Sequence record: PP886230.1
DNA: 64,000 nt
Reading direction: 5' to 3' (one strand)
Part shown: piece after piece, positions 1 through 64,000 of the stretch
Position numbering within the stretch: position 1 is the first letter of the stretch
How the letters are laid out: each line of letters starts with the position of its first letter
Notes under the pieces: model-generated
Databases searched by the model: none
What the model was told of the DNA's origin: nothing
What the model saw: only the letters and a program-made list of their open reading frames with translations
Made by a program: the position numbers and the translations under genes

Positions 1-71
1 GAAGGTTTCTGGCAACCCTAAATAAATGTGAAGAACAAAAAGTTCTTCTTAACAATTTGGGAGATACTATT

Positions 72-314
72 ATGCTCAGTTTTCGTGAACAATTAGCAAA
101 AGGTCAATTTCAGGCTAAAGCTCAAACTAATATTCCTAAAAAATCTGCATTTTTAGGAACAATTACGGAAGATGGATTTTGTGATTATGATGCACCAGAA
201 GATTCATGGTACATTACAAAAGACACAAAACGCAGTAATAGACTTCACAAAAGTACAATAGCTAGAAAGCATCGAAAAGAATTAAAGAAAATCCGTTTCG
301 GTGAAGAAGAATAA
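72..314 (+). CDS. hypothetical protein (80 aa)
   Basis: GGAGA SD at 59-63 and ATG at 72 (the track start at 57 is TTG); terminator follows; no motif recognised. Confidence 0.6.
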   Translation: MLSFREQLAKGQFQAKAQTNIPKKSAFLGTITEDGFCDYDAPEDSWYITKDTKRSNRLHKSTIARKHRKELKKIRFGEEE

Positions 315-322
315 TTTAAAAT

Positions 323-352
323 AAGGACTCTGACCACAGAGTCCTTTCTTTT
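323..352 (+). terminator. intrinsic terminator
   Basis: aaggactctg-acca-cagagtcctt followed by tctttt. Confidence 0.8.
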
Positions 353-363
353 CGGAGAATATA

Positions 364-840
364 ATGATTCATGAACACCGAGGTAATCTGTTTGAATTAT
401 TCAGTACTGTAACAGATGATAAAACAGCAATACATATAATTGCTCATGGTTGTAACGCACAGGGTAAAATGGGTTCAGGTTTTGCAAAAGAGCTAAGAAA
501 TCGTTACCCAATGGCATATGATGATTATAAAGCATATGAAAAGGAAATGGGATTTCTTAGAATTGGACAAATTGCATATTCAGCAATTAACGATAATTTG
601 ATTATTGCAAACTGTATTACCCAAAAAATGTACGGTAATGACGGTGCTAAATATGTCAGTTATGATGCAATCGACGATGTGTTCAAACATCTAAATTATT
701 TTTGTAAAGTTGATCGAGATGTTCATGTACACTTCCCGAAAATTGGAGCCGATTTGGGCGGCGGTAACTGGAACGTTATCAAAGAAATCATTGATCACCG
801 ACTGGTCAATGCAGAAAAACACTTATACATTCTAAAATAA
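364..840 (+). CDS. macrodomain protein (Poa1p/T4 Tk.4-like ADP-ribose-binding family)
   Basis: GNLF...IAHGCNAQGKMGSGFAKELRNRYP, NCITQ..YG and FPKIGADLGGGNW match macrodomain motifs. Confidence 0.85.
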   Translation: MIHEHRGNLFELFSTVTDDKTAIHIIAHGCNAQGKMGSGFAKELRNRYPMAYDDYKAYEKEMGFLRIGQIAYSAINDNLIIANCITQKMYGNDGAKYVSYDAIDDVFKHLNYFCKVDRDVHVHFPKIGADLGGGNWNVIKEIIDHRLVNAEKHLYILK

Positions 841-859
841 ACAAAAGGACTTGACAAAA

Positions 860-1168
860 ATGACTATGACCGTTAAACTACTAAACATCAATAACATTGG
901 CCCAGTACTAGCAGTTCTTCAAACCGATTCTGCTGAAGCTGTTGTAGTTAACTACCCAGCACAACTAGGGACTGACGAAAATGGTGAAATCATTCTTCGT
1001 GATTATCTAGAGTTTGTTAGTATGGAGAAAAATGTTATTTTTTATAAATCCAACATTATTAGTGTTAGTGATGCAAACCCTGCATTAGTTGATGCTTATG
1101 TTGATGCTATTAAAGCAATCGAAAACACTCCAAAAGTTTTCGTTCCTGAGAATAAAATCATTCTATAA
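860..1168 (+). CDS. hypothetical protein, possible Sm-like fold
   Basis: AAGGA SD at 845-849 fits ATG 860; beta-rich pattern ending in P...L..AY resembles small Sm-like proteins of T4-like phages (weak). Confidence 0.5.
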   Translation: MTMTVKLLNINNIGPVLAVLQTDSAEAVVVNYPAQLGTDENGEIILRDYLEFVSMEKNVIFYKSNIISVSDANPALVDAYVDAIKAIENTPKVFVPENKIIL

Positions 1169-1180
1169 TAGAGGTATATA

Positions 1181-1558
1181 ATGGCTGCTAATGACGTTAA
1201 AGTAAAAACTATCCAAGCTATCGTAGTACTGAAAGATTCTACACCATCCCCTAAAGAATTAGTAATGGCTGGGATGACTATGTTACATCAATACAACCCT
1301 GAATCACCTAACTATGTTCAAGAATACGAAGCTAAGAAGTTTAAAGAACATTGGCAGTCATGGATTAAAGATAATGAAATGGAGCAGGTAGTATATGCTG
1401 CTGATGACATTTTCGAACTGGAACAAATTGAATATCTAGCTGGTCAACAATCAGTGCCATTGAGCATTTTCGGAAATGGTGAAGAAGTTCTGGTATTGGG
1501 ACCATTCACTGCTGATGATATCATTCACTTACTGAGTAATTGTAAGAAAATTGAATAA
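1181..1558 (+). CDS. divergent peptidyl-tRNA hydrolase 2 (Pth2)-like protein
   Basis: QAIVVLKD...W....EQVVY.A.D..EL.QI...A....VP..I.....VLVLGP...I..LL...K follows the Pth2 pattern; GAGG SD. Confidence 0.55.
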   Translation: MAANDVKVKTIQAIVVLKDSTPSPKELVMAGMTMLHQYNPESPNYVQEYEAKKFKEHWQSWIKDNEMEQVVYAADDIFELEQIEYLAGQQSVPLSIFGNGEEVLVLGPFTADDIIHLLSNCKKIE

Positions 1559-1769
1559 AAATTCAAAACTATCAGGTTACCGTAACAACACGTTGAAGTA
1601 CAATGATATTAAGTACTGGGTTGATCCTTACTTAAATAAATCATTGTTAATGTACAGAGATAAATCACGAGATCTATATGGAATATATGTTACTCAGTTA
1701 ATATATATAATAGATTCCGAACATTTTACTCCATTGGTATACCTGTACTGCTTGTATAATTCAAAATAA
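1551..1769 (+). CDS. hypothetical protein (72 aa)
   Basis: fills the gap between the Pth2-like gene and the late promoter; TTG start overlapping upstream gene; no motif. Confidence 0.4.
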   Translation: MNKNSKLSGYRNNTLKYNDIKYWVDPYLNKSLLMYRDKSRDLYGIYVTQLIYIIDSEHFTPLVYLYCLYNSK

Positions 1770-1774
1770 CTATT

Positions 1775-1819
1775 AGCACCTCTAAATAATGTATATAAAC
1801 ATTAATGAGGTGCTTTTTT
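1775..1819 (+). promoter_or_regulatory. late promoter TAAATA (1783-1788) inside an SD-sequestering hairpin
   Basis: agcacctc (1775-1782) is the exact complement of gaggtgct (1807-1814, contains SD); inner stem taatgt/acatta; T-run 1814-1819. Confidence 0.75.
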
Positions 1820-2611
1820 ATGTCTTACGATTATATGGGTGGAAACCCTGATGCTCCTAACTTTGACCATCGTGAAAAACTGAAAGATGTTATCACTCAA
1901 ATGTTGGGTGCTGGGGCCGTTGAGGTAGAAATTACTGATGGTCAATTAGAAATTGCAATTGATAATGCGGTATCGAATTACAGAGCGTGGAGTTCTGCTT
2001 CTAAAGAAGAAGCATTTTTAAATATGAAATTTTATGATTCACAATCTGTATATATGCTACCAACTGAAGTTGAAATTGTTAAAAAGATTTATCGTTATGG
2101 TAATGGTTACTTAAGTTCTGGTAGTGGGAACTCAGTAGACCCGTTTTCTCTAGCATTCACCAACACTTACTTATTGACTTCAGCACGAAATGCTGGTGGA
2201 TATGATCTAACTACATATGATTTTAGTTTTCAGTTCCAAGAACTGGTAGGTCGTATGTTTGGTCGTGATATTATATTTCAATTTAACCCAATGACCAAAA
2301 AATTAATTATAGATCGTGATATTCGAGGTACTGAAGAAGTACTATTACACGTGTATCATAATATTCCTGAACCATTGTTGTTCCAAAGGCAGCAAAGTTA
2401 TCCTTGGTTGCGTGATTGGGCTTTATCCGAAGCAATGATAATGTTGGGTCGTAACCGTGCTAAATTCGCATCGCTTCCTGGACCACAGGGAACGTTTTCT
2501 ATGGATGGTGATACCTTACGCAATGAAGGTTTACAGCTTCAAGAACAGCTTAAAGAGCGTTTGAAACGTTATCAAGATGGTGCTGAACCACTCGGTATGA
2601 TTATTGGCTAA
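1820..2611 (+). CDS. gp13: neck protein (head-tail adaptor), T4 gp13-like
   Basis: KLKDVITQMLGAGAVEVEITDGQLEIAIDNAV resembles the gp13 N-terminus; WLRDWAL...MLGRNRAKF...LPGPQG...DG motif; SD GAGG at 1807. Confidence 0.85.
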   Translation: MSYDYMGGNPDAPNFDHREKLKDVITQMLGAGAVEVEITDGQLEIAIDNAVSNYRAWSSASKEEAFLNMKFYDSQSVYMLPTEVEIVKKIYRYGNGYLSSGSGNSVDPFSLAFTNTYLLTSARNAGGYDLTTYDFSFQFQELVGRMFGRDIIFQFNPMTKKLIIDRDIRGTEEVLLHVYHNIPEPLLFQRQQSYPWLRDWALSEAMIMLGRNRAKFASLPGPQGTFSMDGDTLRNEGLQLQEQLKERLKRYQDGAEPLGMIIG

Positions 2612-2614
2612 ATT

Positions 2615-2642
2615 AAAAGGACTCCTATATGGAGTCTTTTTT
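2615..2642 (+). terminator. intrinsic terminator
   Basis: aaaaggactcc-tatat-ggagtctttttt. Confidence 0.75.
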
Positions 2643-2649
2643 CATATTA

Positions 2650-2660
2650 TGTGATATAAT
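2650..2660 (+). promoter_or_regulatory. extended -10 promoter TGTGATATAAT
   Basis: same TGTGATATAAT string as the promoters at 14990 and 39061; no clear -35. Confidence 0.55.
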
Positions 2661-2687
2661 GATAATATTAATCTAAAGGAACTTGTC

Positions 2688-2957
2688 ATGAATAATAACA
2701 TAAATGTAACGTATAACAGATATCGTTGTGGTAGACCAACGCTTGATTACGAATCAACTGAAAAGTACTGGAAATTTATCAAAGATTCAATCATTGATGT
2801 TATCGGTAGAGATCGAATAAATGCATGGGCGAGTATATATCGTGATGATGATGGGGAAACATTTTTTATTACTTATGTTTCTATATATTATGGTAATGAG
2901 TCAATTCTTGGATTACTTGAAAGTTTAGTAGGAAAGGATTTAATAGAAATTATATAA
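2688..2957 (+). CDS. hypothetical protein (89 aa)
   Basis: AAGGA SD, ATG, downstream of the extended -10 promoter. Confidence 0.6.
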   Translation: MNNNINVTYNRYRCGRPTLDYESTEKYWKFIKDSIIDVIGRDRINAWASIYRDDDGETFFITYVSIYYGNESILGLLESLVGKDLIEII

Positions 2958-2975
2958 AATACATGGAGTAGTATA

Positions 2976-3602
2976 ATGGGAAGACAAATAATTGCAATTA
3001 ACGGAACTATTGGAAGTGGTAAAGATACATTTGGTGAATCTTTTATTAATAATGGTTACACACGAATGTCATTCGCAACCAATCTAAAAGATTCAGTTGC
3101 TGCCATCTTTGGATGGGACCGTGAAATGCTTGAGGGGTCAACTAAGGAAAGTCGTAAGATTCGTGAAGAACCGGATCAGTACTGGTGTGATAAGTTAGGT
3201 CGTAATGATGTATCCCCTCGATGGGTATTGCAGAATTATGGTACTAATATTTTGCGTAAGTATTTTCATAATGATATTTGGGTATTCAGTTTAGAAAAAT
3301 CAATGCAAGACATAGATGGAAATATCATCATCACTGATTGCCGTTTTCCAAATGAATTAAAAATGATTAGATCGAATAATGGGACTATTATTGAAGTTCA
3401 ACGTGTTCTACCACATTGGTATGGTTTGGCTGCCTCTTATAATAAAGGGGATATTAATATTAAACCAGTTGAACTTGAATCAGTACACGAATCTGAGTGG
3501 GCTTGGATTGGAATAAACAATCCTGATATAATTGTACAGAATAACAGTACTATTGATGATTTACATAAAAAAGCAATGGACATTATTTATTCTAATACAT
3601 AA
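2976..3602 (+). CDS. gp1: deoxynucleoside monophosphate kinase (T4 gp1-like)
   Basis: P-loop GTIGSGKDT, SFATNLKD, SPRWVLQNYGT, ITDCRFPNE. Confidence 0.9.
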   Translation: MGRQIIAINGTIGSGKDTFGESFINNGYTRMSFATNLKDSVAAIFGWDREMLEGSTKESRKIREEPDQYWCDKLGRNDVSPRWVLQNYGTNILRKYFHNDIWVFSLEKSMQDIDGNIIITDCRFPNELKMIRSNNGTIIEVQRVLPHWYGLAASYNKGDINIKPVELESVHESEWAWIGINNPDIIVQNNSTIDDLHKKAMDIIYSNT

Positions 3603-3626
3603 ATTATAAACAATAAGGACTGGACA

Positions 3627-3696
3627 ATTAAATCCTTCAATAAATAAGACTATACGAATATATTTCGAATAACCAATTATTTTTGGAGGATTTAAT
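3627..3696 (+). promoter_or_regulatory. late promoter TAAATA (3641-3646) preceded by an anti-SD arm pairing with the sheath SD
   Basis: attaaatccttcaa (3627-3640) pairs with ttggaggatttaat (3683-3696): 13 Watson-Crick pairs plus 1 G-U. Confidence 0.8.
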
Positions 3697-6360
3697 ATGG
3701 CAGGAGATCTACTCTCACCTGGCGTTTCCATTTCAGTAACTGATGAAAGTATGAGTACCGCTGCTGCTCCTGGCACTGTACCACTATTTGTAATCGCTAC
3801 TGCTGAAGACAAACTTGTCCCAGGAAGCAGTGCAATTGCTGCGGGAACTACTAAAGCAAACGCTGGAAAACTACAGCTTCTAACATCACAAAAAAGCTCA
3901 CTTGATACCTATGGTACACCAATTTTTCAAATGAATAACGGTTCTGTTGTTCAAGGTGATGAACTAAACGAATATGGCCTACATGCAGTATATTCTTATC
4001 TAGGCATTACTAACCGTGCATATGTAATTCGTGCTGATATCGATCTAGCACAACTAGCACCAAGTGCTGAAGCACCAACTGGCCCAGTATCCAATGGTAC
4101 TTTGTGGTTTGATACCGCACAATCACAAGTAGAAGCGTATGTAGCGAAGAAAGATAGTCCAAGCAGTTTTTATGATTGGCAACTTAAGCCAGTAACTATT
4201 GTAAGTGCTGAAGAAGTTGAAGATGTAAGTCTAGTAGGTTTAAATGTTGATGATTTAGTTCTACGTTACAAACCAAGCAATGGTCAGATGCTAATGTATA
4301 AACGTTCTGCTTCTGGGCTAGTGCAAATGGAAACTTACCTATCACCAATTAACAAAGTTCCAGTTGGCTCAACTGTAGAAAAAGGTAACATTTGGATTCG
4401 TGATGGTTACACCCAAAATGGTTCAAACTATTTTGGTACTCGTTTTGTTATTAAACGTTATGCATCCCTAACTCAAGTTTGGAATATTGTACCAGCATAT
4501 ACTGGTAATTCATTCCAAGAAATTGAAGCGAAAAGTGGTGTACTAAACAATAGTTATATCGCATCTCGTTTTGATGAAGATAGTAAGAGTTTCTCTTTCT
4601 ATATTCAAAGTGCAAAACTAACAACAATTAGTGCTCCTGCTTTGCCACTTGGTGAAACTATTATTGAACAAGCAGGTGCTGATAGCTATATGACTTTTGT
4701 TTATTTGAATAAATCAGTTAAAGTACTAGCAGTTCCACAAGGCGGTGTTATTAATACCCAAACTATCATCAATAATCTAAATGCAAATGCTGAAATTATT
4801 AACGATGGTTTTAAATTTAAACGTGAAACTAATGGTGGTTTAGTTGTTTCCAATACAAAAGGTTACAGTTTCAAAATCACACAAAGTGGTGATGATATTT
4901 TTGCTGAATCTGAACTACAAAAACTAACTGTAGATAGTAACAACTACTCTCTAATTAACGTTAATAACTTCCGTGTTAGTTATTCAGTACCACGTAGTGT
5001 AGCAAAAGAAGGAACTCTCTGGTATGATTTCGGGAACTCCGATAATTTAACTGTAACTATGTATGTTGCTGATGTTGCTAATGATGAATGGGATCTAGTA
5101 CAAGAAGAAAACAAATATGTACAAGTTGATGAACCAGCGGCTGACCGTTTAATTTGGGTTTGTCCTTTGTCTCAAGGCATTGATGGTTATGATTTCTATC
5201 GCAACGTTGATGGTGAATGGGTTAAACTTGACAGTACTGACCAAAGTACACTAAATGGTATGATTTTCCAAGACTTTAATTTCCCAAGCCAAGTTCCTGC
5301 GGCGGCATTGTATCAAAATGGTATGCTTGCAGTTGACCTAGGTAACACTGAAGGTGTTGTTAAGAAAATGGTTAATGGTCAATGGGAAGTTGTTAGTGGT
5401 GTAAGTCTTGATGGTGCTGGCCTATTTGGTCGTGCTGCACAACGTCAACTAGTAGTTGAAGCACTAGCTGCTGTTATTATTGGTAATGATGACATTCGTT
5501 CTGAATTTATTGATTTTAACCTAATTTGTGTACCTGGTTACGTTGAAACACTTGATGAATGTGTAACTTTAAACACTGATCGTAAAGAAACTGCATTTAT
5601 TGTTACTGACGTTCCAGCACGTTTGAATCCAACCGGAAACGGTAGTGCTGTACAACAATGGGCTACTAATGCTAACAATGCACCAAGTAACGGTTCAGTT
5701 GGTCGTACAACTGCTTATGATTATGCTGCTCAGTATATGGGTTGGTGTCTAAGTACTAACGTTGATGGTGAAGAAGTTGCAGTTCCTGGTAGTACTATTG
5801 CAATGCGTACATATGCATACAGTGATAGTGTTAGTTATGTATGGTATCCACCTGCTGGTACAACTCGTGGTGTTGTAACAAACGCTGCAAGTACTGGTTT
5901 TATCAACAGCGAAGGTGAATATCAACCAGTAGTATACAACCAAGGTCAACGTGACGTTATGTATACTAACAACATTAACCCAATTGCAATGCGTCCTAAC
6001 CGTGGTTTGCTTGTTTATGGAGATAAAACTCTATCTGCTAATCAAACTTCTGCACTAAGTCGTGTTAACGTTGCTCGTTTAGTTGTTTATATTCGTCGTC
6101 AACTAGAAATTATTTCCGAACCATTCCTATTCCGTTTGAATACTCCAAGTACTCGTCAGGAATTTAGTGGTGTAGTTAATAGCTTCTTGGCTGAAATTGT
6201 TCAACAACAGGGTCTTTATAACTTCGCAGTGGTTTGTGATGAAAGTAACAACACCGCAGAGCGTATTGACCGTAATGAACTTTGGATGGATATTGCAATT
6301 CAACCAACTAAGAGTATTAACTTCATTTACGTACCAATCCGTATCGAGAAAACTCAATAA
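3697..6360 (+). CDS. gp18: contractile tail sheath protein (T4 gp18-like, 887 aa)
   Basis: LLSPGVSISVTDES N-terminus; WYPPAGTTRG, YTNNINPI, LLVYGDKTL, SALSRVNVARL, NTAERIDRNELWMDIAIQPTKSINFIYVPI C-terminus. Confidence 0.95.
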   Translation: MAGDLLSPGVSISVTDESMSTAAAPGTVPLFVIATAEDKLVPGSSAIAAGTTKANAGKLQLLTSQKSSLDTYGTPIFQMNNGSVVQGDELNEYGLHAVYSYLGITNRAYVIRADIDLAQLAPSAEAPTGPVSNGTLWFDTAQSQVEAYVAKKDSPSSFYDWQLKPVTIVSAEEVEDVSLVGLNVDDLVLRYKPSNGQMLMYKRSASGLVQMETYLSPINKVPVGSTVEKGNIWIRDGYTQNGSNYFGTRFVIKRYASLTQVWNIVPAYTGNSFQEIEAKSGVLNNSYIASRFDEDSKSFSFYIQSAKLTTISAPALPLGETIIEQAGADSYMTFVYLNKSVKVLAVPQGGVINTQTIINNLNANAEIINDGFKFKRETNGGLVVSNTKGYSFKITQSGDDIFAESELQKLTVDSNNYSLINVNNFRVSYSVPRSVAKEGTLWYDFGNSDNLTVTMYVADVANDEWDLVQEENKYVQVDEPAADRLIWVCPLSQGIDGYDFYRNVDGEWVKLDSTDQSTLNGMIFQDFNFPSQVPAAALYQNGMLAVDLGNTEGVVKKMVNGQWEVVSGVSLDGAGLFGRAAQRQLVVEALAAVIIGNDDIRSEFIDFNLICVPGYVETLDECVTLNTDRKETAFIVTDVPARLNPTGNGSAVQQWATNANNAPSNGSVGRTTAYDYAAQYMGWCLSTNVDGEEVAVPGSTIAMRTYAYSDSVSYVWYPPAGTTRGVVTNAASTGFINSEGEYQPVVYNQGQRDVMYTNNINPIAMRPNRGLLVYGDKTLSANQTSALSRVNVARLVVYIRRQLEIISEPFLFRLNTPSTRQEFSGVVNSFLAEIVQQQGLYNFAVVCDESNNTAERIDRNELWMDIAIQPTKSINFIYVPIRIEKTQ

Positions 6361-6366
6361 AACACT

Positions 6367-6392
6367 AAGGGAACCTTTTGGTTCCCTTTTTT
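6367..6392 (+). terminator. intrinsic terminator
   Basis: aagggaacc-tttt-ggttccctttttt. Confidence 0.85.
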
Positions 6393-6439
6393 ATTGATTA
6401 AAATTAAATACCTTTATATTGATGTTATAAAGGAACATT

Positions 6440-6565
6440 ATGGATATGGAAGAAATACTAAAAAAAACAATACAAGATGTCAGTAAAATAGTTTTAACTC
6501 AGTTGGAATCAGTACACATACTAAATATATTTTTAAAAAATTTGGAAGATTGTCGGTATAATTGA
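6440..6565 (+). CDS. possible small protein (41 aa) or gene remnant
   Basis: TAAATA at 6405-6410, AAGGA SD at 6430, ATG 6440, TGA 6563-6565; below the ORF-track cutoff. Confidence 0.3.
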   Translation: MDMEEILKKTIQDVSKIVLTQLESVHILNIFLKNLEDCRYN

Positions 6566-6714
6566 AAAATACGAAGTATACACAAATGGAAAATGGTCTA
6601 TATCAGTAAACTATATTGACCACACTAAACGAAAAAGATACTTATATTGTGTTAATATTAATTGGTTCCCTGTTGATGACACTTTAGTTAATTAAAAATA
6701 TACTTCCAGATAGA

Positions 6715-6720
6715 TAAATA
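6715..6720 (+). promoter_or_regulatory. late promoter TAAATA
   Basis: GATAAATA 35 nt upstream of the tube gene ATG; the same hexamer precedes most structural operons. Confidence 0.6.
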
Positions 6721-6755
6721 ATATAAAGATGTCATTCCATAATAGGAGAATATAA

Positions 6756-7442
6756 ATGGCTACAATGCTTGATCGATATGGCGTACCGCTCGCTGGCGGT
6801 GGTCGTATCTCTATGAAACAACCAAAAGCAAAATACAAATTTCGTGTTATTTTCTTTGGTTTTGGTACTAATGATGATGGTAATATGATTACACTAGACA
6901 CCAATACAGTTGGGGCAGTATCTGTATCACATGAAAATGTTACTGTTCATAGTTACAACAGTTCTGCACACTATAAAGGTAAGTACACTTGGGATACAAT
7001 TGATGTTGCTTTCCGTGACTCAGTAGGTAATGCTTCTGCTAAAGCACTATACAACCAAATGCGTAAAGAATTCAACTACTACAGTCAAGAATCTCGCATG
7101 ACAGATTCACAATTTAAATTTGAAATGTGGATTCAAGAGCTTGATGGTTCTAATAGTGAAAATACAACAAACTTGTTTGAAGGAACATTGAGTACTTGGG
7201 TATGTCAAGGTTGCTTTATTGAATCCAGCAACTTTGGTGATTGGGATTATTCCTCAAGTGAAGCACAAGTTATTTCAATGACTGTTCAACCAGATGGTTG
7301 TGCTAAATTGGGTCCAAATGGCGAAGCGTTCGGTGATGAAGTTAGTGGCTTCGGTAATCCATCAACTGCTACCTCTATTTCTGGTGCACAAACTAATATT
7401 AGTAGTACTACTCTACCAGATAGTAACTTCTACGAAAATTAA
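6756..7442 (+). CDS. gp19: tail tube protein 1 (T4 gp19-like)
   Basis: QPKAKYKFRV, YKGKYTWDTIDVAFRD, W..QGCFIESSNFGDWDYSSSEAQVISMTVQPD tube-fold pattern; follows sheath. Confidence 0.85.
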   Translation: MATMLDRYGVPLAGGGRISMKQPKAKYKFRVIFFGFGTNDDGNMITLDTNTVGAVSVSHENVTVHSYNSSAHYKGKYTWDTIDVAFRDSVGNASAKALYNQMRKEFNYYSQESRMTDSQFKFEMWIQELDGSNSENTTNLFEGTLSTWVCQGCFIESSNFGDWDYSSSEAQVISMTVQPDGCAKLGPNGEAFGDEVSGFGNPSTATSISGAQTNISSTTLPDSNFYEN

Positions 7443-7463
7443 TTTTATTTAAACTTAATATAT

Positions 7464-7501
7464 AGCCTCGAATCTATTCGGGGCTTTTTTTATGCTAAAT
7501 A
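7464..7501 (+). terminator. intrinsic terminator followed by late promoter TAAATA (7496-7501)
   Basis: agcctcgaa-tcta-ttcggggct-tttttt, then gcTAAATA. Confidence 0.75.
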
Positions 7502-7536
7502 AAGTATAATGCCTTATAAAATAAAAAGAGGTTGCT

Positions 7537-8313
7537 ATGGCAAATAACATGATTAATAAATATGGCGTTCCTTTACCATCGGGGCGTAATCGTTCAATGC
7601 TACAACCGAAAGCAAAATACAAGTTTCGTGTTATTGTGTATAATTTCGGTACTGATATAGATGAACGTGATCACATCGCATTAGATGTTGATAAAATTGA
7701 TAGACCTACTGTAACATTTAGTACTCATAAACTATATCAATTTACTACTAATACTTCCTATATAGGTAGTCATGATTGGGAACCAATTACAATATCTATC
7801 CGTGATTCAGTTGGTAATGCATCAGCAAAAGCATTATCACGACAATTACAAAAACAACTTGACTTTCAACGTAGAATAACTTCCAGAAATGACCAAGATT
7901 ATGGTTCTTATAAATTTGGTTTGGTTATACAGATGTTGAGTGGACGTAACTCAGATGATACACTAGGAAATCTAGGAAGAGATACTCTAGTAGATGCTAC
8001 AACTGCTGCAACAAATAATTCTGGCTTAGTAAATGCAGTAGATCAATTTATTGGTGGTTCTTCATATAACAGTGCTGGTGTTATGGAATACTTTGTTTTA
8101 ACCGGATGTGTTATTCAAAACATATCATACGATTCATTAGATTATAGCTCAAGTTCTCCAGTTGAAATGGTAGTTACTATCAAACCAGATAATTGTATAC
8201 AATTTGATAATATTGAAGAAATGTATAGTACCAGAATTAATTCACTTTTACCTGAAAATGTCAATCAAGGTTTAGATATCATTGATCGTGTTTTTGGTAG
8301 TGTAGGATTTTAA
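7537..8313 (+). CDS. tail tube protein 2 (paralog of 6756..7442)
   Basis: shares YGVPL..GR.SM.QPKAKYKFRV, RDSVGNASAKAL and GC.I.....LDYSSS with tube 1; carries a ~40-aa insertion. Confidence 0.8.
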   Translation: MANNMINKYGVPLPSGRNRSMLQPKAKYKFRVIVYNFGTDIDERDHIALDVDKIDRPTVTFSTHKLYQFTTNTSYIGSHDWEPITISIRDSVGNASAKALSRQLQKQLDFQRRITSRNDQDYGSYKFGLVIQMLSGRNSDDTLGNLGRDTLVDATTAATNNSGLVNAVDQFIGGSSYNSAGVMEYFVLTGCVIQNISYDSLDYSSSSPVEMVVTIKPDNCIQFDNIEEMYSTRINSLLPENVNQGLDIIDRVFGSVGF

Positions 8314-8324
8314 GGAGATAATGA

Positions 8325-10432
<2,108 letters not shown>

Positions 10433-10459
10433 CTTAAACGACCTTATGGAGTTATTAAA

Positions 10460-10996
10460 ATGAATAGATTACAACAAATCCTAACTGAAAAGAAACCAGT
10501 TTATGAATACCGAGTTAAGTTTGCAGTTGAACCAACACCTGAGCAACTTAGTAAAGTAACACAGCGACTAATGGATCGCTATGATGCGTTTGAAATTGGA
10601 GCACTAAAGAAAACAATTTTTATGGAAAAACCATTAGATTTCTATGAATTAGATTGTGGTGAAATTTGGATGTTTGACTTTAAATGTCATCGTGGTGTTC
10701 AATCAAATGTACTAATGTATGAAATTGGCAATTTACTAAGCATGACAGAAGCATTGATTCGTGTTCGTAGTAAAGATGAACCTCGTCAAATTGAAATGAC
10801 TGATTTGGAAGATGATATCGATTTTGATGATGTTGATGAACCAGTTATTGGAGTGGATTTTGGTAAACCAGAAGACAGTTATGACTTAGCTGGACAACAA
10901 CGTGCAAACACTGCCGTTGATGATGCAATTGAAGCATCGAAAAAAGACAATAAATACTCTCAATATATGAGTGCTGGTTTTGGTAAAAAGGATTAA
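10460..10996 (+). CDS. putative virion/head protein
   Basis: late TAAATA at 10426-10431, GGAG SD; N-terminal ILTE motif; acidic C-terminus. Confidence 0.55.
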   Translation: MNRLQQILTEKKPVYEYRVKFAVEPTPEQLSKVTQRLMDRYDAFEIGALKKTIFMEKPLDFYELDCGEIWMFDFKCHRGVQSNVLMYEIGNLLSMTEALIRVRSKDEPRQIEMTDLEDDIDFDDVDEPVIGVDFGKPEDSYDLAGQQRANTAVDDAIEASKKDNKYSQYMSAGFGKKD

Positions 10997-10999
10997 CAC

Positions 11000-11542
11000 A
11001 TGAGTATACTTAATGAAATGTTAGATTATGAAGACAATGAGTTAAATGAAGCTCGTCCTTATAGTCGTTCACAAAGTGCAGTTGATAGTGCAAAAGGAAA
11101 AGTAAAAGGCTTTTTTGGTAGTGGACAGATTGAACAAGGTGCACAAGAAGTTGGTGCTGAAGCCAACCGCTTATGGGCAGAGTTTAAACGTTATGTTGGA
11201 CGTAAATATGGTAAAGCTCAACCATCAGTACCTTACGCTGATGTGGCACAGTTTTTTAAAGGTAACAATCTTGATATTAAACATTTAGGGAACAATCCTC
11301 GTCGTTCTTTTACACCAAAAGATGTAGGTACTGCTCTATTAAATGCTGCTCGTGATATAATGAATGACTACCGTGACCAACAAGGTGGCGAAGAAAGTTC
11401 AGAATCACAACCATCACAATCGACCTCAACTGAGCAACCAGCACAACAAGAACAACCAAAAGCACAAGGTTCCAGTATCCCTGATGCTCTACAAAAATTA
11501 AGTCCAGAGCAACGCGACCAACTGTTACGTATGCTTTCTTAA
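11000..11542 (+). CDS. putative internal head protein
   Basis: N-terminal ILNE/LNEA motifs, Q/S/E-rich linker, same late operon. Confidence 0.55.
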   Translation: MSILNEMLDYEDNELNEARPYSRSQSAVDSAKGKVKGFFGSGQIEQGAQEVGAEANRLWAEFKRYVGRKYGKAQPSVPYADVAQFFKGNNLDIKHLGNNPRRSFTPKDVGTALLNAARDIMNDYRDQQGGEESSESQPSQSTSTEQPAQQEQPKAQGSSIPDALQKLSPEQRDQLLRMLS

Positions 11543-11555
11543 GGAGAATCAACAC

Positions 11556-13073
11556 ATGGATAATTTTTTCAGTACTGAAACTACCACAGTTCCTAATGGA
11601 TATGTATATACGTCACATACTGGTGCAAAATATGTATTTCTTGAAGGATTCTGGTTCAATGACAATAATATGTTAATGGTAGACCCTAGAAAATACCCAT
11701 CCATGTACGCAAGTGCTCGACAACAGATTGTCGAGCACAATCTAGCTTCAAATGAATATAAGATTGGTAACAAATATATTGTTGAAGGTAAAGAGTGTAC
11801 ATTTATTGGTGAAAACCGTTTCAATTCAAAAGATGGAATTCTATTAACTGAAAGTGAATTCATCACTGAATTAATGGCAGATGATCATCGAGTATATAAT
11901 GTTTCTAAAGAAACACTACAAAAAGAATGGAATGCATTAAAATTTTACATTCTTCCACCATATGCTGATGATATATCAATTCCAGCAGGTATGGAAGTAA
12001 GTGGTTTTAAATTTGTGCCAAAGAATCACCGTTTTGTTGATATGAAATCAGGACGAGCAGTTGATCCAGCAATGACCCGTAAACTATCAGATGAAGGTAT
12101 GCGTATTGCTCGTCAGTTAGCTTCTAAAAATAAACTAATTCCAATCAAATCAACCTTAGTTCAAGGCAATACACGTTGTGAGTGGAATGGTAAAGAATTT
12201 TGTGATAATGATGGTAATGTAGTAATTCCAGAACAAAATGCACATGCAATTATTAATGCATATCAGCAATTTGTTAAGAATAACCCAAGTGATTTTCCTA
12301 CATTAACGGGTGAACACGAACATAGTGAGCAACGTTTTGGTTCAGGTGAAAAGCCACATAAAGCTTCACACCCTGCTAAACAGCCAGTATTTGCAACTAA
12401 AGAATCAATTAATGAAGCAGATGAAGAAATTGAAGAATTTGAAAGCATTACTGTTCCTGACGGTTATAGAATGACTTCTTCTAAAGGAAAAACATACGCT
12501 AAGAAAAATAACTTGTGGTATGATATCGAAAGTAAAAAGCAACTTAACACAAGTGCTTCTAAAAGTGTTGAACGAGCAGCACAGCGTGATATTTTCCGTC
12601 ATAACAATTCCGGTGCTATGAAAATCGGTACAAAAGTTAAATCCAAACAAGGCAAAGAATATTCGTATGTTGGTGGTGACAGATTCATTAGTGCTGATGG
12701 TAAGTTTATACCAAAAGCAACTGCTGCTAAATTACTTGCCAAATATGAACAAGATAAAGAAGTTAAAAGTGATGAAACACCTGAAGTAGACTCTGGTACT
12801 GAGCAAATTCAATCAAAAGAAGAACCTAAGAAAGAACCAGAATCTGAACAAAAACCAGACGAAGTTTCTGAACCAGAAACTAAATCTGAAACAATTGCTG
12901 GTGATGATGTACAATCATTAGCTTCTAAAATTAAAGAGTCACCTTATGCTAAAAAAATCACAGTACTACTAACTCGTGGTGATGAGGTTTCTCTACTTGC
13001 TGCTGACATTTTACTTTCAGGTAAAAAGGATGAAACAGTGCAAATTTTAAAATCATTAAATAATAATGATTGA
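11556..13073 (+). CDS. putative internal head protein with three ~85-aa repeats
   Basis: repeats begin VPNGY (11589), IPAGM (11979), VPDGY (12453); LTES/INEA motifs; E/P/K-rich linker. Confidence 0.65.
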   Translation: MDNFFSTETTTVPNGYVYTSHTGAKYVFLEGFWFNDNNMLMVDPRKYPSMYASARQQIVEHNLASNEYKIGNKYIVEGKECTFIGENRFNSKDGILLTESEFITELMADDHRVYNVSKETLQKEWNALKFYILPPYADDISIPAGMEVSGFKFVPKNHRFVDMKSGRAVDPAMTRKLSDEGMRIARQLASKNKLIPIKSTLVQGNTRCEWNGKEFCDNDGNVVIPEQNAHAIINAYQQFVKNNPSDFPTLTGEHEHSEQRFGSGEKPHKASHPAKQPVFATKESINEADEEIEEFESITVPDGYRMTSSKGKTYAKKNNLWYDIESKKQLNTSASKSVERAAQRDIFRHNNSGAMKIGTKVKSKQGKEYSYVGGDRFISADGKFIPKATAAKLLAKYEQDKEVKSDETPEVDSGTEQIQSKEEPKKEPESEQKPDEVSEPETKSETIAGDDVQSLASKIKESPYAKKITVLLTRGDEVSLLAADILLSGKKDETVQILKSLNNND

Positions 13074-13095
13074 TAACTAAAAGGATTTATTTAAA

Positions 13096-14076
13096 ATGGC
13101 TAAAAAAATTAATGAAGCACAAGTTAAAATCGATATCGCAGGTTTAGAATCTGATGATTTGGAAACTCTATCACGTATGTTAGCTCTTGCTGGTCAAGCT
13201 GAACGTCAAGACCCAGTAGTTGCCGCTCCAGTACCATCTATGGGGTCTATGACTCCATCTCTTCCACCTATTGCTCCACTAGATCTCGATTCTATTGGTG
13301 CTGAAGAAGAAATTGGTGGAATTGAAACTTCAGTTGAAGACCCACTAGCAGCGGCAGTTGATGATCTTTCCGCTGATGTTGGTGATTTTGGTGCTGACAC
13401 AGATGAAGTTAGTATGGATGCTGAATTTTCAGAACCAGGTGTAGAAGGTGAAGAAGATTTTTCTCTTGACCTTAGTGGTCAACCTCAACTAGAATCAGTT
13501 GAAGAAGACGATGAGGAAGAAGAAGAAATTATTGAAGAAGAATTCGATTTTAGTCGTATGCTATCTCTTGCTGGTATTAACGAAGAAGAAGACGAAGATT
13601 TTTCAGTAGAGGGTAATCCTGCTACCGATAAAGAAATGAAAGATACCCAATTTCTACCAGATCTAAGTATCTCTGAAGATGAAGAACCATCTAACAGTAC
13701 TGATTATGGTCCATATGAAACAGAAGCTGATGCCGTTCGTGATGGTCAACTAAAGACTAATGGTGTTGAAGGTGACCATTTTGTTGTAATTGCAAAAGGC
13801 AATCAATTTTATTGGAGACGTGTTGTAGATGAAGATCTTGACAATCGTCCAGAACCTGAGTATTATGATAATGAAGGGAACGAAAATCGTGTTCATAAAT
13901 TTGAACCAAAATTCCCAGGCACTGCATTAGGAGATAACCCACTAAATGTTAATGAAAGTGAAGAAGATGATTCACCTGAAGGTAACATTGACTTGGAAGA
14001 TGATTCTGATGAAGAAGTAGAAGATATTTTTGAAAGTCTCCAAGAAAAATACAAGAAATTTTTAGGAGACAAATAA
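13096..14076 (+). CDS. highly acidic putative prohead core/scaffold-like protein
   Basis: very D/E-rich; RMLALAG and RMLSLAGINE repeats; INEA, LES, VNES, IFES motifs. Confidence 0.6.
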   Translation: MAKKINEAQVKIDIAGLESDDLETLSRMLALAGQAERQDPVVAAPVPSMGSMTPSLPPIAPLDLDSIGAEEEIGGIETSVEDPLAAAVDDLSADVGDFGADTDEVSMDAEFSEPGVEGEEDFSLDLSGQPQLESVEEDDEEEEEIIEEEFDFSRMLSLAGINEEEDEDFSVEGNPATDKEMKDTQFLPDLSISEDEEPSNSTDYGPYETEADAVRDGQLKTNGVEGDHFVVIAKGNQFYWRRVVDEDLDNRPEPEYYDNEGNENRVHKFEPKFPGTALGDNPLNVNESEEDDSPEGNIDLEDDSDEEVEDIFESLQEKYKKFLGDK

Positions 14077-14077
14077 T

Positions 14078-14473
14078 ATGCAATATAATTATCGTGAACT
14101 AGTTGAAGCGTTAGACGAAATTACCGGAAGAGATGAAGACGAAAGTTTTTCAGTTGAAGTTGAATCCGATGTTGTAGCAGTTGATGTTCTTAAGGATATT
14201 ACCAAATGTCTTATTGATATTGTTGATAAGATTAAATCTGGTGAAGACCAAAAAGAAATTGTAGATAAACTACAAAAAGCCTGTGACATTTTGTCTGACA
14301 TTCGATATAATGATGAAAGTACTGAAGTTGCTGATGAAGAAGTGTTGGAAGCCATTGCAGGTTGTTTTGGAACTGAAGGTATGGGACCAACAATTGACAA
14401 AGAAGGCGTACAACACTATAATGAGCCTGGTGCACCATCATATGCTGCACGTCAAGGTTTTGTTGGAGACTAA
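14078..14473 (+). CDS. acidic hypothetical protein
   Basis: GGAG SD, tight coupling to neighbours, LVEA/VLEA motifs. Confidence 0.6.
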   Translation: MQYNYRELVEALDEITGRDEDESFSVEVESDVVAVDVLKDITKCLIDIVDKIKSGEDQKEIVDKLQKACDILSDIRYNDESTEVADEEVLEAIAGCFGTEGMGPTIDKEGVQHYNEPGAPSYAARQGFVGD

Positions 14474-14476
14474 TAT

Positions 14477-14857
14477 ATGTTTCCAGAACCATCACATAAC
14501 AGTACTGAATATCAAAATAATGTACTTTCCAAAGTTAGGGAAGTACATGAATCAGATTCAGAAATAACAGACCGTATGCTTCTGATGTCAATTTTTGAAA
14601 ATTTCAGAACTGGCGGTGGTTTACGTCTTAGCAAGTTTGGGTATGGAATTTGTAAAGAAAATAATCTTTATGAATTTACCAAAATCCCCTTGCAAAGAGA
14701 ATTTAAAAGTTCTATAATGTTTACATCACTTGACAGAATATGTACTTCACCTTATTATGTTGAAGGTCAGTACATATATCTGACAGATGCAATGATAATA
14801 ACTGAATTAACATTGTGTTGTGATGATTTTAAACAGTTATTTTCTATTCATATGTAA
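14477..14857 (+). CDS. hypothetical protein (126 aa)
   Basis: GGAG SD; last gene before the 310-bp non-coding promoter block. Confidence 0.6.
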   Translation: MFPEPSHNSTEYQNNVLSKVREVHESDSEITDRMLLMSIFENFRTGGGLRLSKFGYGICKENNLYEFTKIPLQREFKSSIMFTSLDRICTSPYYVEGQYIYLTDAMIITELTLCCDDFKQLFSIHM

Positions 14858-14880
14858 GAAAAATGAATTAAAAATAAATG

Positions 14881-14908
14881 TTGACAAGATAGAATGATGT
14901 GATACAAT
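14881..14908 (+). promoter_or_regulatory. sigma70-type promoter P1
   Basis: TTGACA-N16-TACAAT with TG extension. Confidence 0.75.
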
Positions 14909-14972
14909 AAGCATCAGACATAAAGTTTTCAAGCGACACAAGATGTGAGTTTGAAAAAAAAGAAAAAAGTGA

Positions 14973-15000
14973 TTGACAAGTTGAAACGATGTGATATAAT
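14973..15000 (+). promoter_or_regulatory. sigma70-type promoter P2
   Basis: TTGACA-N16-TATAAT with TG extension. Confidence 0.85.
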
Positions 15001-15099
15001 GTTCACATCAAGACAGCAAAGAGATTTACCTTTTAAACACACGGATGATTCATGAAGTAACAAAGGAACTGATAAGTTAAATTATTTTAACACAGTTCC

Positions 15100-15128
15100 T
15101 TTACTTTTGCCCACGGATTGGCTATAAT
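15100..15128 (+). promoter_or_regulatory. sigma70-type promoter P3
   Basis: TTTACT-N17-TATAAT, 41 nt upstream of the AAA gene ATG. Confidence 0.6.
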
Positions 15129-15169
15129 AGAAACTTAAACGATTTTATCCAACAAAAGGAAATATATAC

Positions 15170-16495
15170 ATGACTACTCAAAACGATATCCTGAACGTTA
15201 AACTGACTCCAAAGAAAGCTAAAGAAGCAATGGCACTAGCTGACATGATTCAAGATAGCCTGATGATTTGGGGTAGCCCAGGTATCGGTAAGTCTGCAAT
15301 CGCTCGTCAATACGCTGATGAAAATTACCCACTGCGTAAAGATAACGTAGCTAAAATCGAGTTCATGAAACAACAAATCGAAGCTGACCCTGAAAATGCT
15401 GATCAGCTACGCCGTGAACTGGCTGCATTTGAAGCAAAACTAATCGACCAAGATACTAACTTTATCGATTTCCGTTTGTCTCAAATCGAACCAAGTGACC
15501 TTCGCGGTATTCCAGTACCAGAGAAGCTTTTCCGTAAAACTGACGGTTCTCTTCTGAAAGAATCTGAGCTTGCCGAAGCAAAAGATTATGTAGCTGAAAC
15601 TGCGGTAGTATGGGCTGCACCTAAAGTTCTGAAATTGTCCGAAGATTGGAAAGGTGTTATTCTGTTTGACGAAATTAACTCTGCAATGCCTATTGTTCAG
15701 GCAGCGTCTTATCAGCTAATCCTCGACCGTTGTGTTGGTGAGATGAAGCTACCTAAGACTGCACTGATTCTTGCAGCAGGTAACCGTGAAACTGATGGCG
15801 GTGTAACTTTCTCTCTTGCTACACCACTGCGTGACCGTATGACTCACATTGAGATGATTCCTTATCATCAAGATTGGATTAACGATTATGCGATTGCAAA
15901 ACGTTTGAACCCAGCAACTGTTGCGTTCATCAACAACACTGGTTCTAAGTACTTTAACACACTTAGTCCACAAGATCCTTCTCACAGTGGTGGTACTTCT
16001 CCACGTTCATGGGAAGCAGTAGCACGCTACGAAGATCTCAAGAAAACTAAGACAATTGATAAAGAAGTGTTCCGTGCAATGATTGCTGGTCGTGTTGGTG
16101 AAGGTGTTGCAACTGAATACATTGAGTACGTTGAGAACGTTGCTAAATTACCAGATACTATGTCTATTCTGTCTGGTGAAATCAAAGAAATCGACGCAAC
16201 GCTGGATATTTCTGCGAACTACTTTATCACTCTGAACTTGGTTTATAAAATTATCGACCTGTTCAATGAGAAGCAAGAACAACGTCTACCAGTGGAAGAA
16301 TGGGGTAAACTGTGTAACAACTTCATCACCTTCCTAGACCATAACTTCTCTGCAACTCAAGCAGAACTGGCAGTACTGGCAATTCGTACCATCACGCTTC
16401 ATAAGGTTGCGATTTCCATTAAAGATGTACCAGCGTTTAAAGATTTCATCGCTAAGTACTCTGATCTTGTACGTAAAGCACGCTCTCTTGGCTAA
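15170..16495 (+). CDS. MoxR-like AAA+ ATPase
   Basis: Walker A WGSPGIGKS, DFRLSQIEPSDLRGIP, Walker B ILFDEINSA, AAGNR, PLRDR, SPRSWE; adjacent to a vWA gene. Confidence 0.85.
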   Translation: MTTQNDILNVKLTPKKAKEAMALADMIQDSLMIWGSPGIGKSAIARQYADENYPLRKDNVAKIEFMKQQIEADPENADQLRRELAAFEAKLIDQDTNFIDFRLSQIEPSDLRGIPVPEKLFRKTDGSLLKESELAEAKDYVAETAVVWAAPKVLKLSEDWKGVILFDEINSAMPIVQAASYQLILDRCVGEMKLPKTALILAAGNRETDGGVTFSLATPLRDRMTHIEMIPYHQDWINDYAIAKRLNPATVAFINNTGSKYFNTLSPQDPSHSGGTSPRSWEAVARYEDLKKTKTIDKEVFRAMIAGRVGEGVATEYIEYVENVAKLPDTMSILSGEIKEIDATLDISANYFITLNLVYKIIDLFNEKQEQRLPVEEWGKLCNNFITFLDHNFSATQAELAVLAIRTITLHKVAISIKDVPAFKDFIAKYSDLVRKARSLG

Positions 16496-16509
16496 TTAAC
16501 AAAGAGTTG

Positions 16510-16545
16510 TTGACAAGAAGGATGCCTAATGGTATCCTTCTTTTA
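16510..16545 (+). promoter_or_regulatory. sigma70-like promoter overlapping a terminator hairpin
   Basis: TTGACA (16510)-N17-TATCCT; hairpin aagaaggatgcc-taat-ggtatccttctt then ttat. Confidence 0.55.
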
Positions 16546-16569
16546 TCTTAACTAAACGAGGAAATATAC

Positions 16570-17994
16570 ATGTCAGATAACAAATCTACTTCAAGATTCA
16601 ATGAAGTATCTCCGACACTCCAGAAAGAATGTCAAGAACGTCTGGTTCTGGCTCGTACATCTTTGATGTTAACTGCACCATTCTTTGGTGTACTCGCTTC
16701 ACGTTTACGTCCAGTTCCTAATAATACATGGTGTCGTACTCTAGCAGTGGATGGTAAACATCTATTCTACAACGTAGAATTTGTAATGGGCATTCAAGAC
16801 CCATCTAAAAAGAAAGAATATGAAGAAGCTATTCGTGAAAAGCACCCTGAAGTTACAGACGAACAATTAAAAGAAATGACTGAAGGTTTGACTGATGAAA
16901 ACCTTGTTGCTGTAATTTGTCATGAAATTCTACACTGTGCTTACGATCACTTCCTTCGTCGTGGTATGCGTGATCCACAACGTTATAACCGTGCAGCGGA
17001 TTATGCCATTAACCAAATCATCGTTCGTGAGAAAATTGGGAAAATCCAAAGTTCATGGTTGTATGATAAAAAATATGAAGGCATGACCGCAGAAGAGATT
17101 TACATTCTTCTTGAAGAAGAAGAACAAAAAGAAGATGGTGAAGGTGAAGGTCAACCACAAAGTGGCGGCGGTGAAGGTGAAGGTAAAAATCGCGGTACTT
17201 TTGGCGATATTAAAGATGGTAAGGGTAAACCAAAAGGTACTACCATTGACCAGCATGACGTTCCACAAGAAGGTCAAGAGGGTGGTTCAAGTGAACAGCA
17301 AAAACGTGATTACATGGATGATTTCAAAACAGCAATGATGAATGCTGCTCGTGCAGGTGGTACACCAGCAGAAATCGCTCGTATGATTAACAACTTTAAA
17401 GAACCAAAGATTGACTGGCGTTCAAAACTTCAACGTACACTTCGTAGTTGGTTGAAGTCTGATGCAACATATCAAAATCCGAATCGTCGTTCTTGGGGTG
17501 CTGGTTTTGGTTCTAATGGTTCATTCTATGGTAATCCAATTTACCCAGGGATGAAACCAGATGATGATATTGATATTGCGATTGCACTAGATGCTTCTGG
17601 GTCTATTTCTGAAGATATGCTTCGTGATTTCATTAGTGAAGTTCTTGGCATCACTAAACAATTCAAACAGTTTAAGATTCGTATCATGACTTTTGATACT
17701 GAAGTTTATACTGTAAAGGATTACAAAACTGGCGAAGAACGTAAGATTCTGGAATATCCAGTAAAAGGTGGTGGTGGTACTGACTTTGAAGCAGTATGGG
17801 TTCATATGAAGAACGACAACTACAAGCCTAAACAGCTTGTAATGTTTACTGATGGTGAACCGTGGCAGTCATGGGGTGATCCAAACTACTGTAAAACACT
17901 GTTCGTGATTCACAGTAACCCAAATAAAGTTGCACCATTTGGTGAGACTGTACACTACGAATATGAAGCTGATAAAAAGCGTCAACGTAGTTAA
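16570..17994 (+). CDS. HEXXH metallopeptidase-like plus vWA (MIDAS) protein, DUF2201-type
   Basis: TLAVDGKHLFYN, HEILHCAYDHFLR...YNRAADYAIN; G/E-rich linker; DASGS MIDAS, GGGTDF, FTDG. Confidence 0.85.
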   Translation: MSDNKSTSRFNEVSPTLQKECQERLVLARTSLMLTAPFFGVLASRLRPVPNNTWCRTLAVDGKHLFYNVEFVMGIQDPSKKKEYEEAIREKHPEVTDEQLKEMTEGLTDENLVAVICHEILHCAYDHFLRRGMRDPQRYNRAADYAINQIIVREKIGKIQSSWLYDKKYEGMTAEEIYILLEEEEQKEDGEGEGQPQSGGGEGEGKNRGTFGDIKDGKGKPKGTTIDQHDVPQEGQEGGSSEQQKRDYMDDFKTAMMNAARAGGTPAEIARMINNFKEPKIDWRSKLQRTLRSWLKSDATYQNPNRRSWGAGFGSNGSFYGNPIYPGMKPDDDIDIAIALDASGSISEDMLRDFISEVLGITKQFKQFKIRIMTFDTEVYTVKDYKTGEERKILEYPVKGGGGTDFEAVWVHMKNDNYKPKQLVMFTDGEPWQSWGDPNYCKTLFVIHSNPNKVAPFGETVHYEYEADKKRQRS

Positions 17995-18004
17995 GTACTA
18001 AATA

Positions 18005-18035
18005 AAGAGAACGGAATTTTCCGTTCTCTTCTTTT
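18005..18035 (+). terminator. intrinsic terminator
   Basis: aagagaacggaa-tt-ttccgttctctt-ctttt. Confidence 0.8.
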
Positions 18036-18041
18036 ATAAGT

Positions 18042-18069
18042 GGGACAACTTATAAAAATATGATATAAT
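18042..18069 (+). promoter_or_regulatory. pre-replicative promoter of the 16-bp family
   Basis: GGGACA-N16-TATAAT with TG extension; -35 flanked by the 10-bp inverted repeat ttttataagt/acttataaaa. Confidence 0.65.
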
Positions 18070-18103
18070 AGTTAATGTACCAATATACATGGAGAGTATT
18101 AAA

Positions 18104-18349
18104 ATGGAACAAGAAAATAATCAAATTCAACTAACCCTTCTAGACCTAATCAATGCTGCAAAAATCATGGAAGCTGCTGTTGCACGAAACACCTTTAAAG
18201 TTGAAGAACTTGTTGAGGTTGCTCCAGTTGTATCTAAATTTGTTTCTTTTGCAAATGTAGCTCTTGAAGATATTAAAGCACAAGAAGATGCAGCTAAAGA
18301 AGAAGCTGAATCACAAGATAGTGAAACTCAAGAAGATAAAGGAGAATAA
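18104..18349 (+). CDS. hypothetical protein
   Basis: GGAG SD at 18091 favours ATG 18104; acidic tail. Confidence 0.65.
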   Translation: MEQENNQIQLTLLDLINAAKIMEAAVARNTFKVEELVEVAPVVSKFVSFANVALEDIKAQEDAAKEEAESQDSETQEDKGE

Positions 18350-18351
18350 TT

Positions 18352-19008
18352 ATGGCAGCTATTCGTCATGTTGGTGTAATGCGTAATACAGGTTCTCGTG
18401 TTTTTGTTGTTTGGCGTTCACTACCAGATGATCCTGAACACTGCCTTATCGTTTATCGTGATTCACTACCAGAAGCATATGTTCACGCAGTAACTGATAT
18501 TGTTATGGGTCATGGTCAATCTAATATTGATTTGTGGGAAGTAATGCATAAAATTGGTTATCTCGATGGACGCAAAATGCTAGATGTTCTACACAACATG
18601 CAGCATCTACGTCGCGTTCGTACTTGTGACATTGATATGCACACTGGTGGTAATAATAAAATTTCTCTTGATGTTCTAAACAAAGCATTAGATGAAAATC
18701 AAGCGAAAGTACAAGAAGATGGTAAAGTAAAAGACTTTAACCCATTCAATCCACAAGAAGCGGACACTAAAGTAGAAGAAGCTACTATTGTAGAACAACT
18801 TCTCACTGATGCACAAAAATATGAAAAACTGGCTAAAGAACATTATGAACGTGCATACAATTTAGAGCCAAGCTTGCGTCCGCAAACACAAGTTGTTGAA
18901 CAACCGAAAGATAGTAAAACAATTTATCTAGAAATTCCAGAAGGTATTTCACAGACTAAAGCTATTGAGAAAGTAAAACAACTATTTGCAGAACGTAAAG
19001 CAAAATAA
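18352..19008 (+). CDS. hypothetical protein
   Basis: GGAG SD; RHVG...VWRSLPDDPEHCLIVY pattern; no function assignable. Confidence 0.65.
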   Translation: MAAIRHVGVMRNTGSRVFVVWRSLPDDPEHCLIVYRDSLPEAYVHAVTDIVMGHGQSNIDLWEVMHKIGYLDGRKMLDVLHNMQHLRRVRTCDIDMHTGGNNKISLDVLNKALDENQAKVQEDGKVKDFNPFNPQEADTKVEEATIVEQLLTDAQKYEKLAKEHYERAYNLEPSLRPQTQVVEQPKDSKTIYLEIPEGISQTKAIEKVKQLFAERKAK

Positions 19009-19011
19009 AAT

Positions 19012-19605
19012 ATGAAAAAGAATGAATTAGATGAAGCAATTAAAGGTTTATCTAATGTATGTTTTAGTGGCGGGGCAGCAGGTGCTGACCGCCTTTTTTC
19101 TATCTATGCAAAAAATAATGGATTTGAAGTTATTAATTTTTCATTCAAAGGTCATGAGCATAGTGTAGATGAAAGTACTATATTAGAAATACCATCCAAT
19201 ATTCTATCTGATATTTCTATATTAAATCAACTAAACATTGCATGTTACTCGTTGCAGCGAAAAGTACCAAAGCCTGGTTCTTATGTTTACAACTTACTTG
19301 CAAGGAATAGTTATCAGATACTTAATACAGAAAGAATATATTGTATTGCAAATATCACATCACCAACTAAGGTAAGTGGTGGTACTGCATGGGCAGTACA
19401 GATGTATATGGATTCAGTTGAAAATCCTGAAATTTATTGTTATGATATGAATTCACGTTCAGTATTTTATTTCGATACAGTACTGAAAGAGTTCACACAA
19501 ACATTCGTCGTTCCAGCACCACATGGTAACTGGACTGGTATTGGTTCACGCAATGCCACCGAAAAACATATGGAACATTTTATTACATTTTTCAAGGAAG
19601 AATAA
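19012..19605 (+). CDS. SLOG-superfamily protein (circularly permuted motif order)
   Basis: SGGAAGAD at the N-terminus, LLARN, SGGTAWAV, and WTGIGSR at the C-terminus. Confidence 0.65.
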   Translation: MKKNELDEAIKGLSNVCFSGGAAGADRLFSIYAKNNGFEVINFSFKGHEHSVDESTILEIPSNILSDISILNQLNIACYSLQRKVPKPGSYVYNLLARNSYQILNTERIYCIANITSPTKVSGGTAWAVQMYMDSVENPEIYCYDMNSRSVFYFDTVLKEFTQTFVVPAPHGNWTGIGSRNATEKHMEHFITFFKEE

Positions 19606-20534
19606 TGAAACAACTACAAGAACTATATCAAAAAATTCTAGATGAAGGCGTAGAAAGCGTTGACCGTACTGGTGTTGGAACAATCAAACTTATCGGTCAA
19701 CAAATGCGTTTTGACCTTAAAGATGGTTTCCCAGCAGTGACGACAAAACGTCTAGCTTGGAAAGCAATGACTTCAGAATTACTATGGTTTATTGAAGGTT
19801 CCCATGATGAGCGTCGCCTTTGTGAAATTTTGCATGGAACTCGTGATACAGAAAAGAAAACTATTTGGACAGATAATTACCTAAATCAAGGCGTTGCTCT
19901 TGGTTATACTGATGGTGAGTTAGGTCCAGTGTATGGTAAGCAATGGCGTGAATGGGAAGATTATAAATTTAGTTCCAGTACTGAAGAAATTCAAGAATTA
20001 AAAGATAAAGGATACAAAGTTATCGATTATACTGGTTCACATGGTGTTGTTATGAAACGTACAACTGACCAATTACAAGAACTAATCAAAGGTATAAAGT
20101 CCGATCCATATGGCCGTCGCCACATTCTAAGTGCATGGAACGTTGGTGAGCTTGATGATATGACGTTACCACCTTGTCATAGCTTTGTGCAATTTTGTGT
20201 AGTGCAAGGGAAACTAAGCTGTATTCTGCATCAACGCTCCGCTGATCTATTTTTAGGAGTTCCATTTAATATCAGTAGTTACTCACTACTAACTCATATG
20301 ATTGCACAAATTACTGGTTTAGATGTTGGTGAATTTATTTGGAATGGTGGTGATTGTCACATTTATAAAAACCACGTTGAACAAGTAAAAGAACAACTAC
20401 AGCGAAAACCTCGTGAATTACCTGAATTGTGGCTTGATCCTACAATTACTAATATTGAAGATTTCACTATGGATTCTTTTAAATTAGTGAATTACAACCC
20501 AATGCCAACAATTAAAGCACCTATGGCTGTATAA
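19605..20534 (+). CDS. thyA: thymidylate synthase
   Basis: DRTGVGT, ELLWFIEG, GPVYGKQWR, SAWN, catalytic LPPCH, QRSADLFLGVPFN, GDCHIY. Confidence 0.97.
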   Translation: MKQLQELYQKILDEGVESVDRTGVGTIKLIGQQMRFDLKDGFPAVTTKRLAWKAMTSELLWFIEGSHDERRLCEILHGTRDTEKKTIWTDNYLNQGVALGYTDGELGPVYGKQWREWEDYKFSSSTEEIQELKDKGYKVIDYTGSHGVVMKRTTDQLQELIKGIKSDPYGRRHILSAWNVGELDDMTLPPCHSFVQFCVVQGKLSCILHQRSADLFLGVPFNISSYSLLTHMIAQITGLDVGEFIWNGGDCHIYKNHVEQVKEQLQRKPRELPELWLDPTITNIEDFTMDSFKLVNYNPMPTIKAPMAV

Positions 20535-20537
20535 ACG

Positions 20538-20567
20538 AAAAGGGAGAACATCAGTTCTCCCTTTTTT
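20538..20567. terminator. bidirectional terminator between convergent operons
   Basis: aaaagggagaac-atca-gttctccctttttt. Confidence 0.85.
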
Positions 20568-20568
20568 A

Positions 20569-22533
20569 TTATCTAATTGTTACCAATGTTCTTCCGTCGA
20601 AACGTACATCAGGAGTTGAAGGTATACTAAACACTACGTTAGTGCCGTTAAACGTAACGCTATCGACCTCAACACGAGTATAGACACCAGGACTAACCTG
20701 TTCCTGTATCTCTGCTGTGACGATGTTTGAGGCTGTTACAGTAAGGGTGTAGTAGTTACCACTTAATACCCAAGATGAAATTGTAAAAGCATCGGTTCTC
20801 ACTGAACCTGAACCAATTGGAACCCATTGACCTTGAACTTTTTGCATTGAAGTACGCTCGGTATTGGAGTATGCAATCATACCATCAACGCCAACAGAGT
20901 TATCAATAGTAGCTAGTACTGGTAATTGGATACCATATCTATTAAAACGTGTTCTTATAGTTCCATTATCATAGATACTTACATCAGCATAATTACCCAT
21001 TGATAGTTTTAAATCAGAACTAACTAATTGGATTGTACTTTGATTAGTAGTACTTTCTAATGTAATTATACCATTAGCTAATAGATTTATATTTTTAAAT
21101 TTATTAGTTGTTCCATTGAAATTAGTGTTTGCTGTAAACGTACTAACTCCATTAACTGTAATTGTATCAGATGCAGCATCGCCTAATGTAGTATTACCTT
21201 GAATGTTCAAATTACCACTAGCAGTGATATTACTAGCTGATGTATCACCAGTCAATGTACTTGTACCATCAACCACAATATTACCATGAAACGCACTTTC
21301 ACCATTTTTAAATTCAACTTGTACTTTATTCATTGAACTAAATGAAATAATATTACTACTAGCACTTAGTCCAACATTAGTATTGGTTGCATTATCAAAT
21401 CTTAGTACTGGGGTTGATGCTGGGGTTGAAGTTGTTTGGTATAATGTTAATGTTGAATTATTAATTCTAATACGTTCAGTTCCAGCAGTACTGAAACCAA
21501 TTGCATCATCTGCTGGATGAAACATACCAGTATTAGCGTCTGACCATTTTGCAGGATCATTACCTGGGTTATTGGTTGGATCAAATGGATTGTTATTAAA
21601 TGTCAATGCTGGTGCTGCTGCACTACCATAGACCACACCAAAACGCCCTGAGCCGCTTGTTCCATCATTATACATGGAATCACCAGTTCTACGTAAACAT
21701 TCAATCACAACGTTATCTATGGATGTTTGTACGGTTCCTGCGTTTGTTCTAAATTGACGATGGTTTGCAATCATTACTGTATTGTCATATAATACAGAAG
21801 CAGCAGAAATGCTTGTTCTTGACTGGCGTAGACGTATGTTTTTATCTTCAGTTATAATGATCCAATCACCATCTGATAGTGCGGTTTGGTTCATTGGAAC
21901 GCCTGAAGCAAATGGTTTGGTTAAGTCAGCATCTGTTGCTAAATTTTTAAGACCATCATGACCAGTACTAGGAATAGATGCAGTAATAATTCTTGCAAAA
22001 GCGTATGTTACAAGTTTAGCACCAGATATATTTGGATTGGAGTCAACATAATATAAAATTTCAATCCAATTACCTTGACCAGTTGGGTTCGTAGGTGTAA
22101 ATGTAACAGGACTTGTTTGTGGATTATTTGCTTCATAATGGGCTTGTGCGGCATCCATAATACCACGAACAACATAATAATCACCATTTAGTGATGCTGC
22201 TGGTGCTGGTAGTGGTGTTTGTGCTAAAGGTGGATCAATATCATCTGGGATAGGATTGTATGTACCAACAAACTGTAAACCACTAGTTACTGAATCTGGT
22301 AATTGGGAAGTAAGAAGTTTACCATTTGCATCTAAGTTTGCAAAGCGGCGATATGCCATAGTACCATCTTCAAAATCCAGAACACCTTCAAATGATTTCC
22401 ATTCCTTATTGTATCTAATCATCCCTGATCTTATTACATCAGCGGTTTCTTTTGATGGTGCTTTCGGTAACTCTAAAAAAGATTTACTATCAATAATTAC
22501 ACCACCATCACCTCTAATTCGATTTATACTCAT
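20569..22533 (-). CDS. tail fibre-associated structural protein (654 aa)
   Basis: GSAAAPALTF...NTGMFHPADDAIGFSTAGTERIRI fibre repeat motif; beta-rich; late TAAATA at 22567-22572 (minus). Confidence 0.6.
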   Translation of the reverse strand: MSINRIRGDGGVIIDSKSFLELPKAPSKETADVIRSGMIRYNKEWKSFEGVLDFEDGTMAYRRFANLDANGKLLTSQLPDSVTSGLQFVGTYNPIPDDIDPPLAQTPLPAPAASLNGDYYVVRGIMDAAQAHYEANNPQTSPVTFTPTNPTGQGNWIEILYYVDSNPNISGAKLVTYAFARIITASIPSTGHDGLKNLATDADLTKPFASGVPMNQTALSDGDWIIITEDKNIRLRQSRTSISAASVLYDNTVMIANHRQFRTNAGTVQTSIDNVVIECLRRTGDSMYNDGTSGSGRFGVVYGSAAAPALTFNNNPFDPTNNPGNDPAKWSDANTGMFHPADDAIGFSTAGTERIRINNSTLTLYQTTSTPASTPVLRFDNATNTNVGLSASSNIISFSSMNKVQVEFKNGESAFHGNIVVDGTSTLTGDTSASNITASGNLNIQGNTTLGDAASDTITVNGVSTFTANTNFNGTTNKFKNINLLANGIITLESTTNQSTIQLVSSDLKLSMGNYADVSIYDNGTIRTRFNRYGIQLPVLATIDNSVGVDGMIAYSNTERTSMQKVQGQWVPIGSGSVRTDAFTISSWVLSGNYYTLTVTASNIVTAEIQEQVSPGVYTRVEVDSVTFNGTNVVFSIPSTPDVRFDGRTLVTIR

Positions 22534-22580
22534 TTAAATATTTCCTCAGAATAGATTTATATGATGTATTTATTTTAGTT

Positions 22581-22611
22581 AAAAGAAAAGGCCAAGCATA
22601 GGCTTGACCTT
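22581..22611 (-). terminator. intrinsic terminator
   Basis: aaggccaagc-atag-gcttgacctt with an A-run on + (U-tract on minus). Confidence 0.6.
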
Positions 22612-22617
22612 AAAAAA

Positions 22618-23397
22618 TTAACGTATACGTTCAGGAATATCAACACCTTCATATACCCAAGTTGCAGCTTGTTGTGCCTTATAAATTGCATCAGGATCTA
22701 AATCATCAACTGCATCAATTGCTGCACACTGATTGTCACATTCTGTAAACAATTGCTCAATCATAGCAAAGGCTCCAGTGTATAGTTGTGTCATTTCAGT
22801 AGCAGATAATTTTACAATTGCGTCATCAAGAAAAATAGAAACACTTTCAGAACCTGAAGTGACTTGTGTATAGTAATTAAGAAGCATTTGACGACCAGAC
22901 ATATCAGTACTGTAACGATGACCATTGAACATATAACCAGAATTCATACGATTTGTACGTTCTGATATAGTTCTTGCTTTTAAATCAACTTTAACATCTG
23001 CTATTGGCATATCAATATAATGATATGTTTTAAGAACAGTTAGTGCTTTATATTCTTCGGTAGCGTCTTCTAAAAATTCAACAATAGGTTGATTTTCATC
23101 TTTTAATTTAATAAACTCCAACGGTTGTTCAATAGCATTAACATTTCCAACATTTTTATACACTAACCACCAAAAACCTTCTTCTTTTCTAACAGCATCA
23201 TTAGGTTCTACTGGGGAACCATCTTTACTTGAAATACCATAAAGAGTTCTAATATCACTATAAAGATAACGATAGGTTTGTGGATCTTCTGGTGTTGCAC
23301 CAGGACGTTCTTTAAGTCCTTTTACACCAATTGGATTGGAAATAATGTTTCCCAATTCATAATTTTCTTTTGAATTTCCTTTCACATATGTGAACAT
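22618..23397 (-). CDS. tail fibre assembly-type protein (DUF4376-like C-terminus)
   Basis: RTNRMNSGYMFNGHRYSTD..GRQML...LSATEMTQL...I..LF......AAIDA pattern; directly downstream of the long fibre. Confidence 0.6.
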   Translation of the reverse strand: MFTYVKGNSKENYELGNIISNPIGVKGLKERPGATPEDPQTYRYLYSDIRTLYGISSKDGSPVEPNDAVRKEEGFWWLVYKNVGNVNAIEQPLEFIKLKDENQPIVEFLEDATEEYKALTVLKTYHYIDMPIADVKVDLKARTISERTNRMNSGYMFNGHRYSTDMSGRQMLLNYYTQVTSGSESVSIFLDDAIVKLSATEMTQLYTGAFAMIEQLFTECDNQCAAIDAVDDLDPDAIYKAQQAATWVYEGVDIPERIR

Positions 23398-23461
23398 ATA
23401 ACTACCTCACTTGTTATGATGGTGTCACCCAAAATGAGTGACACCTTTATTATTATAATTA

Positions 23462-26400
23462 TTAAGCAGTACGTTGTGCAATAAACATATCTGTTACTGG
23501 ACTCACACCGTCATAAATGACTTGGTAGATAGTTACAGAGTTTGCAGTTTTGTTCAGTGTGCCATCAACAACCGCATAAGTACCATCAGTAGTAAAGTTT
23601 CTATTACCTGTTGCATCTTGTTTCACATAAATGTATACTGAAGATGCTTTACCACCACCGATTAGACCAGTGATTGGTGCTAGAGTGGTATCTTGATCTA
23701 GAGTGATAAAGTATACGTTGCTAGTACCGTCTGGGGTCCAAGTACCAGTTGGTGCGATAACAGAAGAAGTTACTTGATTAGGAATAACATCATATTTTTT
23801 AGTAGTTACTGTTGTAGTAGTTAGGTCAGCATTAGTAGTTGTTAATTGACCAGTTACAGTTACATCTTTATCAAATACTGCATTTTCTTTGAAAGAAGAT
23901 GTTGCATTGACAGTTAATGTATCAGCAGCAGCGTCACCTAAAACAACACTACCATTTGCAGTCATTAAACCAGTAACAGTTAAAGTACCACCGATTGTTG
24001 CTGCTCCAGTAACAGATGCACTAGCAAGTGTTGCTGCACCAGAAGTAGTAATGGTAGTTACTGAAGTTGCTGCTAGGGTTGCAGTACCTGTTGCAGAAAT
24101 ATCACCACCAACAGTTAGGTTACCAGAAGTAATTCCAACGGTTCCAGTAATGTTAGCACCACTTGACATTGTTACTGCACCACCAAATGAACCAGTAGTA
24201 GTTACTTCAAGGGTGTTCCCTTTTAGTAGACCAGTTGCAGTAATACTTGTACCTGCGGTAATACTAGTACCAGCAGCAACACTGTTGGTTGCAGTTAATG
24301 ATTTAACAGCCACGTCAGAGTTTGCTTGGTTTAGTGTTGCGTTAAGTAGACCAGTTACTGTAAAGTTACCGTTGTTAACTACGTTACCATTGATTGTTAA
24401 GTTGTTGTTTTGTGAACCAACATCACCAATAGTTGCTGATTTGGAAATCAACTCTGCACCAGAAGTAATATTACCCGCTGCACTAATAGTGTCCGCCGCA
24501 ACAACTGCATAAGGTTCAATTGTTTGACCACTAACGTCAATATCAGCGTTGATACCACCATCTACACGCAAGGAGCCAGCAATGTAAGTATTAGGGAAAA
24601 TCTGAACTGTCTCTGGTTGATCGCCAATTTTAGTACCGATAATAACATCAGCACCAGTTTTAACTGCACCAGAGGTTGTTAGAGAACCTAAAGTTGTAGC
24701 ACCAGTTACACCTAATGTACCACCAATTGTTGCGTTATTAGTAACTGCTAACGCAGCACCTTCACCATTAAGAGCGATTGATGGAGCAGATACTGCACCA
24801 GTTACGCCTAATGTGCCACCAATTGTTGCGTTGCCATCTGAATGTAGAGTTGTAGCTACAGAAAGACTGTTAGCAACTACATCAGTACTAGCTAAATCCA
24901 ATGCACCTGGGGTTAATGTACCAGTAATGTTAACATTATTACCAAAGGTCGCTGCACCAGTCACATCTAGTGTAGTACTAAATGTACCAGATGTTGCAGA
25001 GATTGCACCTGAATCTAGTGATCCAACAGTTGCTTTACCAGTTACACCTAAAGTTCCACCAACAGTTCCATTTGTGGTTACATCCAATGTACCAGTACTT
25101 AGTTCTTGTGCGGTTACCTTACCGGATGCAGTAACAGTTGAAGTGGAAACACCACCAGTTAGAGTACTAGCACCAGTAACACTTAATGTGGTTGCCGCAG
25201 TTACGCTATTCACACTAAGATCAGCACCGGATAAGTCCAAACCACCTTCAGGAACAAATACACCCTTAACAGTTAGTTTTTGTACTGTACTATCACCTGT
25301 TACATCCAATGTAGAAGCAGTTAAACCACCATTCATACTTGCTGCACCAGTAACACCTAGTGTAGTGGTTACAGTAGCACTATTAAGTGTTGAGCTACCA
25401 GAAATATTAGCACTAGAAGCAGTAATAGTTCCAGAATCAACTTGTATACCACCAGCAACAACCTGAATTCCACCAGCATTAACTGTTAGTTTACCAGCAG
25501 TATTCAATGTATTTGAAACTGTTGTTGCACCAGTTAAAGTTGTAGTGCCAGTTACACCTAAGTTACCAGAAATAGATGGACTACCTGTAATGTTACCAGT
25601 AGTTAGTATCAAATCAGTACCTACGGTAGTGGAGCCAGTACTTTCTAGTGTTACACCGACGATGTTTGCAGAACTTAGGTTAATAGTACCATCAACAGTT
25701 AAGTTACCTTGAACGGTTGCATCACCTAGAGAAGTTAATGTCTTCACAGACACATCAGTTGTGCTAAGATCAATAACACCCGCAGTTAGTGTTCCAGATA
25801 CTGCTAAATTACCAGTAATCGCGGTATTTTTAGTAATGGATACATTTTCTGCCGCTGAAGTAATAGAACCAACAGTAAGTACACCACCAACAGTTGCGTT
25901 ATTAGTTACATTTAGAGCAGTTCCAACACCAGATAGTGTTGCTGACCCACCAGTAATTGCACCTGAGATTGAAGCTGTTGCTGCTGAAACATCACCAGAA
26001 ACTACTGCATTTGTTGCATTTAGAGCAGACACTGTAACTTCAGTACTTTGAACTTTAGGTAGAACGTTGATACCTTCTGCACTACTAACTGTAATAATAC
26101 CAGTACTTGTTAGAGATTTAACAGATACATCAGCACCACTTAAATCAACTGTACCAGAAACAACAAGATCTCCACCAATATTTGCTCCAGCGGTAGTAGT
26201 AATGGATTTTGCACTTACATCAGTTGTGCTCAAATCAATTGCACCTGGTGTTACTGTACCAGAAACTGTTAGGTCACCAGTAATAGATGTATTATTGGAA
26301 ATAGATACACCATCAACGTTACTAATTGTTGGGGTTTCTACAGAAACTGCTTTAACTTTACCTGAAGAAGTTACGTCAGCTACGGTAGATGCACCAGTAA

Positions 26401-28987
26401 CATTCAAATTAGTAATATTTGCAGTTGTTGAACCAAGGGTTGCAATAGTTGCATCAGTACTTTGAAGTTTAGGTAGAACACTACTAATTGTGGATTCATT
26501 ACTAACAATTGCACCAGTACTAGTTAAAGATTTGACAGTAACATCAGCCGTAGTAAGATCTACTGTACCATTAACAGTTAGGTTACCACCAATAGTTGCA
26601 CCAGCAGTAGTAGTAATGGATTTAGCATTAACATCAGTTGTTGCTAGATCGATAGAGCCTGGAATAACTGCACCAGTAACAGTTAGGTCACCAGTTACAT
26701 TTGTATTATTGGAAATAGTGACACCACTTGCATTTGAAATGGTTGGGGTAACCAACGATGCAGTTGTAGTTTCACCAGTTACAGTTAAAGTTGACCCAAC
26801 TAGAACAGATGAGCTTGAGTAAATTGTACCCAAATTAGCAGATCCGGTAACAGTTATATCATCAGCATTAACAGTAGTTGCCGTTATGGTAGTACTATTA
26901 AGTACTGGAAGTACGTTAGCATTAACAAGATCATTACTTTTAACAATACCAGAAGTAGTTAATGATTTAACATTAAGGTCGGCTGCTGATAAATCAAAAG
27001 AGCCTTGAACTACTAAATCACCACCAATAGTTGCACCAGCAGTAGTAGTGATTGATTTAGCATTAATATCGGTAGTGCTCAAGTCTAGAGAACCAACAGT
27101 TAAGCTACCAGTAATATCAACATTTTCTGTAAAGTTAGTATTACCACTAATAGTTGGTGCAGTCAGAGTTGTTGCACTAATATTAGTACCGTTAATTGTT
27201 TGCCCACTTACAGTTCCACTCGCAGTGATAGTAGGGGCCGTTACTTCAGTAGATGCACTAATTGTTGGTGCAGATACAGAAGTTGTACCAGTAATAGAAC
27301 CAGAACTTACTGAACCAGCGGATAATGCACCAGAAAGAGTTGCAGTTGTACCAGCAATATCACCAGTAACAGTTAGTTTAGCACCCACGGTAGTGTTACC
27401 AGTACTTTCAAGTGTTGCACCTTTAATATTTGCTGCCGCGACAACAGAATTAGGTGTTAGATCCTGCCCACTAACATCAACAGTTAGTCCAGTTACTGTT
27501 CCAGTAAATTCAACATCATTAAGAATTGCTTTACCACCAACTTGTAGGAATGGTGTACCTGGAGCTTGTGTTTCGTTACCAGTAATAGTTAGGTAATCTA
27601 GTTTGTTTAGACCGTTACCAGTAATACCATAAGTGGAAAGAGAAGCGTTACCGAAAGTTGCTGTTTTAAGAACGTTCAATGTAGAAGGAGAAACGACTTC
27701 TGATTGAACTTCGTTAGGTAGAATAACTGTTGGGCGTTGACCTGGTGCAGTATATCCAAAACCTAGTTTCACTGCCGCATCTTGACTATTTTGACCTAAG
27801 CTGATAGCTTTAAAGGATGCAGTACTGTTATAACCAGTAATATTAGAACCAAGAGTAACACCACCAACTAATGAAGTTACACCAGTAACGTTCAAAGATA
27901 CTGCATTAATATCGTCTAGTTGGAACGTTCCACCAAGAAGACCAGAAACATTAATGTTATTAAAATTAGCAGTACCAGTACTTTCGATATTTGGAATAGT
28001 TGCAGTTCCGGTTACTTCAAAGTCAGCAACTTTAGTTTTTCCTTTTTGAACTTCTAATAGTGGTGTGTCTGGTGATTGTGTATTGTTACCAGAAACTGTT
28101 AGATAATCTAATTTGTTTAGACCATTACCAGTAATACCATAAGAAGATAATGACGCATTACCAAAAGAAGCAGAGGTCAATACTGTCAAGTTTGCAGGTG
28201 ACATTAGCTCGGACTGAATTTCGTTTTGTAGAATAACAGTTGGGCGTTTACCAGGAGCAGTGTAAGGGAAGCTTAATCTGAAGGTTTGTGATTCAGAGTT
28301 AGAACCAATACGAATGTCTTTAAAAGTAGCAGTACTGTTAATACCAGTTACGTTAGCACCGAAAGTTACTGCACCTTGTTGGTTAGATGCACCAGTAACG
28401 TTCAATGTTACTGCATTTAAGTCAGATAGATTAAACTCACCACCAAGTGTACCACTAATTGTCACATCGTTAAATGTAGCAGTACCAGTACTACTAATAT
28501 CTGTTGTACTTACATTAGTAATTTCTGCGGTATTAGCAGTAATTTTATCAAATGCAGCAGTAGTCCCAACATCAGCAGTAATATTACCTTTAAATGCTGT
28601 TGTTTCAGCAACTTCTAAGTTTTTAACTTTAGTTGCTTGTAGAGTGGTTGTACCAGCAGTTTGTGTAAAATCAGAACCAACTGATACAGTACCGTTAAAG
28701 GTAGCGTTTGAATTAATTGTTGCTGTATCAGACCCGACAACTGCACTACCGATTGTAGTATTACCCTCAACACCAAGACCACCAGAAAGTGTTGCTTTGC
28801 CACCTACATCTAAAGTAGATGTAATGTTGGCAGTTGATGATTCAATGGCAGTAAAAGTTGCATTTGCAAAAGTTACAGTACCATTTACAGTTAGGTTATT
28901 GTTGAAAACAGCATTTCCTTTGACTAAAAGATCCTTACCAACCGTACCAGCACCAGTAATATCTAAGTCAGTTTTTATTGAGTACAT
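23462..28987 (-). CDS. long repetitive tail fibre protein (1841 aa)
   Basis: T/G/S/V/A-rich strand repeats (GNLTVTG, GGTLGVTG); C-terminal YVKQDATGNRNF...NSVTIYQVIYDG fibre-tip domain. Confidence 0.8.
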   Translation of the reverse strand: MYSIKTDLDITGAGTVGKDLLVKGNAVFNNNLTVNGTVTFANATFTAIESSTANITSTLDVGGKATLSGGLGVEGNTTIGSAVVGSDTATINSNATFNGTVSVGSDFTQTAGTTTLQATKVKNLEVAETTAFKGNITADVGTTAAFDKITANTAEITNVSTTDISSTGTATFNDVTISGTLGGEFNLSDLNAVTLNVTGASNQQGAVTFGANVTGINSTATFKDIRIGSNSESQTFRLSFPYTAPGKRPTVILQNEIQSELMSPANLTVLTSASFGNASLSSYGITGNGLNKLDYLTVSGNNTQSPDTPLLEVQKGKTKVADFEVTGTATIPNIESTGTANFNNINVSGLLGGTFQLDDINAVSLNVTGVTSLVGGVTLGSNITGYNSTASFKAISLGQNSQDAAVKLGFGYTAPGQRPTVILPNEVQSEVVSPSTLNVLKTATFGNASLSTYGITGNGLNKLDYLTITGNETQAPGTPFLQVGGKAILNDVEFTGTVTGLTVDVSGQDLTPNSVVAAANIKGATLESTGNTTVGAKLTVTGDIAGTTATLSGALSAGSVSSGSITGTTSVSAPTISASTEVTAPTITASGTVSGQTINGTNISATTLTAPTISGNTNFTENVDITGSLTVGSLDLSTTDINAKSITTTAGATIGGDLVVQGSFDLSAADLNVKSLTTSGIVKSNDLVNANVLPVLNSTTITATTVNADDITVTGSANLGTIYSSSSVLVGSTLTVTGETTTASLVTPTISNASGVTISNNTNVTGDLTVTGAVIPGSIDLATTDVNAKSITTTAGATIGGNLTVNGTVDLTTADVTVKSLTSTGAIVSNESTISSVLPKLQSTDATIATLGSTTANITNLNVTGASTVADVTSSGKVKAVSVETPTISNVDGVSISNNTSITGDLTVSGTVTPGAIDLSTTDVSAKSITTTAGANIGGDLVVSGTVDLSGADVSVKSLTSTGIITVSSAEGINVLPKVQSTEVTVSALNATNAVVSGDVSAATASISGAITGGSATLSGVGTALNVTNNATVGGVLTVGSITSAAENVSITKNTAITGNLAVSGTLTAGVIDLSTTDVSVKTLTSLGDATVQGNLTVDGTINLSSANIVGVTLESTGSTTVGTDLILTTGNITGSPSISGNLGVTGTTTLTGATTVSNTLNTAGKLTVNAGGIQVVAGGIQVDSGTITASSANISGSSTLNSATVTTTLGVTGAASMNGGLTASTLDVTGDSTVQKLTVKGVFVPEGGLDLSGADLSVNSVTAATTLSVTGASTLTGGVSTSTVTASGKVTAQELSTGTLDVTTNGTVGGTLGVTGKATVGSLDSGAISATSGTFSTTLDVTGAATFGNNVNITGTLTPGALDLASTDVVANSLSVATTLHSDGNATIGGTLGVTGAVSAPSIALNGEGAALAVTNNATIGGTLGVTGATTLGSLTTSGAVKTGADVIIGTKIGDQPETVQIFPNTYIAGSLRVDGGINADIDVSGQTIEPYAVVAADTISAAGNITSGAELISKSATIGDVGSQNNNLTINGNVVNNGNFTVTGLLNATLNQANSDVAVKSLTATNSVAAGTSITAGTSITATGLLKGNTLEVTTTGSFGGAVTMSSGANITGTVGITSGNLTVGGDISATGTATLAATSVTTITTSGAATLASASVTGAATIGGTLTVTGLMTANGSVVLGDAAADTLTVNATSSFKENAVFDKDVTVTGQLTTTNADLTTTTVTTKKYDVIPNQVTSSVIAPTGTWTPDGTSNVYFITLDQDTTLAPITGLIGGGKASSVYIYVKQDATGNRNFTTDGTYAVVDGTLNKTANSVTIYQVIYDGVSPVTDMFIAQRTA
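25700..27200 (-). repeat. three clear plus one degenerate ~140-155-aa repeats within the long fibre
   Basis: DL.TTD..AKSITTTAGA.IGG.L.V.G..DL..AD..VKSLTS.G; anchors 27033, 26598, 26184, 25719. Confidence 0.85.
27500..28500 (-). repeat. two tandem 170-aa units (510-nt period) within the long fibre
   Basis: YTAPG.RPTVIL.NE.QSE..SP..L.VL..A.FGNASLS.YGITGNGLNKLDYLT occurs twice; anchors 28492/27982 and 28120/27610. Confidence 0.9.
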
Positions 28988-29083
28988 TTATACCCTCCAT
29001 TATAACCTTGTTAATATGTATATATTTAGTTTTATTATGCTGTTATCCAACAATTAATATGTTATTTGACAAAAGCAAATATA

Positions 29084-29117
29084 ATAAAAACCAGACTTAT
29101 TTAGAACAAGTCTGGTT
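29084..29117. terminator. terminator hairpin
   Basis: aaccagactt-atttagaac-aagtctggtt flanked by A- and T-runs. Confidence 0.65.
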
Positions 29118-29124
29118 AATTTTT

Positions 29125-30021
29125 TTACTTACCAGAGATGACAATCTTACCACTGAAAGAAATATCAGAAGTGAAGATTACATCACCAGTACTACTAATT
29201 TGTGTATCAGTCACTACCAATTCAAATGGAGATGACGAAACACTCCCAGGTGTTTTATTTGCATAAATTGAAATATACAAATTATCTGGTGTTTGATTGT
29301 GTTCAGATGCAGGAATAGTGATTGTAAAATCACCATCACTAGAAACCCAATCTGCTTGGTTTACCAATTTACTATAAGGTACTGTCATTGTTGTTGCTCC
29401 TATAATGTTTACTTTAACACTTGCATAATCTGTGATTTGACCAATCACATCAATTGTTATATCCCCAATACCACTAACTGTTACTGTGGTTTGGAATACT
29501 GATTCCAATGCAACATTACCTGGGTCACCTTGTAGTTGGATCATAATATCAGAACCTCTACCATGAACTGATTCTGGTAGTGTGTAAGTATAATGATCAG
29601 TAGTATCTGGCACTAATGTAAATGCAGAAACAGGAACTATTTCAGTAGTTACATATGAGCTATCAGTCCCAGGTGAGCTACCTTTAAATGGTTTCCAAAT
29701 ACCAAGGTCTTTAATATAAATTTGAAGAACATTAGTACTATCAACCAAAAAGTAAACGTCACCATCTAGACCGATCGAATCGGATGGTGCTGTTGTTCCA
29801 CGTAAGATACCAGAACTACCACCACCACTGTGTGCGTTTAAATATCCCAATGTAACCAAGTGTGTGTTTGCAGTTGGTTCACCTGCTGAAATTGGAAGAA
29901 GTTGTGTTCCTGAGTAGTTTTGAATTTGCACAACACTACCATTTGTGGTAATCTGTGCACCATTCTTCCCAAGAATGAAGGACTTCTTCATGGTTCCTTC
30001 TAAATTAGAAAAAACTGCCAT
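29125..30021 (-). CDS. virion structural protein sharing its N-terminal module with the adjacent tailspike
   Basis: MAVFSNLEGTMKKSFILGKNGA N-terminus; two beta-sandwich-like YTLPESVHGRG / ITIPASEHNQ repeats. Confidence 0.7.
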   Translation of the reverse strand: MAVFSNLEGTMKKSFILGKNGAQITTNGSVVQIQNYSGTQLLPISAGEPTANTHLVTLGYLNAHSGGGSSGILRGTTAPSDSIGLDGDVYFLVDSTNVLQIYIKDLGIWKPFKGSSPGTDSSYVTTEIVPVSAFTLVPDTTDHYTYTLPESVHGRGSDIMIQLQGDPGNVALESVFQTTVTVSGIGDITIDVIGQITDYASVKVNIIGATTMTVPYSKLVNQADWVSSDGDFTITIPASEHNQTPDNLYISIYANKTPGSVSSSPFELVVTDTQISSTGDVIFTSDISFSGKIVISGK

Positions 30022-30037
30022 TTTAATATAATCTCCT

Positions 30038-32179
30038 TTATGGTAGGGTTATGTAAGTTACGGGTTGGGCAGCTTTTAATGCTGCACCAGCGGCAGTTGC
30101 TGTTATGATAGGATCTGCAATATCAATTCTATATACGTTGTTTACAACATACACTGCACGAGTTATATACGTTCTCAAATCACCACCATTTTCACCAGCA
30201 CCGGATATAATGATCTCAGTACCAGCAGCTTTTGCATATTGGTTTTCACCCCATGACACACCCAATGCTTCTATGTATGTTTGTCCTGCTACCGTTTGTC
30301 TAATTGTGTCATATTTTCCGAAAAAAGAACCACCAACAGTTACAATATATTTTCCACCCGATTGTTTATGAATAATCGTGCCTTCAGAGAAATAGCGTCC
30401 CCCAGGAAAAGTATCGTATGGAATATAATATTGCTCAACTACAGGTATCAGTACTGGGCCACGGTGTCCTGTACCATCGATTGCAGTTGTAACTTTAAAG
30501 TTATTAGATGATTGGTCTATTCTGTCTACATACATTTTAGAAAAACTATATTTTGAAACATTACAATCATCTTGAACAACACAGTTAGTCCAATTAGTAT
30601 AAGTATATTTAGAGCGAGTATAGATACCACCACCTTCGCCTTCGGTAGAGAGGTGTTGACCAATTACATCTAATTCTTTAGTTCTAATATCACTAAATTT
30701 AGATGATGATGGCAAACCACGCCAAAGGATTTTAGAACAGGTGATATTGCTCAATTCTGTATTATTTAACCAATTATCAGAACCGGAAGTATAAACAAGT
30801 ATAGAAGACTCTGGAATATAGAGATTAGAAATTTTAAAGTTTCTAGGTGGTCCAGCAAAACGACCAGAAGTTACACCCCAGTTTATTGAAACCATTCTAT
30901 TTGTGATAGAAGGGTCATTAAGCAAATGACCAGTCAACCCATCAATAATGAATTCTTTCGAACCATAAGTTATAACACCAGCAGTGGTTAATCCAGTACC
31001 AACAGAAACTAAAGATGATGGATAAACTTCATTATTAAGTATTTTAAAGTCCATTCCTAATTCAACGTGGATACATTGTCTAACATTATATAGTCTGTTA
31101 TTTTTAATAACAAAGTTTCTGACATATTGTGTATCTGGTGCATCTAAACCATAAGGACCAGAACCAGCAACGCCAATACCAATGCCCCAGTTTGAAAGTG
31201 GGATTGGAGCGTTAGAACCATCAACGTTTTCAATTACGTTTCCTTCAATCACAAAACCATCAGGATAATGTGAGTTAATTACGTTTAGTTCAATTGCATC
31301 ACCATATATATCATGTATGTGGTTATATGAATATCTACCAACCTTCATTTTCTCACCAGTACCTTGTTGAAGAACACCATACTTACATTGGGTCATTTCA
31401 TTAAAGCAAAAATCTATTGTTCCTGGTTGTGTCATACCTTGCATTAAAAATGCAGCAGTACTTGTGATGTTTATAAATTTATTAAAATAAAACTTACCAT
31501 CGCCACCGAAGAATTTTAAATAACATCCAGTAAGTGTTGCAAATTGTATTTGGGAATTAATAACGGATACCATAGTACCACCATTACCAGTAATAGTTCC
31601 CCCAAACCAAGTTACATCTTCCAGGTATATTGCAGTTTTGATACGGTAATTACCACCAGCCTGAATTTGGATTTTATTTTCTTTAGCATAAGCAGCACAT
31701 AAATTTACAGCAGCAGTGTCATCAGTTTCGCCATCACCTTTAGCACCAAATTCTTCTGGTGTTATATAAAACTGGGCCTGTTGAACTGTACCTCCAGTAA
31801 TAAGTCCGATGAAATCGCCACCATTTTTACTGGATAGAACTTTTTTATTAATGTATAATGATTTTACCCATGTACCATTACTTTTTGCAAAAATATCAAC
31901 AATACCATCTTCATCAATTTGAAAATACGTATTATTGTTCTTTCCTACATCATCGGTAGGGGGTACAACACCAAATAATGCATTAGGGTTATCTTCAAGA
32001 TATTTTACGTTAACTGCTGAATTAGGGTCAGATGAAGTTCCTACCTTCAGTGGTAGGAACTGTTCTCCTAGATAATCTTTTATAGAAACTGAATCATTGA
32101 TAAAATTTATTGAAGCACCTTTTTTCCCCAATATGAATTTGGGCTGCATAGTTCCTTCAAAATTAGAAAATACTGCCAT
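30038..32179 (-). CDS. tailspike, WcaM-like beta-helix, probable colanic-acid depolymerase
   Basis: PEEFGAKGDGETDDTAAV spike motif; GDAIELNV, NWGIGIGVAGS, QYVRNFVI, RQCIHVELG, YGSKEFIIDG, PRNFKISN parallel recalled E. coli WcaM motifs. Confidence 0.8.
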   Translation of the reverse strand: MAVFSNFEGTMQPKFILGKKGASINFINDSVSIKDYLGEQFLPLKVGTSSDPNSAVNVKYLEDNPNALFGVVPPTDDVGKNNNTYFQIDEDGIVDIFAKSNGTWVKSLYINKKVLSSKNGGDFIGLITGGTVQQAQFYITPEEFGAKGDGETDDTAAVNLCAAYAKENKIQIQAGGNYRIKTAIYLEDVTWFGGTITGNGGTMVSVINSQIQFATLTGCYLKFFGGDGKFYFNKFINITSTAAFLMQGMTQPGTIDFCFNEMTQCKYGVLQQGTGEKMKVGRYSYNHIHDIYGDAIELNVINSHYPDGFVIEGNVIENVDGSNAPIPLSNWGIGIGVAGSGPYGLDAPDTQYVRNFVIKNNRLYNVRQCIHVELGMDFKILNNEVYPSSLVSVGTGLTTAGVITYGSKEFIIDGLTGHLLNDPSITNRMVSINWGVTSGRFAGPPRNFKISNLYIPESSILVYTSGSDNWLNNTELSNITCSKILWRGLPSSSKFSDIRTKELDVIGQHLSTEGEGGGIYTRSKYTYTNWTNCVVQDDCNVSKYSFSKMYVDRIDQSSNNFKVTTAIDGTGHRGPVLIPVVEQYYIPYDTFPGGRYFSEGTIIHKQSGGKYIVTVGGSFFGKYDTIRQTVAGQTYIEALGVSWGENQYAKAAGTEIIISGAGENGGDLRTYITRAVYVVNNVYRIDIADPIITATAAGAALKAAQPVTYITLP

Positions 32180-32193
32180 TATGACATCCTCCC

Positions 32194-33321
32194 TTAAATA
32201 TTATCTTGAATCGGTTGGATAGGAGCTTGCCATGAAAGAGTACAAATAATTTCCATTTTTCCATAAGGACTGTTGTTAACAGAATCGTTGAATACACATG
32301 AAATAATTTCATCAACATCGGATGCTGCATGATTAGTTTCATTAACAATAAAACGCATCTGACGATTGATATCAAAGTAGGAAGTTGGTGCAATTACAGT
32401 CCCACCAATATCTTCTTGTGCTTCACCACCAAAACGTACAAACATATCAGTTACAGGAAGAGAATAAGGTTGTATAACGTTTACATCAATATTAGAAACT
32501 ACATATCCAGCAGGACACGTACCAATAACTAATAGTGCGTTAGTCCATGAGCTATCTATTGTATTTCTAATAGAAATTGTATCTTTACCTGGTGCACCTG
32601 GTTCGCCTTGTATACCTTGAATACCTTGCTGACCTTCTTTACCACGGAATAGAATACCCTCACTCCACTCTTTTGAAGGAGGGGTAGTTGTAGTTACTTC
32701 ATCAACATAATATAGTTTTCCATCAGTGTTGTTATAAAAACAATAATCAACTGGAAGATTTTCAATACTTGGAAATTGATCACCACTGCTATCAATATGG
32801 AAACGACCACGCGGACCTTGTTCACCACGGAAAGGTATACCATCACTCCAAGTAGCAGTTACACTTTGATAGAAATAAAGTTTACCATCTTGAGTATTAT
32901 AAAATGTATAGTTATCAAAAAGACCAGTTGTTGGGAAAGTAGTTCCAGCACTATCAATGTGGAACGGCTTACCCGCTTCACCCGTATCACCTTTACCAAA
33001 CTCAACACTAATCCATGTACTTGTCGGATCTTGTGCATCATTTGATTTAAAGTATAGAGTACTGGTATTGTTAGCCAAGCTTAAGTAGCACCACCCAAGT
33101 GGTTCACCAACTTTAAATTGTTCGGAAGGAATTTCAAAACCAATCTCATTAGGATAAAAGTTTTTACCATTCTCGCCATTCTGTCCTACAACAAGACCTA
33201 AATCTTGAATTGTGTTATCTGCATAGGTTACAATTAAATGCCCAGCACCATTAATAACTAGACTTTTGATGCCGGAGTTATTACATGAACCACTGGACCC
33301 ATTGTTAAATGAAATTGTCAT
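32194..33321 (-). CDS. structural protein with short collagen-like (G-X-Y) segments
   Basis: GKEGQQGIQGIQGEPGAPGKD and two FHIDS.G..FP...Y.FYN..DGKLY repeats; AAGGG SD favours ATG 33321. Confidence 0.7.
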   Translation of the reverse strand: MTISFNNGSSGSCNNSGIKSLVINGAGHLIVTYADNTIQDLGLVVGQNGENGKNFYPNEIGFEIPSEQFKVGEPLGWCYLSLANNTSTLYFKSNDAQDPTSTWISVEFGKGDTGEAGKPFHIDSAGTTFPTTGLFDNYTFYNTQDGKLYFYQSVTATWSDGIPFRGEQGPRGRFHIDSSGDQFPSIENLPVDYCFYNNTDGKLYYVDEVTTTTPPSKEWSEGILFRGKEGQQGIQGIQGEPGAPGKDTISIRNTIDSSWTNALLVIGTCPAGYVVSNIDVNVIQPYSLPVTDMFVRFGGEAQEDIGGTVIAPTSYFDINRQMRFIVNETNHAASDVDEIISCVFNDSVNNSPYGKMEIICTLSWQAPIQPIQDNI

Positions 33322-33357
33322 AATATTTCCCTTGTATGAGTTAATGTCATATACCAA

Positions 33358-33399
33358 TATTTATCAGTACAAAATACATTTCGTTATCATTAATAAATA
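33358..33399. promoter_or_regulatory. divergent pair of late promoters
   Basis: TAAATA on minus at 33358-33363 and on plus at 33394-33399, between divergent structural operons. Confidence 0.6.
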
Positions 33400-33431
33400 A
33401 ATGAAAGTTCACTACTAAAAGGGCTTAAACA

Positions 33432-33929
33432 ATGGCATTAAGATCAAAAGACTTTCTCTTCAGAAGAAAAACAAAAGATGGTTCATGGCAAGATTTTCCT
33501 GAATCTGATAGCTGGTATCCAGCTAACTTGGATTATCACTGGAATGAACAAACGTTACCACTCGCAAGTGGTGGCTACTATGGATGTACTACAGGTTTAC
33601 ATACTATTTCATTTACACTACGTAATTTTATTGGTAGAATTTATGTATTAGCTACATTAGCTAGTAATCCTACTGATGATGATTGGTTTCCAATTAAATT
33701 CACTGAAAGTTGTAATTATTATCTTGAATTTACTGATATGGTTATTTTAAATCCAAATGGTGGGGATTTAATTAGACAACAAGGAACTACCGGAACATTT
33801 GCTGAAACAGTAACTGGTAATTTTACTTACCTTAAAGTTGGTATAGACCGTGATTATATTAGTAAGTATCCATCAGATGTCCAAAAAAGTTTAGCTGGGA
33901 AGTTAGAACAAATTTTAATTAACTACTAA
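33432..33929 (+). CDS. putative structural protein
   Basis: late promoter upstream; beta-sandwich-like composition. Confidence 0.6.
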   Translation: MALRSKDFLFRRKTKDGSWQDFPESDSWYPANLDYHWNEQTLPLASGGYYGCTTGLHTISFTLRNFIGRIYVLATLASNPTDDDWFPIKFTESCNYYLEFTDMVILNPNGGDLIRQQGTTGTFAETVTGNFTYLKVGIDRDYISKYPSDVQKSLAGKLEQILINY

Positions 33930-33938
33930 GGATTAGAA

Positions 33939-34547
33939 ATGAAATTAGAAACAGAACAACCAAAACTATTTGTTAAAGGTCATGTCCTAATTACTGACGT
34001 TACTGATCCATCAAATCAAAAAATCGTTTTAGATAAATCTAACGCTATTCACCCTGAAAATATGAGTACTGCTATTGCTAATGCGTTAGCATATAATCAA
34101 GACAGTACTGGTATTCCTATTGGTTCTATTAGCGAGATGCGTTTTGGTAATGGTGGTACAGTAGTTTTAAGTACTGGTCGTGTTACTTATAAAAAACCAC
34201 GTGTTACATCATTTGGTGGTTTATATTCACAAACATATTTGAAAAAAATCAACCCAAGAATTACGGCAGGTATTGATTCACAATACAATAATATTACAAC
34301 TGTACATATACCAGGACAGTCCTATACTGATATTGTATGTATTTGTACTCTAGGGTTAGGTGAACCATCCGACCAAGGTGTAAGCTCAGGGACAAGCATG
34401 GATGGAACTTATGTGTTTGATGAATTGGGATTATACACGGATGGCGATAGTGGTATTCCTTTAACCCATATCATTTTTCACCCAGTTGAGAAAAGTGCAA
34501 ACCGTGTCTTACAAATTAAATACACAGTTCGTGTACAATTACAATAA
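33939..34547 (+). CDS. putative baseplate/fibre-attachment protein
   Basis: KGHVLITD, MRFGNGGT, FDELGL, LTHIIFHPVEKSANRVLQIKYTVRV pattern typical of myoviral baseplate-associated proteins. Confidence 0.55.
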   Translation: MKLETEQPKLFVKGHVLITDVTDPSNQKIVLDKSNAIHPENMSTAIANALAYNQDSTGIPIGSISEMRFGNGGTVVLSTGRVTYKKPRVTSFGGLYSQTYLKKINPRITAGIDSQYNNITTVHIPGQSYTDIVCICTLGLGEPSDQGVSSGTSMDGTYVFDELGLYTDGDSGIPLTHIIFHPVEKSANRVLQIKYTVRVQLQ

Positions 34548-34559
34548 TGGGGACATATA

Positions 34560-35660
34560 ATGAGTGTTAATTATACAATTTATAGAAGTAATGGTAGTGT
34601 TTATGCTACCATTCCAAATAATGTTATTTTAGGACCAAACCAGCCCGGAAGTAACCCAGTTCCGTTAAATTTAGTTGGTAGAAATAAAGTAAGTTACGGT
34701 CAAGCATGGAATGAAAACTTTTTACATTTAGTTGAAAATTTCAGTTCAGCATCTGCACCACGTGGCAACGTCAATGGTCAACTTTGGTATAGAAACACTG
34801 GTAGTACTGGTGAGTTATTGATATCATTAGTTGATAATGCTAGACAACCTGCTGATATGGTAAGTGAAGCTGAATGGGCGTCTATCCCTATGATTACTGT
34901 TTTTAACACAGTACCTGATGGTGAAAATAGTGTTATGGGTCGTATGGTATTAACTAGTAACGGTGATTCTCTTCGTGTGTTAATGAAAAACAAAGAATGG
35001 CGTGAAATTCAAACATCTAGACCAGAAAACAAAGAGTATTCATCATTATTAGATATTAACTATGATAATGGTAAAAAATATATAGAGTTCACACAAAGTA
35101 ATAGTACTAAACCGATTGCGTATTTTAACTTAGGTGGTACTTCACAAGTAGATACAAATAACTGGACAACATTAACTAATGGTACAGGTGTCTTTGAATT
35201 TGGTAGCAACTATTTCTATGAATTAAAAATTATGATTAGAGAAGTAAATGATTCTTCTGGTGAGATAGTTTCTCTTCCATACAATTCCAAAACCTTTTTT
35301 ATAAAAGGGCAATTTTATGTAGATAATCAAGGAACTTTTGTTCCTGGTTCGGTGGGGGCAAGTCAAATGCCAGACCCACGTAGGATTACACAATTAGAAT
35401 CCATTAAAGATGTTATTACCAGTAGTCGCCCAAACTGGGACGTAAATATTGTTATTAATGGTGTAGATCCATCTATCCCAAATCCTAATGGAACATCTAA
35501 AGCTGATTATGAAAATTGGGTTATCAATTCTCTAAACTCAAATAAAAATTTAGGTTTTCGAGTTGATGGTAGCATTAGTAATCTAACTGCTGGTGAATCC
35601 GTTAAACTACAAGCATCCGTGTTGTTAAATATTACAGGTATTCCGATTATTGGAGTATAA
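34560..35660 (+). CDS. putative baseplate wedge / fibre connector protein
   Basis: LVGRNKVSYGQAWNENFLHLVENFSS...P....GQLWY motif. Confidence 0.55.
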   Translation: MSVNYTIYRSNGSVYATIPNNVILGPNQPGSNPVPLNLVGRNKVSYGQAWNENFLHLVENFSSASAPRGNVNGQLWYRNTGSTGELLISLVDNARQPADMVSEAEWASIPMITVFNTVPDGENSVMGRMVLTSNGDSLRVLMKNKEWREIQTSRPENKEYSSLLDINYDNGKKYIEFTQSNSTKPIAYFNLGGTSQVDTNNWTTLTNGTGVFEFGSNYFYELKIMIREVNDSSGEIVSLPYNSKTFFIKGQFYVDNQGTFVPGSVGASQMPDPRRITQLESIKDVITSSRPNWDVNIVINGVDPSIPNPNGTSKADYENWVINSLNSNKNLGFRVDGSISNLTAGESVKLQASVLLNITGIPIIGV

Positions 35661-35686
35661 AAAAAGGAGCCACACGGCTCCTTTTT
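35661..35686. terminator. bidirectional terminator
   Basis: aaaaaggagcc-acac-ggctccttttt between convergent genes. Confidence 0.85.
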
Positions 35687-35689
35687 GTT

Positions 35690-36154
35690 TTAATATCTAT
35701 ATGGTAAACTGTTGACAAACTGTGTACCTTCACGTATACTTTCCCATAGTGAGTAAAAATCTTTCATTAAGTTTGTGTTAAGTAAAGTATTTTTAGCACC
35801 AGGGTGTAATGGTTTAGGCCAAGAACCAATTCTAACCCAAGCATAACCAGAGCTTTCATGATTTAAAGTTGGTACAAATTCATTCTCAACTACAATAACA
35901 AATGAATAATATTTAAATTTACCATTTTTTGTACAAAATACATCAAACGGTATAATATCAATAATGTTAGGTATTGAGTCGCCCAACTCTTCTTTAATTT
36001 CTCGCATCAGACCTTGTAGTGGTGTTTCGTTATGTTCAAGCTTTCCACCAACAAATGCCCAGTTGTTAGAATAGGTACTTCTTTCAGAACGCAAGTTTAA
36101 CATCATATGTCCAGTACTTTTTGATAAAAATATAGCACCAACCGCTTCATTCAT
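35690..36154 (-). CDS. Nudix hydrolase
   Basis: Nudix box GGKLEHNETPLQGLMREIKEELG; ESSGYAW, PLHPG. Confidence 0.9.
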   Translation of the reverse strand: MNEAVGAIFLSKSTGHMMLNLRSERSTYSNNWAFVGGKLEHNETPLQGLMREIKEELGDSIPNIIDIIPFDVFCTKNGKFKYYSFVIVVENEFVPTLNHESSGYAWVRIGSWPKPLHPGAKNTLLNTNLMKDFYSLWESIREGTQFVNSLPYRY

Positions 36155-36167
36155 AACAACACCTCCT

Positions 36168-37511
36168 TTATTTGTCAGTGAAAGTTATTTTCCAATATCC
36201 CTGACGATACACTGGCATGATACTTTTATGCCATTTAAATTTGTCATTATATCTATAATAACCATTGTCTTCTTTATTATAAATGTAATTTCGTACAGTA
36301 GATGGATCAATTAATTGTGCACCGTCATTTGTAATTTTAAACAAATAATTTGATGGGATTTCGGTTTCTTTATAAATGATGTTATGTATACTGTTATTTA
36401 CATAATATTGTTCAGGTAATGCACTTGAAAGTACTGAATCTTTCTGCACAAACCCATGTATAGTGTAATCAACAGTATAATTGGTATTATCAAGCTGTAC
36501 TATAATTTTGTTGGCATCTTCATTTTCACCATACGACGCTATATGACCTTTTAGTGGGTTGTCTTCTTCAATAGATTGTTGAAATTTAATCCCTACTTTT
36601 TTGTCATCAAAATTTGGTTCTAGATATTTAAGATATTTTTCCCATGAATATATTCCACCGTTGGGAGAAACCGCAGATAGCGATTGGCTAACCAAGGTAA
36701 GTTGGTATGTATCAGGTAAATTATACTTGGAATTAGTAATTTCTTCAACTTTAATGCATAAATTCTTGGGTGTAAAAACATCTGTTATTATATCTGAATA
36801 ATTTCCCATTTCAAAATCAAATTCGTCACGAGCACCTTTAATATTTGTAGTAATCTGTTGGATTAATTTTGGTTTTTCAACAATAGCTGGTAAAGAAAAC
36901 CATATTGTCGTTTCAAATGTTAAAACCATTATATCCAAATCTGGGTCAGTTCCTTGTGGAAAACCACGAGTAGAAAACTGACAATCTATTAGTTCAACAT
37001 CACTAAGCGATGTCCAATCTAACGGGTTATCAGATAATTGAAGTTGTATACTAGGTGCAAACAAAGTTGAGATTTGTTCGAATAATTCCATTTTAGTTTG
37101 AGTTTGAGTTACCCAAATATTCAAATCAAACGTAAAAGTCCAAGGTACTGGGTTATGTCTTACAATTTTGTATTGTGTGTCAAGATCTTTTGTGTACTCA
37201 TTAATAGCAGGGGACTTGTTAGAACCCATTACTATAGTTTCGTTGGCATTAGAACGAATATTTTTACGATCCAACTTTAGTTGATTAACACTTATGGTCA
37301 TTATAGGTGCTGATGGGAGAACATTTTCACTATTCCCATTTATAATTGCTGCTGCCATTCTTGAAATATCGGCATAGCGACATGGAACCTTTTTGTATTT
37401 TGGGTTTCCATTAGCATCAATACCATTTTGTACTTGAAATTCACCAAAAACTCTGATAAGATGTTTCAGTACTCTGCGAAATTGACCGTCATAATAATAA
37501 TCTATTTTCAT
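36168..37511 (-). CDS. gp15: tail terminator / sheath stabiliser (T4 gp15-like) with C-terminal extension
   Basis: YYYDGQFRRVL...F, KVPCRYA, PVPWTFTFDLNIW...ELFEQI...FAPS, LTFETTIW. Confidence 0.8.
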   Translation of the reverse strand: MKIDYYYDGQFRRVLKHLIRVFGEFQVQNGIDANGNPKYKKVPCRYADISRMAAAIINGNSENVLPSAPIMTISVNQLKLDRKNIRSNANETIVMGSNKSPAINEYTKDLDTQYKIVRHNPVPWTFTFDLNIWVTQTQTKMELFEQISTLFAPSIQLQLSDNPLDWTSLSDVELIDCQFSTRGFPQGTDPDLDIMVLTFETTIWFSLPAIVEKPKLIQQITTNIKGARDEFDFEMGNYSDIITDVFTPKNLCIKVEEITNSKYNLPDTYQLTLVSQSLSAVSPNGGIYSWEKYLKYLEPNFDDKKVGIKFQQSIEEDNPLKGHIASYGENEDANKIIVQLDNTNYTVDYTIHGFVQKDSVLSSALPEQYYVNNSIHNIIYKETEIPSNYLFKITNDGAQLIDPSTVRNYIYNKEDNGYYRYNDKFKWHKSIMPVYRQGYWKITFTDK

Positions 37512-39001
37512 TCTGTGTCCTTATGTATGCGATAAACAGTATTAGGTTTAACTGCGTCATGTAATGGAACTTTGTTATCACTATTTACAAACTGTGTAAG
37601 TGCTAAGTCTGCACCTTCCCACGGTTTTCTTCCACCATAATCAAAAATAACCCATGAATTCTTAGTTGCATTGAATTCCCATAACGTAACTGGAGTATAA
37701 TCGGTGCGATAGAAATAGTCACCATCTACTGCATCAGTTGGGAACATATTTCCTTCAGGGACTGTACCTCGTGCTGGTGGAATTTTAGGACGATAATCTT
37801 GTTGCGAATCAATATTACCATATACACAATTGGACGTGAATGGTTCATTGACATAAGTTACCTTTGGTTCCCCCCACTTGTCATCATTATACTGATAAAT
37901 GTGTGGTTCTTTATAAAAAATACAAAAATCTTCCACATCTTCTGGTGGAACATCACTGGTAGTATATTCTACATCACAATTTAACCATTTTTTAGCACTT
38001 TTATCATATTGATACAACGTATAACCTGTCACATCTGCGTCATTTTCTTTAAAGAAGAAGTCACCATCCATTGGTTTTATGGGAAAGATGGTTCCACGCT
38101 TGACTTCCACAGAAATCCATGTATCATTAACAAACTCTTTGAGTACTGGGTATGTTTTTTTCAAAAAATACATTCCATCGGCAGGTTCTTCTGGAAAATC
38201 ATAACCGTTAAGCATATATTTTGATAAATCTACTGTATCAGGTCGATCATCATACAAATGTTCATTTGTATAATGAATATAGGGTACTTCATCATCAGCT
38301 TGCATGATGATACGGTTCATGATATCCATTTCATTGCCATAGTTACTGTTTTCCGACGAACCATCATCGGTATTTCCATTACCATTATTAGGGTCATCTG
38401 GATTATCAGGATAATTATTGTTACCGAGTAAATCGGAGTACTCAGGTGAGTCGGTTAGCGGTTTAACTCTAAGTTTATAAATGTGATGTTGCCACGTAAC
38501 CGAGTATCCCTCAGATGTACGAAATGCATCTTGGACGACATAGAAGCGGTTTAGACCTGTATCTTTACCCAATACATCAAAATCACGTAAATTTGGTAGT
38601 TCTATCACATCCCCTGGCATGATTTTTCTACCTAAACGCTGCATCATTGTATTATAATGGATTGTGATGTCCATAGTGTTGAAATTAAAGAACAATCCTG
38701 GGATTTTCAAGTCTGGAGTTGCTTCTTGAACTTGATAGACACAACTAAGTGTGATAGCTTCAAGGTTGTAGTTTCTGTTTGGTGTGTCACCAAAAATTAA
38801 ATCGCCAATACTTGACACAACTGATCCTGAAGATGTATAATCACCTCCATAGGATAAGTCAGTGTTGTCAGCAACTTGTTTTGGACCGACATATGCATAA
38901 AGCCACATGTCAACTCCACCAATGTTGTATTGTTCAGCAATGGCAGAATCAATGAACTTGTAATCATTGGTTCTACCTTTTTTCCACATTCTATATGTCA
39001 T
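37508..39001 (-). CDS. gp14: neck protein (T4 gp14-like) with repetitive C-terminal extension
   Basis: DYKFIDSAIAEQYNIGGVDM, DLIFGDTPNRNY, LGRKIMPGDVIELP; FP..P.DG.YF repeats; GGAG SD favours ATG 39001. Confidence 0.75.
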   Translation of the reverse strand: MTYRMWKKGRTNDYKFIDSAIAEQYNIGGVDMWLYAYVGPKQVADNTDLSYGGDYTSSGSVVSSIGDLIFGDTPNRNYNLEAITLSCVYQVQEATPDLKIPGLFFNFNTMDITIHYNTMMQRLGRKIMPGDVIELPNLRDFDVLGKDTGLNRFYVVQDAFRTSEGYSVTWQHHIYKLRVKPLTDSPEYSDLLGNNNYPDNPDDPNNGNGNTDDGSSENSNYGNEMDIMNRIIMQADDEVPYIHYTNEHLYDDRPDTVDLSKYMLNGYDFPEEPADGMYFLKKTYPVLKEFVNDTWISVEVKRGTIFPIKPMDGDFFFKENDADVTGYTLYQYDKSAKKWLNCDVEYTTSDVPPEDVEDFCIFYKEPHIYQYNDDKWGEPKVTYVNEPFTSNCVYGNIDSQQDYRPKIPPARGTVPEGNMFPTDAVDGDYFYRTDYTPVTLWEFNATKNSWVIFDYGGRKPWEGADLALTQFVNSDNKVPLHDAVKPNTVYRIHKDTE

Positions 39002-39003
39002 GA

Positions 39004-39071
39004 TTGTCTCCAAAATAAATCGGGTATATCTTTATTTACCTTGTAGACAAACCGTAAGAATGTGATATAAT
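39004..39071. promoter_or_regulatory. bidirectional element: minus late promoter (39033-39038) and plus TAGACA-N16-TATAAT (39044-39071); anti-SD arm for gp14
   Basis: TATTTA-N5-TAGACA-N16-TATAAT; ttgtctccaa (39004-39013) versus ttgtagacaa (39041-39050) is a 9/10 inverted repeat. Confidence 0.7.
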
Positions 39072-39111
39072 GTTTATTAATTAGAGTGACGTGAATCACA
39101 TAGGAGAATAC

Positions 39112-41400
39112 ATGAATCTTACTCAATTGTTCAAAAAAAGCGACGAACTGGCAACATCTCTAGGTCATACATTCTTGACTATTGACCACGTAAGTGCCAC
39201 AGTACTGACTATTGATAGCATCAAGAACGTATTTGAAGATATGAACATTGATGCAGACAAACTGCACAACCGCCTGATGAACTATCTTAAAAATACAACA
39301 GTTCCACATGCACCAAAAAGTGTTAAAGATGAAGACGCGAATCGAACTTCACTTCTAGTGAATCGCGTTGTACATGAGCTTTCTAAAAAATCAGTTATTG
39401 AACAACTAAAAAGTGATGATTTTTCGATTGATGCATATTTTGTTCTATTCGAATGTCTGTCTTTCCCTAACACAGCACTAGAAGCTGCGTTAAAAGAAGA
39501 AGGTGTTAGCTGTACTGAAGCTGCACGTGCATTACAGAAACACGTTGAGTCACTTGATAAGGGTATCAACTTACAAAGTATTAATGACGAACCGATTGGA
39601 GATAAAAAAGTGGCCCAACAGCAGCAATCATCTAAACAAAAAGGTTTGGAAGACTATACAACGAATCTAACTGCTCTTGCAAAAGAAGGCAAACTAGATC
39701 CTATGATTGGTCGCCAGAAAGAATTGTCTGCATTGATTGAGACTCTTGCTCGCAAAACCAAAAAGAATGCTATTCTCACTGGTGAAGCTGGTGTAGGTAA
39801 AACACAAATCATCGACGGGCTTGCACAAGCTATTGCTGATGGTAACGTACCTGAACACCTGAAAGACGTTGAAATTCTTTCACTAAATGTTGGTGCATTG
39901 ACTGCTGGTACTAAGTATCGTGGTGAATTTGAAGAACGCATCGACAATTTGCTAAAAGAACTAAAGAAACGTGAAAATACTATTGTTTTCATTGATGAAA
40001 TTCATATTATGGTTGGGGCTGGTTCCGCAAGTAATGGTTCTATGGACATGAGCAATATGCTTAAGCCAGCACTTTCACGTGGTGAGATTCGTGTAATTGG
40101 TGCAACAACATATGATGAATATCGTAAAAATATCGAGAAAGATAGTGCATTAACTCGTCGTTTTATGAAAATTGACGTAGTTGAGCCGACAATTGATGAA
40201 ACTCGTGCAATTGTTAATGGTTTGAAACCAACGTATGAAAAATTCCATAATGTTGAGTTCACATCTGATGCAATGGATGCTGTAATTTCTCTCAGTGATA
40301 AATTCCTGAAGAATAAGCACTTCCCAGATAAAGCAATTGATCTAATGGATGCTGCTGCGGCTAAAGTTCGTTCACGTGACAACAATAGTAAGCTAATTAC
40401 TGCCAATTTGATTCAAGAAGTTGTTGCTGGTATTGCCAATTTGGATATCAACGTGGTTGCATGTACTGAAAGTGATCGTATGCGTAATCTACCAGATGCA
40501 CTACGCTCACGTGTATACGGTCAAGAGGAAGCTATTCAAAAATTAGTTGATAACGTGATGGTAGCTCGTGCAGGACTGCGTGACAAATCTAGTGTTCAGG
40601 GTGCATTTATGTTTGTTGGACCATCTGGTACTGGTAAAACAGAAATTACCAAAGCATTAGCAGACGCAACTGGTGCGGAACTCATTCGCTTTGATATGTC
40701 AGAATTTTCTCAAGAACATACTGTTTCTAAACTAATTGGTTCACCTCCAGGTTATGTTGGTCATGATTCTGGTAACGGTTTACTGTTGGATAAAATTGAG
40801 CAGTTCCCTAATGCAGTACTGTTACTTGATGAAATTGAAAAAGCAGATCGTAAAGTACTACTAACCTTCCTACAGGTTTTGGATGAAGGTCGTCTGACTG
40901 GTTCTCAAGGTAAAACTGTATATTTTAATAACGTAACTGTTATTATGACTACAAACCTTGGTGCGGCTGATTCAACAAAGCGTAGCATTGGTATGAGCGG
41001 TAGTGACACTGCACAGGACAAGGCAATTAAAGCATTCTTGCCACCAGAGTTTATTAACCGTATTGATAGTATCGTTACGTTTAAAGACCTAAGCAGTGAA
41101 GCTATTGACAGCATCATTGATAAGTTCATGGGTGGTTTGAATGAACAAGTCAAAGACCGTAATGTTAAAGTTACATTAACAAAAGCTGCACGTGAATGGC
41201 TTGCGAAAAATGGGGTAAAAGTTGGTATGGGTGCACGTCCAATGAAACGTACCATTGAACAAAACATTCGTGTGCCACTAGCTAAAGAAATGTTGTGTGG
41301 TTCACTTGTGAATGGTGGTAACATTACATTTGATGTTATTGATGGTAAAATCGGTATTAAGCCGAAACGTACCAAAGCTGTAGATAAAGCACTAGTATAA
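39112..41400 (+). CDS. clpA: ClpA-like Hsp100 AAA+ unfoldase
   Basis: Clp-N (GHTFLTIDH), [59 protein letters not shown]; no ClpB middle domain; GGAG SD favours ATG 39112. Confidence 0.9.
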
Positions 41401-41406
41401 AAAAAG

Positions 41407-41436
41407 AAAAGGAGAGCATATTGCTCTCCTTTTTTT
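41407..41436. terminator. bidirectional terminator
   Basis: aaaaggagagca-tat-tgctctcctttttt between convergent genes. Confidence 0.85.
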
Positions 41437-41437
41437 A

Positions 41438-44400
41438 TTACTTAACTAATAATATATTTTTAATATCATTACCACTAACTTGTAGACTATCAGTGTATAC
41501 TGAAAGATCTATAGTGTAACTATTTTGTGTGTAACGTTTTAACATATCATAATTACCTAAATTAATTCCATTGAAAGAATATGTAGTATTAAGTTTAAAA
41601 TCATGTTCTGCACTATACATTACACCACGGAGTAAATTATTTGCATTTCTAACTTCAACTTTTTCATATCCAATCGATATAATATCATTCATGTTTGCGG
41701 CTGAACCGGATAAAACATTATTTCTAATACTATAAGGACTTATTGATTTAGGTTGAGAAACATAGGTTGTATTTTCTTCACTAATGGTTGTGATGTTAGT
41801 AACAGTACCACCAACAACACCGATATACATACCGTCAACCATTGGGAATCCATAAACCCATATCCCTTCATTATTTCTAAACGGTTGAATAACACTTGAA
41901 TCATATTCGATAACGTTGATTTCTAAACTATCAGTCATTTTAGTTCTTGCCAATTCACTAAGAACTCCCGCACCCGTAATTGGTAAGTTATAACCGTTAT
42001 CGATAGTAATTCCATCAACATCAAATATTTCATTAGAGATTATCCAAACGTCAACGTCATCTGGTGTTATTCCGTCATTGTACTTACCACCATTTAAAGT
42101 AGTATCGTAGAAAACATCATAATTAATTACATCAATGGTGTAATTTCTATTTTGTTCATACAATTTAATACCATTCTTGACAAATTCAGGGTCAGCAAAT
42201 GTTCTAACACGAACAATGTTCAATGCTAGAGGCTGTACTGGCTCATTTTGTTGTGCAAGAGTGATGTTATCATAACGGAGAACTGCACCAGTACTCTCAT
42301 CAATCAATTCAATCGTTTCCTTACCTGTATTTCTTACAGTGAATAGGATCGGAGTTGTATTGTTTTTGATGTTAGATACACGCAAGATTGTTTCCCATGT
42401 GTGATTTTGATATCTCACAAAATCTTCACCATCAGGAGTGAAAATCATCACCTTATCACCATCAGATAGGTCATTGTCAACTATTTCTGCTTCAGTTAAG
42501 CTATTAATAGATCTCACACGATAGAAATATTTTTCATCAAACTTCGATGTTGTTTTATTAATATCATTTTCAATCTTAGCATATGAAGGAATACTTACAA
42601 TTGCTTCTGTATGTTTATATGGATTGATAATTGCCATACCTTCAGTTTGATATCTGCTGTTATCACGTAATTGTACAAGAGATACATTGTCAAACCCATA
42701 TCCATCAACTGTAAATCTAATTTGACCTACATCACGCCCAGAAGGGTTTATGTCAGATATATCCACAATATAAGGATCAACTTCATCATCTTTAACTTCC
42801 CATTTTATTGAAGAAGTTTGAGATTCCAATGCTAGGTTATCAAATGCATTCATATCATTGAAGTACTTAGCTTCAGTAATACTATCAAGTATATATTGAT
42901 AATCAGAATACATTGGATTATTTTGATCTAGTGGTAAATCATCAAGATTTATTTCAGCTAGTTCAACCATTTCACCATTTGTGATAAAATAATCTTCCAT
43001 GAAATCATCAATACTTTGTTCATCAGGTATACTTTGATATACACCGTTAACATTTAAGTAAACATATTTTCGTGGAATCATTGTAATTGCATAGATATCA
43101 ATTGGGGTCTTACTAAGAATCTCTTCAGCTTTTTCGTACTTATCAGTAGCGTCTTTGTCGAATAACCCTCTCATACCTGCTAATACGTGAATAGCATCAG
43201 TATAGAAACGGGTATCACCACCTACTTCATCATAACGATAAACATATACACCATACTCAACTTCAAGTTTAACTTTTACTTCATAGTCTGATGCGTCAGG
43301 ATTTTTATCTTTAATTAATGAAATGTATTTTTGATACAATTCACTGCTTATTTCAAAATATCCATAGTTATAATCATTACTAGAAGAAAAGCCTAATGGA
43401 AGTCTAGTACTAGGATTGTCATTATAAGTAAGTCCACTAAATCCACATCCAACTTCATCGTGAATTTTCTCATCACTTATATCTTTATAAAGTTTCAAAC
43501 GGTTTGCCAATGTGTTATACTGAACATATTGTCTAAGGTCAGTAAACATATCGTTATGCGTTGATTCTTTATAAACACGTTCCAATGTAGCAGTGAATTC
43601 ATCAGTTGCTTCTAAATCTTCCGCATGGTCTTTATACCACTGGTTAACGCCATATGCTGTTCCTAGTGTTACATCCAATTCTGGATAGTAGATTTGCATT
43701 TGATAAGCAATAAGAAGATCGAAAGTTTCTTCACTATATTCTGGGAAAGAATATATATAACGTTGTAATTCATAGTTACTAACAGCATCCTTTTCATTGG
43801 ATTGATATTTGTTATTAACACTTACTAATTCATTTATGCTTGCCAAATCTTCATTTGGTTTACACTGAATATTATCATAATGCATAATAATATCAATTTC
43901 TTGGAATCTTCTATTTGGTGTAACGAAATCACTTGGTAGTGAACCTACCTGTTCCCATTTTTGGGTAATTTCATTAAATTGAGCGTACTCATAATCCCAA
44001 ATATCTTTTTCAGTTTTGATCCAATAACCATCAACGAAAATATATCCATTAGGATCTAAATCATTACATAGACCTTTTATTAAATCATCATCAGATGTCT
44101 TTTGCTCTATTTGTGAACGAATTTTAGTTCTATAAGGTTTAACTTCTTCAAAATATTCAACAATTTGATTAATCAAATTATCGTTTGAATAGTTTTGAAC
44201 TAATGATTGTTCCAAACCAACAATATAGATATATGATGTTTTAAATACCCAATCCACAACACTTTGTTCAACATGTACATATTTGACCATATCAAAAACA
44301 ATTTCGCTTTGATGTAAATCGAAAGAATTTTTGAGTAAAGCTAGTGCTTTACGAACGTTGATTTCACGATTGCTTAGTGAACCATTATCATTATGAACAC

Positions 44401-47400
44401 TATAATCTGCGTAAAGCATATCATTGAGTTCAACTGTACTGTTTTCACGACCAATCGCTTTCCAATAAATTGAATCGCGTGATTGTGATTTAATATACAA
44501 TGTCCAAATGTTTTCACTATCGGTAACTCTGATAATATCGCCAACTTGGTAGTTTTTAGTATTAGCATCTTCTAAGCTTGACTCTTGAGTATAAGTCGTG
44601 TTACTATCATATCCAACATCATACCAATCAGCATATGACCAGTACTGAGTCATGTCTAATGAGGTTCCTAGTGATTCAACATAATCAGATTGTTTAATCA
44701 TTTTATGTTGTCCCTCACCTTTGTTTTCTAACGTTATAGTAACAACACTACCCGCGTTTGCTGGACTATTCATTAACTGAATATATCCATTTTCGTCGAA
44801 GTGAATAAAATAAACAGCACTAGAAGTTAATGGATTTGGTAGATATCCACTAGTACTTAAAATAACAGCGTCATTTTCTTTAAATTTATCACTTTCAACT
44901 GCAATAACTAATTCATTATTGTAAGACAACACACGGAAAGAAACTTCATTAGGGTTAACTTCAGTGGTTTTAACATTAAACACATCTTCCATAACAACAC
45001 TATTAGTGGTTATGTTTTGTGATCTATAATAATTATTAGCACTTTCTACAAAGTTTCTACGAGCTTCTATAACATTTTGGAACCAAGTTTTGTTTGATCC
45101 TAAACCGTTATCAACATCTGGATATAATAAATTAATCACAGAACCTGATTCAGTAGTTTCTTGTCCAATTAAAGAATTCCACATTGAATCCCAAATTAGA
45201 GGGTTAAAGTTATAACTATCACCTTCCTTGCATAGTTGGTACTGATCATGTTTAACAACTTCAGTATTATCCATGTAATAAGAAATTGTCAAAATACTAG
45301 TATCATCATTAACTTTAAACTGCATATTACTAAGAATAAACGAGTTTTCATTGATTGGTGCAAACCAAGGAATGTTTAACTGTGATGGATCTTTAATAAT
45401 ACGAGCAATATCAGTACATGATTTTGTTCTGGTATGTAGTGGTGGTACATAAATGGTATCACGTACCCAGAAGTAGTATTTTGTAACATAAGTATCAGTT
45501 GAGCTATCATATTCCAAAAATGTACTATAGTTATCTTCAAGAGCGGTTCCGCTTGGTAGATACATAGTATTATTTTTGTTTTTCTTAGCAACGTCTTTAC
45601 AATACTTATCCCAATTATATGGCTCTACTGGAGAACAAACCCATTCCAACACATCAATGGTACTATGTGGTAATAAACGACCCCAGTTATAACGTTTGTA
45701 TTCATTAGTTGCATCAATATCAACGTTTCCGTCTGCATCATAAATTGCACGTGTATAATCCAAATAAAATGCAGTACTTGTATTCCACCATACTTGACCA
45801 ACTTTATCAGCACCCCAAGCCTGAATTAATTCACCATTGCTATTATATTGTGCTGGGTCTATTGGTGACGTATAAGTTACGTTTTGCATTGCTGCACCAG
45901 GAATAACCCCATTGATAGGGTCATACACATTTAGATATAATGCAGTAATGTTAGTACGTTCATCATATGTAGTTGGACGGTCAAAAAAAGTACTTTGTGG
46001 TGCTTTGTAACTATACTTTTTGTCAATATATGCTTGACGCTCTTCTGCACTGGCAAAACGTGATACATAACGATACAAACGTGGACGTGTATCTGGATCA
46101 GTAAATTCAATATCAATAGAAGTGTCAAATGGAACTACCATAACTTTAGGATCAGAACCAGCAGTATAATATTGACTTTCTACTGTTAAAGTATCTGGCA
46201 TAAAGTTAGTTTCATCAACAAAATAATAATAATCACCATCTTCAAGTGGTACATTATCAGTTAAAGTTACTTTACAAAATTGTTCAGCATACACATCGGT
46301 ATTTTCAATAGGTGTTATAGAAACCATTTGTACATTAGTATCAACTAATTCAAAAATATTCCATAAACCATTTCCGTCTTTAAACATCCAAACAGATTCA
46401 GGGTTTTCACCTTTACCATTAGTGTAAGTTATACGGTCATTATATGCAGTACTGAAATCTTTTGTAGTGTAAGATACTTCATCCAATGTTACTGGACCAA
46501 TATCTGGAAGTTGAATGTTTTCACTTCTTCCACTACGCATCGGGAATGAGAACTTACCATTTGGACGTGTAATCCAACGAGGATCTTTACCTTGTTCGCC
46601 GAAGTATACAATATTGTTTCCATTTCCATTTGAAGTAGCGTTTACATCAAAAGATACCATTTGTGGTTGTTGTTTAAATTGGTCATTGATTAGTTTAAAT
46701 TGAAGGTTTTTCTTACCATCAATATTACCATATGTACCAATTTTAAATGCCCATTCTTGTAATGCTTTATATTCATCAGTGTCATATGATTTAGAAACAC
46801 GAAGTACACGTTCTAAAACTTGGTTAGTACCTTTATCGTGAATGAATCCTTTATAGAAATCAACACGACTAACATCACTACTAATCATACGCTGTAGATA
46901 ATCACGAGATTGATAACCAATCAAATGGTTTGACAACTCTTGTAATTGTACATCACTTACTGGAGTTTCACTATCATAATAATGTTGGAAATCCGACACT
47001 AATTTTTCAAATGATGGTAGTGTTCCAGCTTCCAAGATAATAAATCCAGGAGCTTGTAGGCGACCAGTCCATGAACCAGTAATATATCCATACATTTTAA
47101 TTAGTTCTTGAATAGAACCATATGTTGGCTGATAAATGTAATCACCAAAAATAGTTTTATCATCAAAAATAACAGCATGTTCATATGAACACAAACTTAA
47201 ACGAATCAATGCAATGCGTTTATTAGATTCTAAAGTTCTAACAGTGAAGATATTTCCAATACGAGAAGTTTCAATTTCATATTGGCGAATACCTTGGTTA
47301 TTATCATCAAGTAATGACCATACACCACCATTATTTTGCGTAATAGATTGTACTGAACCAAAGTCTGCCCCAAATTTAGCGTTTGCAGAACTTGGGGTAC

Positions 47401-50400
47401 AAGAAATAAATTCACCAGTTACTAGAGAATTCTGACTCCAGATCACGAAATCTTTAGCAATAGTGTTCCAATCTTGTTGAGCACCACTATCATTTACATC
47501 TTCAAAAATCCAACCATGTTCTTTAAGATATTCACCATATCCACAAATAAAAGTATAAACTTCTTGGTAACTATTGAAAACTTTACCATATTCAATTGAA
47601 GCTTCAGACTTCCATTCATTATAATGAACAACATTACGGTTTTCCAATTTAAGAGTTACTTTTCTACCATTTTTTACGGGAAGTTTATATTTAAATTTAG
47701 CACCAACTAGATCATATCCATCAATCTGATATGCACTACCATTCCAAGTAATTTTGATCGCACTCATTTGCTCATCACGGATATTATTAGAACGAACAAG
47801 ACCAATGGTTTGGTTTTCTTGTGAAATAAGACCGAAAGATTTAGCATTGAATGTTAGCTGATCTGCTTTAGTAAATCCTCCAATTTTATGACCAACATTT
47901 ATATAAGAAGAACGAACTACATCCCCATACTTGGTGGTAATATTTTTATTTTGATACATCAAATGGTCACTTACAAACATTTGATAACCAATGGTTCTTG
48001 TGCTATTTTCACCATGAACTACTGTATTTTTATCAAAATTAATACGCTTACGTGTATCACCATAAAGGAATTGTGAACCATCAGTGAATACTTCTTTTAA
48101 GTTATCATTGCGGGTATCCCAGAAATAGTTAGCAAATTGTGCTGGTTTAGCTTTATACAAAAGCATCATTTGGTCATATGCAAACAATGTAGTGTTCATG
48201 TATGTAAATTCCATGTCACCCATATCACCATATGTCCAAGGTTCTGCTCTATGATTTAAAGATCCAGACACTAAACCTAAAATTTCAGGTGCAATATATT
48301 CAACCACACAAATATCAATACCAGAAGATGTTTTATTTCCAGTTTTTGTAATTTTGAATGGCTGTACACCAAATCTTTTATATTTGTCATATTGACCACG
48401 ACGATCACCAAATAAAATAGTTCCAGTACTGCTATCTCCAATAGTTCCGTCAATATCCCAAAGACCACTAGGAACTAAATCACCTTGCTCATTCATAACA
48501 AGTGCTTCATATACATATACAACATCACTATCACGTTCACCAACTTGAACAGCCGTTGGTTCGTATTCTTGGTTCCACCAAGTTGGACGTTGTGTAAAGC
48601 CAAACATTTCCCACGGATGGGTAGCTGGGCGATATGTACCATATTGGTCAGTGTAAATGGCACGCCATGAACCACGTGCAGGAATTTCAGTACTTTGGCC
48701 ATTAACTACATAATAAGTGCCAGTATAGTTCCAAGTTCTCCAATTGTTAGGATCATAATCATGTGTACTATTACTGATACCATTAGTTGCGGTGAAGTTA
48801 ATGTATCCACGTAGTAATAATGTTTGTTTCTCTTCAGCACTATATTCAGTTTTAGTGAAATATGGTGTAGGGAAAAGGTCATCACTATTCAATACTGGTA
48901 CGTAATCAACATCTTTGAATTTATTATCAATACTATTAAAAATTCTATTTTCTAATTCATATACAACATCATCCATTTTATCAACACCATTGATAACACG
49001 GTATGCTTTGGAAATAATACCAGTATGACTGATGTTATAACAGCTTGGTTTACTACCAGCAGTGAGGAATGTCGCTTTTTCTGGTACATATGCTTGAAGA
49101 ATACCTAAGAACTGTGGTGTTGGTGGTATAAATGCACGAATGAATCCAGAAGTACTTCCAACATTATCATAATAGAATGGGAATGAACTATCACGTCCCA
49201 TATTAATAGTAGTTAAAATTGCATCAACAATGTTTGCAGCACTATTTTGTAAAAAGTCTGATGGATTTTCATCATACATACGAAGCATTTGTGTATTAAA
49301 TTTATTAATGAATCTAAAATATTCAGATTGCATAAACATAGTTGCTTCAAACAAATCAATATCTTCATTTGCAGTATGTGCCATCAATGGAAGCATAGAT
49401 GCTTCATTTTGGATAATTTTAGTACCTACGCCATTATTAACCAATCCTTTAGCCAAACGTTCTTCATAGTCATTGAAATCATCAGAAGAACCACGTGTAA
49501 TGTTCTTTTGAATAATATCCTGAAAATGTAAAGTGTAGTCACCTTGGTTAATGTATATAATATTAGAATTATATGGGTTATTTTGTAGGTTGATTGGAAC
49601 TTCATATGCACCTAATTCTTTATTAGGAGTTACAGTACTGCTATAAGTTCTGATTTGAATAACAGAATCTTCATCCAATTCTACAGTACTATCTAGAGTG
49701 ATGCTTTGTACTTGACCTTTTGAAACATTTTTGGTATATTTGGACACATCAACACCATCAACCACAACTTCAATAATATCAGAGTCATTATCTAAAACTT
49801 TTTGTGCCAATTCGAATGTATGGTCATATTTTACAATCTGAACACCATCACCAGTAATTGGATGCCAATCTAGATAAGTTTCTCGGTCAGCTTTATAGTA
49901 CTGATATGTTCTATCAACTTCAATAACATATGCATACATACCATCAACTGGTTCTTTAAAAACTTCCATATCATAAACAGTACTGAATACACGATACATA
50001 TCAGTACGTTGGACTTGTGGAGTTTGTTTTACAAATTGTTTAGAGTACTCTTCTGAACGAACCCAATCGGTTTGAAGATTCATTTCATTATTTTCATCAA
50101 TAATGTTATAATAGTATAAACCATCAATTTCAACTTCTTTTCCAAGATGGTCATAGGTATAACGTTGGGATTGTAAAAAGTTTTCATAAATGTAATAATT
50201 ATAATCACCAAGTTCAATGTTATATCCATATACACTATCAGTTGCATAGTTGTAATTTATTTTAAAACCAAACAACTCTGAACCTTTAAAGTTACTTGAT
50301 GGATATGTAGTACTGTTGTCAAGTTTGATACCATTACGATCATAAAGTTGGAATTTAGGGAATACGTTAACACTAGTTTTTGATTGTGCACGAACCCACA

Positions 50401-51409
50401 AAGATCCATTCCAGTACATAGAACTATTACCATACTCATTACCTTTAGTGATTAGAACAACATCACCATCTTGTGGTTCACCACTTGGGCGTGATTCGGT
50501 TTCTTCTTCTGGATCTAGTGCTAAACCATAAACACGAGTACCATCTTGCATTTTTTTCACATATACATTATAAATTCTATTGTTTTCACCATTGTTACCA
50601 ATACTGGTGAATAGAATACGCATTCCATCTTGCGGAATAATACCATCAATACGTATACCACTATTAATATCTTTTTGAACGATATCTTCAGGTTTAATAA
50701 TATCAGAGAACAGATCAACAGTTCCACGGAATTTTGTACCGTAGTTAATTAGCTCAATATTTTTATTATATTCAATAATTGGTGCACGTGCACGAATAAA
50801 ACGTGAATCTTGCATTAATTCTTCAGTTAATATTGAGCCATCTTCTAATGTTTCACCTAAAGTATACCAAAAGTTTTGTAGTGACCATGTATTACCATTA
50901 AGTGCTCCACGTTCCATTACAATGTAATCAGGTGAAGTAATATTATAAGAGTTTTTAGTATCCCAAAGATATGAGCTAAAATTGTTCATTTTATTTGGGT
51001 TAATAGCTGGAGTCCATGCATAAAACTTACCGTTGAACAAACGGCTTTCATTATCGGTTAGTGCTCCATAATGATTCATGTATCCAACTAGATCATCATA
51101 AAATTGAATTGAACGAATTGTCGAATCATCATTTTTTGAGACGTAAGCAGTGGACAACTGATAAAGTTGACGTGCTACAGTACTTTCATGTAAGAAGATA
51201 TTACCAGCAGCGGCAGGAGAACCCATATCACCAATATAGCCGTCAACTAATTCGTTTTCAGCCGGATTAAACCATTGTTGAATAACATCATCACTGACTT
51301 TTTGAATATCTTCTAAGCCTTGCATCCACTCAGGCAATCTTTTAATAAAAAGCTTCTTCTGTACTGCTTCAGCCATCTGTGTAGGTTGAAACTTAAAATT
51401 ATTAGTCAT
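41438..51409 (-). CDS. giant virion structural protein (3323 aa), probable baseplate component
   Basis: uninterrupted 10-kb ORF downstream of gp6; GGAG SD favours ATG 51409; late TAAATA at 51446-51451 (minus); function inferred from context. Confidence 0.7.
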   Translation of the reverse strand: MTNNFKFQPTQMAEAVQKKLFIKRLPEWMQGLEDIQKVSDDVIQQWFNPAENELVDGYIGDMGSPAAAGNIFLHESTVARQLYQLSTAYVSKNDDSTIRSIQFYDDLVGYMNHYGALTDNESRLFNGKFYAWTPAINPNKMNNFSSYLWDTKNSYNITSPDYIVMERGALNGNTWSLQNFWYTLGETLEDGSILTEELMQDSRFIRARAPIIEYNKNIELINYGTKFRGTVDLFSDIIKPEDIVQKDINSGIRIDGIIPQDGMRILFTSIGNNGENNRIYNVYVKKMQDGTRVYGLALDPEEETESRPSGEPQDGDVVLITKGNEYGNSSMYWNGSLWVRAQSKTSVNVFPKFQLYDRNGIKLDNSTTYPSSNFKGSELFGFKINYNYATDSVYGYNIELGDYNYYIYENFLQSQRYTYDHLGKEVEIDGLYYYNIIDENNEMNLQTDWVRSEEYSKQFVKQTPQVQRTDMYRVFSTVYDMEVFKEPVDGMYAYVIEVDRTYQYYKADRETYLDWHPITGDGVQIVKYDHTFELAQKVLDNDSDIIEVVVDGVDVSKYTKNVSKGQVQSITLDSTVELDEDSVIQIRTYSSTVTPNKELGAYEVPINLQNNPYNSNIIYINQGDYTLHFQDIIQKNITRGSSDDFNDYEERLAKGLVNNGVGTKIIQNEASMLPLMAHTANEDIDLFEATMFMQSEYFRFINKFNTQMLRMYDENPSDFLQNSAANIVDAILTTINMGRDSSFPFYYDNVGSTSGFIRAFIPPTPQFLGILQAYVPEKATFLTAGSKPSCYNISHTGIISKAYRVINGVDKMDDVVYELENRIFNSIDNKFKDVDYVPVLNSDDLFPTPYFTKTEYSAEEKQTLLLRGYINFTATNGISNSTHDYDPNNWRTWNYTGTYYVVNGQSTEIPARGSWRAIYTDQYGTYRPATHPWEMFGFTQRPTWWNQEYEPTAVQVGERDSDVVYVYEALVMNEQGDLVPSGLWDIDGTIGDSSTGTILFGDRRGQYDKYKRFGVQPFKITKTGNKTSSGIDICVVEYIAPEILGLVSGSLNHRAEPWTYGDMGDMEFTYMNTTLFAYDQMMLLYKAKPAQFANYFWDTRNDNLKEVFTDGSQFLYGDTRKRINFDKNTVVHGENSTRTIGYQMFVSDHLMYQNKNITTKYGDVVRSSYINVGHKIGGFTKADQLTFNAKSFGLISQENQTIGLVRSNNIRDEQMSAIKITWNGSAYQIDGYDLVGAKFKYKLPVKNGRKVTLKLENRNVVHYNEWKSEASIEYGKVFNSYQEVYTFICGYGEYLKEHGWIFEDVNDSGAQQDWNTIAKDFVIWSQNSLVTGEFISCTPSSANAKFGADFGSVQSITQNNGGVWSLLDDNNQGIRQYEIETSRIGNIFTVRTLESNKRIALIRLSLCSYEHAVIFDDKTIFGDYIYQPTYGSIQELIKMYGYITGSWTGRLQAPGFIILEAGTLPSFEKLVSDFQHYYDSETPVSDVQLQELSNHLIGYQSRDYLQRMISSDVSRVDFYKGFIHDKGTNQVLERVLRVSKSYDTDEYKALQEWAFKIGTYGNIDGKKNLQFKLINDQFKQQPQMVSFDVNATSNGNGNNIVYFGEQGKDPRWITRPNGKFSFPMRSGRSENIQLPDIGPVTLDEVSYTTKDFSTAYNDRITYTNGKGENPESVWMFKDGNGLWNIFELVDTNVQMVSITPIENTDVYAEQFCKVTLTDNVPLEDGDYYYFVDETNFMPDTLTVESQYYTAGSDPKVMVVPFDTSIDIEFTDPDTRPRLYRYVSRFASAEERQAYIDKKYSYKAPQSTFFDRPTTYDERTNITALYLNVYDPINGVIPGAAMQNVTYTSPIDPAQYNSNGELIQAWGADKVGQVWWNTSTAFYLDYTRAIYDADGNVDIDATNEYKRYNWGRLLPHSTIDVLEWVCSPVEPYNWDKYCKDVAKKNKNNTMYLPSGTALEDNYSTFLEYDSSTDTYVTKYYFWVRDTIYVPPLHTRTKSCTDIARIIKDPSQLNIPWFAPINENSFILSNMQFKVNDDTSILTISYYMDNTEVVKHDQYQLCKEGDSYNFNPLIWDSMWNSLIGQETTESGSVINLLYPDVDNGLGSNKTWFQNVIEARRNFVESANNYYRSQNITTNSVVMEDVFNVKTTEVNPNEVSFRVLSYNNELVIAVESDKFKENDAVILSTSGYLPNPLTSSAVYFIHFDENGYIQLMNSPANAGSVVTITLENKGEGQHKMIKQSDYVESLGTSLDMTQYWSYADWYDVGYDSNTTYTQESSLEDANTKNYQVGDIIRVTDSENIWTLYIKSQSRDSIYWKAIGRENSTVELNDMLYADYSVHNDNGSLSNREINVRKALALLKNSFDLHQSEIVFDMVKYVHVEQSVVDWVFKTSYIYIVGLEQSLVQNYSNDNLINQIVEYFEEVKPYRTKIRSQIEQKTSDDDLIKGLCNDLDPNGYIFVDGYWIKTEKDIWDYEYAQFNEITQKWEQVGSLPSDFVTPNRRFQEIDIIMHYDNIQCKPNEDLASINELVSVNNKYQSNEKDAVSNYELQRYIYSFPEYSEETFDLLIAYQMQIYYPELDVTLGTAYGVNQWYKDHAEDLEATDEFTATLERVYKESTHNDMFTDLRQYVQYNTLANRLKLYKDISDEKIHDEVGCGFSGLTYNDNPSTRLPLGFSSSNDYNYGYFEISSELYQKYISLIKDKNPDASDYEVKVKLEVEYGVYVYRYDEVGGDTRFYTDAIHVLAGMRGLFDKDATDKYEKAEEILSKTPIDIYAITMIPRKYVYLNVNGVYQSIPDEQSIDDFMEDYFITNGEMVELAEINLDDLPLDQNNPMYSDYQYILDSITEAKYFNDMNAFDNLALESQTSSIKWEVKDDEVDPYIVDISDINPSGRDVGQIRFTVDGYGFDNVSLVQLRDNSRYQTEGMAIINPYKHTEAIVSIPSYAKIENDINKTTSKFDEKYFYRVRSINSLTEAEIVDNDLSDGDKVMIFTPDGEDFVRYQNHTWETILRVSNIKNNTTPILFTVRNTGKETIELIDESTGAVLRYDNITLAQQNEPVQPLALNIVRVRTFADPEFVKNGIKLYEQNRNYTIDVINYDVFYDTTLNGGKYNDGITPDDVDVWIISNEIFDVDGITIDNGYNLPITGAGVLSELARTKMTDSLEINVIEYDSSVIQPFRNNEGIWVYGFPMVDGMYIGVVGGTVTNITTISEENTTYVSQPKSISPYSIRNNVLSGSAANMNDIISIGYEKVEVRNANNLLRGVMYSAEHDFKLNTTYSFNGINLGNYDMLKRYTQNSYTIDLSVYTDSLQVSGNDIKNILLVK

Positions 51410-51457
51410 TTTTGGACTCCATATAATTCGTTCATTCATTTGATTTATTTATGATAT

Positions 51458-51481
51458 AAAAAAGGCGTTCCGAAGAACGCC
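51458..51481 (-). terminator. terminator with C(UUCG)G tetraloop
   Basis: ggcgttc-cgaa-gaacgcc on + (UUCG loop on minus) with a U-tract on minus. Confidence 0.8.
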
Positions 51482-51488
51482 CGTTATA

Positions 51489-54400
51489 TTAAGAACCGAT
51501 ATTAATATTACTTTTAGCTAGTGAGTTAACAATTTGAACATTTTCAACAGATGCAGTACTCAAAAATATTTGGTCTGAACGTGAAGGGATTTCAAATAGA
51601 GAGCCAAATTTTGAATTTGGATTTTGTGCAACTATAACAATGGTACTAATATGTCTACCTAACTGTGAGTGTATGTAAGTACACAAATCAGTATAATAGA
51701 AACTTTCACCGAAATCCCAGTTATCAACATTGAAGTATTCATTAGTTAATGCTATAACATTTTGACGAATTTCATCGTCACTCATTGTGCTGTTTGGTAA
51801 TTTCACTACTTTAAAATCAGCTTTGTAATCTTCAGCAGCACTGTTGCCAAATAAAGGTAAGTACTCAGCACTATGCCAAATAATACTATCACTAATGACT
51901 ATTTTTTGTTCAACATCTTTGAACATATCTTTCAATTCAACCGATGTAGGTGGTTTAGGAATACTACCAACAGCATTATTTTTCAACCAAACGTCAACTT
52001 CAGTTTTATATGAATTGGTTAATACATACATATCAATTAAGTTTGTTCTACTAGGATCAATGCGATTGTCGTCAGGTGCATAGTGTTTCCAATGGAAGTC
52101 TATACTAGTACGTGCATTAGTTTTAACAGTGTACTGTGAAGTAACATCTTTGTATCCATAATAATCTAGCTTCTGATTCTCGTCAGCATTAGTTCCCATG
52201 TTATTAATTGCACGATAAAAAGCCAATTCAGGACTAACAGTGCCAGTATCATCGGAATAAGTTAAATTACTAATTAGCTGTCCTAAACGATCATTGTTGT
52301 TACCAACTGTTTGTTCAATAAAATAATATTTACCATCATAGTTAAAACCAACTAAAAATCCAGAACCTTTACTATATAATCCACTCAATGTGGTTGAACG
52401 AATTGCGTTATTTCTAACAAATTCAGTTCTTTTATATGCATTCGGCTCTGCCAAGGCTTGTTCCATTGTATAAGACCACGATGAATCAAGAAGTGTGAAG
52501 GTATCATTTGGTAACGACAGTACTGATATAGTGAAATCACTATTTTCCTGAAATACCAAAATACCACCATATTTTAATGCATCGGTTCCAGTCCAAGTAG
52601 GAACAATTTCTTTAAATTGGTTTGGTTCCAATGGTATACCATTACTATCTACTTTCCTAGATGTAACAATAACACGAGAACCATCTAGATAGCCATTCTC
52701 TTGTTGAATTGTGTCATAAATTTGAAAATCTATATTACTTGTCAATCCTGAATTACTACTACTAGTAGTGTTAGATGATAAAATTTCAATCTTATCACTT
52801 TGAACTGTACCAGTACTAATATCAGTAATTTTTTTAGATGATACAAAGTAAAATCTTACTTTTTCTCCACCCACAAAAATATATTCAATACCGTTAGCAT
52901 CAAATTCCCAAGTTTCTGCTGTATATTTTACATTAATTATAATTAAAACTTCATTACCATTATATACAATAGTATCATCATTGGTACTTACTTCAATAGG
53001 AACCCATGATGTCGTTTCTTTGTCATGTACAATAACAAAATCAGTTTTTTTATCTAGCATAGCAGAAATTGCTTGAACTTCAACCGAGTTAAATCTAGTT
53101 CTATATGGTAAAATGTACTCTATGGCTTGCATTCCACTTGGAACCGATGTACTCAGTACATAAAATCCATTATCCAATACACTAACTACACTAGCCCATA
53201 TAGTAGTTCCAGAATTAGAAAATTTAATTAGAGTACCAACCTGATATGAACCATAAACTGTACCAGATGAACCCAAAATTCTACCATATGTGTTAGTTGT
53301 ATAATTTGAATTGTATACCGGAGTCCATGCTTGTTGTATTTCAATACCAATTGTATTTGAAGGAAACGCTTGGTAACGTTGTATTACCGCATTTTCACCA
53401 ATCAATGGTTGAATATTGTCAATAACAATACTAGCATTTGTTTTTGTGGTTGGTAGCAATAATGACCTATTAAATTGTGTGTTTTCTTGATATAACGCAC
53501 CATCATCACTAAAAACATCGGTATTTTGATACTTACCAGTAGGATCATTAATATCAATAAATCTTGATTGTCCACTATAAATTCTATTAATAGCTTTAGA
53601 TTTAAGTACAGTATTGCCTAAACTAAGTGGTGCAATATTATAATCTTCACCATTGACAAAACGGTTTTGTGTATAGTACATTTGTGGTGCACGTGCTTTA
53701 ATCTGCTCAATAGTCTCTGCACTTTGTGCACGGTCGGACTCATATTGTAATGAAAAACGTATATCCAATGTACTAGATTCATAACTTGACTGTGTTTTTG
53801 TACGATATGTATATTTTACGCTTTTGTTTTGAATTTCAGAAGTTTTAATGTTATATGTTTTACCATTACTAACACGATACCATACGCGGAACGTCCCACG
53901 GGGAACAACACCACTTCTTGAGTCTGGATACTTAATTGTTATTTGATCTTTATCACGAGTAGTAACAGCAAAAATTGTTTTTAATTGACGATTAACAGTG
54001 TTATATGCAATACTTTCCATTGATGGAACTTTTGTCCATTTGGTACGAACAATACCATCTTCATTTATTTCTTGAACCCATACATCAGTTTCGTTGATAT
54101 TATCAACGTTAATATCTTGTATACGGTTCTCTTCACGGATAGCATATTGATAATCTTGATATGTCAATGTACCTTGTACGAAATATACAAAAAAACCAGT
54201 ATTTGGTGAGCTAAATCCATTACCATCATTTTGATAAACAATATATTTTTGCTCTTGTGGTTCTGGATGTCGTTCTTCAACACCAACAGACGTAATATCA
54301 GGATTCACTACTTCAAATGTCATAGATTCACCATTGACAGTTGCAATAAATGGAATACTGGGTGCTGTCATTGGGATGGTGTTCATTCGATATAGTTGAC

Positions 54401-54950
54401 GGGAGACACCATTAACATCAATACGCTTGACTGGATTACCAAATTGGTTAGTACTGACAAATGAACTGTTCATTACTAGAATGAAGTTTTCATACCAGTT
54501 AGCATCCATCGGGTCATTCCAACGAATGATTTTATCTTTTAATGATTCATTAAAACTATTACGAACATCTTGGTTTGTTTTAATTTCGGTTAATTTAGCA
54601 ACTGCACGACCTGGATATGAGCGGCGTGGTGAGTAAGAAATCATTTTAGCTAGTTTTAGTACTGATGCACGACGAGTTGCAGTATCTAAAAAGTTTTCAC
54701 GTGTGTTCAAATCCATACGAAATGCCAAGTTCTGCCCTAGCATAGAAATCGTATCTAAAATAAAAATAAACTGGTCGTTTTCGATCCAGTCGTTGAATGA
54801 GTCTGGGTAAGTTGCACGTAGATAATCAATCATACTCTGACGGATAGTATCGAAGTCATAAGCTGTAAGATTGATTTTATAAAAACTTTCATATACTTGA
54901 GTCCAATCCTCACCAGCGTATAAATTTGATTGCCTTTTTTGTTGTGACAT
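51489..54950 (-). CDS. gp6: baseplate wedge protein (T4 gp6-like, 1153 aa)
   Basis: YDFDTIRQSMIDYL, ENFLDTATRRASVLKLAKMISYSPRR, ETIEQIKARAP..YYTQNRFVNGEDY, NWDFGESFY. Confidence 0.85.
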   Translation of the reverse strand: MSQQKRQSNLYAGEDWTQVYESFYKINLTAYDFDTIRQSMIDYLRATYPDSFNDWIENDQFIFILDTISMLGQNLAFRMDLNTRENFLDTATRRASVLKLAKMISYSPRRSYPGRAVAKLTEIKTNQDVRNSFNESLKDKIIRWNDPMDANWYENFILVMNSSFVSTNQFGNPVKRIDVNGVSRQLYRMNTIPMTAPSIPFIATVNGESMTFEVVNPDITSVGVEERHPEPQEQKYIVYQNDGNGFSSPNTGFFVYFVQGTLTYQDYQYAIREENRIQDINVDNINETDVWVQEINEDGIVRTKWTKVPSMESIAYNTVNRQLKTIFAVTTRDKDQITIKYPDSRSGVVPRGTFRVWYRVSNGKTYNIKTSEIQNKSVKYTYRTKTQSSYESSTLDIRFSLQYESDRAQSAETIEQIKARAPQMYYTQNRFVNGEDYNIAPLSLGNTVLKSKAINRIYSGQSRFIDINDPTGKYQNTDVFSDDGALYQENTQFNRSLLLPTTKTNASIVIDNIQPLIGENAVIQRYQAFPSNTIGIEIQQAWTPVYNSNYTTNTYGRILGSSGTVYGSYQVGTLIKFSNSGTTIWASVVSVLDNGFYVLSTSVPSGMQAIEYILPYRTRFNSVEVQAISAMLDKKTDFVIVHDKETTSWVPIEVSTNDDTIVYNGNEVLIIINVKYTAETWEFDANGIEYIFVGGEKVRFYFVSSKKITDISTGTVQSDKIEILSSNTTSSSNSGLTSNIDFQIYDTIQQENGYLDGSRVIVTSRKVDSNGIPLEPNQFKEIVPTWTGTDALKYGGILVFQENSDFTISVLSLPNDTFTLLDSSWSYTMEQALAEPNAYKRTEFVRNNAIRSTTLSGLYSKGSGFLVGFNYDGKYYFIEQTVGNNNDRLGQLISNLTYSDDTGTVSPELAFYRAINNMGTNADENQKLDYYGYKDVTSQYTVKTNARTSIDFHWKHYAPDDNRIDPSRTNLIDMYVLTNSYKTEVDVWLKNNAVGSIPKPPTSVELKDMFKDVEQKIVISDSIIWHSAEYLPLFGNSAAEDYKADFKVVKLPNSTMSDDEIRQNVIALTNEYFNVDNWDFGESFYYTDLCTYIHSQLGRHISTIVIVAQNPNSKFGSLFEIPSRSDQIFLSTASVENVQIVNSLAKSNINIGS

Positions 54951-55017
54951 AATTTATTCCTTTAAATCAGTAAAGTACTAGTTCAGTACTGGGAATTATA
55001 TATAGAAATATTTATTC

Positions 55018-55047
55018 AAAAAGAAAAGCACTCCGAAGAGTGCTTTT
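55018..55047 (-). terminator. terminator with C(UUCG)G tetraloop
   Basis: aaaagcactc-cgaa-gagtgctttt; late TAAATA at 55009-55014 (minus) follows it. Confidence 0.8.
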
Positions 55048-55051
55048 GTAA

Positions 55052-55447
55052 TTATAAAGACGATACTGAATATGTTGCCATTCTGTTATTACTTCTTGCA
55101 TCGAATACAATAGTAAGTTCTTCTAATGTATCCAATACTACGTACTGTAATACAATATTCATTTGGTATCCATATTCTATTCTTGAAATTTGCAATTTCT
55201 TAAGATTTAAGCGTGGATCTAAGCTAATTATTCTACGGGCATCTGCTTCCAAAAGGTTGATAGTATTATAACCTTCCAATTCAAACAGCAAATCCCATGC
55301 AATAAAACCATAGTCAGCATCAAATGCTCTTTCGCCTTTTTTTGTATTGAAATGATTCATTAAATCTTGGCGAACCAATTCACTATCATACAATGTTTCA
55401 GTTCTACCCACTACTGGGGTAGAAAAACCTTTAAAAACAACTGCCAT
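55052..55447 (-). CDS. gp25: baseplate wedge protein (gp25-like)
   Basis: ELVRQDLMNHFNTKKGERAFDADYG, II..DPRL pattern. Confidence 0.85.
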   Translation of the reverse strand: MAVVFKGFSTPVVGRTETLYDSELVRQDLMNHFNTKKGERAFDADYGFIAWDLLFELEGYNTINLLEADARRIISLDPRLNLKKLQISRIEYGYQMNIVLQYVVLDTLEELTIVFDARSNNRMATYSVSSL

Positions 55448-55462
55448 TGACTATTTCCTTTA

Positions 55463-55951
55463 TTATACGGATTCAACAATACGTGCCATCTTTTCCGCTC
55501 TTGAAGTGGTTTGTTTATACCATGTACTATCACGCAATTCCTTACCAGCAGTTTTATAATCAGCCTTACCTAATGCGGTCATTGCTTTTTTAAATTTTAA
55601 AACTTTGGTTTTGCCCATCTGGAATACCATCAACCATAATACACGTTGAACCTGTACAGGTGCGGTCATACCAAATTGTTCATAAATTGATTTTGCATCA
55701 TTGTACGCAGTTTGAGCATCTTTAAGAAGAAGTTGGTCAGCTTGTGCTTCTGTTAAACCATTCTTGAAATTTTCACCAGGTAAAACTAGGTGACCATAGC
55801 CAATAGTATCAAGACCTAAGCTGTCTTTATATACCCAAAACTTATCATTTTTAAAATAACCAAGTTTTTTCTGATAAGCAATAGTTCCTTCAAATTCTTT
55901 AATTTCCTTAAAAAATTGCTCATCTGTATTTTTAATTTCCCATTTACTCAT
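55463..55951 (-). CDS. T4-type (GH24) lysozyme, stand-alone
   Basis: EIKEFEG...YKDSLGLDTIGYGHL (E/D/T triad), MVFQMG, DSTWYKQT..RA; own TATAAATA at 55968-55975 (minus). Confidence 0.9.
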   Translation of the reverse strand: MSKWEIKNTDEQFFKEIKEFEGTIAYQKKLGYFKNDKFWVYKDSLGLDTIGYGHLVLPGENFKNGLTEAQADQLLLKDAQTAYNDAKSIYEQFGMTAPVQVQRVLWLMVFQMGKTKVLKFKKAMTALGKADYKTAGKELRDSTWYKQTTSRAEKMARIVESV

Positions 55952-55987
55952 AAAGATATCCTCGTTTTATTTATAGTACTAAAATAT

Positions 55988-58651
55988 TTATTGACATGCC
56001 TCTAAACGACGAGCCATTAACTCAGCACGGCGAGTAGTTTGGCGATACCAAGCTGAATTACGTATTTGAGCAGCAGCTTGTTTATAATTACCTTTAGCTA
56101 ATTCAGACAACATAGTTTTAAATTTAAGTACCCCACCTTTACCCATCTGGAATACCATTTGGCATAGTACTTGTTGAGCCAAATAAGGTGTTTTCATGTT
56201 GTATGAAGCATAAATTGATTTAGCATCATATATAGCTTTACTACTATCACGAACTAACATATCGTTGGCTTGCTGTTCAGTTATTCCATCTGAAAAGTTT
56301 TCACCACTAATAATTAAGTGACCATAACCAATAGTTGGATACCCACGACTATCCAAATAACGCCAGAATTTACCATTACGATAATATCCTTTTGCTTGTT
56401 GGTATTGTAATGTACCTTCATATTCTTTTAATTCAGAAATAAATTGTGCATCACCTGGAACAACTTTCCAATCGATTGCAGTTTTATCAACATTTCCAAT
56501 ATTATAGGTAGGTTGCTCCACCGGAGTTGTTGAAGCTCCACTTCTCTGTGTTCTTCTCCTACGAGGCACATGACGAGAACCACGTTGAGAATATCCAGTA
56601 CCTATCGTTTTGATTTTTGTTGTAACTACCAATTCATCACTATCAACTGAAGGTTGTACAACTGCTTTTGGAGCAGATTGATTAGTTGCTTGACCACCAA
56701 TTAATGTTTTATTCGCCGCATCAGACCCTGTTCCTGTTTGTGAAGCATAAAATAATCCTGGGTCAACAGAACCACTGAATCCAAGAACATTTGCTGATGT
56801 AACACGAATTTCAAACTGTATGACACCATTTGCTTTTCCAACAACTTGACCTTTTTGAACAACATCTTTGTTTAATAAATCAGATTGAATATTATAAAAA
56901 ATAGATTTATATCCAGACTTATGTTGTATTAAAAGAGCACCATTAGTAATTACTACCACACCACCATCTGGTGCAACTACATCACCTTTACATTGTATTT
57001 CCCAACCTGAACGGTCTGCCTTTCCTCCACTTTGTGTTGGAACACCTTTCCCCCAGTAACCATATTGTCGAATAGTGCCGCTACATGGCATTAACATATG
57101 TAAACCTTCATATGTAATACTATATCCAGTCATCCCAGGATCAGATGTCATCAAATCTTGTGATTGAACTTGTTCAGTTTCTGATGTATAGTTAACAAAC
57201 TGAACAGCTTCAGTGTCTTGTGCTACGGGTAATTCTGGTGATACATCATTTGCTGGTTGTGGTTGTACTGGTGATTCACTAGAACCACTTCCACCACCTT
57301 GTCTTGGTGGTTCAACATAACTACCATGATTTTCAGCGTTAACCCATGCAGCAATATCATGAATGTGTTCATTAAGACCAGCAGATGGTGTTCTAAAGTT
57401 TGGTGCAGTAAATTCAGCAGTACCGCTATTACCACCACTATTAACTGTTAATGTTTGACCACCACCACTAATAATTGCTGATGATGATCCAATTAGGTTT
57501 GCAGATGTTGCGGCAGAAATAGAAGCATTTGAACCAGCCGTAATATCAGTACTGCTACCACTTTGCATACGTAATGATGCAGCAGTAACTAAACGAAGGT
57601 CTGCCCCAGAATTAACAACAACTTGTCCACCAACTTTTGCATCAAGAGCACCAATTAGATCTAATTTAGTATTTGCACCAACTCGTGCATTGAAATCTTG
57701 TCCGGTTTCAATATTATATGAACGTCCAGCAGTAATATTAATATCTTGACCAGCACGAATATTAATATTCTTATCACAGTGCATGTCAATATCACCTTCA
57801 CCAGTGAATTTTATACGTGCAGTGCCATCACGGTTAATTAAAAGAACATCACCAGTAGCTTCTGATAAAAGAAGTTGTGCACCACTACGTGTTTTTATTA
57901 CGACACCTTCATTTTTACGAGAACCAACACGTGTATCGTTTACTGGGTTATTAAATTGTGTATCTTGATATCCATCTGGGTCTTGATCCCACGTTGGTGC
58001 TGTTAATTCCTCTTCAGTATATCCATCATCAATAATAAAACTATTACCACGTGGCGAAGACATACCATATACAGTACTGGTGGTTTGTCGAGTACTACTA
58101 CGATTCGCCAACCCAGCTTCTTCGTCATATAAAAGGTTTTGCTTTTTAAGACCTGCGATAATTGGAACGTTAGCATATTTGTCTTGCATATCGGTAGTGA
58201 TAGTGTTACGATCATAGTCAGTAACAGGAAGTGGCATATCAGTTCCACCATAATTACTTACTTCAGTTGCCATACCTGGAACCATAGTATTCATACGCTG
58301 GTCATATACACAACCAATCCAATATGCTTGGAATGTACGGGCTTGTGCAAAAATTACAACAACTGTACACCCTACGTCTGGTGGTACTGCCCAAAAACCG
58401 TATCCTTTTGGATATTGACCATATGCATCAGCACTTGGAATACCTGGTGTTTTACCAGCAAAAGGAGACATGTAAGATGCTTCTATCCATGATTCTTTTG
58501 AGTTTTTATCACTTTGAGAACCTTGTATCCAAACTTTCAGTTTTCCTGATTTAGTTGGATCTCTGTTATCCATAACAGTTGCTAACTGCGGATAAGATGG
58601 GTCAAAACGACCCAACTGCTGTTGTGCATACTTTTTACTTGTATCTGCCAT
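55988..58651 (-). CDS. gp5: baseplate central spike (gp5-like): OB fold, beta-helix with HxH apex, degenerate M23-like domain and C-terminal lysozyme
   Basis: DPTKSGKLKVWI, YGFWAVPPDVG, INIRAGQDINITAG repeats, NEHIHD, VQKGQVVG, ELKEYEG...YLDSRGYPTIGYGHL. Confidence 0.85.
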   Translation of the reverse strand: MADTSKKYAQQQLGRFDPSYPQLATVMDNRDPTKSGKLKVWIQGSQSDKNSKESWIEASYMSPFAGKTPGIPSADAYGQYPKGYGFWAVPPDVGCTVVVIFAQARTFQAYWIGCVYDQRMNTMVPGMATEVSNYGGTDMPLPVTDYDRNTITTDMQDKYANVPIIAGLKKQNLLYDEEAGLANRSSTRQTTSTVYGMSSPRGNSFIIDDGYTEEELTAPTWDQDPDGYQDTQFNNPVNDTRVGSRKNEGVVIKTRSGAQLLLSEATGDVLLINRDGTARIKFTGEGDIDMHCDKNINIRAGQDINITAGRSYNIETGQDFNARVGANTKLDLIGALDAKVGGQVVVNSGADLRLVTAASLRMQSGSSTDITAGSNASISAATSANLIGSSSAIISGGGQTLTVNSGGNSGTAEFTAPNFRTPSAGLNEHIHDIAAWVNAENHGSYVEPPRQGGGSGSSESPVQPQPANDVSPELPVAQDTEAVQFVNYTSETEQVQSQDLMTSDPGMTGYSITYEGLHMLMPCSGTIRQYGYWGKGVPTQSGGKADRSGWEIQCKGDVVAPDGGVVVITNGALLIQHKSGYKSIFYNIQSDLLNKDVVQKGQVVGKANGVIQFEIRVTSANVLGFSGSVDPGLFYASQTGTGSDAANKTLIGGQATNQSAPKAVVQPSVDSDELVVTTKIKTIGTGYSQRGSRHVPRRRRTQRSGASTTPVEQPTYNIGNVDKTAIDWKVVPGDAQFISELKEYEGTLQYQQAKGYYRNGKFWRYLDSRGYPTIGYGHLIISGENFSDGITEQQANDMLVRDSSKAIYDAKSIYASYNMKTPYLAQQVLCQMVFQMGKGGVLKFKTMLSELAKGNYKQAAAQIRNSAWYRQTTRRAELMARRLEACQ

Positions 58652-58664
58652 AATATTTTATTCC

Positions 58665-60914
58665 TTAATCAACTATACTATCGTGACGTTTGAGTGCACG
58701 AATTACAATTGCAGCTTGAATTTGTTGTGTAAAAGAACCACCTGCACCAAAATCATGAACAATTTTATTAACACGATAAATTGTTTGGTTAAATGTGGTT
58801 GGTGTATTAATATCCAAAACACCAGTGTTATCATTTATTGATATTACTGGTTGTAATTTTAGTAATAGATACGCTTCAGATGTTATATAATTTGCTACAT
58901 GATAATCATCTGGGTTAATTTCCATATCTTCACCATTAATTACTTGTTCTAGATATTGTAAGTAAGAGTAATCACTCCACCCTAACCAGTACGGGTCACC
59001 TACTACACGCATATCGAGTTTACACAAAAAAGGTCTATTGTAATAATTGTCACGTATTTTACGTCTATCCATTTCATATGTGCTGCTGTTATCGTTTAAC
59101 GAAGCGGATAAAGTTGTTTCATTGTTAGTTGCTTCGGTTGGCATTGTGAACACTTCACCATAACGGTGACCAACACCATCAGTGCCACCATCGTTTTCTT
59201 CATAAGTGGTTACATAATCTTCAATATATTGAGGTAAAACATTGACTTGATAGTTATTATAACGGTCTTGTTCTTCTGCGTTACCAACCTGCATTTGATT
59301 TTTTGCTAAAGTTTCAACTTCAGTTAACAATTGTTGTTGGGCTTGTGTTAACATCCCTCCTAAATCACGAGTTACACGTAAATCACTTGTTTTTGCCCAT
59401 GCGTCTGGTATACTATTGTATTGTACACCTTGAATATTGAGTTCTTGGGATGTATGTGTACCTGCATGGTTCGCTACATCTTGTATCGGACCAGGGTTAC
59501 GTGTAGTGGCTACGAAAAATTGCTGATCAAATTTCAAATCCAAATCAAGTATCTCACTATTAAGCCCACTAAATTGATAATTATAAGTTTTCATGTTTAT
59601 TTTTGGTTTTTGATCATTAGGATCTACGTATTTTTCTGCGTTCTCAAAAAAGTACTCAAATGTGAAATTTTCAGGTTGTAAATCCGATTCATGAACAATA
59701 TCACCTATTTTAAATCTAACAATATAAAAAATTACTTTATAAACAGAAGTATTACGATAATTATCAAAACCAACGTATTGTTTAACTGGTATAATGTTTA
59801 CAAATTGACGCACACTAGTACTATCATCGGCTTGTACAGTACATGTATCAATAACGTCATCAATAATTCGAGATATAGGAGTACTTGGGTTCCATGAAAA
59901 GTTTTTAGAACCTTGTGCACCACTTTTAGTTGTTCCGGCCTCTGCCATTTGTTTAGAATCATAGTTTATAAACAAATCTTGCAAATCAGGTGCTACTTTA
60001 AATTCGAAAAATTTACCTTCGGATAATTCACCAAATTTATATCTAAGATAACCATATTGTTGGTCAGCCATCTGATTTAATTTATCTTCTAAATCAAAGC
60101 AGAAGTCACCAAAGTTTTCAGCAGTACAATTGAATGGTTCTTTTAAGGTCCATTCAATGTTATCAACTAAAGCTGCTCTATTATGAACTAAGTTCATAGT
60201 ATACATCATAGTACTACCACTTTGTGAAGCACTTGCAGTAACACTATTAATTTTAACTGACCAGCGTCTTGTTGTTTCTGGGATAATTTCAGGTATTCCA
60301 TTTTTATTAAAGCCAATAAACTTTAATTCCAAGATCAATGGCAAGTCCATAAATTTATGATATCTAAGTTTGTTACTTAACGAAATTAATTCATCATATA
60401 GACTCATACTATTATTTTCAGACATATTAAGTACTGCTGTATTAAAACAATAGTTTGTTGTCATTCCTGGTGTTGAAGGTCCAGCTTGTGTCATTTGTAC
60501 ACTAGTGATATTATATTTGCCAGTAACACCACTTTCTGATATCACATGTCGTTGCACTTCTGCATCTGGGTAAAGCCAAAAGTTTTTAAAATCATCTTTA
60601 TCTAAGGCAAATAAACAAAAGTGCCAAGTTGGGTTATCATATTTCAATAATTTATTGTCATACGGTATTACAAACTGACTTAAATCGAGATCTTCATAAA
60701 CTTGATCAACACTAGCACTTTGTTTTGGTAATGATACTACATTACTTACATTTGCTTTGTAATTATTTTTTGTAATAGTTTTTACATCATTTTGTAATGT
60801 ATTTGCTGTAGCTTTCAAACTATCAAGTGCATTAGATGTAGTGGTTTTAGCCTTACCAGTAATACTTGTAATATCATTTTGAAAATTATCAACTGTACTT
60901 CGTAAATCTGCCAT
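58665..60914 (-). CDS. putative baseplate hub protein
   Basis: KTYNYQFSGLNSEILDLDLKFD and LDMRVVGDPYWLG motifs; lies between gp53 and gp5. Confidence 0.55.
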   Translation of the reverse strand: MADLRSTVDNFQNDITSITGKAKTTTSNALDSLKATANTLQNDVKTITKNNYKANVSNVVSLPKQSASVDQVYEDLDLSQFVIPYDNKLLKYDNPTWHFCLFALDKDDFKNFWLYPDAEVQRHVISESGVTGKYNITSVQMTQAGPSTPGMTTNYCFNTAVLNMSENNSMSLYDELISLSNKLRYHKFMDLPLILELKFIGFNKNGIPEIIPETTRRWSVKINSVTASASQSGSTMMYTMNLVHNRAALVDNIEWTLKEPFNCTAENFGDFCFDLEDKLNQMADQQYGYLRYKFGELSEGKFFEFKVAPDLQDLFINYDSKQMAEAGTTKSGAQGSKNFSWNPSTPISRIIDDVIDTCTVQADDSTSVRQFVNIIPVKQYVGFDNYRNTSVYKVIFYIVRFKIGDIVHESDLQPENFTFEYFFENAEKYVDPNDQKPKINMKTYNYQFSGLNSEILDLDLKFDQQFFVATTRNPGPIQDVANHAGTHTSQELNIQGVQYNSIPDAWAKTSDLRVTRDLGGMLTQAQQQLLTEVETLAKNQMQVGNAEEQDRYNNYQVNVLPQYIEDYVTTYEENDGGTDGVGHRYGEVFTMPTEATNNETTLSASLNDNSSTYEMDRRKIRDNYYNRPFLCKLDMRVVGDPYWLGWSDYSYLQYLEQVINGEDMEINPDDYHVANYITSEAYLLLKLQPVISINDNTGVLDINTPTTFNQTIYRVNKIVHDFGAGGSFTQQIQAAIVIRALKRHDSIVD

Positions 60915-60925
60915 ACGTTACTCCA

Positions 60926-61240
60926 TTAGCCTATGTTTCGAGTACCATTAAGATAATTCTGTACTCTTTGATTTGCTGGTATTCTAATTGTTACTCCACT
61001 TTTAAAATTATATATAGGATCTTCTCCTAGTATATCTGGATTTAACAATGCGAAAATATAATATAAGCGTTCATTACCATACATTTCGTATGCTAAACGC
61101 CAAGGTTGATATTCATATTTCAATGGGATCTCATAAAAATCATCAGTATCAGCCGGAACAATATCACGTGGTAAATTATACCCAAGATACCATGTTTGTT
61201 TCACCTTAGCGTAAGGTGAGTATTGACTATAGTTGGACAT
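60926..61240 (-). CDS. gp53: baseplate wedge protein (gp53/LysM-like)
   Basis: YQPWRLAYEMYGNERLYYIFALLNP...DPIYNFKSGVTIRIP. Confidence 0.8.
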   Translation of the reverse strand: MSNYSQYSPYAKVKQTWYLGYNLPRDIVPADTDDFYEIPLKYEYQPWRLAYEMYGNERLYYIFALLNPDILGEDPIYNFKSGVTIRIPANQRVQNYLNGTRNIG

Positions 61241-61971
61241 TAAATGAATCCTCCTTTACGTAATAGTTCACCACGTTTGAATGCATTGAGGTTGAACGTT
61301 TTAGTCATATAATCCGATGTTGGTTGTTCTTCAAGTTGTAACATAACTGAGATTTTTTGTGGAACCCAAACTTCATCTTGTGGGTTCATATATCCAGTAC
61401 TTCTAAGTTGTTCGAAGAATTTTCTACTATCCATGTCGGATAAATTAAAAGTACTATCGCTACTATTCAACGGAACTTGAATATAAGAAACATCATTTGG
61501 GTAAGTAAAATTATAAGATTTTAAAATAACAGGAATATCATTATATGTATAACGACCATATCCACTTAGAAGTAAGATTGGTGGTGGTGCACCTGCAATT
61601 GCGAGTTCGGGGTTATTAGCCGAAGCAGCTTGTCTACCAAAATCCATCAACGAAACAGAACGTATAAAATGAACACATGCCAACGCATACATAGCTTCTG
61701 CTGCGGTATTCGCATAAAATTCACCCTGAATCGTGAAAACTGTATTAGTAGTGTTCTTATAGTTGTTATAGTTACTGTTAGTATGTATAGGGGACTGTGT
61801 TTCATACTGAATTGACCTTTGTTCAGTAATTGTTGGTGTTACAGTCCAAACCAACCCATTAGTTGGACGCAGAAACGAAAGTAGAGTTGGTTCGGAGCTA
61901 TCTCCAAAATCACCATATACATAGTTAGCACCTGCGGCTTTAGGTCGTAATCGAATTCTACGATCAATCAT
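61240..61971 (-). CDS. baseplate tube cap / tube-fold protein (gp48-like)
   Basis: PPPILLLSGYG...IPVILKSYNFTYPNDVSY, VPQKISVML; GGAG SD (61982-61985) favours ATG 61971 over the track start 62061. Confidence 0.65.
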   Translation of the reverse strand: MIDRRIRLRPKAAGANYVYGDFGDSSEPTLLSFLRPTNGLVWTVTPTITEQRSIQYETQSPIHTNSNYNNYKNTTNTVFTIQGEFYANTAAEAMYALACVHFIRSVSLMDFGRQAASANNPELAIAGAPPPILLLSGYGRYTYNDIPVILKSYNFTYPNDVSYIQVPLNSSDSTFNLSDMDSRKFFEQLRSTGYMNPQDEVWVPQKISVMLQLEEQPTSDYMTKTFNLNAFKRGELLRKGGFI

Positions 61972-62006
61972 CTTTTTGATTCTCCATAATAAGGGAACAT
62001 TTGATG

Positions 62007-62071
62007 TATTTATACGTGGGACAAACTGCTTTTTGGTGCTATAATAACATTGATGGTACAAGGATTGTACC
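62007..62071. promoter_or_regulatory. bidirectional element: minus late TATAAATA (62007-62014) and plus GGGACA-N16-TATAAT (62018-62045); leader hairpin 62055-62071
   Basis: TATTTA-N5-GGGACA-N16-TATAAT; ggtacaa-gga-ttgtacc. Confidence 0.75.
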
Positions 62072-62102
62072 TATTGGATTTAAACATGGAGAGTAAAATA
62101 CA

Positions 62103-62942
62103 ATGACAAATAGACCAAAGCGTAAAAAGTATCTCAATAATGCTGATTTACTTCGTGAAATACAAAAAAGTAAAATTTCATATTGCTGGTTATTAGACAA
62201 ATCATATAGTATGTATGATTATATTGTTTTTCATGAGTCAGAAATTACTGCTGAGTTACTAGAAAAAGCTAAGGCAGCCCGAATTAAACGACTGAACAAT
62301 GAAATGCTTGATAGTATTCGTGAAAAGGAAAATATGAGTGCTAAAAAAGCTAAAGAATATGCAGATGAACACAATTTAGTTATCACTGACGTTCCAATTG
62401 ATGAAGTTGTTATTCGTGTTATTACAGATGAACATATTCCACCAGATACTAGAGTTAACTTTGAACCATTCAAGCATTATATTGTAGATAATGAAGGTAT
62501 TCTCTATGAAGTTTGTCGTTCTCACTGGAAAGGCGACCTTGAAACTGGTGAATTCAGTACTGTTCATGGTAAAATTACAAATGAACTTGGGAAGATGTTC
62601 ATTAAACTTGCAGAGGAAATCTCACACAAATCTAATTACAGAAACTATACATACTTAGATGAAATGATGGGTGATGCAAGAATACAATTAGTTAAAAACG
62701 CACTTCTCTTTAAAGAGAGCATTCTTTATAAAAAAGATAAACCAGCAGTTCAGCTAAATCCTTTCTCTTACTATACATCATTCGTAAACAATAGTTTTCG
62801 TTCTATATTGAATAGTGAGAAAAATGTTCGAAATATACGTGATGATTTACTTGAAATGCATGGCTTTACGCCATCACATACACGTCAAATTGAAATTGAA
62901 TTGAACATGATTGAAAGGAAAAATGAAGATGGCTCTGTTTGA
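62103..62942 (+). CDS. gp55: late-transcription sigma factor (T4 gp55-like)
   Basis: YLNNADLLREI, LGKMFIKLAEEISHKSNYRNYTYLDEMMGDA, NPFSYYT....NSF..IL..EK. Confidence 0.85.
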   Translation: MTNRPKRKKYLNNADLLREIQKSKISYCWLLDKSYSMYDYIVFHESEITAELLEKAKAARIKRLNNEMLDSIREKENMSAKKAKEYADEHNLVITDVPIDEVVIRVITDEHIPPDTRVNFEPFKHYIVDNEGILYEVCRSHWKGDLETGEFSTVHGKITNELGKMFIKLAEEISHKSNYRNYTYLDEMMGDARIQLVKNALLFKESILYKKDKPAVQLNPFSYYTSFVNNSFRSILNSEKNVRNIRDDLLEMHGFTPSHTRQIEIELNMIERKNEDGSV

Positions 62943-63960
62943 TAAAGCAATTACATTCACTGATATTCATTTAGGTTTAAAGAATAACAGCAAGCAACAC
63001 AATGAAGATTGTTTAAACTTCATTAAATTCATGATTGAGGTAGCTAAAAAAAATAATATCAAAGTTTGTGTTTTTATGGGAGATTATTTTCATAATAGAA
63101 GTAATATCAATATCCAAACACTAAACTATGGTTTACAAATTCTTCAATTATTAAATGATAATTTTGAAAAAGTATATTTTTTAGTAGGCAACCATGATAT
63201 GTATCATAAAAACAAACGTGATATAACAAGTATCAATATGGCTCAAGTTTATGAAAATATAGAATTCATTAATGAAATTACAACATTTGATGATTGTACT
63301 TTCATTCCATTTATGATTGAAGATGAATATAAGTTGTTACCTCAACTAAAAAGTAAGTATGTTTTTGGTCACTTAGAGTTACCAGGTTACTTGCTTAACA
63401 AGATGGTAGAAATGCCTGATCATGGAAAAGAAACAGAAGGTTCTTTTGGTGGTTGTGAGTATGTTTTTAGTGGGCATTTTCATAAAAGGCAGTCAAAAAC
63501 AACTTCAAAAGGAACTCGTGTAGTTTATACTGGTAATTGTTTTCCACATAATTTTTCCGATACATGGGATGATGCAAGAGGTGTGATGATTCTTGAACAT
63601 GGAAAAGAACCTATTTTCAAGTCATGGGATAATGCACCAAAATATAGAACATTCACACTTTCTGAATTGTTGACTGATCCAAGCTATTATCTACAAGATA
63701 ACACAATATCAAAAGTTCAAGTTGATATATCAATAACAACAGATGAGATTAGTTTTATTCGTGATACATTTACTAAACTTTACAACATTAGAGAGTTTAA
63801 TGTTGTAACGAGCAAGCAAAGTATCGCAGAATTAATTGAAGATGGTGTTAGTTTTGAAAGTACTGAATCAGTTGATGAGATAGTTTTACAGCAAATTATG
63901 GAAATTGATTCACCAATGTTTGATAAAAATCTTCTAATCCAAATTTACAGATCGTTATAA
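62929..63960 (+). CDS. gp47: recombination nuclease subunit (T4 gp47 / SbcD/Mre11-like)
   Basis: TDIHLG, GDYFHNR, VGNHD, GHLEL, FSGHFH metallophosphoesterase motifs. Confidence 0.9.
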   Translation: MALFDKAITFTDIHLGLKNNSKQHNEDCLNFIKFMIEVAKKNNIKVCVFMGDYFHNRSNINIQTLNYGLQILQLLNDNFEKVYFLVGNHDMYHKNKRDITSINMAQVYENIEFINEITTFDDCTFIPFMIEDEYKLLPQLKSKYVFGHLELPGYLLNKMVEMPDHGKETEGSFGGCEYVFSGHFHKRQSKTTSKGTRVVYTGNCFPHNFSDTWDDARGVMILEHGKEPIFKSWDNAPKYRTFTLSELLTDPSYYLQDNTISKVQVDISITTDEISFIRDTFTKLYNIREFNVVTSKQSIAELIEDGVSFESTESVDEIVLQQIMEIDSPMFDKNLLIQIYRSL

Positions 63961-63968
63961 GGGACTAT

Positions 63969-64000
63969 ATGCTAAACATTACACGTATATCTATGAGGAA
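63969..64000 (+). CDS. start of probable gp46 (SbcC/Rad50-like), truncated by window end
   Basis: ATG 63969, MLNITRISMR; gp46 normally follows gp47. Confidence 0.45.
   Translation, partial: MLNITRISMR

Follow-up and report, generated by a model that had tools for sequence, protein, structure and literature searches.

A hairpin around a putative late promoter as a probable translational gate on the neck gene of RaK2-like jumbo phages

Why should the Shine-Dalgarno (SD) sequence of a phage neck gene be mirrored exactly by a stretch of DNA a short way upstream, and why should a hexamer resembling a late promoter begin directly after that stretch? The first-pass annotation of this locus proposed a translation switch, in which RNA read through from upstream genes hides the SD sequence in a hairpin and RNA begun at the late promoter leaves it free. 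The locus lies in a window of 64,000 nt (the whole stretch of DNA that was analysed), which is 100% identical to positions 124001-188000 of PP886230.1, the genome of Escherichia phage vB_EcoM_E9.1 (E9.1 below). This is a 368-kb Asteriusvirus of the 121Q/PBECO4 type, a RaK2-like jumbo phage with E. coli as host. Positions are those of the window unless given as genome positions, and the features are collected in Table 1. The protein encoded after the hairpin matches PHROG 211 ('head-tail adaptor Ad2', E = 1.4e-41) and, in the PDB, the gp13 neck protein (E = 2e-4).

Table 1. Features of the neck-gene leader and of related elements, in window coordinates
Feature	Position	Strand	Remark
Macro-domain/phosphatase-like gene, hypothetical gene and 125-aa gene	364-1558	+	Non-structural
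5′ anti-SD arm, AGCACCTC	1775-1782	+	CACCTC identical to 16S rRNA 3′ end
TAAATA, putative late-promoter core of the clade	1783-1788	+	Corresponds to T4 positions -11 to -6
Inner 6-bp stem (1787-1792 with 1799-1804) and 6-nt loop	1787-1804	+	RNAfold
Predicted late transcription start, +1 at about 1794	1793-1795	+	From T4 geometry; last A of TAAATA is 1788
3′ arm, GAGGTGCT, with SD GAGGTG at 1807-1812	1807-1814	+	
T-run between stem and ATG	1814-1819	+	Possible intrinsic-terminator tail in this lineage
Neck gene start codon, ATG	1820-1822	+	
Neck/head-tail adaptor gene, 263 aa	1820-2611	+	Distant homologue of T4 gp13
Sheath-gene switch (predicted)	3627-3696	+	Arm 3627-3640, TAAATA 3641-3646, SD arm 3682-3696, ATG 3697
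gp55-like late sigma factor, presumed reader of TAAATA promoters	62103-62942	+	PHROG 12791; PHROG 234

Read from the sequence, the two arms of the neck-gene hairpin are exact reverse complements. RNAfold (1765-1835) joins them in an outer stem of 8 bp, followed by an internal loop of 4 and 2 nt, an inner stem of 6 bp and a loop of 6 nt. The elements named in the first-pass annotation (perfect arm pairing, inner 6-bp stem, T-run, start codon, and a hexamer that directly abuts the 5′ arm) all proved exact in sequence and fold. The minimum free energy is -17.0 kcal/mol, compared with -6.96 ± 2.36 kcal/mol in dinucleotide shuffles (z = -4.25), and 0 of 200 shuffles were as stable; the energy of the arm/SD duplex is reached by only 0.07% of mismatched arm/SD combinations. 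The predicted late start is downstream of the 5′ arm, so that only transcripts begun before the arm would contain it; the inner stem extends the hairpin, and its 5′ half also lies upstream of that predicted start. A search of Rfam at the hairpin site matched no family. An in-frame ATG at 1805 was considered as the start of the neck gene and rejected, since it is lost in phage A4 and the annotated records all use 1820.

The 14 kb upstream of the hairpin hold only plus-strand, non-structural genes with sigma70-type extended -10 promoters (TGnTATAAT). Since these genes lie on the same strand and a terminator scan gave no terminator-like site between 1558 and 1775, their transcripts are predicted to read into the hairpin. 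TAAATA occurs also at 19-24 and could make some upstream transcripts late too. The nearest upstream genes had been described as macrodomain and Pth2 genes. The macro-domain/phosphatase-like gene stands; 'Pth2' comes only from the annotation of 1181-1558 (125 aa) as an aminoacyl-tRNA hydrolase in some other records, and this gene has no Pfam match, no PDB sequence match and a PHROG (14786) of unknown function. The TGnTATAAT motif is strand-biased over the whole genome, with 80 copies on the plus and 22 on the minus strand, and is often preceded by GTGGGAC(A) about 14 nt before it (examples at 2652, 3524, 18040-18075 and 62050-62085, and at genome positions 111956, 117739 and 123051). The motif probably marks the promoters of non-late genes, and the phage's RpoD-like sigma perhaps reads them. 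Phage CBB has an analogous motif, TGAAACG...TATAAT.

In Asteriusvirus a spacer of about 215 nt (1559-1774) separates the upstream gene from the hairpin; in other genera only about 50 nt lie between the genes. A sigma70-like TATAAT at 1755-1760 lies in this spacer, and transcripts from there would hold the entire hairpin. No PHROG matches the 39-aa ORF annotated at 1650-1769, and an unannotated ORF at 1551-1769 is not similar to the additional small gene that Hallingskeid carries in this place. Phage A4 and wastewater contigs are entirely different from E9.1 on the left side of 1775. These contigs are assembled Logan contigs from wastewater metatranscriptomes of a relative, in which transcript starts, ends and strand are invisible; they match from exactly 1775 on and differ upstream, which shows only that the sequence to the left of the hairpin module varies. 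On the other side of the neck gene, a homing/HNH-type endonuclease gene of about 665 aa follows directly in UE-S1, ph0011, K64-1 and RaK2, and is missing from E9.1.

The neck-gene leader of E9.1 was compared with those of 17 other GenBank phages; a search of IMG/VR for relatives with the neck protein found none. Sixteen of the phages compared, E9.1 counted, are RaK2-like, and they include Asteriusvirus, Alcyoneusvirus K64-1/RaK2, Munch, Hallingskeid, EJP2, Mimasvirus GAP32/CBB/XbC2, Eneladusvirus pEa50/BF/Yen9-04 and XaC1. All 16, from at least five genera, keep the same order of elements: an arm, TAAATA adjacent to it or within 2 nt, a variable loop, and an arm that contains the SD sequence. 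The outgroups Vibrio phage 2.275.O and PA5oct do not keep this design. The arm and SD sequences change together between lineages, as CACCTC/GAGGTG, CACCCC/GGGGTG, ACCCC/GGGGT, TCCTC/GAGGA and CATCTC/GAGGTG (with a G-U pair), and most relatives also have an inner stem extension of variable sequence. Since MAFFT placed Munch two columns off, pairs were counted in a model-guided alignment, in which 92.9% of cells are paired and 4 of the 7 pairs show a compensatory change; such an alignment leans towards structure, and the raw sequences show the same covariation. The covariation score is 0.396, a value that none of 500 shuffles (0.195 ± 0.038) reached; sliding the partners gave no more than 0.12. 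Covariation in related phages had been put forward as a check on the switch, and it came out in its favour.

These comparisons bear on two other readings of the hairpin. Short inverted repeats are abundant in AT-rich phage intergenic DNA, so one might take the palindrome for a product of chance without function; the shuffles and mismatched combinations described above speak against this, and conservation across genera with compensatory changes effectively refutes it, leaving it scarcely credible. The stem might instead be the target of a protein or an RNase, as an RNase III site or the operator of a translational repressor, and not a gate that acts by itself. Phage leaders are often processed and the stem has an internal loop, as this would have it, but stems of 8 and 6 bp make a short substrate for RNase III. 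Among genera, arms and loop vary widely in sequence with only the SD pairing kept, which disfavours a sequence-specific protein operator, and the Rfam result gives it no help either. We consider such a target very unlikely.

If the hairpin is a gate, TAAATA should be a promoter. The genome has 226 copies of this hexamer and 600-756 copies of hexamers of the same composition, a depletion of about threefold. Fifty of the 226 lie 25-44 nt before an SD sequence and ATG (ORFs of at least 70 aa), compared with about 20-35 of 600-750 for control hexamers. Depletion elsewhere combined with enrichment at a fixed distance is the pattern expected of a strong promoter core. Within the window, TAAATA lies 28-37 nt upstream of the ATG in 14 genes, structural or unannotated, and is found ahead of no annotated enzyme gene. 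For phage CBB, MEME analysis of the regions upstream of structural genes gave ATAAATA as a putative late promoter, and Table S7 of that study lists the homologous neck site (Porf_201, CTAAATA...) and the sheath site as predicted late promoters (PMC5259590). The presumed reader of these promoters, the gp55-like sigma of E9.1, matches PHROG 12791 (E = 3e-154) and PHROG 234, 'late sigma transcription factor' (E = 8e-18), and has no PDB sequence match. Since a literature search gave no transcript mapping or expression data for RaK2-like phages, the promoter role of TAAATA rests on statistics and homology, by which it behaves as the late-promoter core of the clade.

With its two preceding bases the neck box reads TCTAAATA, which matches the T4 late promoter TATAAATA in 6 of 8 positions and so departs from the strict T4 consensus. 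In T4 this TATA box spans -13 to -6, and the late consensus of Aeh1 has C at -12 (PMC2988020). Among the 50 candidate promoters of the E9.1 genome, position -12 is A in 25 and C in 8, the neck site having C. By its sequence, the neck promoter would work like a T4 late promoter even though it is off the strict consensus, and the T4 spacing places its +1 at about 1794. No enrichment of C was found at -17 to -12 among the 50 candidates; the anti-SD arm is therefore no general feature of these promoters. At most of the other late promoters in the window a canonical terminator hairpin with a T-run comes first, directly followed by TAAATA and then the SD sequence, as at 7460-7500 and, on the minus strand, at 51415-51460, 55020-55045 and 22575-22625. 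The neck and sheath genes depart from this order in having the promoter within the hairpin.

We then compared, by thermodynamic folding, how easily the ribosome binding site (RBS, -14 to +3) opens in read-through RNA and in late RNA, the latter taken in the 16-phage comparison as starting 6 nt after TAAATA. In the 16 RaK2-like phages the predicted opening cost is 13.7-23.1 kcal/mol in read-through RNA and 2.9-6.5 kcal/mol in late RNA, values that take no account of co-transcriptional ribosome loading. The difference is 10.5-19.4 kcal/mol in 16 of 16; in the outgroups it is 3.4 (Vibrio phage 2.275.O) and 2.3 kcal/mol (PA5oct). For E9.1 itself the predicted cost of opening the RBS is about 14 kcal/mol when RNA reads through and about 3 kcal/mol when it begins at about 1794. 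The folding prediction agrees with the proposal that read-through RNA hides the SD sequence, for opening the SD alone costs 13.3-14.5 kcal/mol in the long RNA and 1.2-1.4 kcal/mol in RNA from starts at 1793-1795. The neck gene stands out within its own genome as well: over the 65 pairs of TAAATA and gene in E9.1 the median difference is 1.3 kcal/mol, and for the neck gene it is 10.9.

The same hairpin could act otherwise if TAAATA were inactive or the late start lay upstream of 1775. All neck mRNAs would then carry it, and it would damp translation and so set the amount of protein. The late start is predicted from T4 geometry and the box is off TATAAATA at two positions, as this reading would allow. 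However, 13 aligned relatives all have TAAATA at exactly this position between variable flanks, its distance of 29-38 nt from the ATG agrees with the genome-wide peak, and there is no other TAAATA within 90 nt upstream. A cost of 14 kcal/mol would moreover nearly abolish translation of a virion protein that has been detected in CBB particles (PMC5259590). We judge constant damping to be quite unlikely.

The hairpin might also serve mainly to end transcription of the upstream operon, as an intrinsic terminator, and overlap promoter and SD sequence only through genome compaction. The 8-bp stem with five G-C pairs is indeed followed by six T, and other late promoters of the window sit just after terminators. 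A T-run of at least five before the ATG is found in only 5 of the 357 SD-bearing genes of the genome, a rarity from which the run was probably selected at the neck gene, and runs of at least four occur in 12 of the 16 RaK2-like phages. In the others the run shrinks to one T (K64-1/RaK2), two (Hallingskeid) or three (EJP2), and the SD pairing is kept or is even longer. In K64-1/RaK2 a stem of 12 bp takes in the A and U of the start codon, yet no U-run follows it, which argues for translation, not termination, as the conserved function. The features of a terminator are present in E9.1 as stem and U6, but the loop is of 24 nt with an inner stem; at the neck site the ARNold annotation of phage G17 gives no terminator, and a consensus scan lists none. 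The related element at the sheath gene is without a U-run, and a terminator would not require its 3′ arm to be the SD sequence of the next gene in every lineage. A hairpin that is chiefly a terminator is thus unlikely. Some termination is plausible in Asteriusvirus, Mimasvirus and Eneladusvirus. The suggestion that the U-run may terminate upstream RNA is to that extent upheld, in that a T-run exists here, and is limited by the four phages named; judged by these sequences, the SD pairing would be the conserved property and termination at most a lineage-specific addition.

Translational gating, the reading that we prefer, would apply to more than one gene. At the sheath gene TAAATA comes directly after a 14-bp arm, and the SD arm directly before the ATG, with a duplex energy of -16.5 kcal/mol and no U-run. 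The arms, AATCCTCCAA and TTGGAGGATT, are conserved in all RaK2-like relatives checked, and because they are almost invariant there is only slight covariation. The sheath gene follows a small unit (2688-3602) that includes a dNMP kinase gene and has its own TGnTATAAT promoter at 2652. A small CGAATATTCG-like palindrome at 3655-3672, just past the predicted late start, is conserved in homologous sheath leaders and could form a stem-loop at the 5′ end of the late mRNA, with a role, for instance, in its stability. The Rz-like spanin gene (genome 109833) has TAAATA 27 nt before its ATG and a difference between long and late RNA of 11.0 kcal/mol (RBS opening 13.9 and 2.9 kcal/mol, respectively); its 5′ arm overlaps the promoter and pairs with the SD region, so that this gene probably has the same arm-promoter-SD design. 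In two further leaders TAAATA lies inside or next to a hairpin that sequesters the SD sequence: that of a PHROG 8113 gene of unknown function (genome 247518; difference 9.7 kcal/mol, 15-bp stem, T7 run) and that of a 193-aa virion structural protein (genome 235456; 7.4 kcal/mol). The difference is weaker, 6.4 kcal/mol, for a 497-aa virion protein gene on the minus strand at 39001. Here the arm TTGTCTACA ends 4 nt short of TAAATA, and its pairing partner, TGGAGACAA, is at the SD sequence (39001-39071); the intergenic region is bidirectional and shared with a ClpA-like protease gene. The leader of the terminase large subunit (8.5 kcal/mol) was rejected as gated, its hairpin being downstream of the promoter.

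Hairpins of this kind are established in T4. In gene e (McPheeters et al. 1986, reviewed in PMC3014915), a helix masks the SD sequence and AUG of early read-through RNA, and late promoters in the DNA that encodes the 5′ strand or the loop yield late RNA without the 5′ arm, which is translated. The RBS-sequestering class comprises T4 e, soc, 49, 25, 26, 39, I-TevI/II/III and segB, and Aeh1 mobE (PMC3014915, PMC2988022), and the precedents that had been invoked for the neck gene (e, soc and gene 49) are correctly cited by these sources. The neck element resembles gene e in an SD sequence predicted to be hidden in upstream-initiated RNA, a putative internal late promoter and a gp55-type sigma, and the predicted gating of the spanin, a lysis gene, would be analogous to that of e. 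It differs in belonging to RaK2-like jumbo phages, which have only distant T4 core homology, in a promoter core TAAATA with C at -12, in the U-run after the stem and in being known from sequence alone. With the other T4 genes and mobE it would share the setting of a late gene downstream of early or middle genes on polycistronic RNA, and an RBS masked by a hairpin whose formation requires RNA begun upstream. The gated genes of T4 and Aeh1 are mostly accessory, lysis and endonuclease genes, whereas the putatively gated RaK2-like genes include core virion genes (neck and sheath), and, unlike the T4 and Aeh1 cases, the neck element is conserved across several genera with covariation. Within its own genome it shares an identical layout with the sheath element, which is conserved in the same RaK2-like phages and differs from it in the 14-bp stem, the absence of a U-run, nearly invariant arms and a longer loop (d = 50 nt). 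With intrinsic terminators it has in common, in the E9.1 lineage, a G+C-rich stem followed by a U-run; the differences are a 24-nt loop that holds a promoter, a U-run that is not conserved, and a 3′ arm that is the SD sequence of the next gene. In the literature we found no prior description of such hairpins in RaK2-like phages. Since on every feature that can be checked in sequence the neck element appears to match T4 e, soc, 49 and I-TevI, we would place it in this established class.

On the comparative evidence, then, the main function of the neck hairpin is probably that of a cis-acting RNA gate of the T4 e/soc/49/I-TevI type. The switch first proposed for this locus is supported in that its elements are conserved, its arms covary and the homologous CBB site was independently listed as a predicted late promoter. 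Beyond the hairpin, its conservation and covariation, the TAAATA statistics and the predicted difference in accessibility, all of which we observe here, we infer where late RNA starts, when the upstream transcripts are made and that translation is actually blocked. Transcripts from the upstream non-structural block would carry 1775-1782, which would pair with the SD sequence at 1807-1812 in the -17 kcal/mol hairpin and block 30S subunits; in this lineage the U-run could also stop part of these transcripts just before the AUG. Host RNA polymerase with the phage gp55-like sigma would read TAAATA at 1783-1788, between the arms. Because the promoter lies there, late RNA starting at about 1794 would lack the 5′ halves of both stems and have its SD sequence free. 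Since only this late RNA would have a free SD sequence, synthesis of the neck protein would be coupled to the late promoter of this gene and shielded from transcription that comes in from upstream.

A wider proposal, which we offer tentatively as possible but short of probable, is that RaK2-like phages run a small, ancient regulon of such modules, arm, late promoter and SD sequence, on the neck, sheath and Rz-like spanin genes and at least two more. Synthesis of these proteins would depend strictly on the gp55-like sigma, and the set would have been kept since before at least five genera diverged. A module of about 45 nt would in some lineages combine three roles: it would terminate the non-late unit ahead of it, serve as late promoter and carry the gated RBS. 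The element may also serve phage engineering as a compact, portable 'promoter-dependent RBS' part. For the annotation of 121Q/RaK2-like genomes, the analysis offers a TAAATA core about 30-37 nt before the ATG, predicted late starts and a list of candidate gated genes. The mechanism itself is not new; the finding would extend a classic post-transcriptional device of T4 to core virion genes of a distant clade of jumbo phages, with phylogenetic support, in covariation across genera, that is unusually clean.

Follow-up and report, generated by a model that had tools for sequence, protein, structure and literature searches.

We found that the tail sheath gene of the Escherichia jumbo phage vB_EcoM_E9.1 (121Q/PBECO4, RaK2-like group) is preceded by a leader that is probably a translational insulator of the T4 gene e type, in which the late promoter is placed in a hairpin. 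The window analysed was a stretch of 64,000 nucleotides of PP886230.1, read on one strand from 5' to 3', and the region of the feature covers positions 3,627 to 6,360.

The tail sheath gene (3697-6360, + strand) encodes 887 amino acids and was identified through Pfam PF17482, tblastn and alignment A1. Its ATG at 3697-3699 is kept in the relatives (alignment A1), and the terminator scan placed an intrinsic terminator 3' of the gene at 6367-6394 (+ strand). Upstream lies a dNMP kinase gene (2976-3602, + strand), which the original prediction had named and which we confirmed by annotation and by PF21448 (44.9 bits, cut-off 27.1); by analogy with T4 gene 1, it may be regarded as pre-replicative. 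The absence of a terminator between the two genes had also been claimed, and the scan of the + strand from 2640 to 3697 gave no terminator-like site, so that kinase transcripts would enter the sheath gene. An intrinsic terminator is located 3' of the head-tail adaptor gene at 2620-2642 (+ strand), with a stem of 2620-2625/2631-2636 followed by six T; the scan listed this hairpin on the - strand only, and the T-run on the + strand was recognised by reading the sequence. An extended -10 promoter-like TGaTATAAT was found at 2652-2660 (+ strand), 5' of the orf 2688-2957 and of the kinase gene, and the same 9-mer recurs 5' of non-structural genes at 14992, 18061 and 39063. This putative site is presumably the origin of pre-late transcripts. 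A point against the insulator reading is that in several genera the kinase gene is directly 3' of an intrinsic terminator with no recognisable promoter in between. A TGATATAAT sequence inside the kinase gene (3524) was considered as a dedicated promoter of the leader and rejected, as it is conserved only in UE-S1.

Through sequence inspection and RNAfold, the 5' (anti-SD) arm of the hairpin was located at 3627-3640 and the 3' arm, which contains the SD GGAGG (3685-3689) and the spacer to the ATG, at 3683-3696, both on the + strand. The arms form 13 Watson-Crick pairs and one G-U pair (T3637 with G3686), reproducing the 14-bp stem that had been proposed to cover GGAGG up to the ATG. This stem was present in both the minimum-energy and the centroid folds of RNAs of 86, 118 and 236 nt. 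The stem given by RNAfold is longer than the arms, reaching back to 3620 (3620-3647 paired with 3677-3703), and therefore the U and G of the sheath AUG are predicted to be paired as well; with the inner extension it comprises about 22 bp and one bulge. The fold z-scores were -5.8, -4.9 and -4.5 for the 86-, 118- and 236-nt RNAs, and shuffled sequences were as stable as the native fold in 0 of 200, 0 of 200 and 1 of 200 cases, respectively. The duplex of the 5' arm with the SD had an energy of -16.5 kcal/mol, equalled by none of 300 shuffles. Between the arms, the predicted folds and the consensus structure contain a small hairpin at 3651-3671 (+ strand, stem 3655-3658/3664-3667), which forms the tip of the long predicted fold when the RNA reads through from upstream; in late mRNA it would be a stem-loop at the very 5' end. 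A scan of 3400-3900 against Rfam revealed no covariance-model match at E <= 1.

The hairpin could also be an unconventional terminator or attenuator that keeps early transcription from reaching the sheath gene; late RNA would never form the structure, as its promoter sits in the loop. RaK2 and Muenster do carry a run of T after the sheath 3' arm, and the adaptor element described below has an 8-bp stem rich in G+C with T6 after it. However, no U-tract follows the 3' arm in the window or in most genera, where the next letters are AUUUAAUAUGG or AUUAAAUGG; the A/U-rich stem encloses a loop of 42 nt here (38-44 nt in general), and the terminator scan did not flag the site. We therefore consider a terminator very unlikely.

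The core TAAATA (3641-3646, + strand; contained in AATAAATA at 3639-3646) begins directly 3' of the 5' arm, at the very next base as originally predicted. Eighteen gene starts, mostly of structural genes, have TAAATA 34-64 nt upstream, where about 0.7 such placements would be expected by position according to a hand estimate, and the motif is depleted overall (46 observed vs 118 expected). A gp55-like late sigma factor is encoded in the window (phrog_12791, 3e-154; phrog_234, 8e-18), and ATAAATA is given as a predicted late promoter of CBB and GAP32 in the promoter passages of PMC5259590. On this sequence evidence, TAAATA is the predicted T4-like late-promoter core of the 121Q/PBECO4 (RaK2-like) group. 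Judging from T4 late promoters, the late transcript would start at about 3652.

In the predicted read-through RNA, the sheath SD/AUG had a paired probability of 0.95, the highest among 53 genes, and 0.81 of this pairing was with bases 5' of the predicted late start. In the predicted late RNA from about 3652 the pairing dropped to 0.37, and the SD was largely unpaired. Two features of a T4-type element were found in silico: the SD and start codon lie inside a stable helix in upstream-started RNA, and the late promoter, TAAATA adjoining the arm, excludes the 5' strand given the presumed start site. The stem geometry of the original prediction is expected to hide the SD and AUG only in RNA started 5' of TAAATA.

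We propose that pre-late transcripts would cross the kinase operon into the sheath gene, probably from the sigma-70-type TGaTATAAT at 2652. Such read-through RNA, presumably present before late transcription, would carry the anti-SD arm 3627-3640, which would pair with the sheath SD, spacer and AUG; 30S subunits would thereby be excluded and no sheath protein would be made from the long RNA, a block whose size we infer. Later, a gp55-like sigma factor would bring RNA polymerase to the TAAATA adjoining the 5' arm, and late transcription would begin about 11 nt downstream of this arm, the exact start being presumed to lie near 3652. The late mRNA would have no arm, a small stem-loop at its 5' end and a free SD, and the sheath would then be translated. 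Transcriptomes and descriptions of the promoter or hairpin were sought in the Asteriusvirus literature, and none was found.

The order kinase, anti-SD, TAAATA, hairpin, SD and sheath was retained in 22 of 22 relatives examined (Asteriusvirus, Alcyoneusvirus, Eneladusvirus, Mimasvirus, Munch-like phages, XaC1, EJP2 and Hallingskeid); sheath identity went as low as 63%, and 9-14 contiguous pairs were present. All 22 also conserved the core ATCCTTCAA (3632-3640), and TTGGAGGA of the 3' arm was invariant in 18 of 18 sequences. Identity in the 10 nt 5' of TAAATA was 0.87 compared with 0.45 farther upstream, and the boundary of conservation coincides exactly with the start of the 5' arm (alignment A1). 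The corresponding 10 nt at the tail-tube late promoter, used as control, showed an identity of 0.43, indicating that conservation of the arm is not a general property of late promoters.

Compensatory covariation in homologs had been expected, but in the sheath core stem we found no pair altered on both sides (alignment A1). This is because the SD is invariant, and the support for the structure consequently comes from conservation and thermodynamics. Five independent substitutions have occurred in the core 5' arm, three of which stay paired as G-U and two of which (A4; Kaldavass/XbC2) break the pair. In anchored, ungapped pair tables the only signal was weak A-U/U-A swapping within the extension made up of A/T, including a position that is A-U in the window and U-A in CBB, EJP2 and Kaldavass with pairing kept. 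As covariation is absent and both arms are conserved as sequence, the box 5' of TAAATA might act at the level of DNA, for example as an upstream element of the promoter or as an inverted repeat bound by a protein, and its complementarity to the SD would be incidental. This seems hardly credible, since no such conserved box precedes other late promoters, some 40 bp separate the arms, with a spacing that varies from 38 to 44 nt among the relatives, and the box exactly complements the SD while lineage-specific extensions still pair. We also considered a gene on the minus strand whose SD would be the 5' arm read as its reverse complement, and rejected it, as there was no start codon at suitable spacing and no conservation upstream.

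Conservation across genera is limited to the 9-10 bp that complement the SD, and the outer and inner extensions vary. In the inner hairpin, the CGA/UCG and UAU/AUA pairs are kept in 16-18 of 18 sequences around a variable loop, and most genera have this hairpin as a perfect CGAATATTCG palindrome. These patterns bear on the view that the long hairpin serves mainly in RNA processing or stability, with SD hiding as a by-product; it would then be either an RNase III-type cleavage site separating the kinase and sheath mRNAs or a hairpin that protects the 3' end of the kinase transcript. The stem in the window is about as long as RNase III requires when its inner extension is counted, the hairpin is located exactly between two genes differing in function, and the inner hairpin is conserved. 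Nevertheless, the variable extensions leave stems of 9-14 bp in most genera, which are short for RNase III, and in every case the 5' arm directly adjoins the late promoter, a position that a processing site does not need. A processing role as the main function is quite improbable in our opinion.

The distant phage CM1 offers a contrast: its sheath gene comes after a late structural gene and a terminator, and has TAAATA at -35 without the hairpin. The ORF upstream of it was tried as an adaptor homologue and rejected; BLASTP gave no similarity, and PHROGs assigned it as tail sheath stabiliser. Scanning IMG/VR with a 15-mer of anti-SD plus promoter gave at least 117 matches; among those listed, four have the full element (three known relatives and one new contig), all at sheath genes, and the remaining ones look like chance matches.

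The second arm pair of identical geometry mentioned in the original prediction was found at the head-tail adaptor gene (1775-1819, + strand), with the 5' arm at 1775-1782, TAAATA at 1783-1788, the 3' arm with SD at 1807-1814, a T-run to 1819 and the ATG at 1820. From its sequence, this element also resembles a terminator whose loop holds the late promoter. Munch, Hallingskeid and A4 conserve it, and one pair shows a compensatory change from U-A to C-G.

From the two instances a reusable cassette had been proposed, serving as a general timing system that insulates structural genes. The shared geometry at the adaptor gene, a gene with its start at 39001 (- strand) as a possible third instance, and a version that the RaK2 lineage has of its own at the tail-tube gene would agree with it. 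In a scan of 114 kb, however, only 2-3 of 21 candidates with TAAATA and a gene start had a significant duplex of upstream arm and SD; the other 18 showed no excess of SD complementarity (z ~0), and most other late promoters were directly 3' of an intrinsic terminator. Apart from what each SD imposes, the arms have no sequence in common, and each 5' arm merely complements the SD region of its own gene, meaning that a design is repeated rather than a sequence element shared. The proposal did not hold in this general form, and we give it very little credence.

Beyond a passive SD trap, the sheath leader might be a four-part module of anti-SD, late promoter, 5'-terminal hairpin and SD, found in at least seven lineages and with a functional inner hairpin. 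The inner hairpin might stabilise the late sheath mRNA, which is very abundant, or serve as the binding site of a phage factor controlling how much sheath is made. We regard this wider reading as tentative and on the whole unlikely. If it were true, the adaptor element would be a true late promoter inside a terminator, closing a long early cluster, and if the adaptor were so organised, these jumbo phages would mark early-to-late boundaries by dual-purpose RNA structures.

With the promoter-in-hairpin insulator as the preferred reading, the T4 way of keeping late proteins off early read-through RNA would also be used in the distantly related jumbo phages of RaK2/121Q-like type, at a major structural gene and with strong conservation. 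The annotation of this phage group gains a late-promoter core, a probable late start and leader of the sheath mRNA, and, at the adaptor and sheath genes, proposed boundaries between early and late regions. If RNA-seq of early infection showed reads over the sheath gene, this would not imply early sheath synthesis.

Translational control by a promoter in a hairpin is known from the T4 genes e, soc, 49 and I-TevI, and the arrangement of gene e was reported to be conserved in related phages (PMC3014915). In gene e, long early transcripts started upstream put the SD and AUG in a helix, and a late promoter of the TATAAATA type lies in or beside the 5' strand, so that late transcripts without this strand are translated; the same is predicted for the sheath leader. 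The differences are that gene e encodes a lysis enzyme whereas the gene here encodes a major structural protein, the tail sheath; that the hosts of the element are RaK2/121Q-like jumbo phages with the promoter core TAAATA/ATAAATA; that the sheath 5' arm ends exactly at the promoter core; and that a conserved extra hairpin fills the sheath loop and is predicted to cap the late mRNA. As in soc, gene 49 and I-TevI, the site is predicted to be sequestered on early or middle RNA and freed on RNA from the late promoter, although the genes are other ones and the sequences unrelated. For I-TevI the effect of deleting the 5' strand was measured (Gibb and Edgell, as described in PMC3014915), whereas for the sheath leader it is a prediction. 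The ATAAATA motif of CBB and GAP32 is the same motif 5' of structural genes in relatives, and the promoter and transcription passages of PMC5259590 list it with no mention of an SD-sequestering hairpin. In T4 several unrelated genes of one phage use this trick, and here the sheath and adaptor genes share the design. The sheath element is real and conserved, and is probably a new case of the long-known T4 trick and not a new kind of regulation.

The region 2900-4400 showed a 100% megablast match with Escherichia phage vB_EcoM_E9.1 (PP886230.1), in which the window occupies positions 124001-188000, and 98-99.7% matches with 121Q, PBECO4, G17 and other Asteriusvirus jumbo phages. The record annotates a dNMP kinase gene at 2976-3602 (+ strand; Pfam PF21448, 44.9 bits, cut-off 27.1) and the tail sheath gene at 3697-6360 (+ strand; Pfam PF17482).

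The original prediction placed a long stem over the Shine-Dalgarno (SD) sequence of the sheath gene, and this pairing was recovered in full: the two arms, 3627-3640 and 3683-3696, form 13 Watson-Crick pairs and one G-U, covering the SD (GGAGG, 3685-3689) up to the ATG at 3697, and TAAATA (3641-3646) follows the 5' arm at once. RNAs of 86, 118 and 236 nt all had the stem in both their minimum-energy and their centroid structure (z-scores of -5.8, -4.9 and -4.5 against dinucleotide shuffles), and RNAfold extended it to 3620-3647 with 3677-3703, with the U and G of the AUG paired too. Pairing of the SD/AUG window with the 45 nt that precede the predicted late start gave a duplex of -16.5 kcal/mol, a stability reached by 0 of 300 shuffles. 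No Rfam family matched the element. It is unlikely to act as a terminator, as it has no U-tract, its loop is 42 nt and the terminator scan did not flag it. There was also no terminator-like site on the + strand between kinase and sheath, just as had been claimed.

In the whole window we found 46 copies of TAAATA where 118 were expected, 14 of ATAAATA where 37 were expected and 2 of TATAAATA where 10 were expected. TAAATA is thus avoided in general, which looks like selection against stray late promoters. Eighteen copies, all on the coding strand, precede annotated starts in the window by 34-64 nt, against fewer than one expected by position alone (a hand estimate, not a computed value), and the genes behind them are mostly structural, including adaptor, sheath, tubes, fibre, baseplate and virion proteins. 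According to the promoter passages of the CBB paper, ATAAATA precedes structural genes in both CBB and GAP32 and is comparable to the TATAAATA of T4 (PMC5259590). A late-transcription sigma factor gene is annotated in the record at 62103-62942 (phrog_12791, 3e-154; phrog_234 "late sigma transcription factor", 8e-18). From the placement of TAAATA, the motif reported for CBB and GAP32 and this gp55-like sigma factor, we concluded that TAAATA is the late -10 element. By analogy with T4, the late start would be near 3652, about 6 nt past the motif.

For each gene start annotated in the window, pairing probabilities were computed twice, once in the read-through RNA (-130 to +30) and once in that from the predicted late start, with a -30 start for genes without TAAATA. 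Among these starts the sheath was a clear outlier: its SD-to-AUG window was 0.95 paired in the read-through RNA, 0.81 of this being made with bases upstream of the late start, versus 0.37 in the late RNA. The fold of 3652-3735 opens with a small stem-loop, is unremarkable (z-score -1.1) and leaves GGAGG free save for a weak 4-bp CCAA/UUGG helix. On this difference and this fold, the long RNA is predicted to be closed to ribosomes and the late RNA open. Covering the SD by a helix of such strength lowers initiation by orders of magnitude; the depression of initiation by a helix over the SD is reportedly a result of de Smit and van Duin. For T4 gene e, a 100-fold effect of the SD helix on initiation is described (PMC3014915).

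Sheath protein matches were found in 72 records at E <= 1e-150 (tblastn), and the kinase-sheath region was fetched from 21 GenBank phages and from IMG/VR contigs. The relatives comprised Asteriusvirus, Alcyoneusvirus (RaK2, Muenster), Eneladusvirus (BF, Yen9-04, SNUABM_12), Mimasvirus (GAP32, CBB, XbC2), Munch/fENko-Kae01, EJP2, Hallingskeid, Kaldavass, XaC1 and a metagenomic contig, with sheath identity down to 63%. The order kinase to sheath and the intergenic architecture were kept in all 22 relatives whose intergenic region was folded; the common layout is the box ATCCTCCAA (or a one-base variant), TAAATA at once, a short hairpin (TATACGAATATTCGAATA or similar), TTGGAGGAT and ATG. Every relative formed the anti-SD:SD stem in its single-sequence minimum-energy fold, and 9-14 contiguous pairs were found in 18/18 non-redundant sequences (ungapped, anchored on TAAATA and TTGGAGG). 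In all of these sequences the sheath TAAATA lies at -51 to -59, whereas other late genes have it at about -40; the extra length of the sheath leader is itself conserved. Two annotations differed: in UE-S1 the annotated sheath start is 27 nt 3' of the conserved ATG (901 vs 928), an annotation slip, and in CRJP21 (OQ708376.1) the sheath gene is mislabelled "head completion protein".

In the alignment of the relatives' sheath leaders, conservation is poor upstream of the box and the conserved stretch starts at the box. As a control, the tail-tube late promoters of the same 16 genomes were aligned on TAAATA. Mean pairwise identity over the 10 nt upstream of TAAATA was 0.87 at the sheath versus 0.43 at the tail tube, with a background of 0.45-0.47 further upstream at the sheath; therefore the anti-SD box is not a general late-promoter feature. 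That the box serves as a DNA-level signal is unlikely, as the tail-tube control has no conserved box and the spacing of the arms varies. Missing compensatory covariation had been named as evidence against the hairpin, and none was seen in the core stem (RNAalifold and pair count: 97% paired cells, no pair changed on both sides, shuffles equal to the observed value). With an invariant SD arm this is to be expected and the test is powerless, and the conservation contrast was weighed instead. Five independent substitutions occurred in the 5' arm core, of which three are C-to-U changes that leave a G-U pair (window group, GAP32, CBB) and two break a pair (A4; Kaldavass/XbC2), a split that is not significant. 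At one position of the A/T-only extension the window group carries an A-U pair where CBB, EJP2 and Kaldavass carry U-A, and BF and GAP32 are intermediate, with a mismatch; as a sign of selection for pairing this swap is suggestive only. An RNase III-type processing or stabilising hairpin is improbable, since the conserved part is only the 9-10 bp complementary to the SD. The sheath hairpin is a real structure under selection.

A small hairpin at 3651-3671 (+ strand), at the would-be 5' end of the late sheath mRNA, is also conserved across genera. Of the 18 sequences, 16-18 retain its CGA/UCG and UAU/AUA pairs while loop length and sequence vary, and most genera have it as a perfect CGAATATTCG palindrome. 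Other late leaders do not have it, and it might be an mRNA stabiliser or a binding site.

The head-tail adaptor gene ends in a terminator (2620-2642), which is followed by an extended -10 (TGaTATAAT, 2652-2660, + strand) ahead of orf 2688 and the kinase. Its exact 9-mer TGATATAAT recurs at 14992, 18061 and 39063 (+ strand), ahead of non-structural genes, and is likely an early or middle promoter. Copies exist also at 3524, 9251 and 11353; the intragenic ones, including that at 3524 in the kinase 3' end, which only UE-S1 has as well, are probably due to chance. Upstream of the window there are about 50 kb of co-oriented, mostly non-structural genes. Given this run, the extended -10 at 2652 and the lack of a terminator before the sheath, pre-late transcription would plausibly proceed rightwards through the kinase into the sheath leader. 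A transcriptome for the 121Q/PBECO4 (RaK2-like) group was not found in the literature. In Munch, fENko-Kae01, Hallingskeid, BF, GAP32, CBB and others (loci L008-L018), a strong intrinsic terminator lies a few bases ahead of the kinase gene, and no promoter was recognisable between that terminator and the kinase start (about 60 nt upstream). EJP2 has a TATAAT within the loop of the terminator upstream of the kinase. Stenotrophomonas phage CM1 is much more distant; there, a tail-sheath-stabiliser gene (phrog_227) precedes the sheath gene, and between the two lie a strong terminator and then TAAATA at -35, with a short leader and no anti-SD. Thus, by this single comparison, the hairpin is found where the gene just upstream is non-structural and no terminator intervenes.

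An annotation-free scan of the window and the preceding 50 kb (114 kb; TAAATA, SD, ATG and ORF >= 60 aa) gave 21 candidates, and in three of them the duplex between the upstream region and the SD went beyond shuffles: sheath (-16.5 kcal/mol, z -5.5), adaptor (-14.7 kcal/mol, z -3.4) and the virion gene 37508-39001 (- strand, start 39001; -13.7 kcal/mol, z -3.4). The others had z near 0, and many lie directly 3' of an intrinsic terminator (e.g. 7537 and, on the - strand, 22533, 51409 and 54950). At the virion gene, a possible third case (39001-39040, - strand), the pairing partner of TTTATTT beside the SD is the late promoter TAAATAAA itself; the region upstream of the gene is divergent.

The second element of like geometry in the original prediction was found at the head-tail adaptor gene, where 1775-1782 pairs with 1807-1814 and TAAATA starts at 1783. 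The whole element (1775-1819, + strand) consists of AGCACCTC, TAAATA, the SD-bearing GAGGTGCT and a T-run before the ATG at 1820; it is conserved in Munch, Hallingskeid and A4, and a true compensatory change is seen in its stem (U-A in the window, C-G in Munch). It stands at the end of a run of more than 50 kb of co-oriented, mostly non-structural genes. Because the stem is G+C-rich and followed by T6, resembling an intrinsic terminator with a late promoter in its loop, a terminator is a plausible reading, and the element may also terminate early transcription. A perfect TATAAT (1755-1760, + strand) is located about 15 nt upstream of its 5' arm, in the 3' end of a small ORF (1650-1769); if active, its transcript would carry the adaptor anti-SD arm. 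RaK2 and Muenster have their own anti-SD followed by TAAATA at the tail-tube gene, about 60 nt upstream (near 3686; loci L026 and L027), where ATTTCTCCA (or ATTTCTCTA) pairs with TGGAGAAAT, whereas the tail-tube gene of the window phage has no such element; the design therefore occurs at different late genes by lineage. A general timing system and a shared reusable cassette had also been proposed. The former does not agree with three of 21 late-promoter candidates in 114 kb, nor the latter with each arm being simply the complement of its own SD; the design is reused where needed.

We found no description of the sheath hairpin in the Asteriusvirus papers checked, nor in the promoter passages of the CBB paper (PMC5259590). 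In T4, the initiation regions of genes e, soc, 49 and I-TevI carry inhibitory structures; that of gene e is formed by early transcripts extending in. Transcripts started at late promoters close upstream of the ribosome site do not contain the 5' portion and are well translated, and in related phages a late promoter is retained where the 5' strand is encoded (PMC3014915). As judged from sequence and predicted folds, the sheath element has both sequence-level features of this class. Most likely the mechanism is of T4 type and insulates translation of the sheath gene from upstream transcription, and the element would belong to the e/soc/49/I-TevI kind, ordinary in kind and well conserved in the group.

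Follow-up and report, generated by a model that had tools for sequence, protein, structure and literature searches.

The junction upstream of the late sigma factor gene in Escherichia phage vB_EcoM_E9.1 is probably best explained as a conserved bidirectional control region, in which the overlap of two promoters is mainly positional, occlusion of one by the other is possibly a secondary effect, and no dedicated regulatory device is involved. This compact region would join two temporal transcription classes in giant phages of the RaK2/121Q type. On the plus strand, a putative middle-type promoter, composed of a TGGGACAA-like box and an extended -10, would transcribe the operon of the late sigma factor and an SbcD/SbcC-like nuclease, and on the minus strand a T4-type late promoter (ATAAATA, -35-less) would transcribe a structural/baseplate operon. 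The tight overlap would arise mainly from the positional constraints that each promoter brings to a spacer of 110-135 nt, with occlusion by the late holoenzyme as a possible secondary contribution to shut-off of the sigma operon. Furthermore, a hairpin in the leader of the sigma mRNA may act post-transcriptionally, by stabilising the 5' end and/or by binding a protein that recognises GGA loops, for example host CsrA.

The timing of gene classes in giant phages that use the host RNA polymerase is little understood, and the RaK2/121Q group has so far been known from in-silico promoter lists only. The gp55-like locus is the launch point of the late programme, and its promoter is the sole visible transcriptional entry to the late sigma gene. 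Middle and late signals fused in a conserved module, together with a sigma mRNA that begins with a structure-conserved hairpin, provide handles on the late switch. Should occlusion or gating by CsrA prove true, the phage would limit its sigma factor without a repressor, and host carbon-storage regulation would be linked to phage late development. Even if both fail, the junction offers a clean, well-kept example for promoter annotation in RaK2/121Q-type genomes, where current records place spurious small ORFs over promoters.

The window is the whole 64,000-nucleotide stretch that was analysed, and its coordinates equal those of the E9.1 record minus 124000. Positions 60900-63000 are 100% identical to E9.1 (PP886230.1), a giant phage of ~350 kb in the RaK2/121Q group, and 87-99.9% identical to other ~350-kb myoviruses of the 121Q/PBECO4 group (genus Asteriusvirus). 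More distant relatives share the local arrangement of genes; their hosts are Klebsiella (RaK2), Cronobacter (GAP32), and Pectobacterium (CBB), as well as Yersinia, Serratia, Erwinia, Salmonella, and Xanthomonas. Conservation was assessed in 16 GenBank relatives and 19 IMG/VR loci, and the genome survey covered 316 of the 368 kb of the E9.1 record (record positions up to 100 kb and 124-340 kb). The features discussed below are the following.

39033-39071, plus strand: second copy of the module, with a minus-strand TAAATA box, 5 nt, TAGACA, 16 nt, and TATAAT with TG.
60926-61240, minus strand: gp53-like wedge gene, second in the minus-strand operon (weak Pfam Phage_gp53 match); it is followed, on the same strand, by a 749-aa structural gene.
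61240-61971, minus strand: virion structural protein of 243 aa, first gene of the structural/baseplate operon (record annotation; PHROG 12050 at 2e-150).
62004-62096, plus strand: annotated 30-aa ORF lying over promoter and leader (public record annotation).
62007-62014, minus strand: late-promoter box TATAAATA, with the core ATAAATA running from 62013 down to 62007 (motif class and conservation).
62017-62024, plus strand: -35-like box TGGGACAA of a phage-specific promoter class, class 2 (shared by 12 promoters; CBB/GAP32 class).
62037-62045, plus strand: extended -10, TGcTATAAT (16-nt spacing to GGGACA; 10/12 matches).
62055-62071, plus strand: 5'-terminal leader stem-loop of 7 bp with loop GGA, GGTACAA-GGA-TTGTACC (minimum-free-energy fold; covariation).
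62084-62093, plus strand: ribosome-binding context ACATGGAGAG, a block nearly invariant in relatives, with a second GGA 26 nt past the loop GGA.
62103-62942, plus strand: gp55-like late sigma factor gene, 279 aa (PHROG 12791 at 3e-154; PHROG 234; tblastn).
62929-63960, plus strand: SbcD-like (gp47-like) nuclease subunit (annotation; Pfam Metallophos at 5e-9).

A preliminary description of this DNA had proposed a composite of the form TATTTA-N5-GGGACA-N16-TATAAT, with an exact TATAAATA on the minus strand and a 7-bp hairpin downstream, and all three are present in the sequence as described. The composite occupies 62007-62045 (+), with TATTTA at 62007-62012, 5 nt (tacgt), GGGACA at 62018-62023, 16 nt, and TATAAT at 62040-62045, and 62007-62014 reads TATAAATA on the minus strand. 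That description had left out a TG at 62037-62038, which gives an extended -10, and an independent promoter scan likewise called a sigma-70-like promoter on the plus strand, with 10/12 matches and the TG. The flanking start codons lie at 62103 (+) for the gp55-like gene and at 61971 (-) for the divergent structural gene. With at most 2 mismatches allowed, the composite pattern matched three times in the 64-kb window against 0.00 expected; two of these matches sit at divergent junctions, and the third (18031) is not divergent. The argument from the same geometry at two loci stands in part: the second locus is kept across phages, but its copy has 2 mismatches, reads TAGACA, and carries only TAAATA, not TATAAATA, on the minus strand.

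On the minus strand, the box belongs to a well-defined motif class. TATAAATA itself is rare in the 64-kb window (2 copies against 10.3 expected), and each copy stands just ahead of a baseplate gene on the minus strand. Its core, ATAAATA, occurs 55 times in 316 kb, compared with 147-223 for 7-mers of comparable composition, and 37 of the 55 copies (67%) are intergenic, though intergenic DNA makes up 9.8% of the sequence. The class is also oriented, 32 of the 55 copies lying within 60 nt upstream of a same-strand start as opposed to 3 in the opposite orientation. Among these 32 sites, the upstream columns are unconserved, with no -35 element, and A+T content reaches 78-91% at +11 to +13, traits that define the late promoters of T4 (PMC2988020). 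Being an oriented, intergenic, -35-less motif with AT-rich DNA downstream, the minus-strand box fits the T4 late type. Its distance to the minus-strand ATG is 35 nt, close to the class median of 33 nt (n=32 sites). Judged by its sequence, it is a bona fide late-promoter-type signal for the structural/baseplate operon, and the late promoter postulated earlier for this operon is borne out by the exact box, its position before the ATG, and its membership of an oriented class. ATAAATA upstream of structural genes has already been reported for CBB and GAP32 (PMC5259590). Within 55968-55991 (-), the second exact TATAAATA has another ATAAATA 17 nt upstream, and these tandem late boxes precede a baseplate hub gene (ATG 55951).

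The plus-strand promoter also belongs to a class. A scan for TGnTA(T/C)AAT in record 124-240 kb returned 12 promoters, every one of them plus-strand, that share a G(G/A)GACAA-like box placed 13 nt before the TG. The majority precede DNA-metabolism genes, including those for DNA polymerase, ssDNA-binding protein, primase, and exonucleases. In CBB and GAP32, a "divergent RpoD-like" class with a non-TTGACA -35 box has been described, one copy of which lies just before the gp55-like gene (PMC5259590), and the record of Yersinia phage fHe-Yen9-03 annotates -35/-10 signals at the same spot. The 12 promoters of E9.1 correspond to this CBB/GAP32 class, and GGGACA is therefore to be read as a class signature, not as a degenerate TTGACA. 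Class-2 promoters could plausibly be recognised by the phage's own sigma-70-family factor, which has regions 2, 3, and 4 and whose gene lies in the early region (record 301352-302317). A T4 MotA-type middle promoter was considered by eye and rejected, as the spacing was unfit. Transcription of T4 gene 55 comes from a MotA-dependent middle promoter and from early read-through (PMC6024815). The motifs reported in the RNA-seq paper on the related phage PA5oct are sigma-70-like only.

Additional arrangements were seen around promoters elsewhere in the genome. The class-2 promoter at 18031-18069 (+) has its -35 box between the arms of a perfect 10-bp inverted repeat (18032-18057) and lies directly 3' of a terminator hairpin, so that it resembles a terminator-plus-promoter cassette. 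At record ~204923-204960, an 11-bp stem with a T-run directly follows a class-2 promoter before the DNA polymerase region and is a possible attenuator. In early-region intergenic DNA (record 1-20000), AGTACT recurs near TATAAT-type -10 elements and may be an early-promoter signature. Finally, record 328-340 kb holds ~10 tandem paralogous minus-strand genes annotated as "regulator of chromosome condensation" (RCC1-like).

The genes on the plus side of the junction agree with a late-sigma operon. By sequence comparison, the 279-aa product is a remote member of the gp55 family with an N-terminal extension of ~123 aa. Its residues 125-262 match PHROG 234, "late sigma transcription factor", at 8e-18, and residues 124-274 share ~27% identity with gp55 of T4-like cyanophages by tblastn. 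Searches of Pfam, NCBIfam, and PDB sequences, including one with a 13-sequence profile, returned no match, so the family homology is carried by the PHROG and tblastn results; for the N-terminal ~123 aa (62103-62471), no homologue was detected. The product of this gp55-family gene could be what recognises the late box. The genes 3' of the gp55-like gene encode SbcD-like and SbcC-like proteins, as anticipated when they were first described as 47 and 46. The SbcD-like gene overlaps the 3' end of the gp55-like gene and probably shares an operon with it, and the plus promoter plausibly drives the gp55-like sigma, SbcD-like, and SbcC-like genes together. The earlier proposal that this promoter drives gp55/47/46 is therefore plausible: no second promoter of the operon can be seen, and read-through from a plus promoter farther upstream is not expected because the upstream genes are on the minus strand. 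The annotated 30-aa ORF at 62004-62096 is probably no gene, neither its start codon nor its frame being conserved in relatives. A second tiny annotated ORF, at 38998-39099 (-), likewise lies over a promoter, as judged by position alone.

Comparison with relatives indicates that the module as a whole is conserved across genera. Among relatives whose protein identity is 68% or more (24 distinct sequences), the late heptamer is invariant (24/24), and every one keeps the class-2 box and leader hairpin. TATAAT is present in 21 of the 22 aligned distinct sequences, the remaining one reading TATACT, and the TG of the -10 is also found in 21 of 22, being absent in RaK2. Late heptamer and -10 hexamer are separated by 26 nt in 10 sequences, 27 nt in 9, and 28 nt in 5, and the flanks are looser, with ~22-44 nt from the minus start codon to the late box and 47-58 nt from the -10 to the plus ATG. 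The spacer between the late box and the class-2 box is 5, 6, or 7 nt among relatives. The strict N5 spacing asserted in the preliminary description, which was to be abandoned if it varied in relatives, therefore fails, and the overlap itself is retained. In Pseudomonas phage MIJ3 (40% identity), synteny and late box are preserved, and the plus promoter is of the TTGACT type and lies 22 nt away; the two promoters are spaced ~20 nt wider there.

The arrangement recurs beyond the sigma gene. The second copy of the module separates a ClpA-like protease gene (+) from a virion structural gene (-), at the junction 39001/39112, and this arrangement is conserved in 6 phages with a spacer of 5-7 nt. Two further junctions of E9.1 that pair a minus-strand late signal with a plus-strand class-2 promoter lack the tight overlap. 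At the exonuclease junction, the proximal late box is ~70 nt from the class-2 box, and a second ATAAATA lies 7-8 nt from that box. At the endonuclease VII junction of E9.1, late and class-2 signals are ~55 nt apart. The class-2 promoters at record 190738, 217663, and 227750 have no late box beside them.

The leader adds a further layer to the region. A 7-bp hairpin at 62055-62071 had been noticed in a single sequence, and it is now substantiated as a conserved RNA structure, with compensatory changes and folding in the minimum-free-energy structure of the E9.1 leader and of all 22 distinct relatives. Whole leaders are weak (-3 to -10 kcal/mol), and the single-sequence leader fold is no better than shuffles (z = -1.1), so that the support for the hairpin comes from covariation. 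Across the 22 distinct sequences, 80% of cells are paired compared with 35-53% in slid controls; five core pairs are paired in at least 95%, three pairs are of the G-C class in some sequences and of the A-U class in others, and one stem pair occurs as AU, UA, GC, and CG, although much of this covariation separates two clades and independent events are consequently few. G-U wobbles, for instance in the Munch group, are valid on the plus-strand RNA only, which, together with covariation under changing sequence, argues for RNA pairing and not for a DNA palindrome read by a protein. The first base of the hairpin is predicted to fall at +1 in most genera, in Asteriusvirus at +4, and a start at +1 or +4 is the geometry of a 5'-terminal stabilising stem-loop. 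Rfam covariance models gave nothing relevant at E <= 1 for 61900-62200.

A tentative and somewhat unlikely extension is that the hairpin and the ribosome-binding site form a two-site target of host CsrA, or of a similar phage protein, that gates translation of the late sigma factor by host physiology. The high-affinity consensus of CsrA is a short, variable stem whose loop presents GGA, and in the canonical mode of repression one hairpin site is combined with one site over the Shine-Dalgarno sequence (PMC2896534). In the sigma leader, the loop region matches the CsrA consensus at 10/12 positions and a second GGA follows 26 nt downstream, but the site at the Shine-Dalgarno sequence matches at only 7/12; these two are candidate sites by sequence geometry. 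GGA and the rest of the loop core stay constant as the stem covaries, which speaks for such a target, although the loop of the RaK2 hairpin has no GGA. A second leader points in the same direction: ahead of a PhoH-like gene (record 86624-86662), a 7-bp hairpin carries a loop region that matches the consensus at 12/12, with a second copy (10/12) over the ribosome-binding site 19 nt downstream, and GGA-loop hairpins with different stems occur at the PhoH-like leader in most relatives. Against this, ACA before the Shine-Dalgarno GGA is not enriched genome-wide (13/316), and the enrichment of CsrA-like motifs that is seen in leaders across the genome is uninformative because the motif resembles a Shine-Dalgarno sequence. 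We know of no phage late-sigma mRNA reported as a CsrA target. The context ACATGGAGA (62084-62093; also 18090-18099) recurs before other class-2 genes, and its conservation exceeds what a Shine-Dalgarno sequence alone needs.

How the two promoters interact depends on their spacing. With start sites placed 7 nt after each -10-type element, the predicted plus start lies near 62052 and the predicted late start near 62000 (-), ~51 bp apart, which would put the late box at about -45 to -38 of the plus promoter. In the activated late complex of T4, the clamp is at the upstream end, and crosslinks extend to -39 and -36/-35 (PMC2988020). If this footprint transfers, the late complex would cover the class-2 box and reach the -10, and, conversely, the late box would be hidden beneath a polymerase bound at the plus promoter. 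Given predicted starts ~51 bp apart, mutual exclusion of polymerases on one DNA molecule is plausible in both directions. The T4 footprints may not transfer, since a non-exhaustive search around the clamp loader of E9.1 revealed no recognisable homologue of gp33 or gp45, and none has been reported in CBB (PMC5259590). The RaK2/121Q group has no recognised gp33 or gp45, and the question may be raised whether the ~123-aa sigma extension substitutes for a co-activator.

The preliminary description had taken this overlap as built-in negative feedback, in which the late-sigma holoenzyme on the minus-strand box blocks the promoter of its own sigma gene. That such feedback was selected is in our view unlikely, although several observations accord with it. 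The predicted starts are ~51 bp apart; the activated late complex of T4 reaches about -39; the overlap is kept in all relatives of at least 68% identity, with a length variation of just 2 nt; the sigma operon has no other visible promoter; and at the exonuclease junction, an extra ATAAATA stands beside the class-2 box despite the existing proximal late box. The variable spacer of 5, 6, or 7 nt, in place of a fixed N5, weighs against it, as do the signals ~55 nt apart at the endonuclease VII junction and the case of MIJ3, where synteny and late box persist with the -35 at 22 nt. Furthermore, closed late complexes of T4 bind weakly (PMC2988020), and sigma competition alone would shut off middle promoters anyway. 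The same module at the ClpA-like protease junction implies that the geometry is not specific to the sigma gene. Late boxes typically lie 30-46 nt before the start codon irrespective of the opposite neighbour, and because this typical distance falls inside a spacer of 110-131 nt, the overlap largely follows from compaction.

A combined form, in which the sigma factor is doubly gated, with the late holoenzyme at the abutting late box shutting its sole promoter (and likewise that of the ClpA-like gene) and host CsrA restraining the mRNA at the GGA-loop hairpin and ribosome-binding site, is distinctly unlikely; if true, it would tie the late switch to both sigma dosage and the physiological state of the host.

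The two promoters could instead cooperate, transcription from the middle promoter leaving negative supercoils that help to open the -35-less late promoter and so prime baseplate expression. This reading is attractive because basal gp55-dependent transcription in T4 needs supercoiled DNA, being much lower on relaxed DNA (PMC2988020), and it would suit a group in which gp33/gp45 co-activators are not detectable. Back-to-back promoters with different sigma factors can communicate via transcription-driven supercoiling (PMC5175336), but the published case concerns non-overlapping promoters, whereas the predicted footprints here collide. Late promoters without a divergent partner make up most of the 32, and we regard priming by supercoiling as very unlikely.

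It is highly improbable that the TATTTAT tract serves the plus promoter only, as an AT-rich, UP-like element, and is not a late promoter. The tract does lie at about -45 to -39 of the plus promoter, where other class-2 promoters have A-rich runs, but those away from divergent junctions have A-runs and never the TATTTAT heptamer, which is invariant in 24/24 relatives while adjacent bases vary and stands at a class-typical distance from the minus-strand ATG. Scarcely credible, finally, is a transcription attenuator/terminator or DNA operator at the leader hairpin, which a simple scan calls terminator-like with the tail TATTGGATTT, as the T-rich tail is absent in most relatives and the stem has only 3 G-C pairs.

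The conserved bidirectional control region favoured here has parallels in several known systems. The likeness to T4 late transcription includes an 8-bp box at -10, the lack of a -35 element, AT-rich DNA downstream, and a gp55-family sigma factor, and in both phages the sigma gene lies behind a middle-class promoter. Relative to the T4 TATAAATA box, 7/8 box positions are conserved in this phage group. While T4 gp55 works with gp33 and the gp45 clamp, neither of these nor MotA-box promoters have been recognised in E9.1, whose sigma factor has an extra ~123 aa at its N-terminus. Early transcripts also read through into T4 gene 55, which has no late operon diverging from it (PMC6024815), unlike the E9.1 gene. 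With the CsrA-repressed leaders of glgC and ColE7 cel (PMC2896534), the sigma leader shares a two-site geometry, although its downstream candidate site is a weak match.

The dmp system (PMC5175336) offers another parallel, since two sigma regulons meet there in one intergenic region and cross-talk occurs without a dedicated repressor; its promoters do not overlap and the effect is stimulatory via supercoiling, whereas in E9.1 the footprints are predicted to overlap, with inhibition as the proposed effect. Self-shut-off by such crowding would be physically plausible. The closest likeness is to CBB and GAP32 (PMC5259590), which belong to the same phage group, have ATAAATA before structural genes, and share the divergent RpoD-like class. 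The individual parts are therefore already known in relatives, and what is new with respect to that work is their back-to-back abutment, the recurrence at the protease junction, the conservation across genera, and the covarying leader hairpin.
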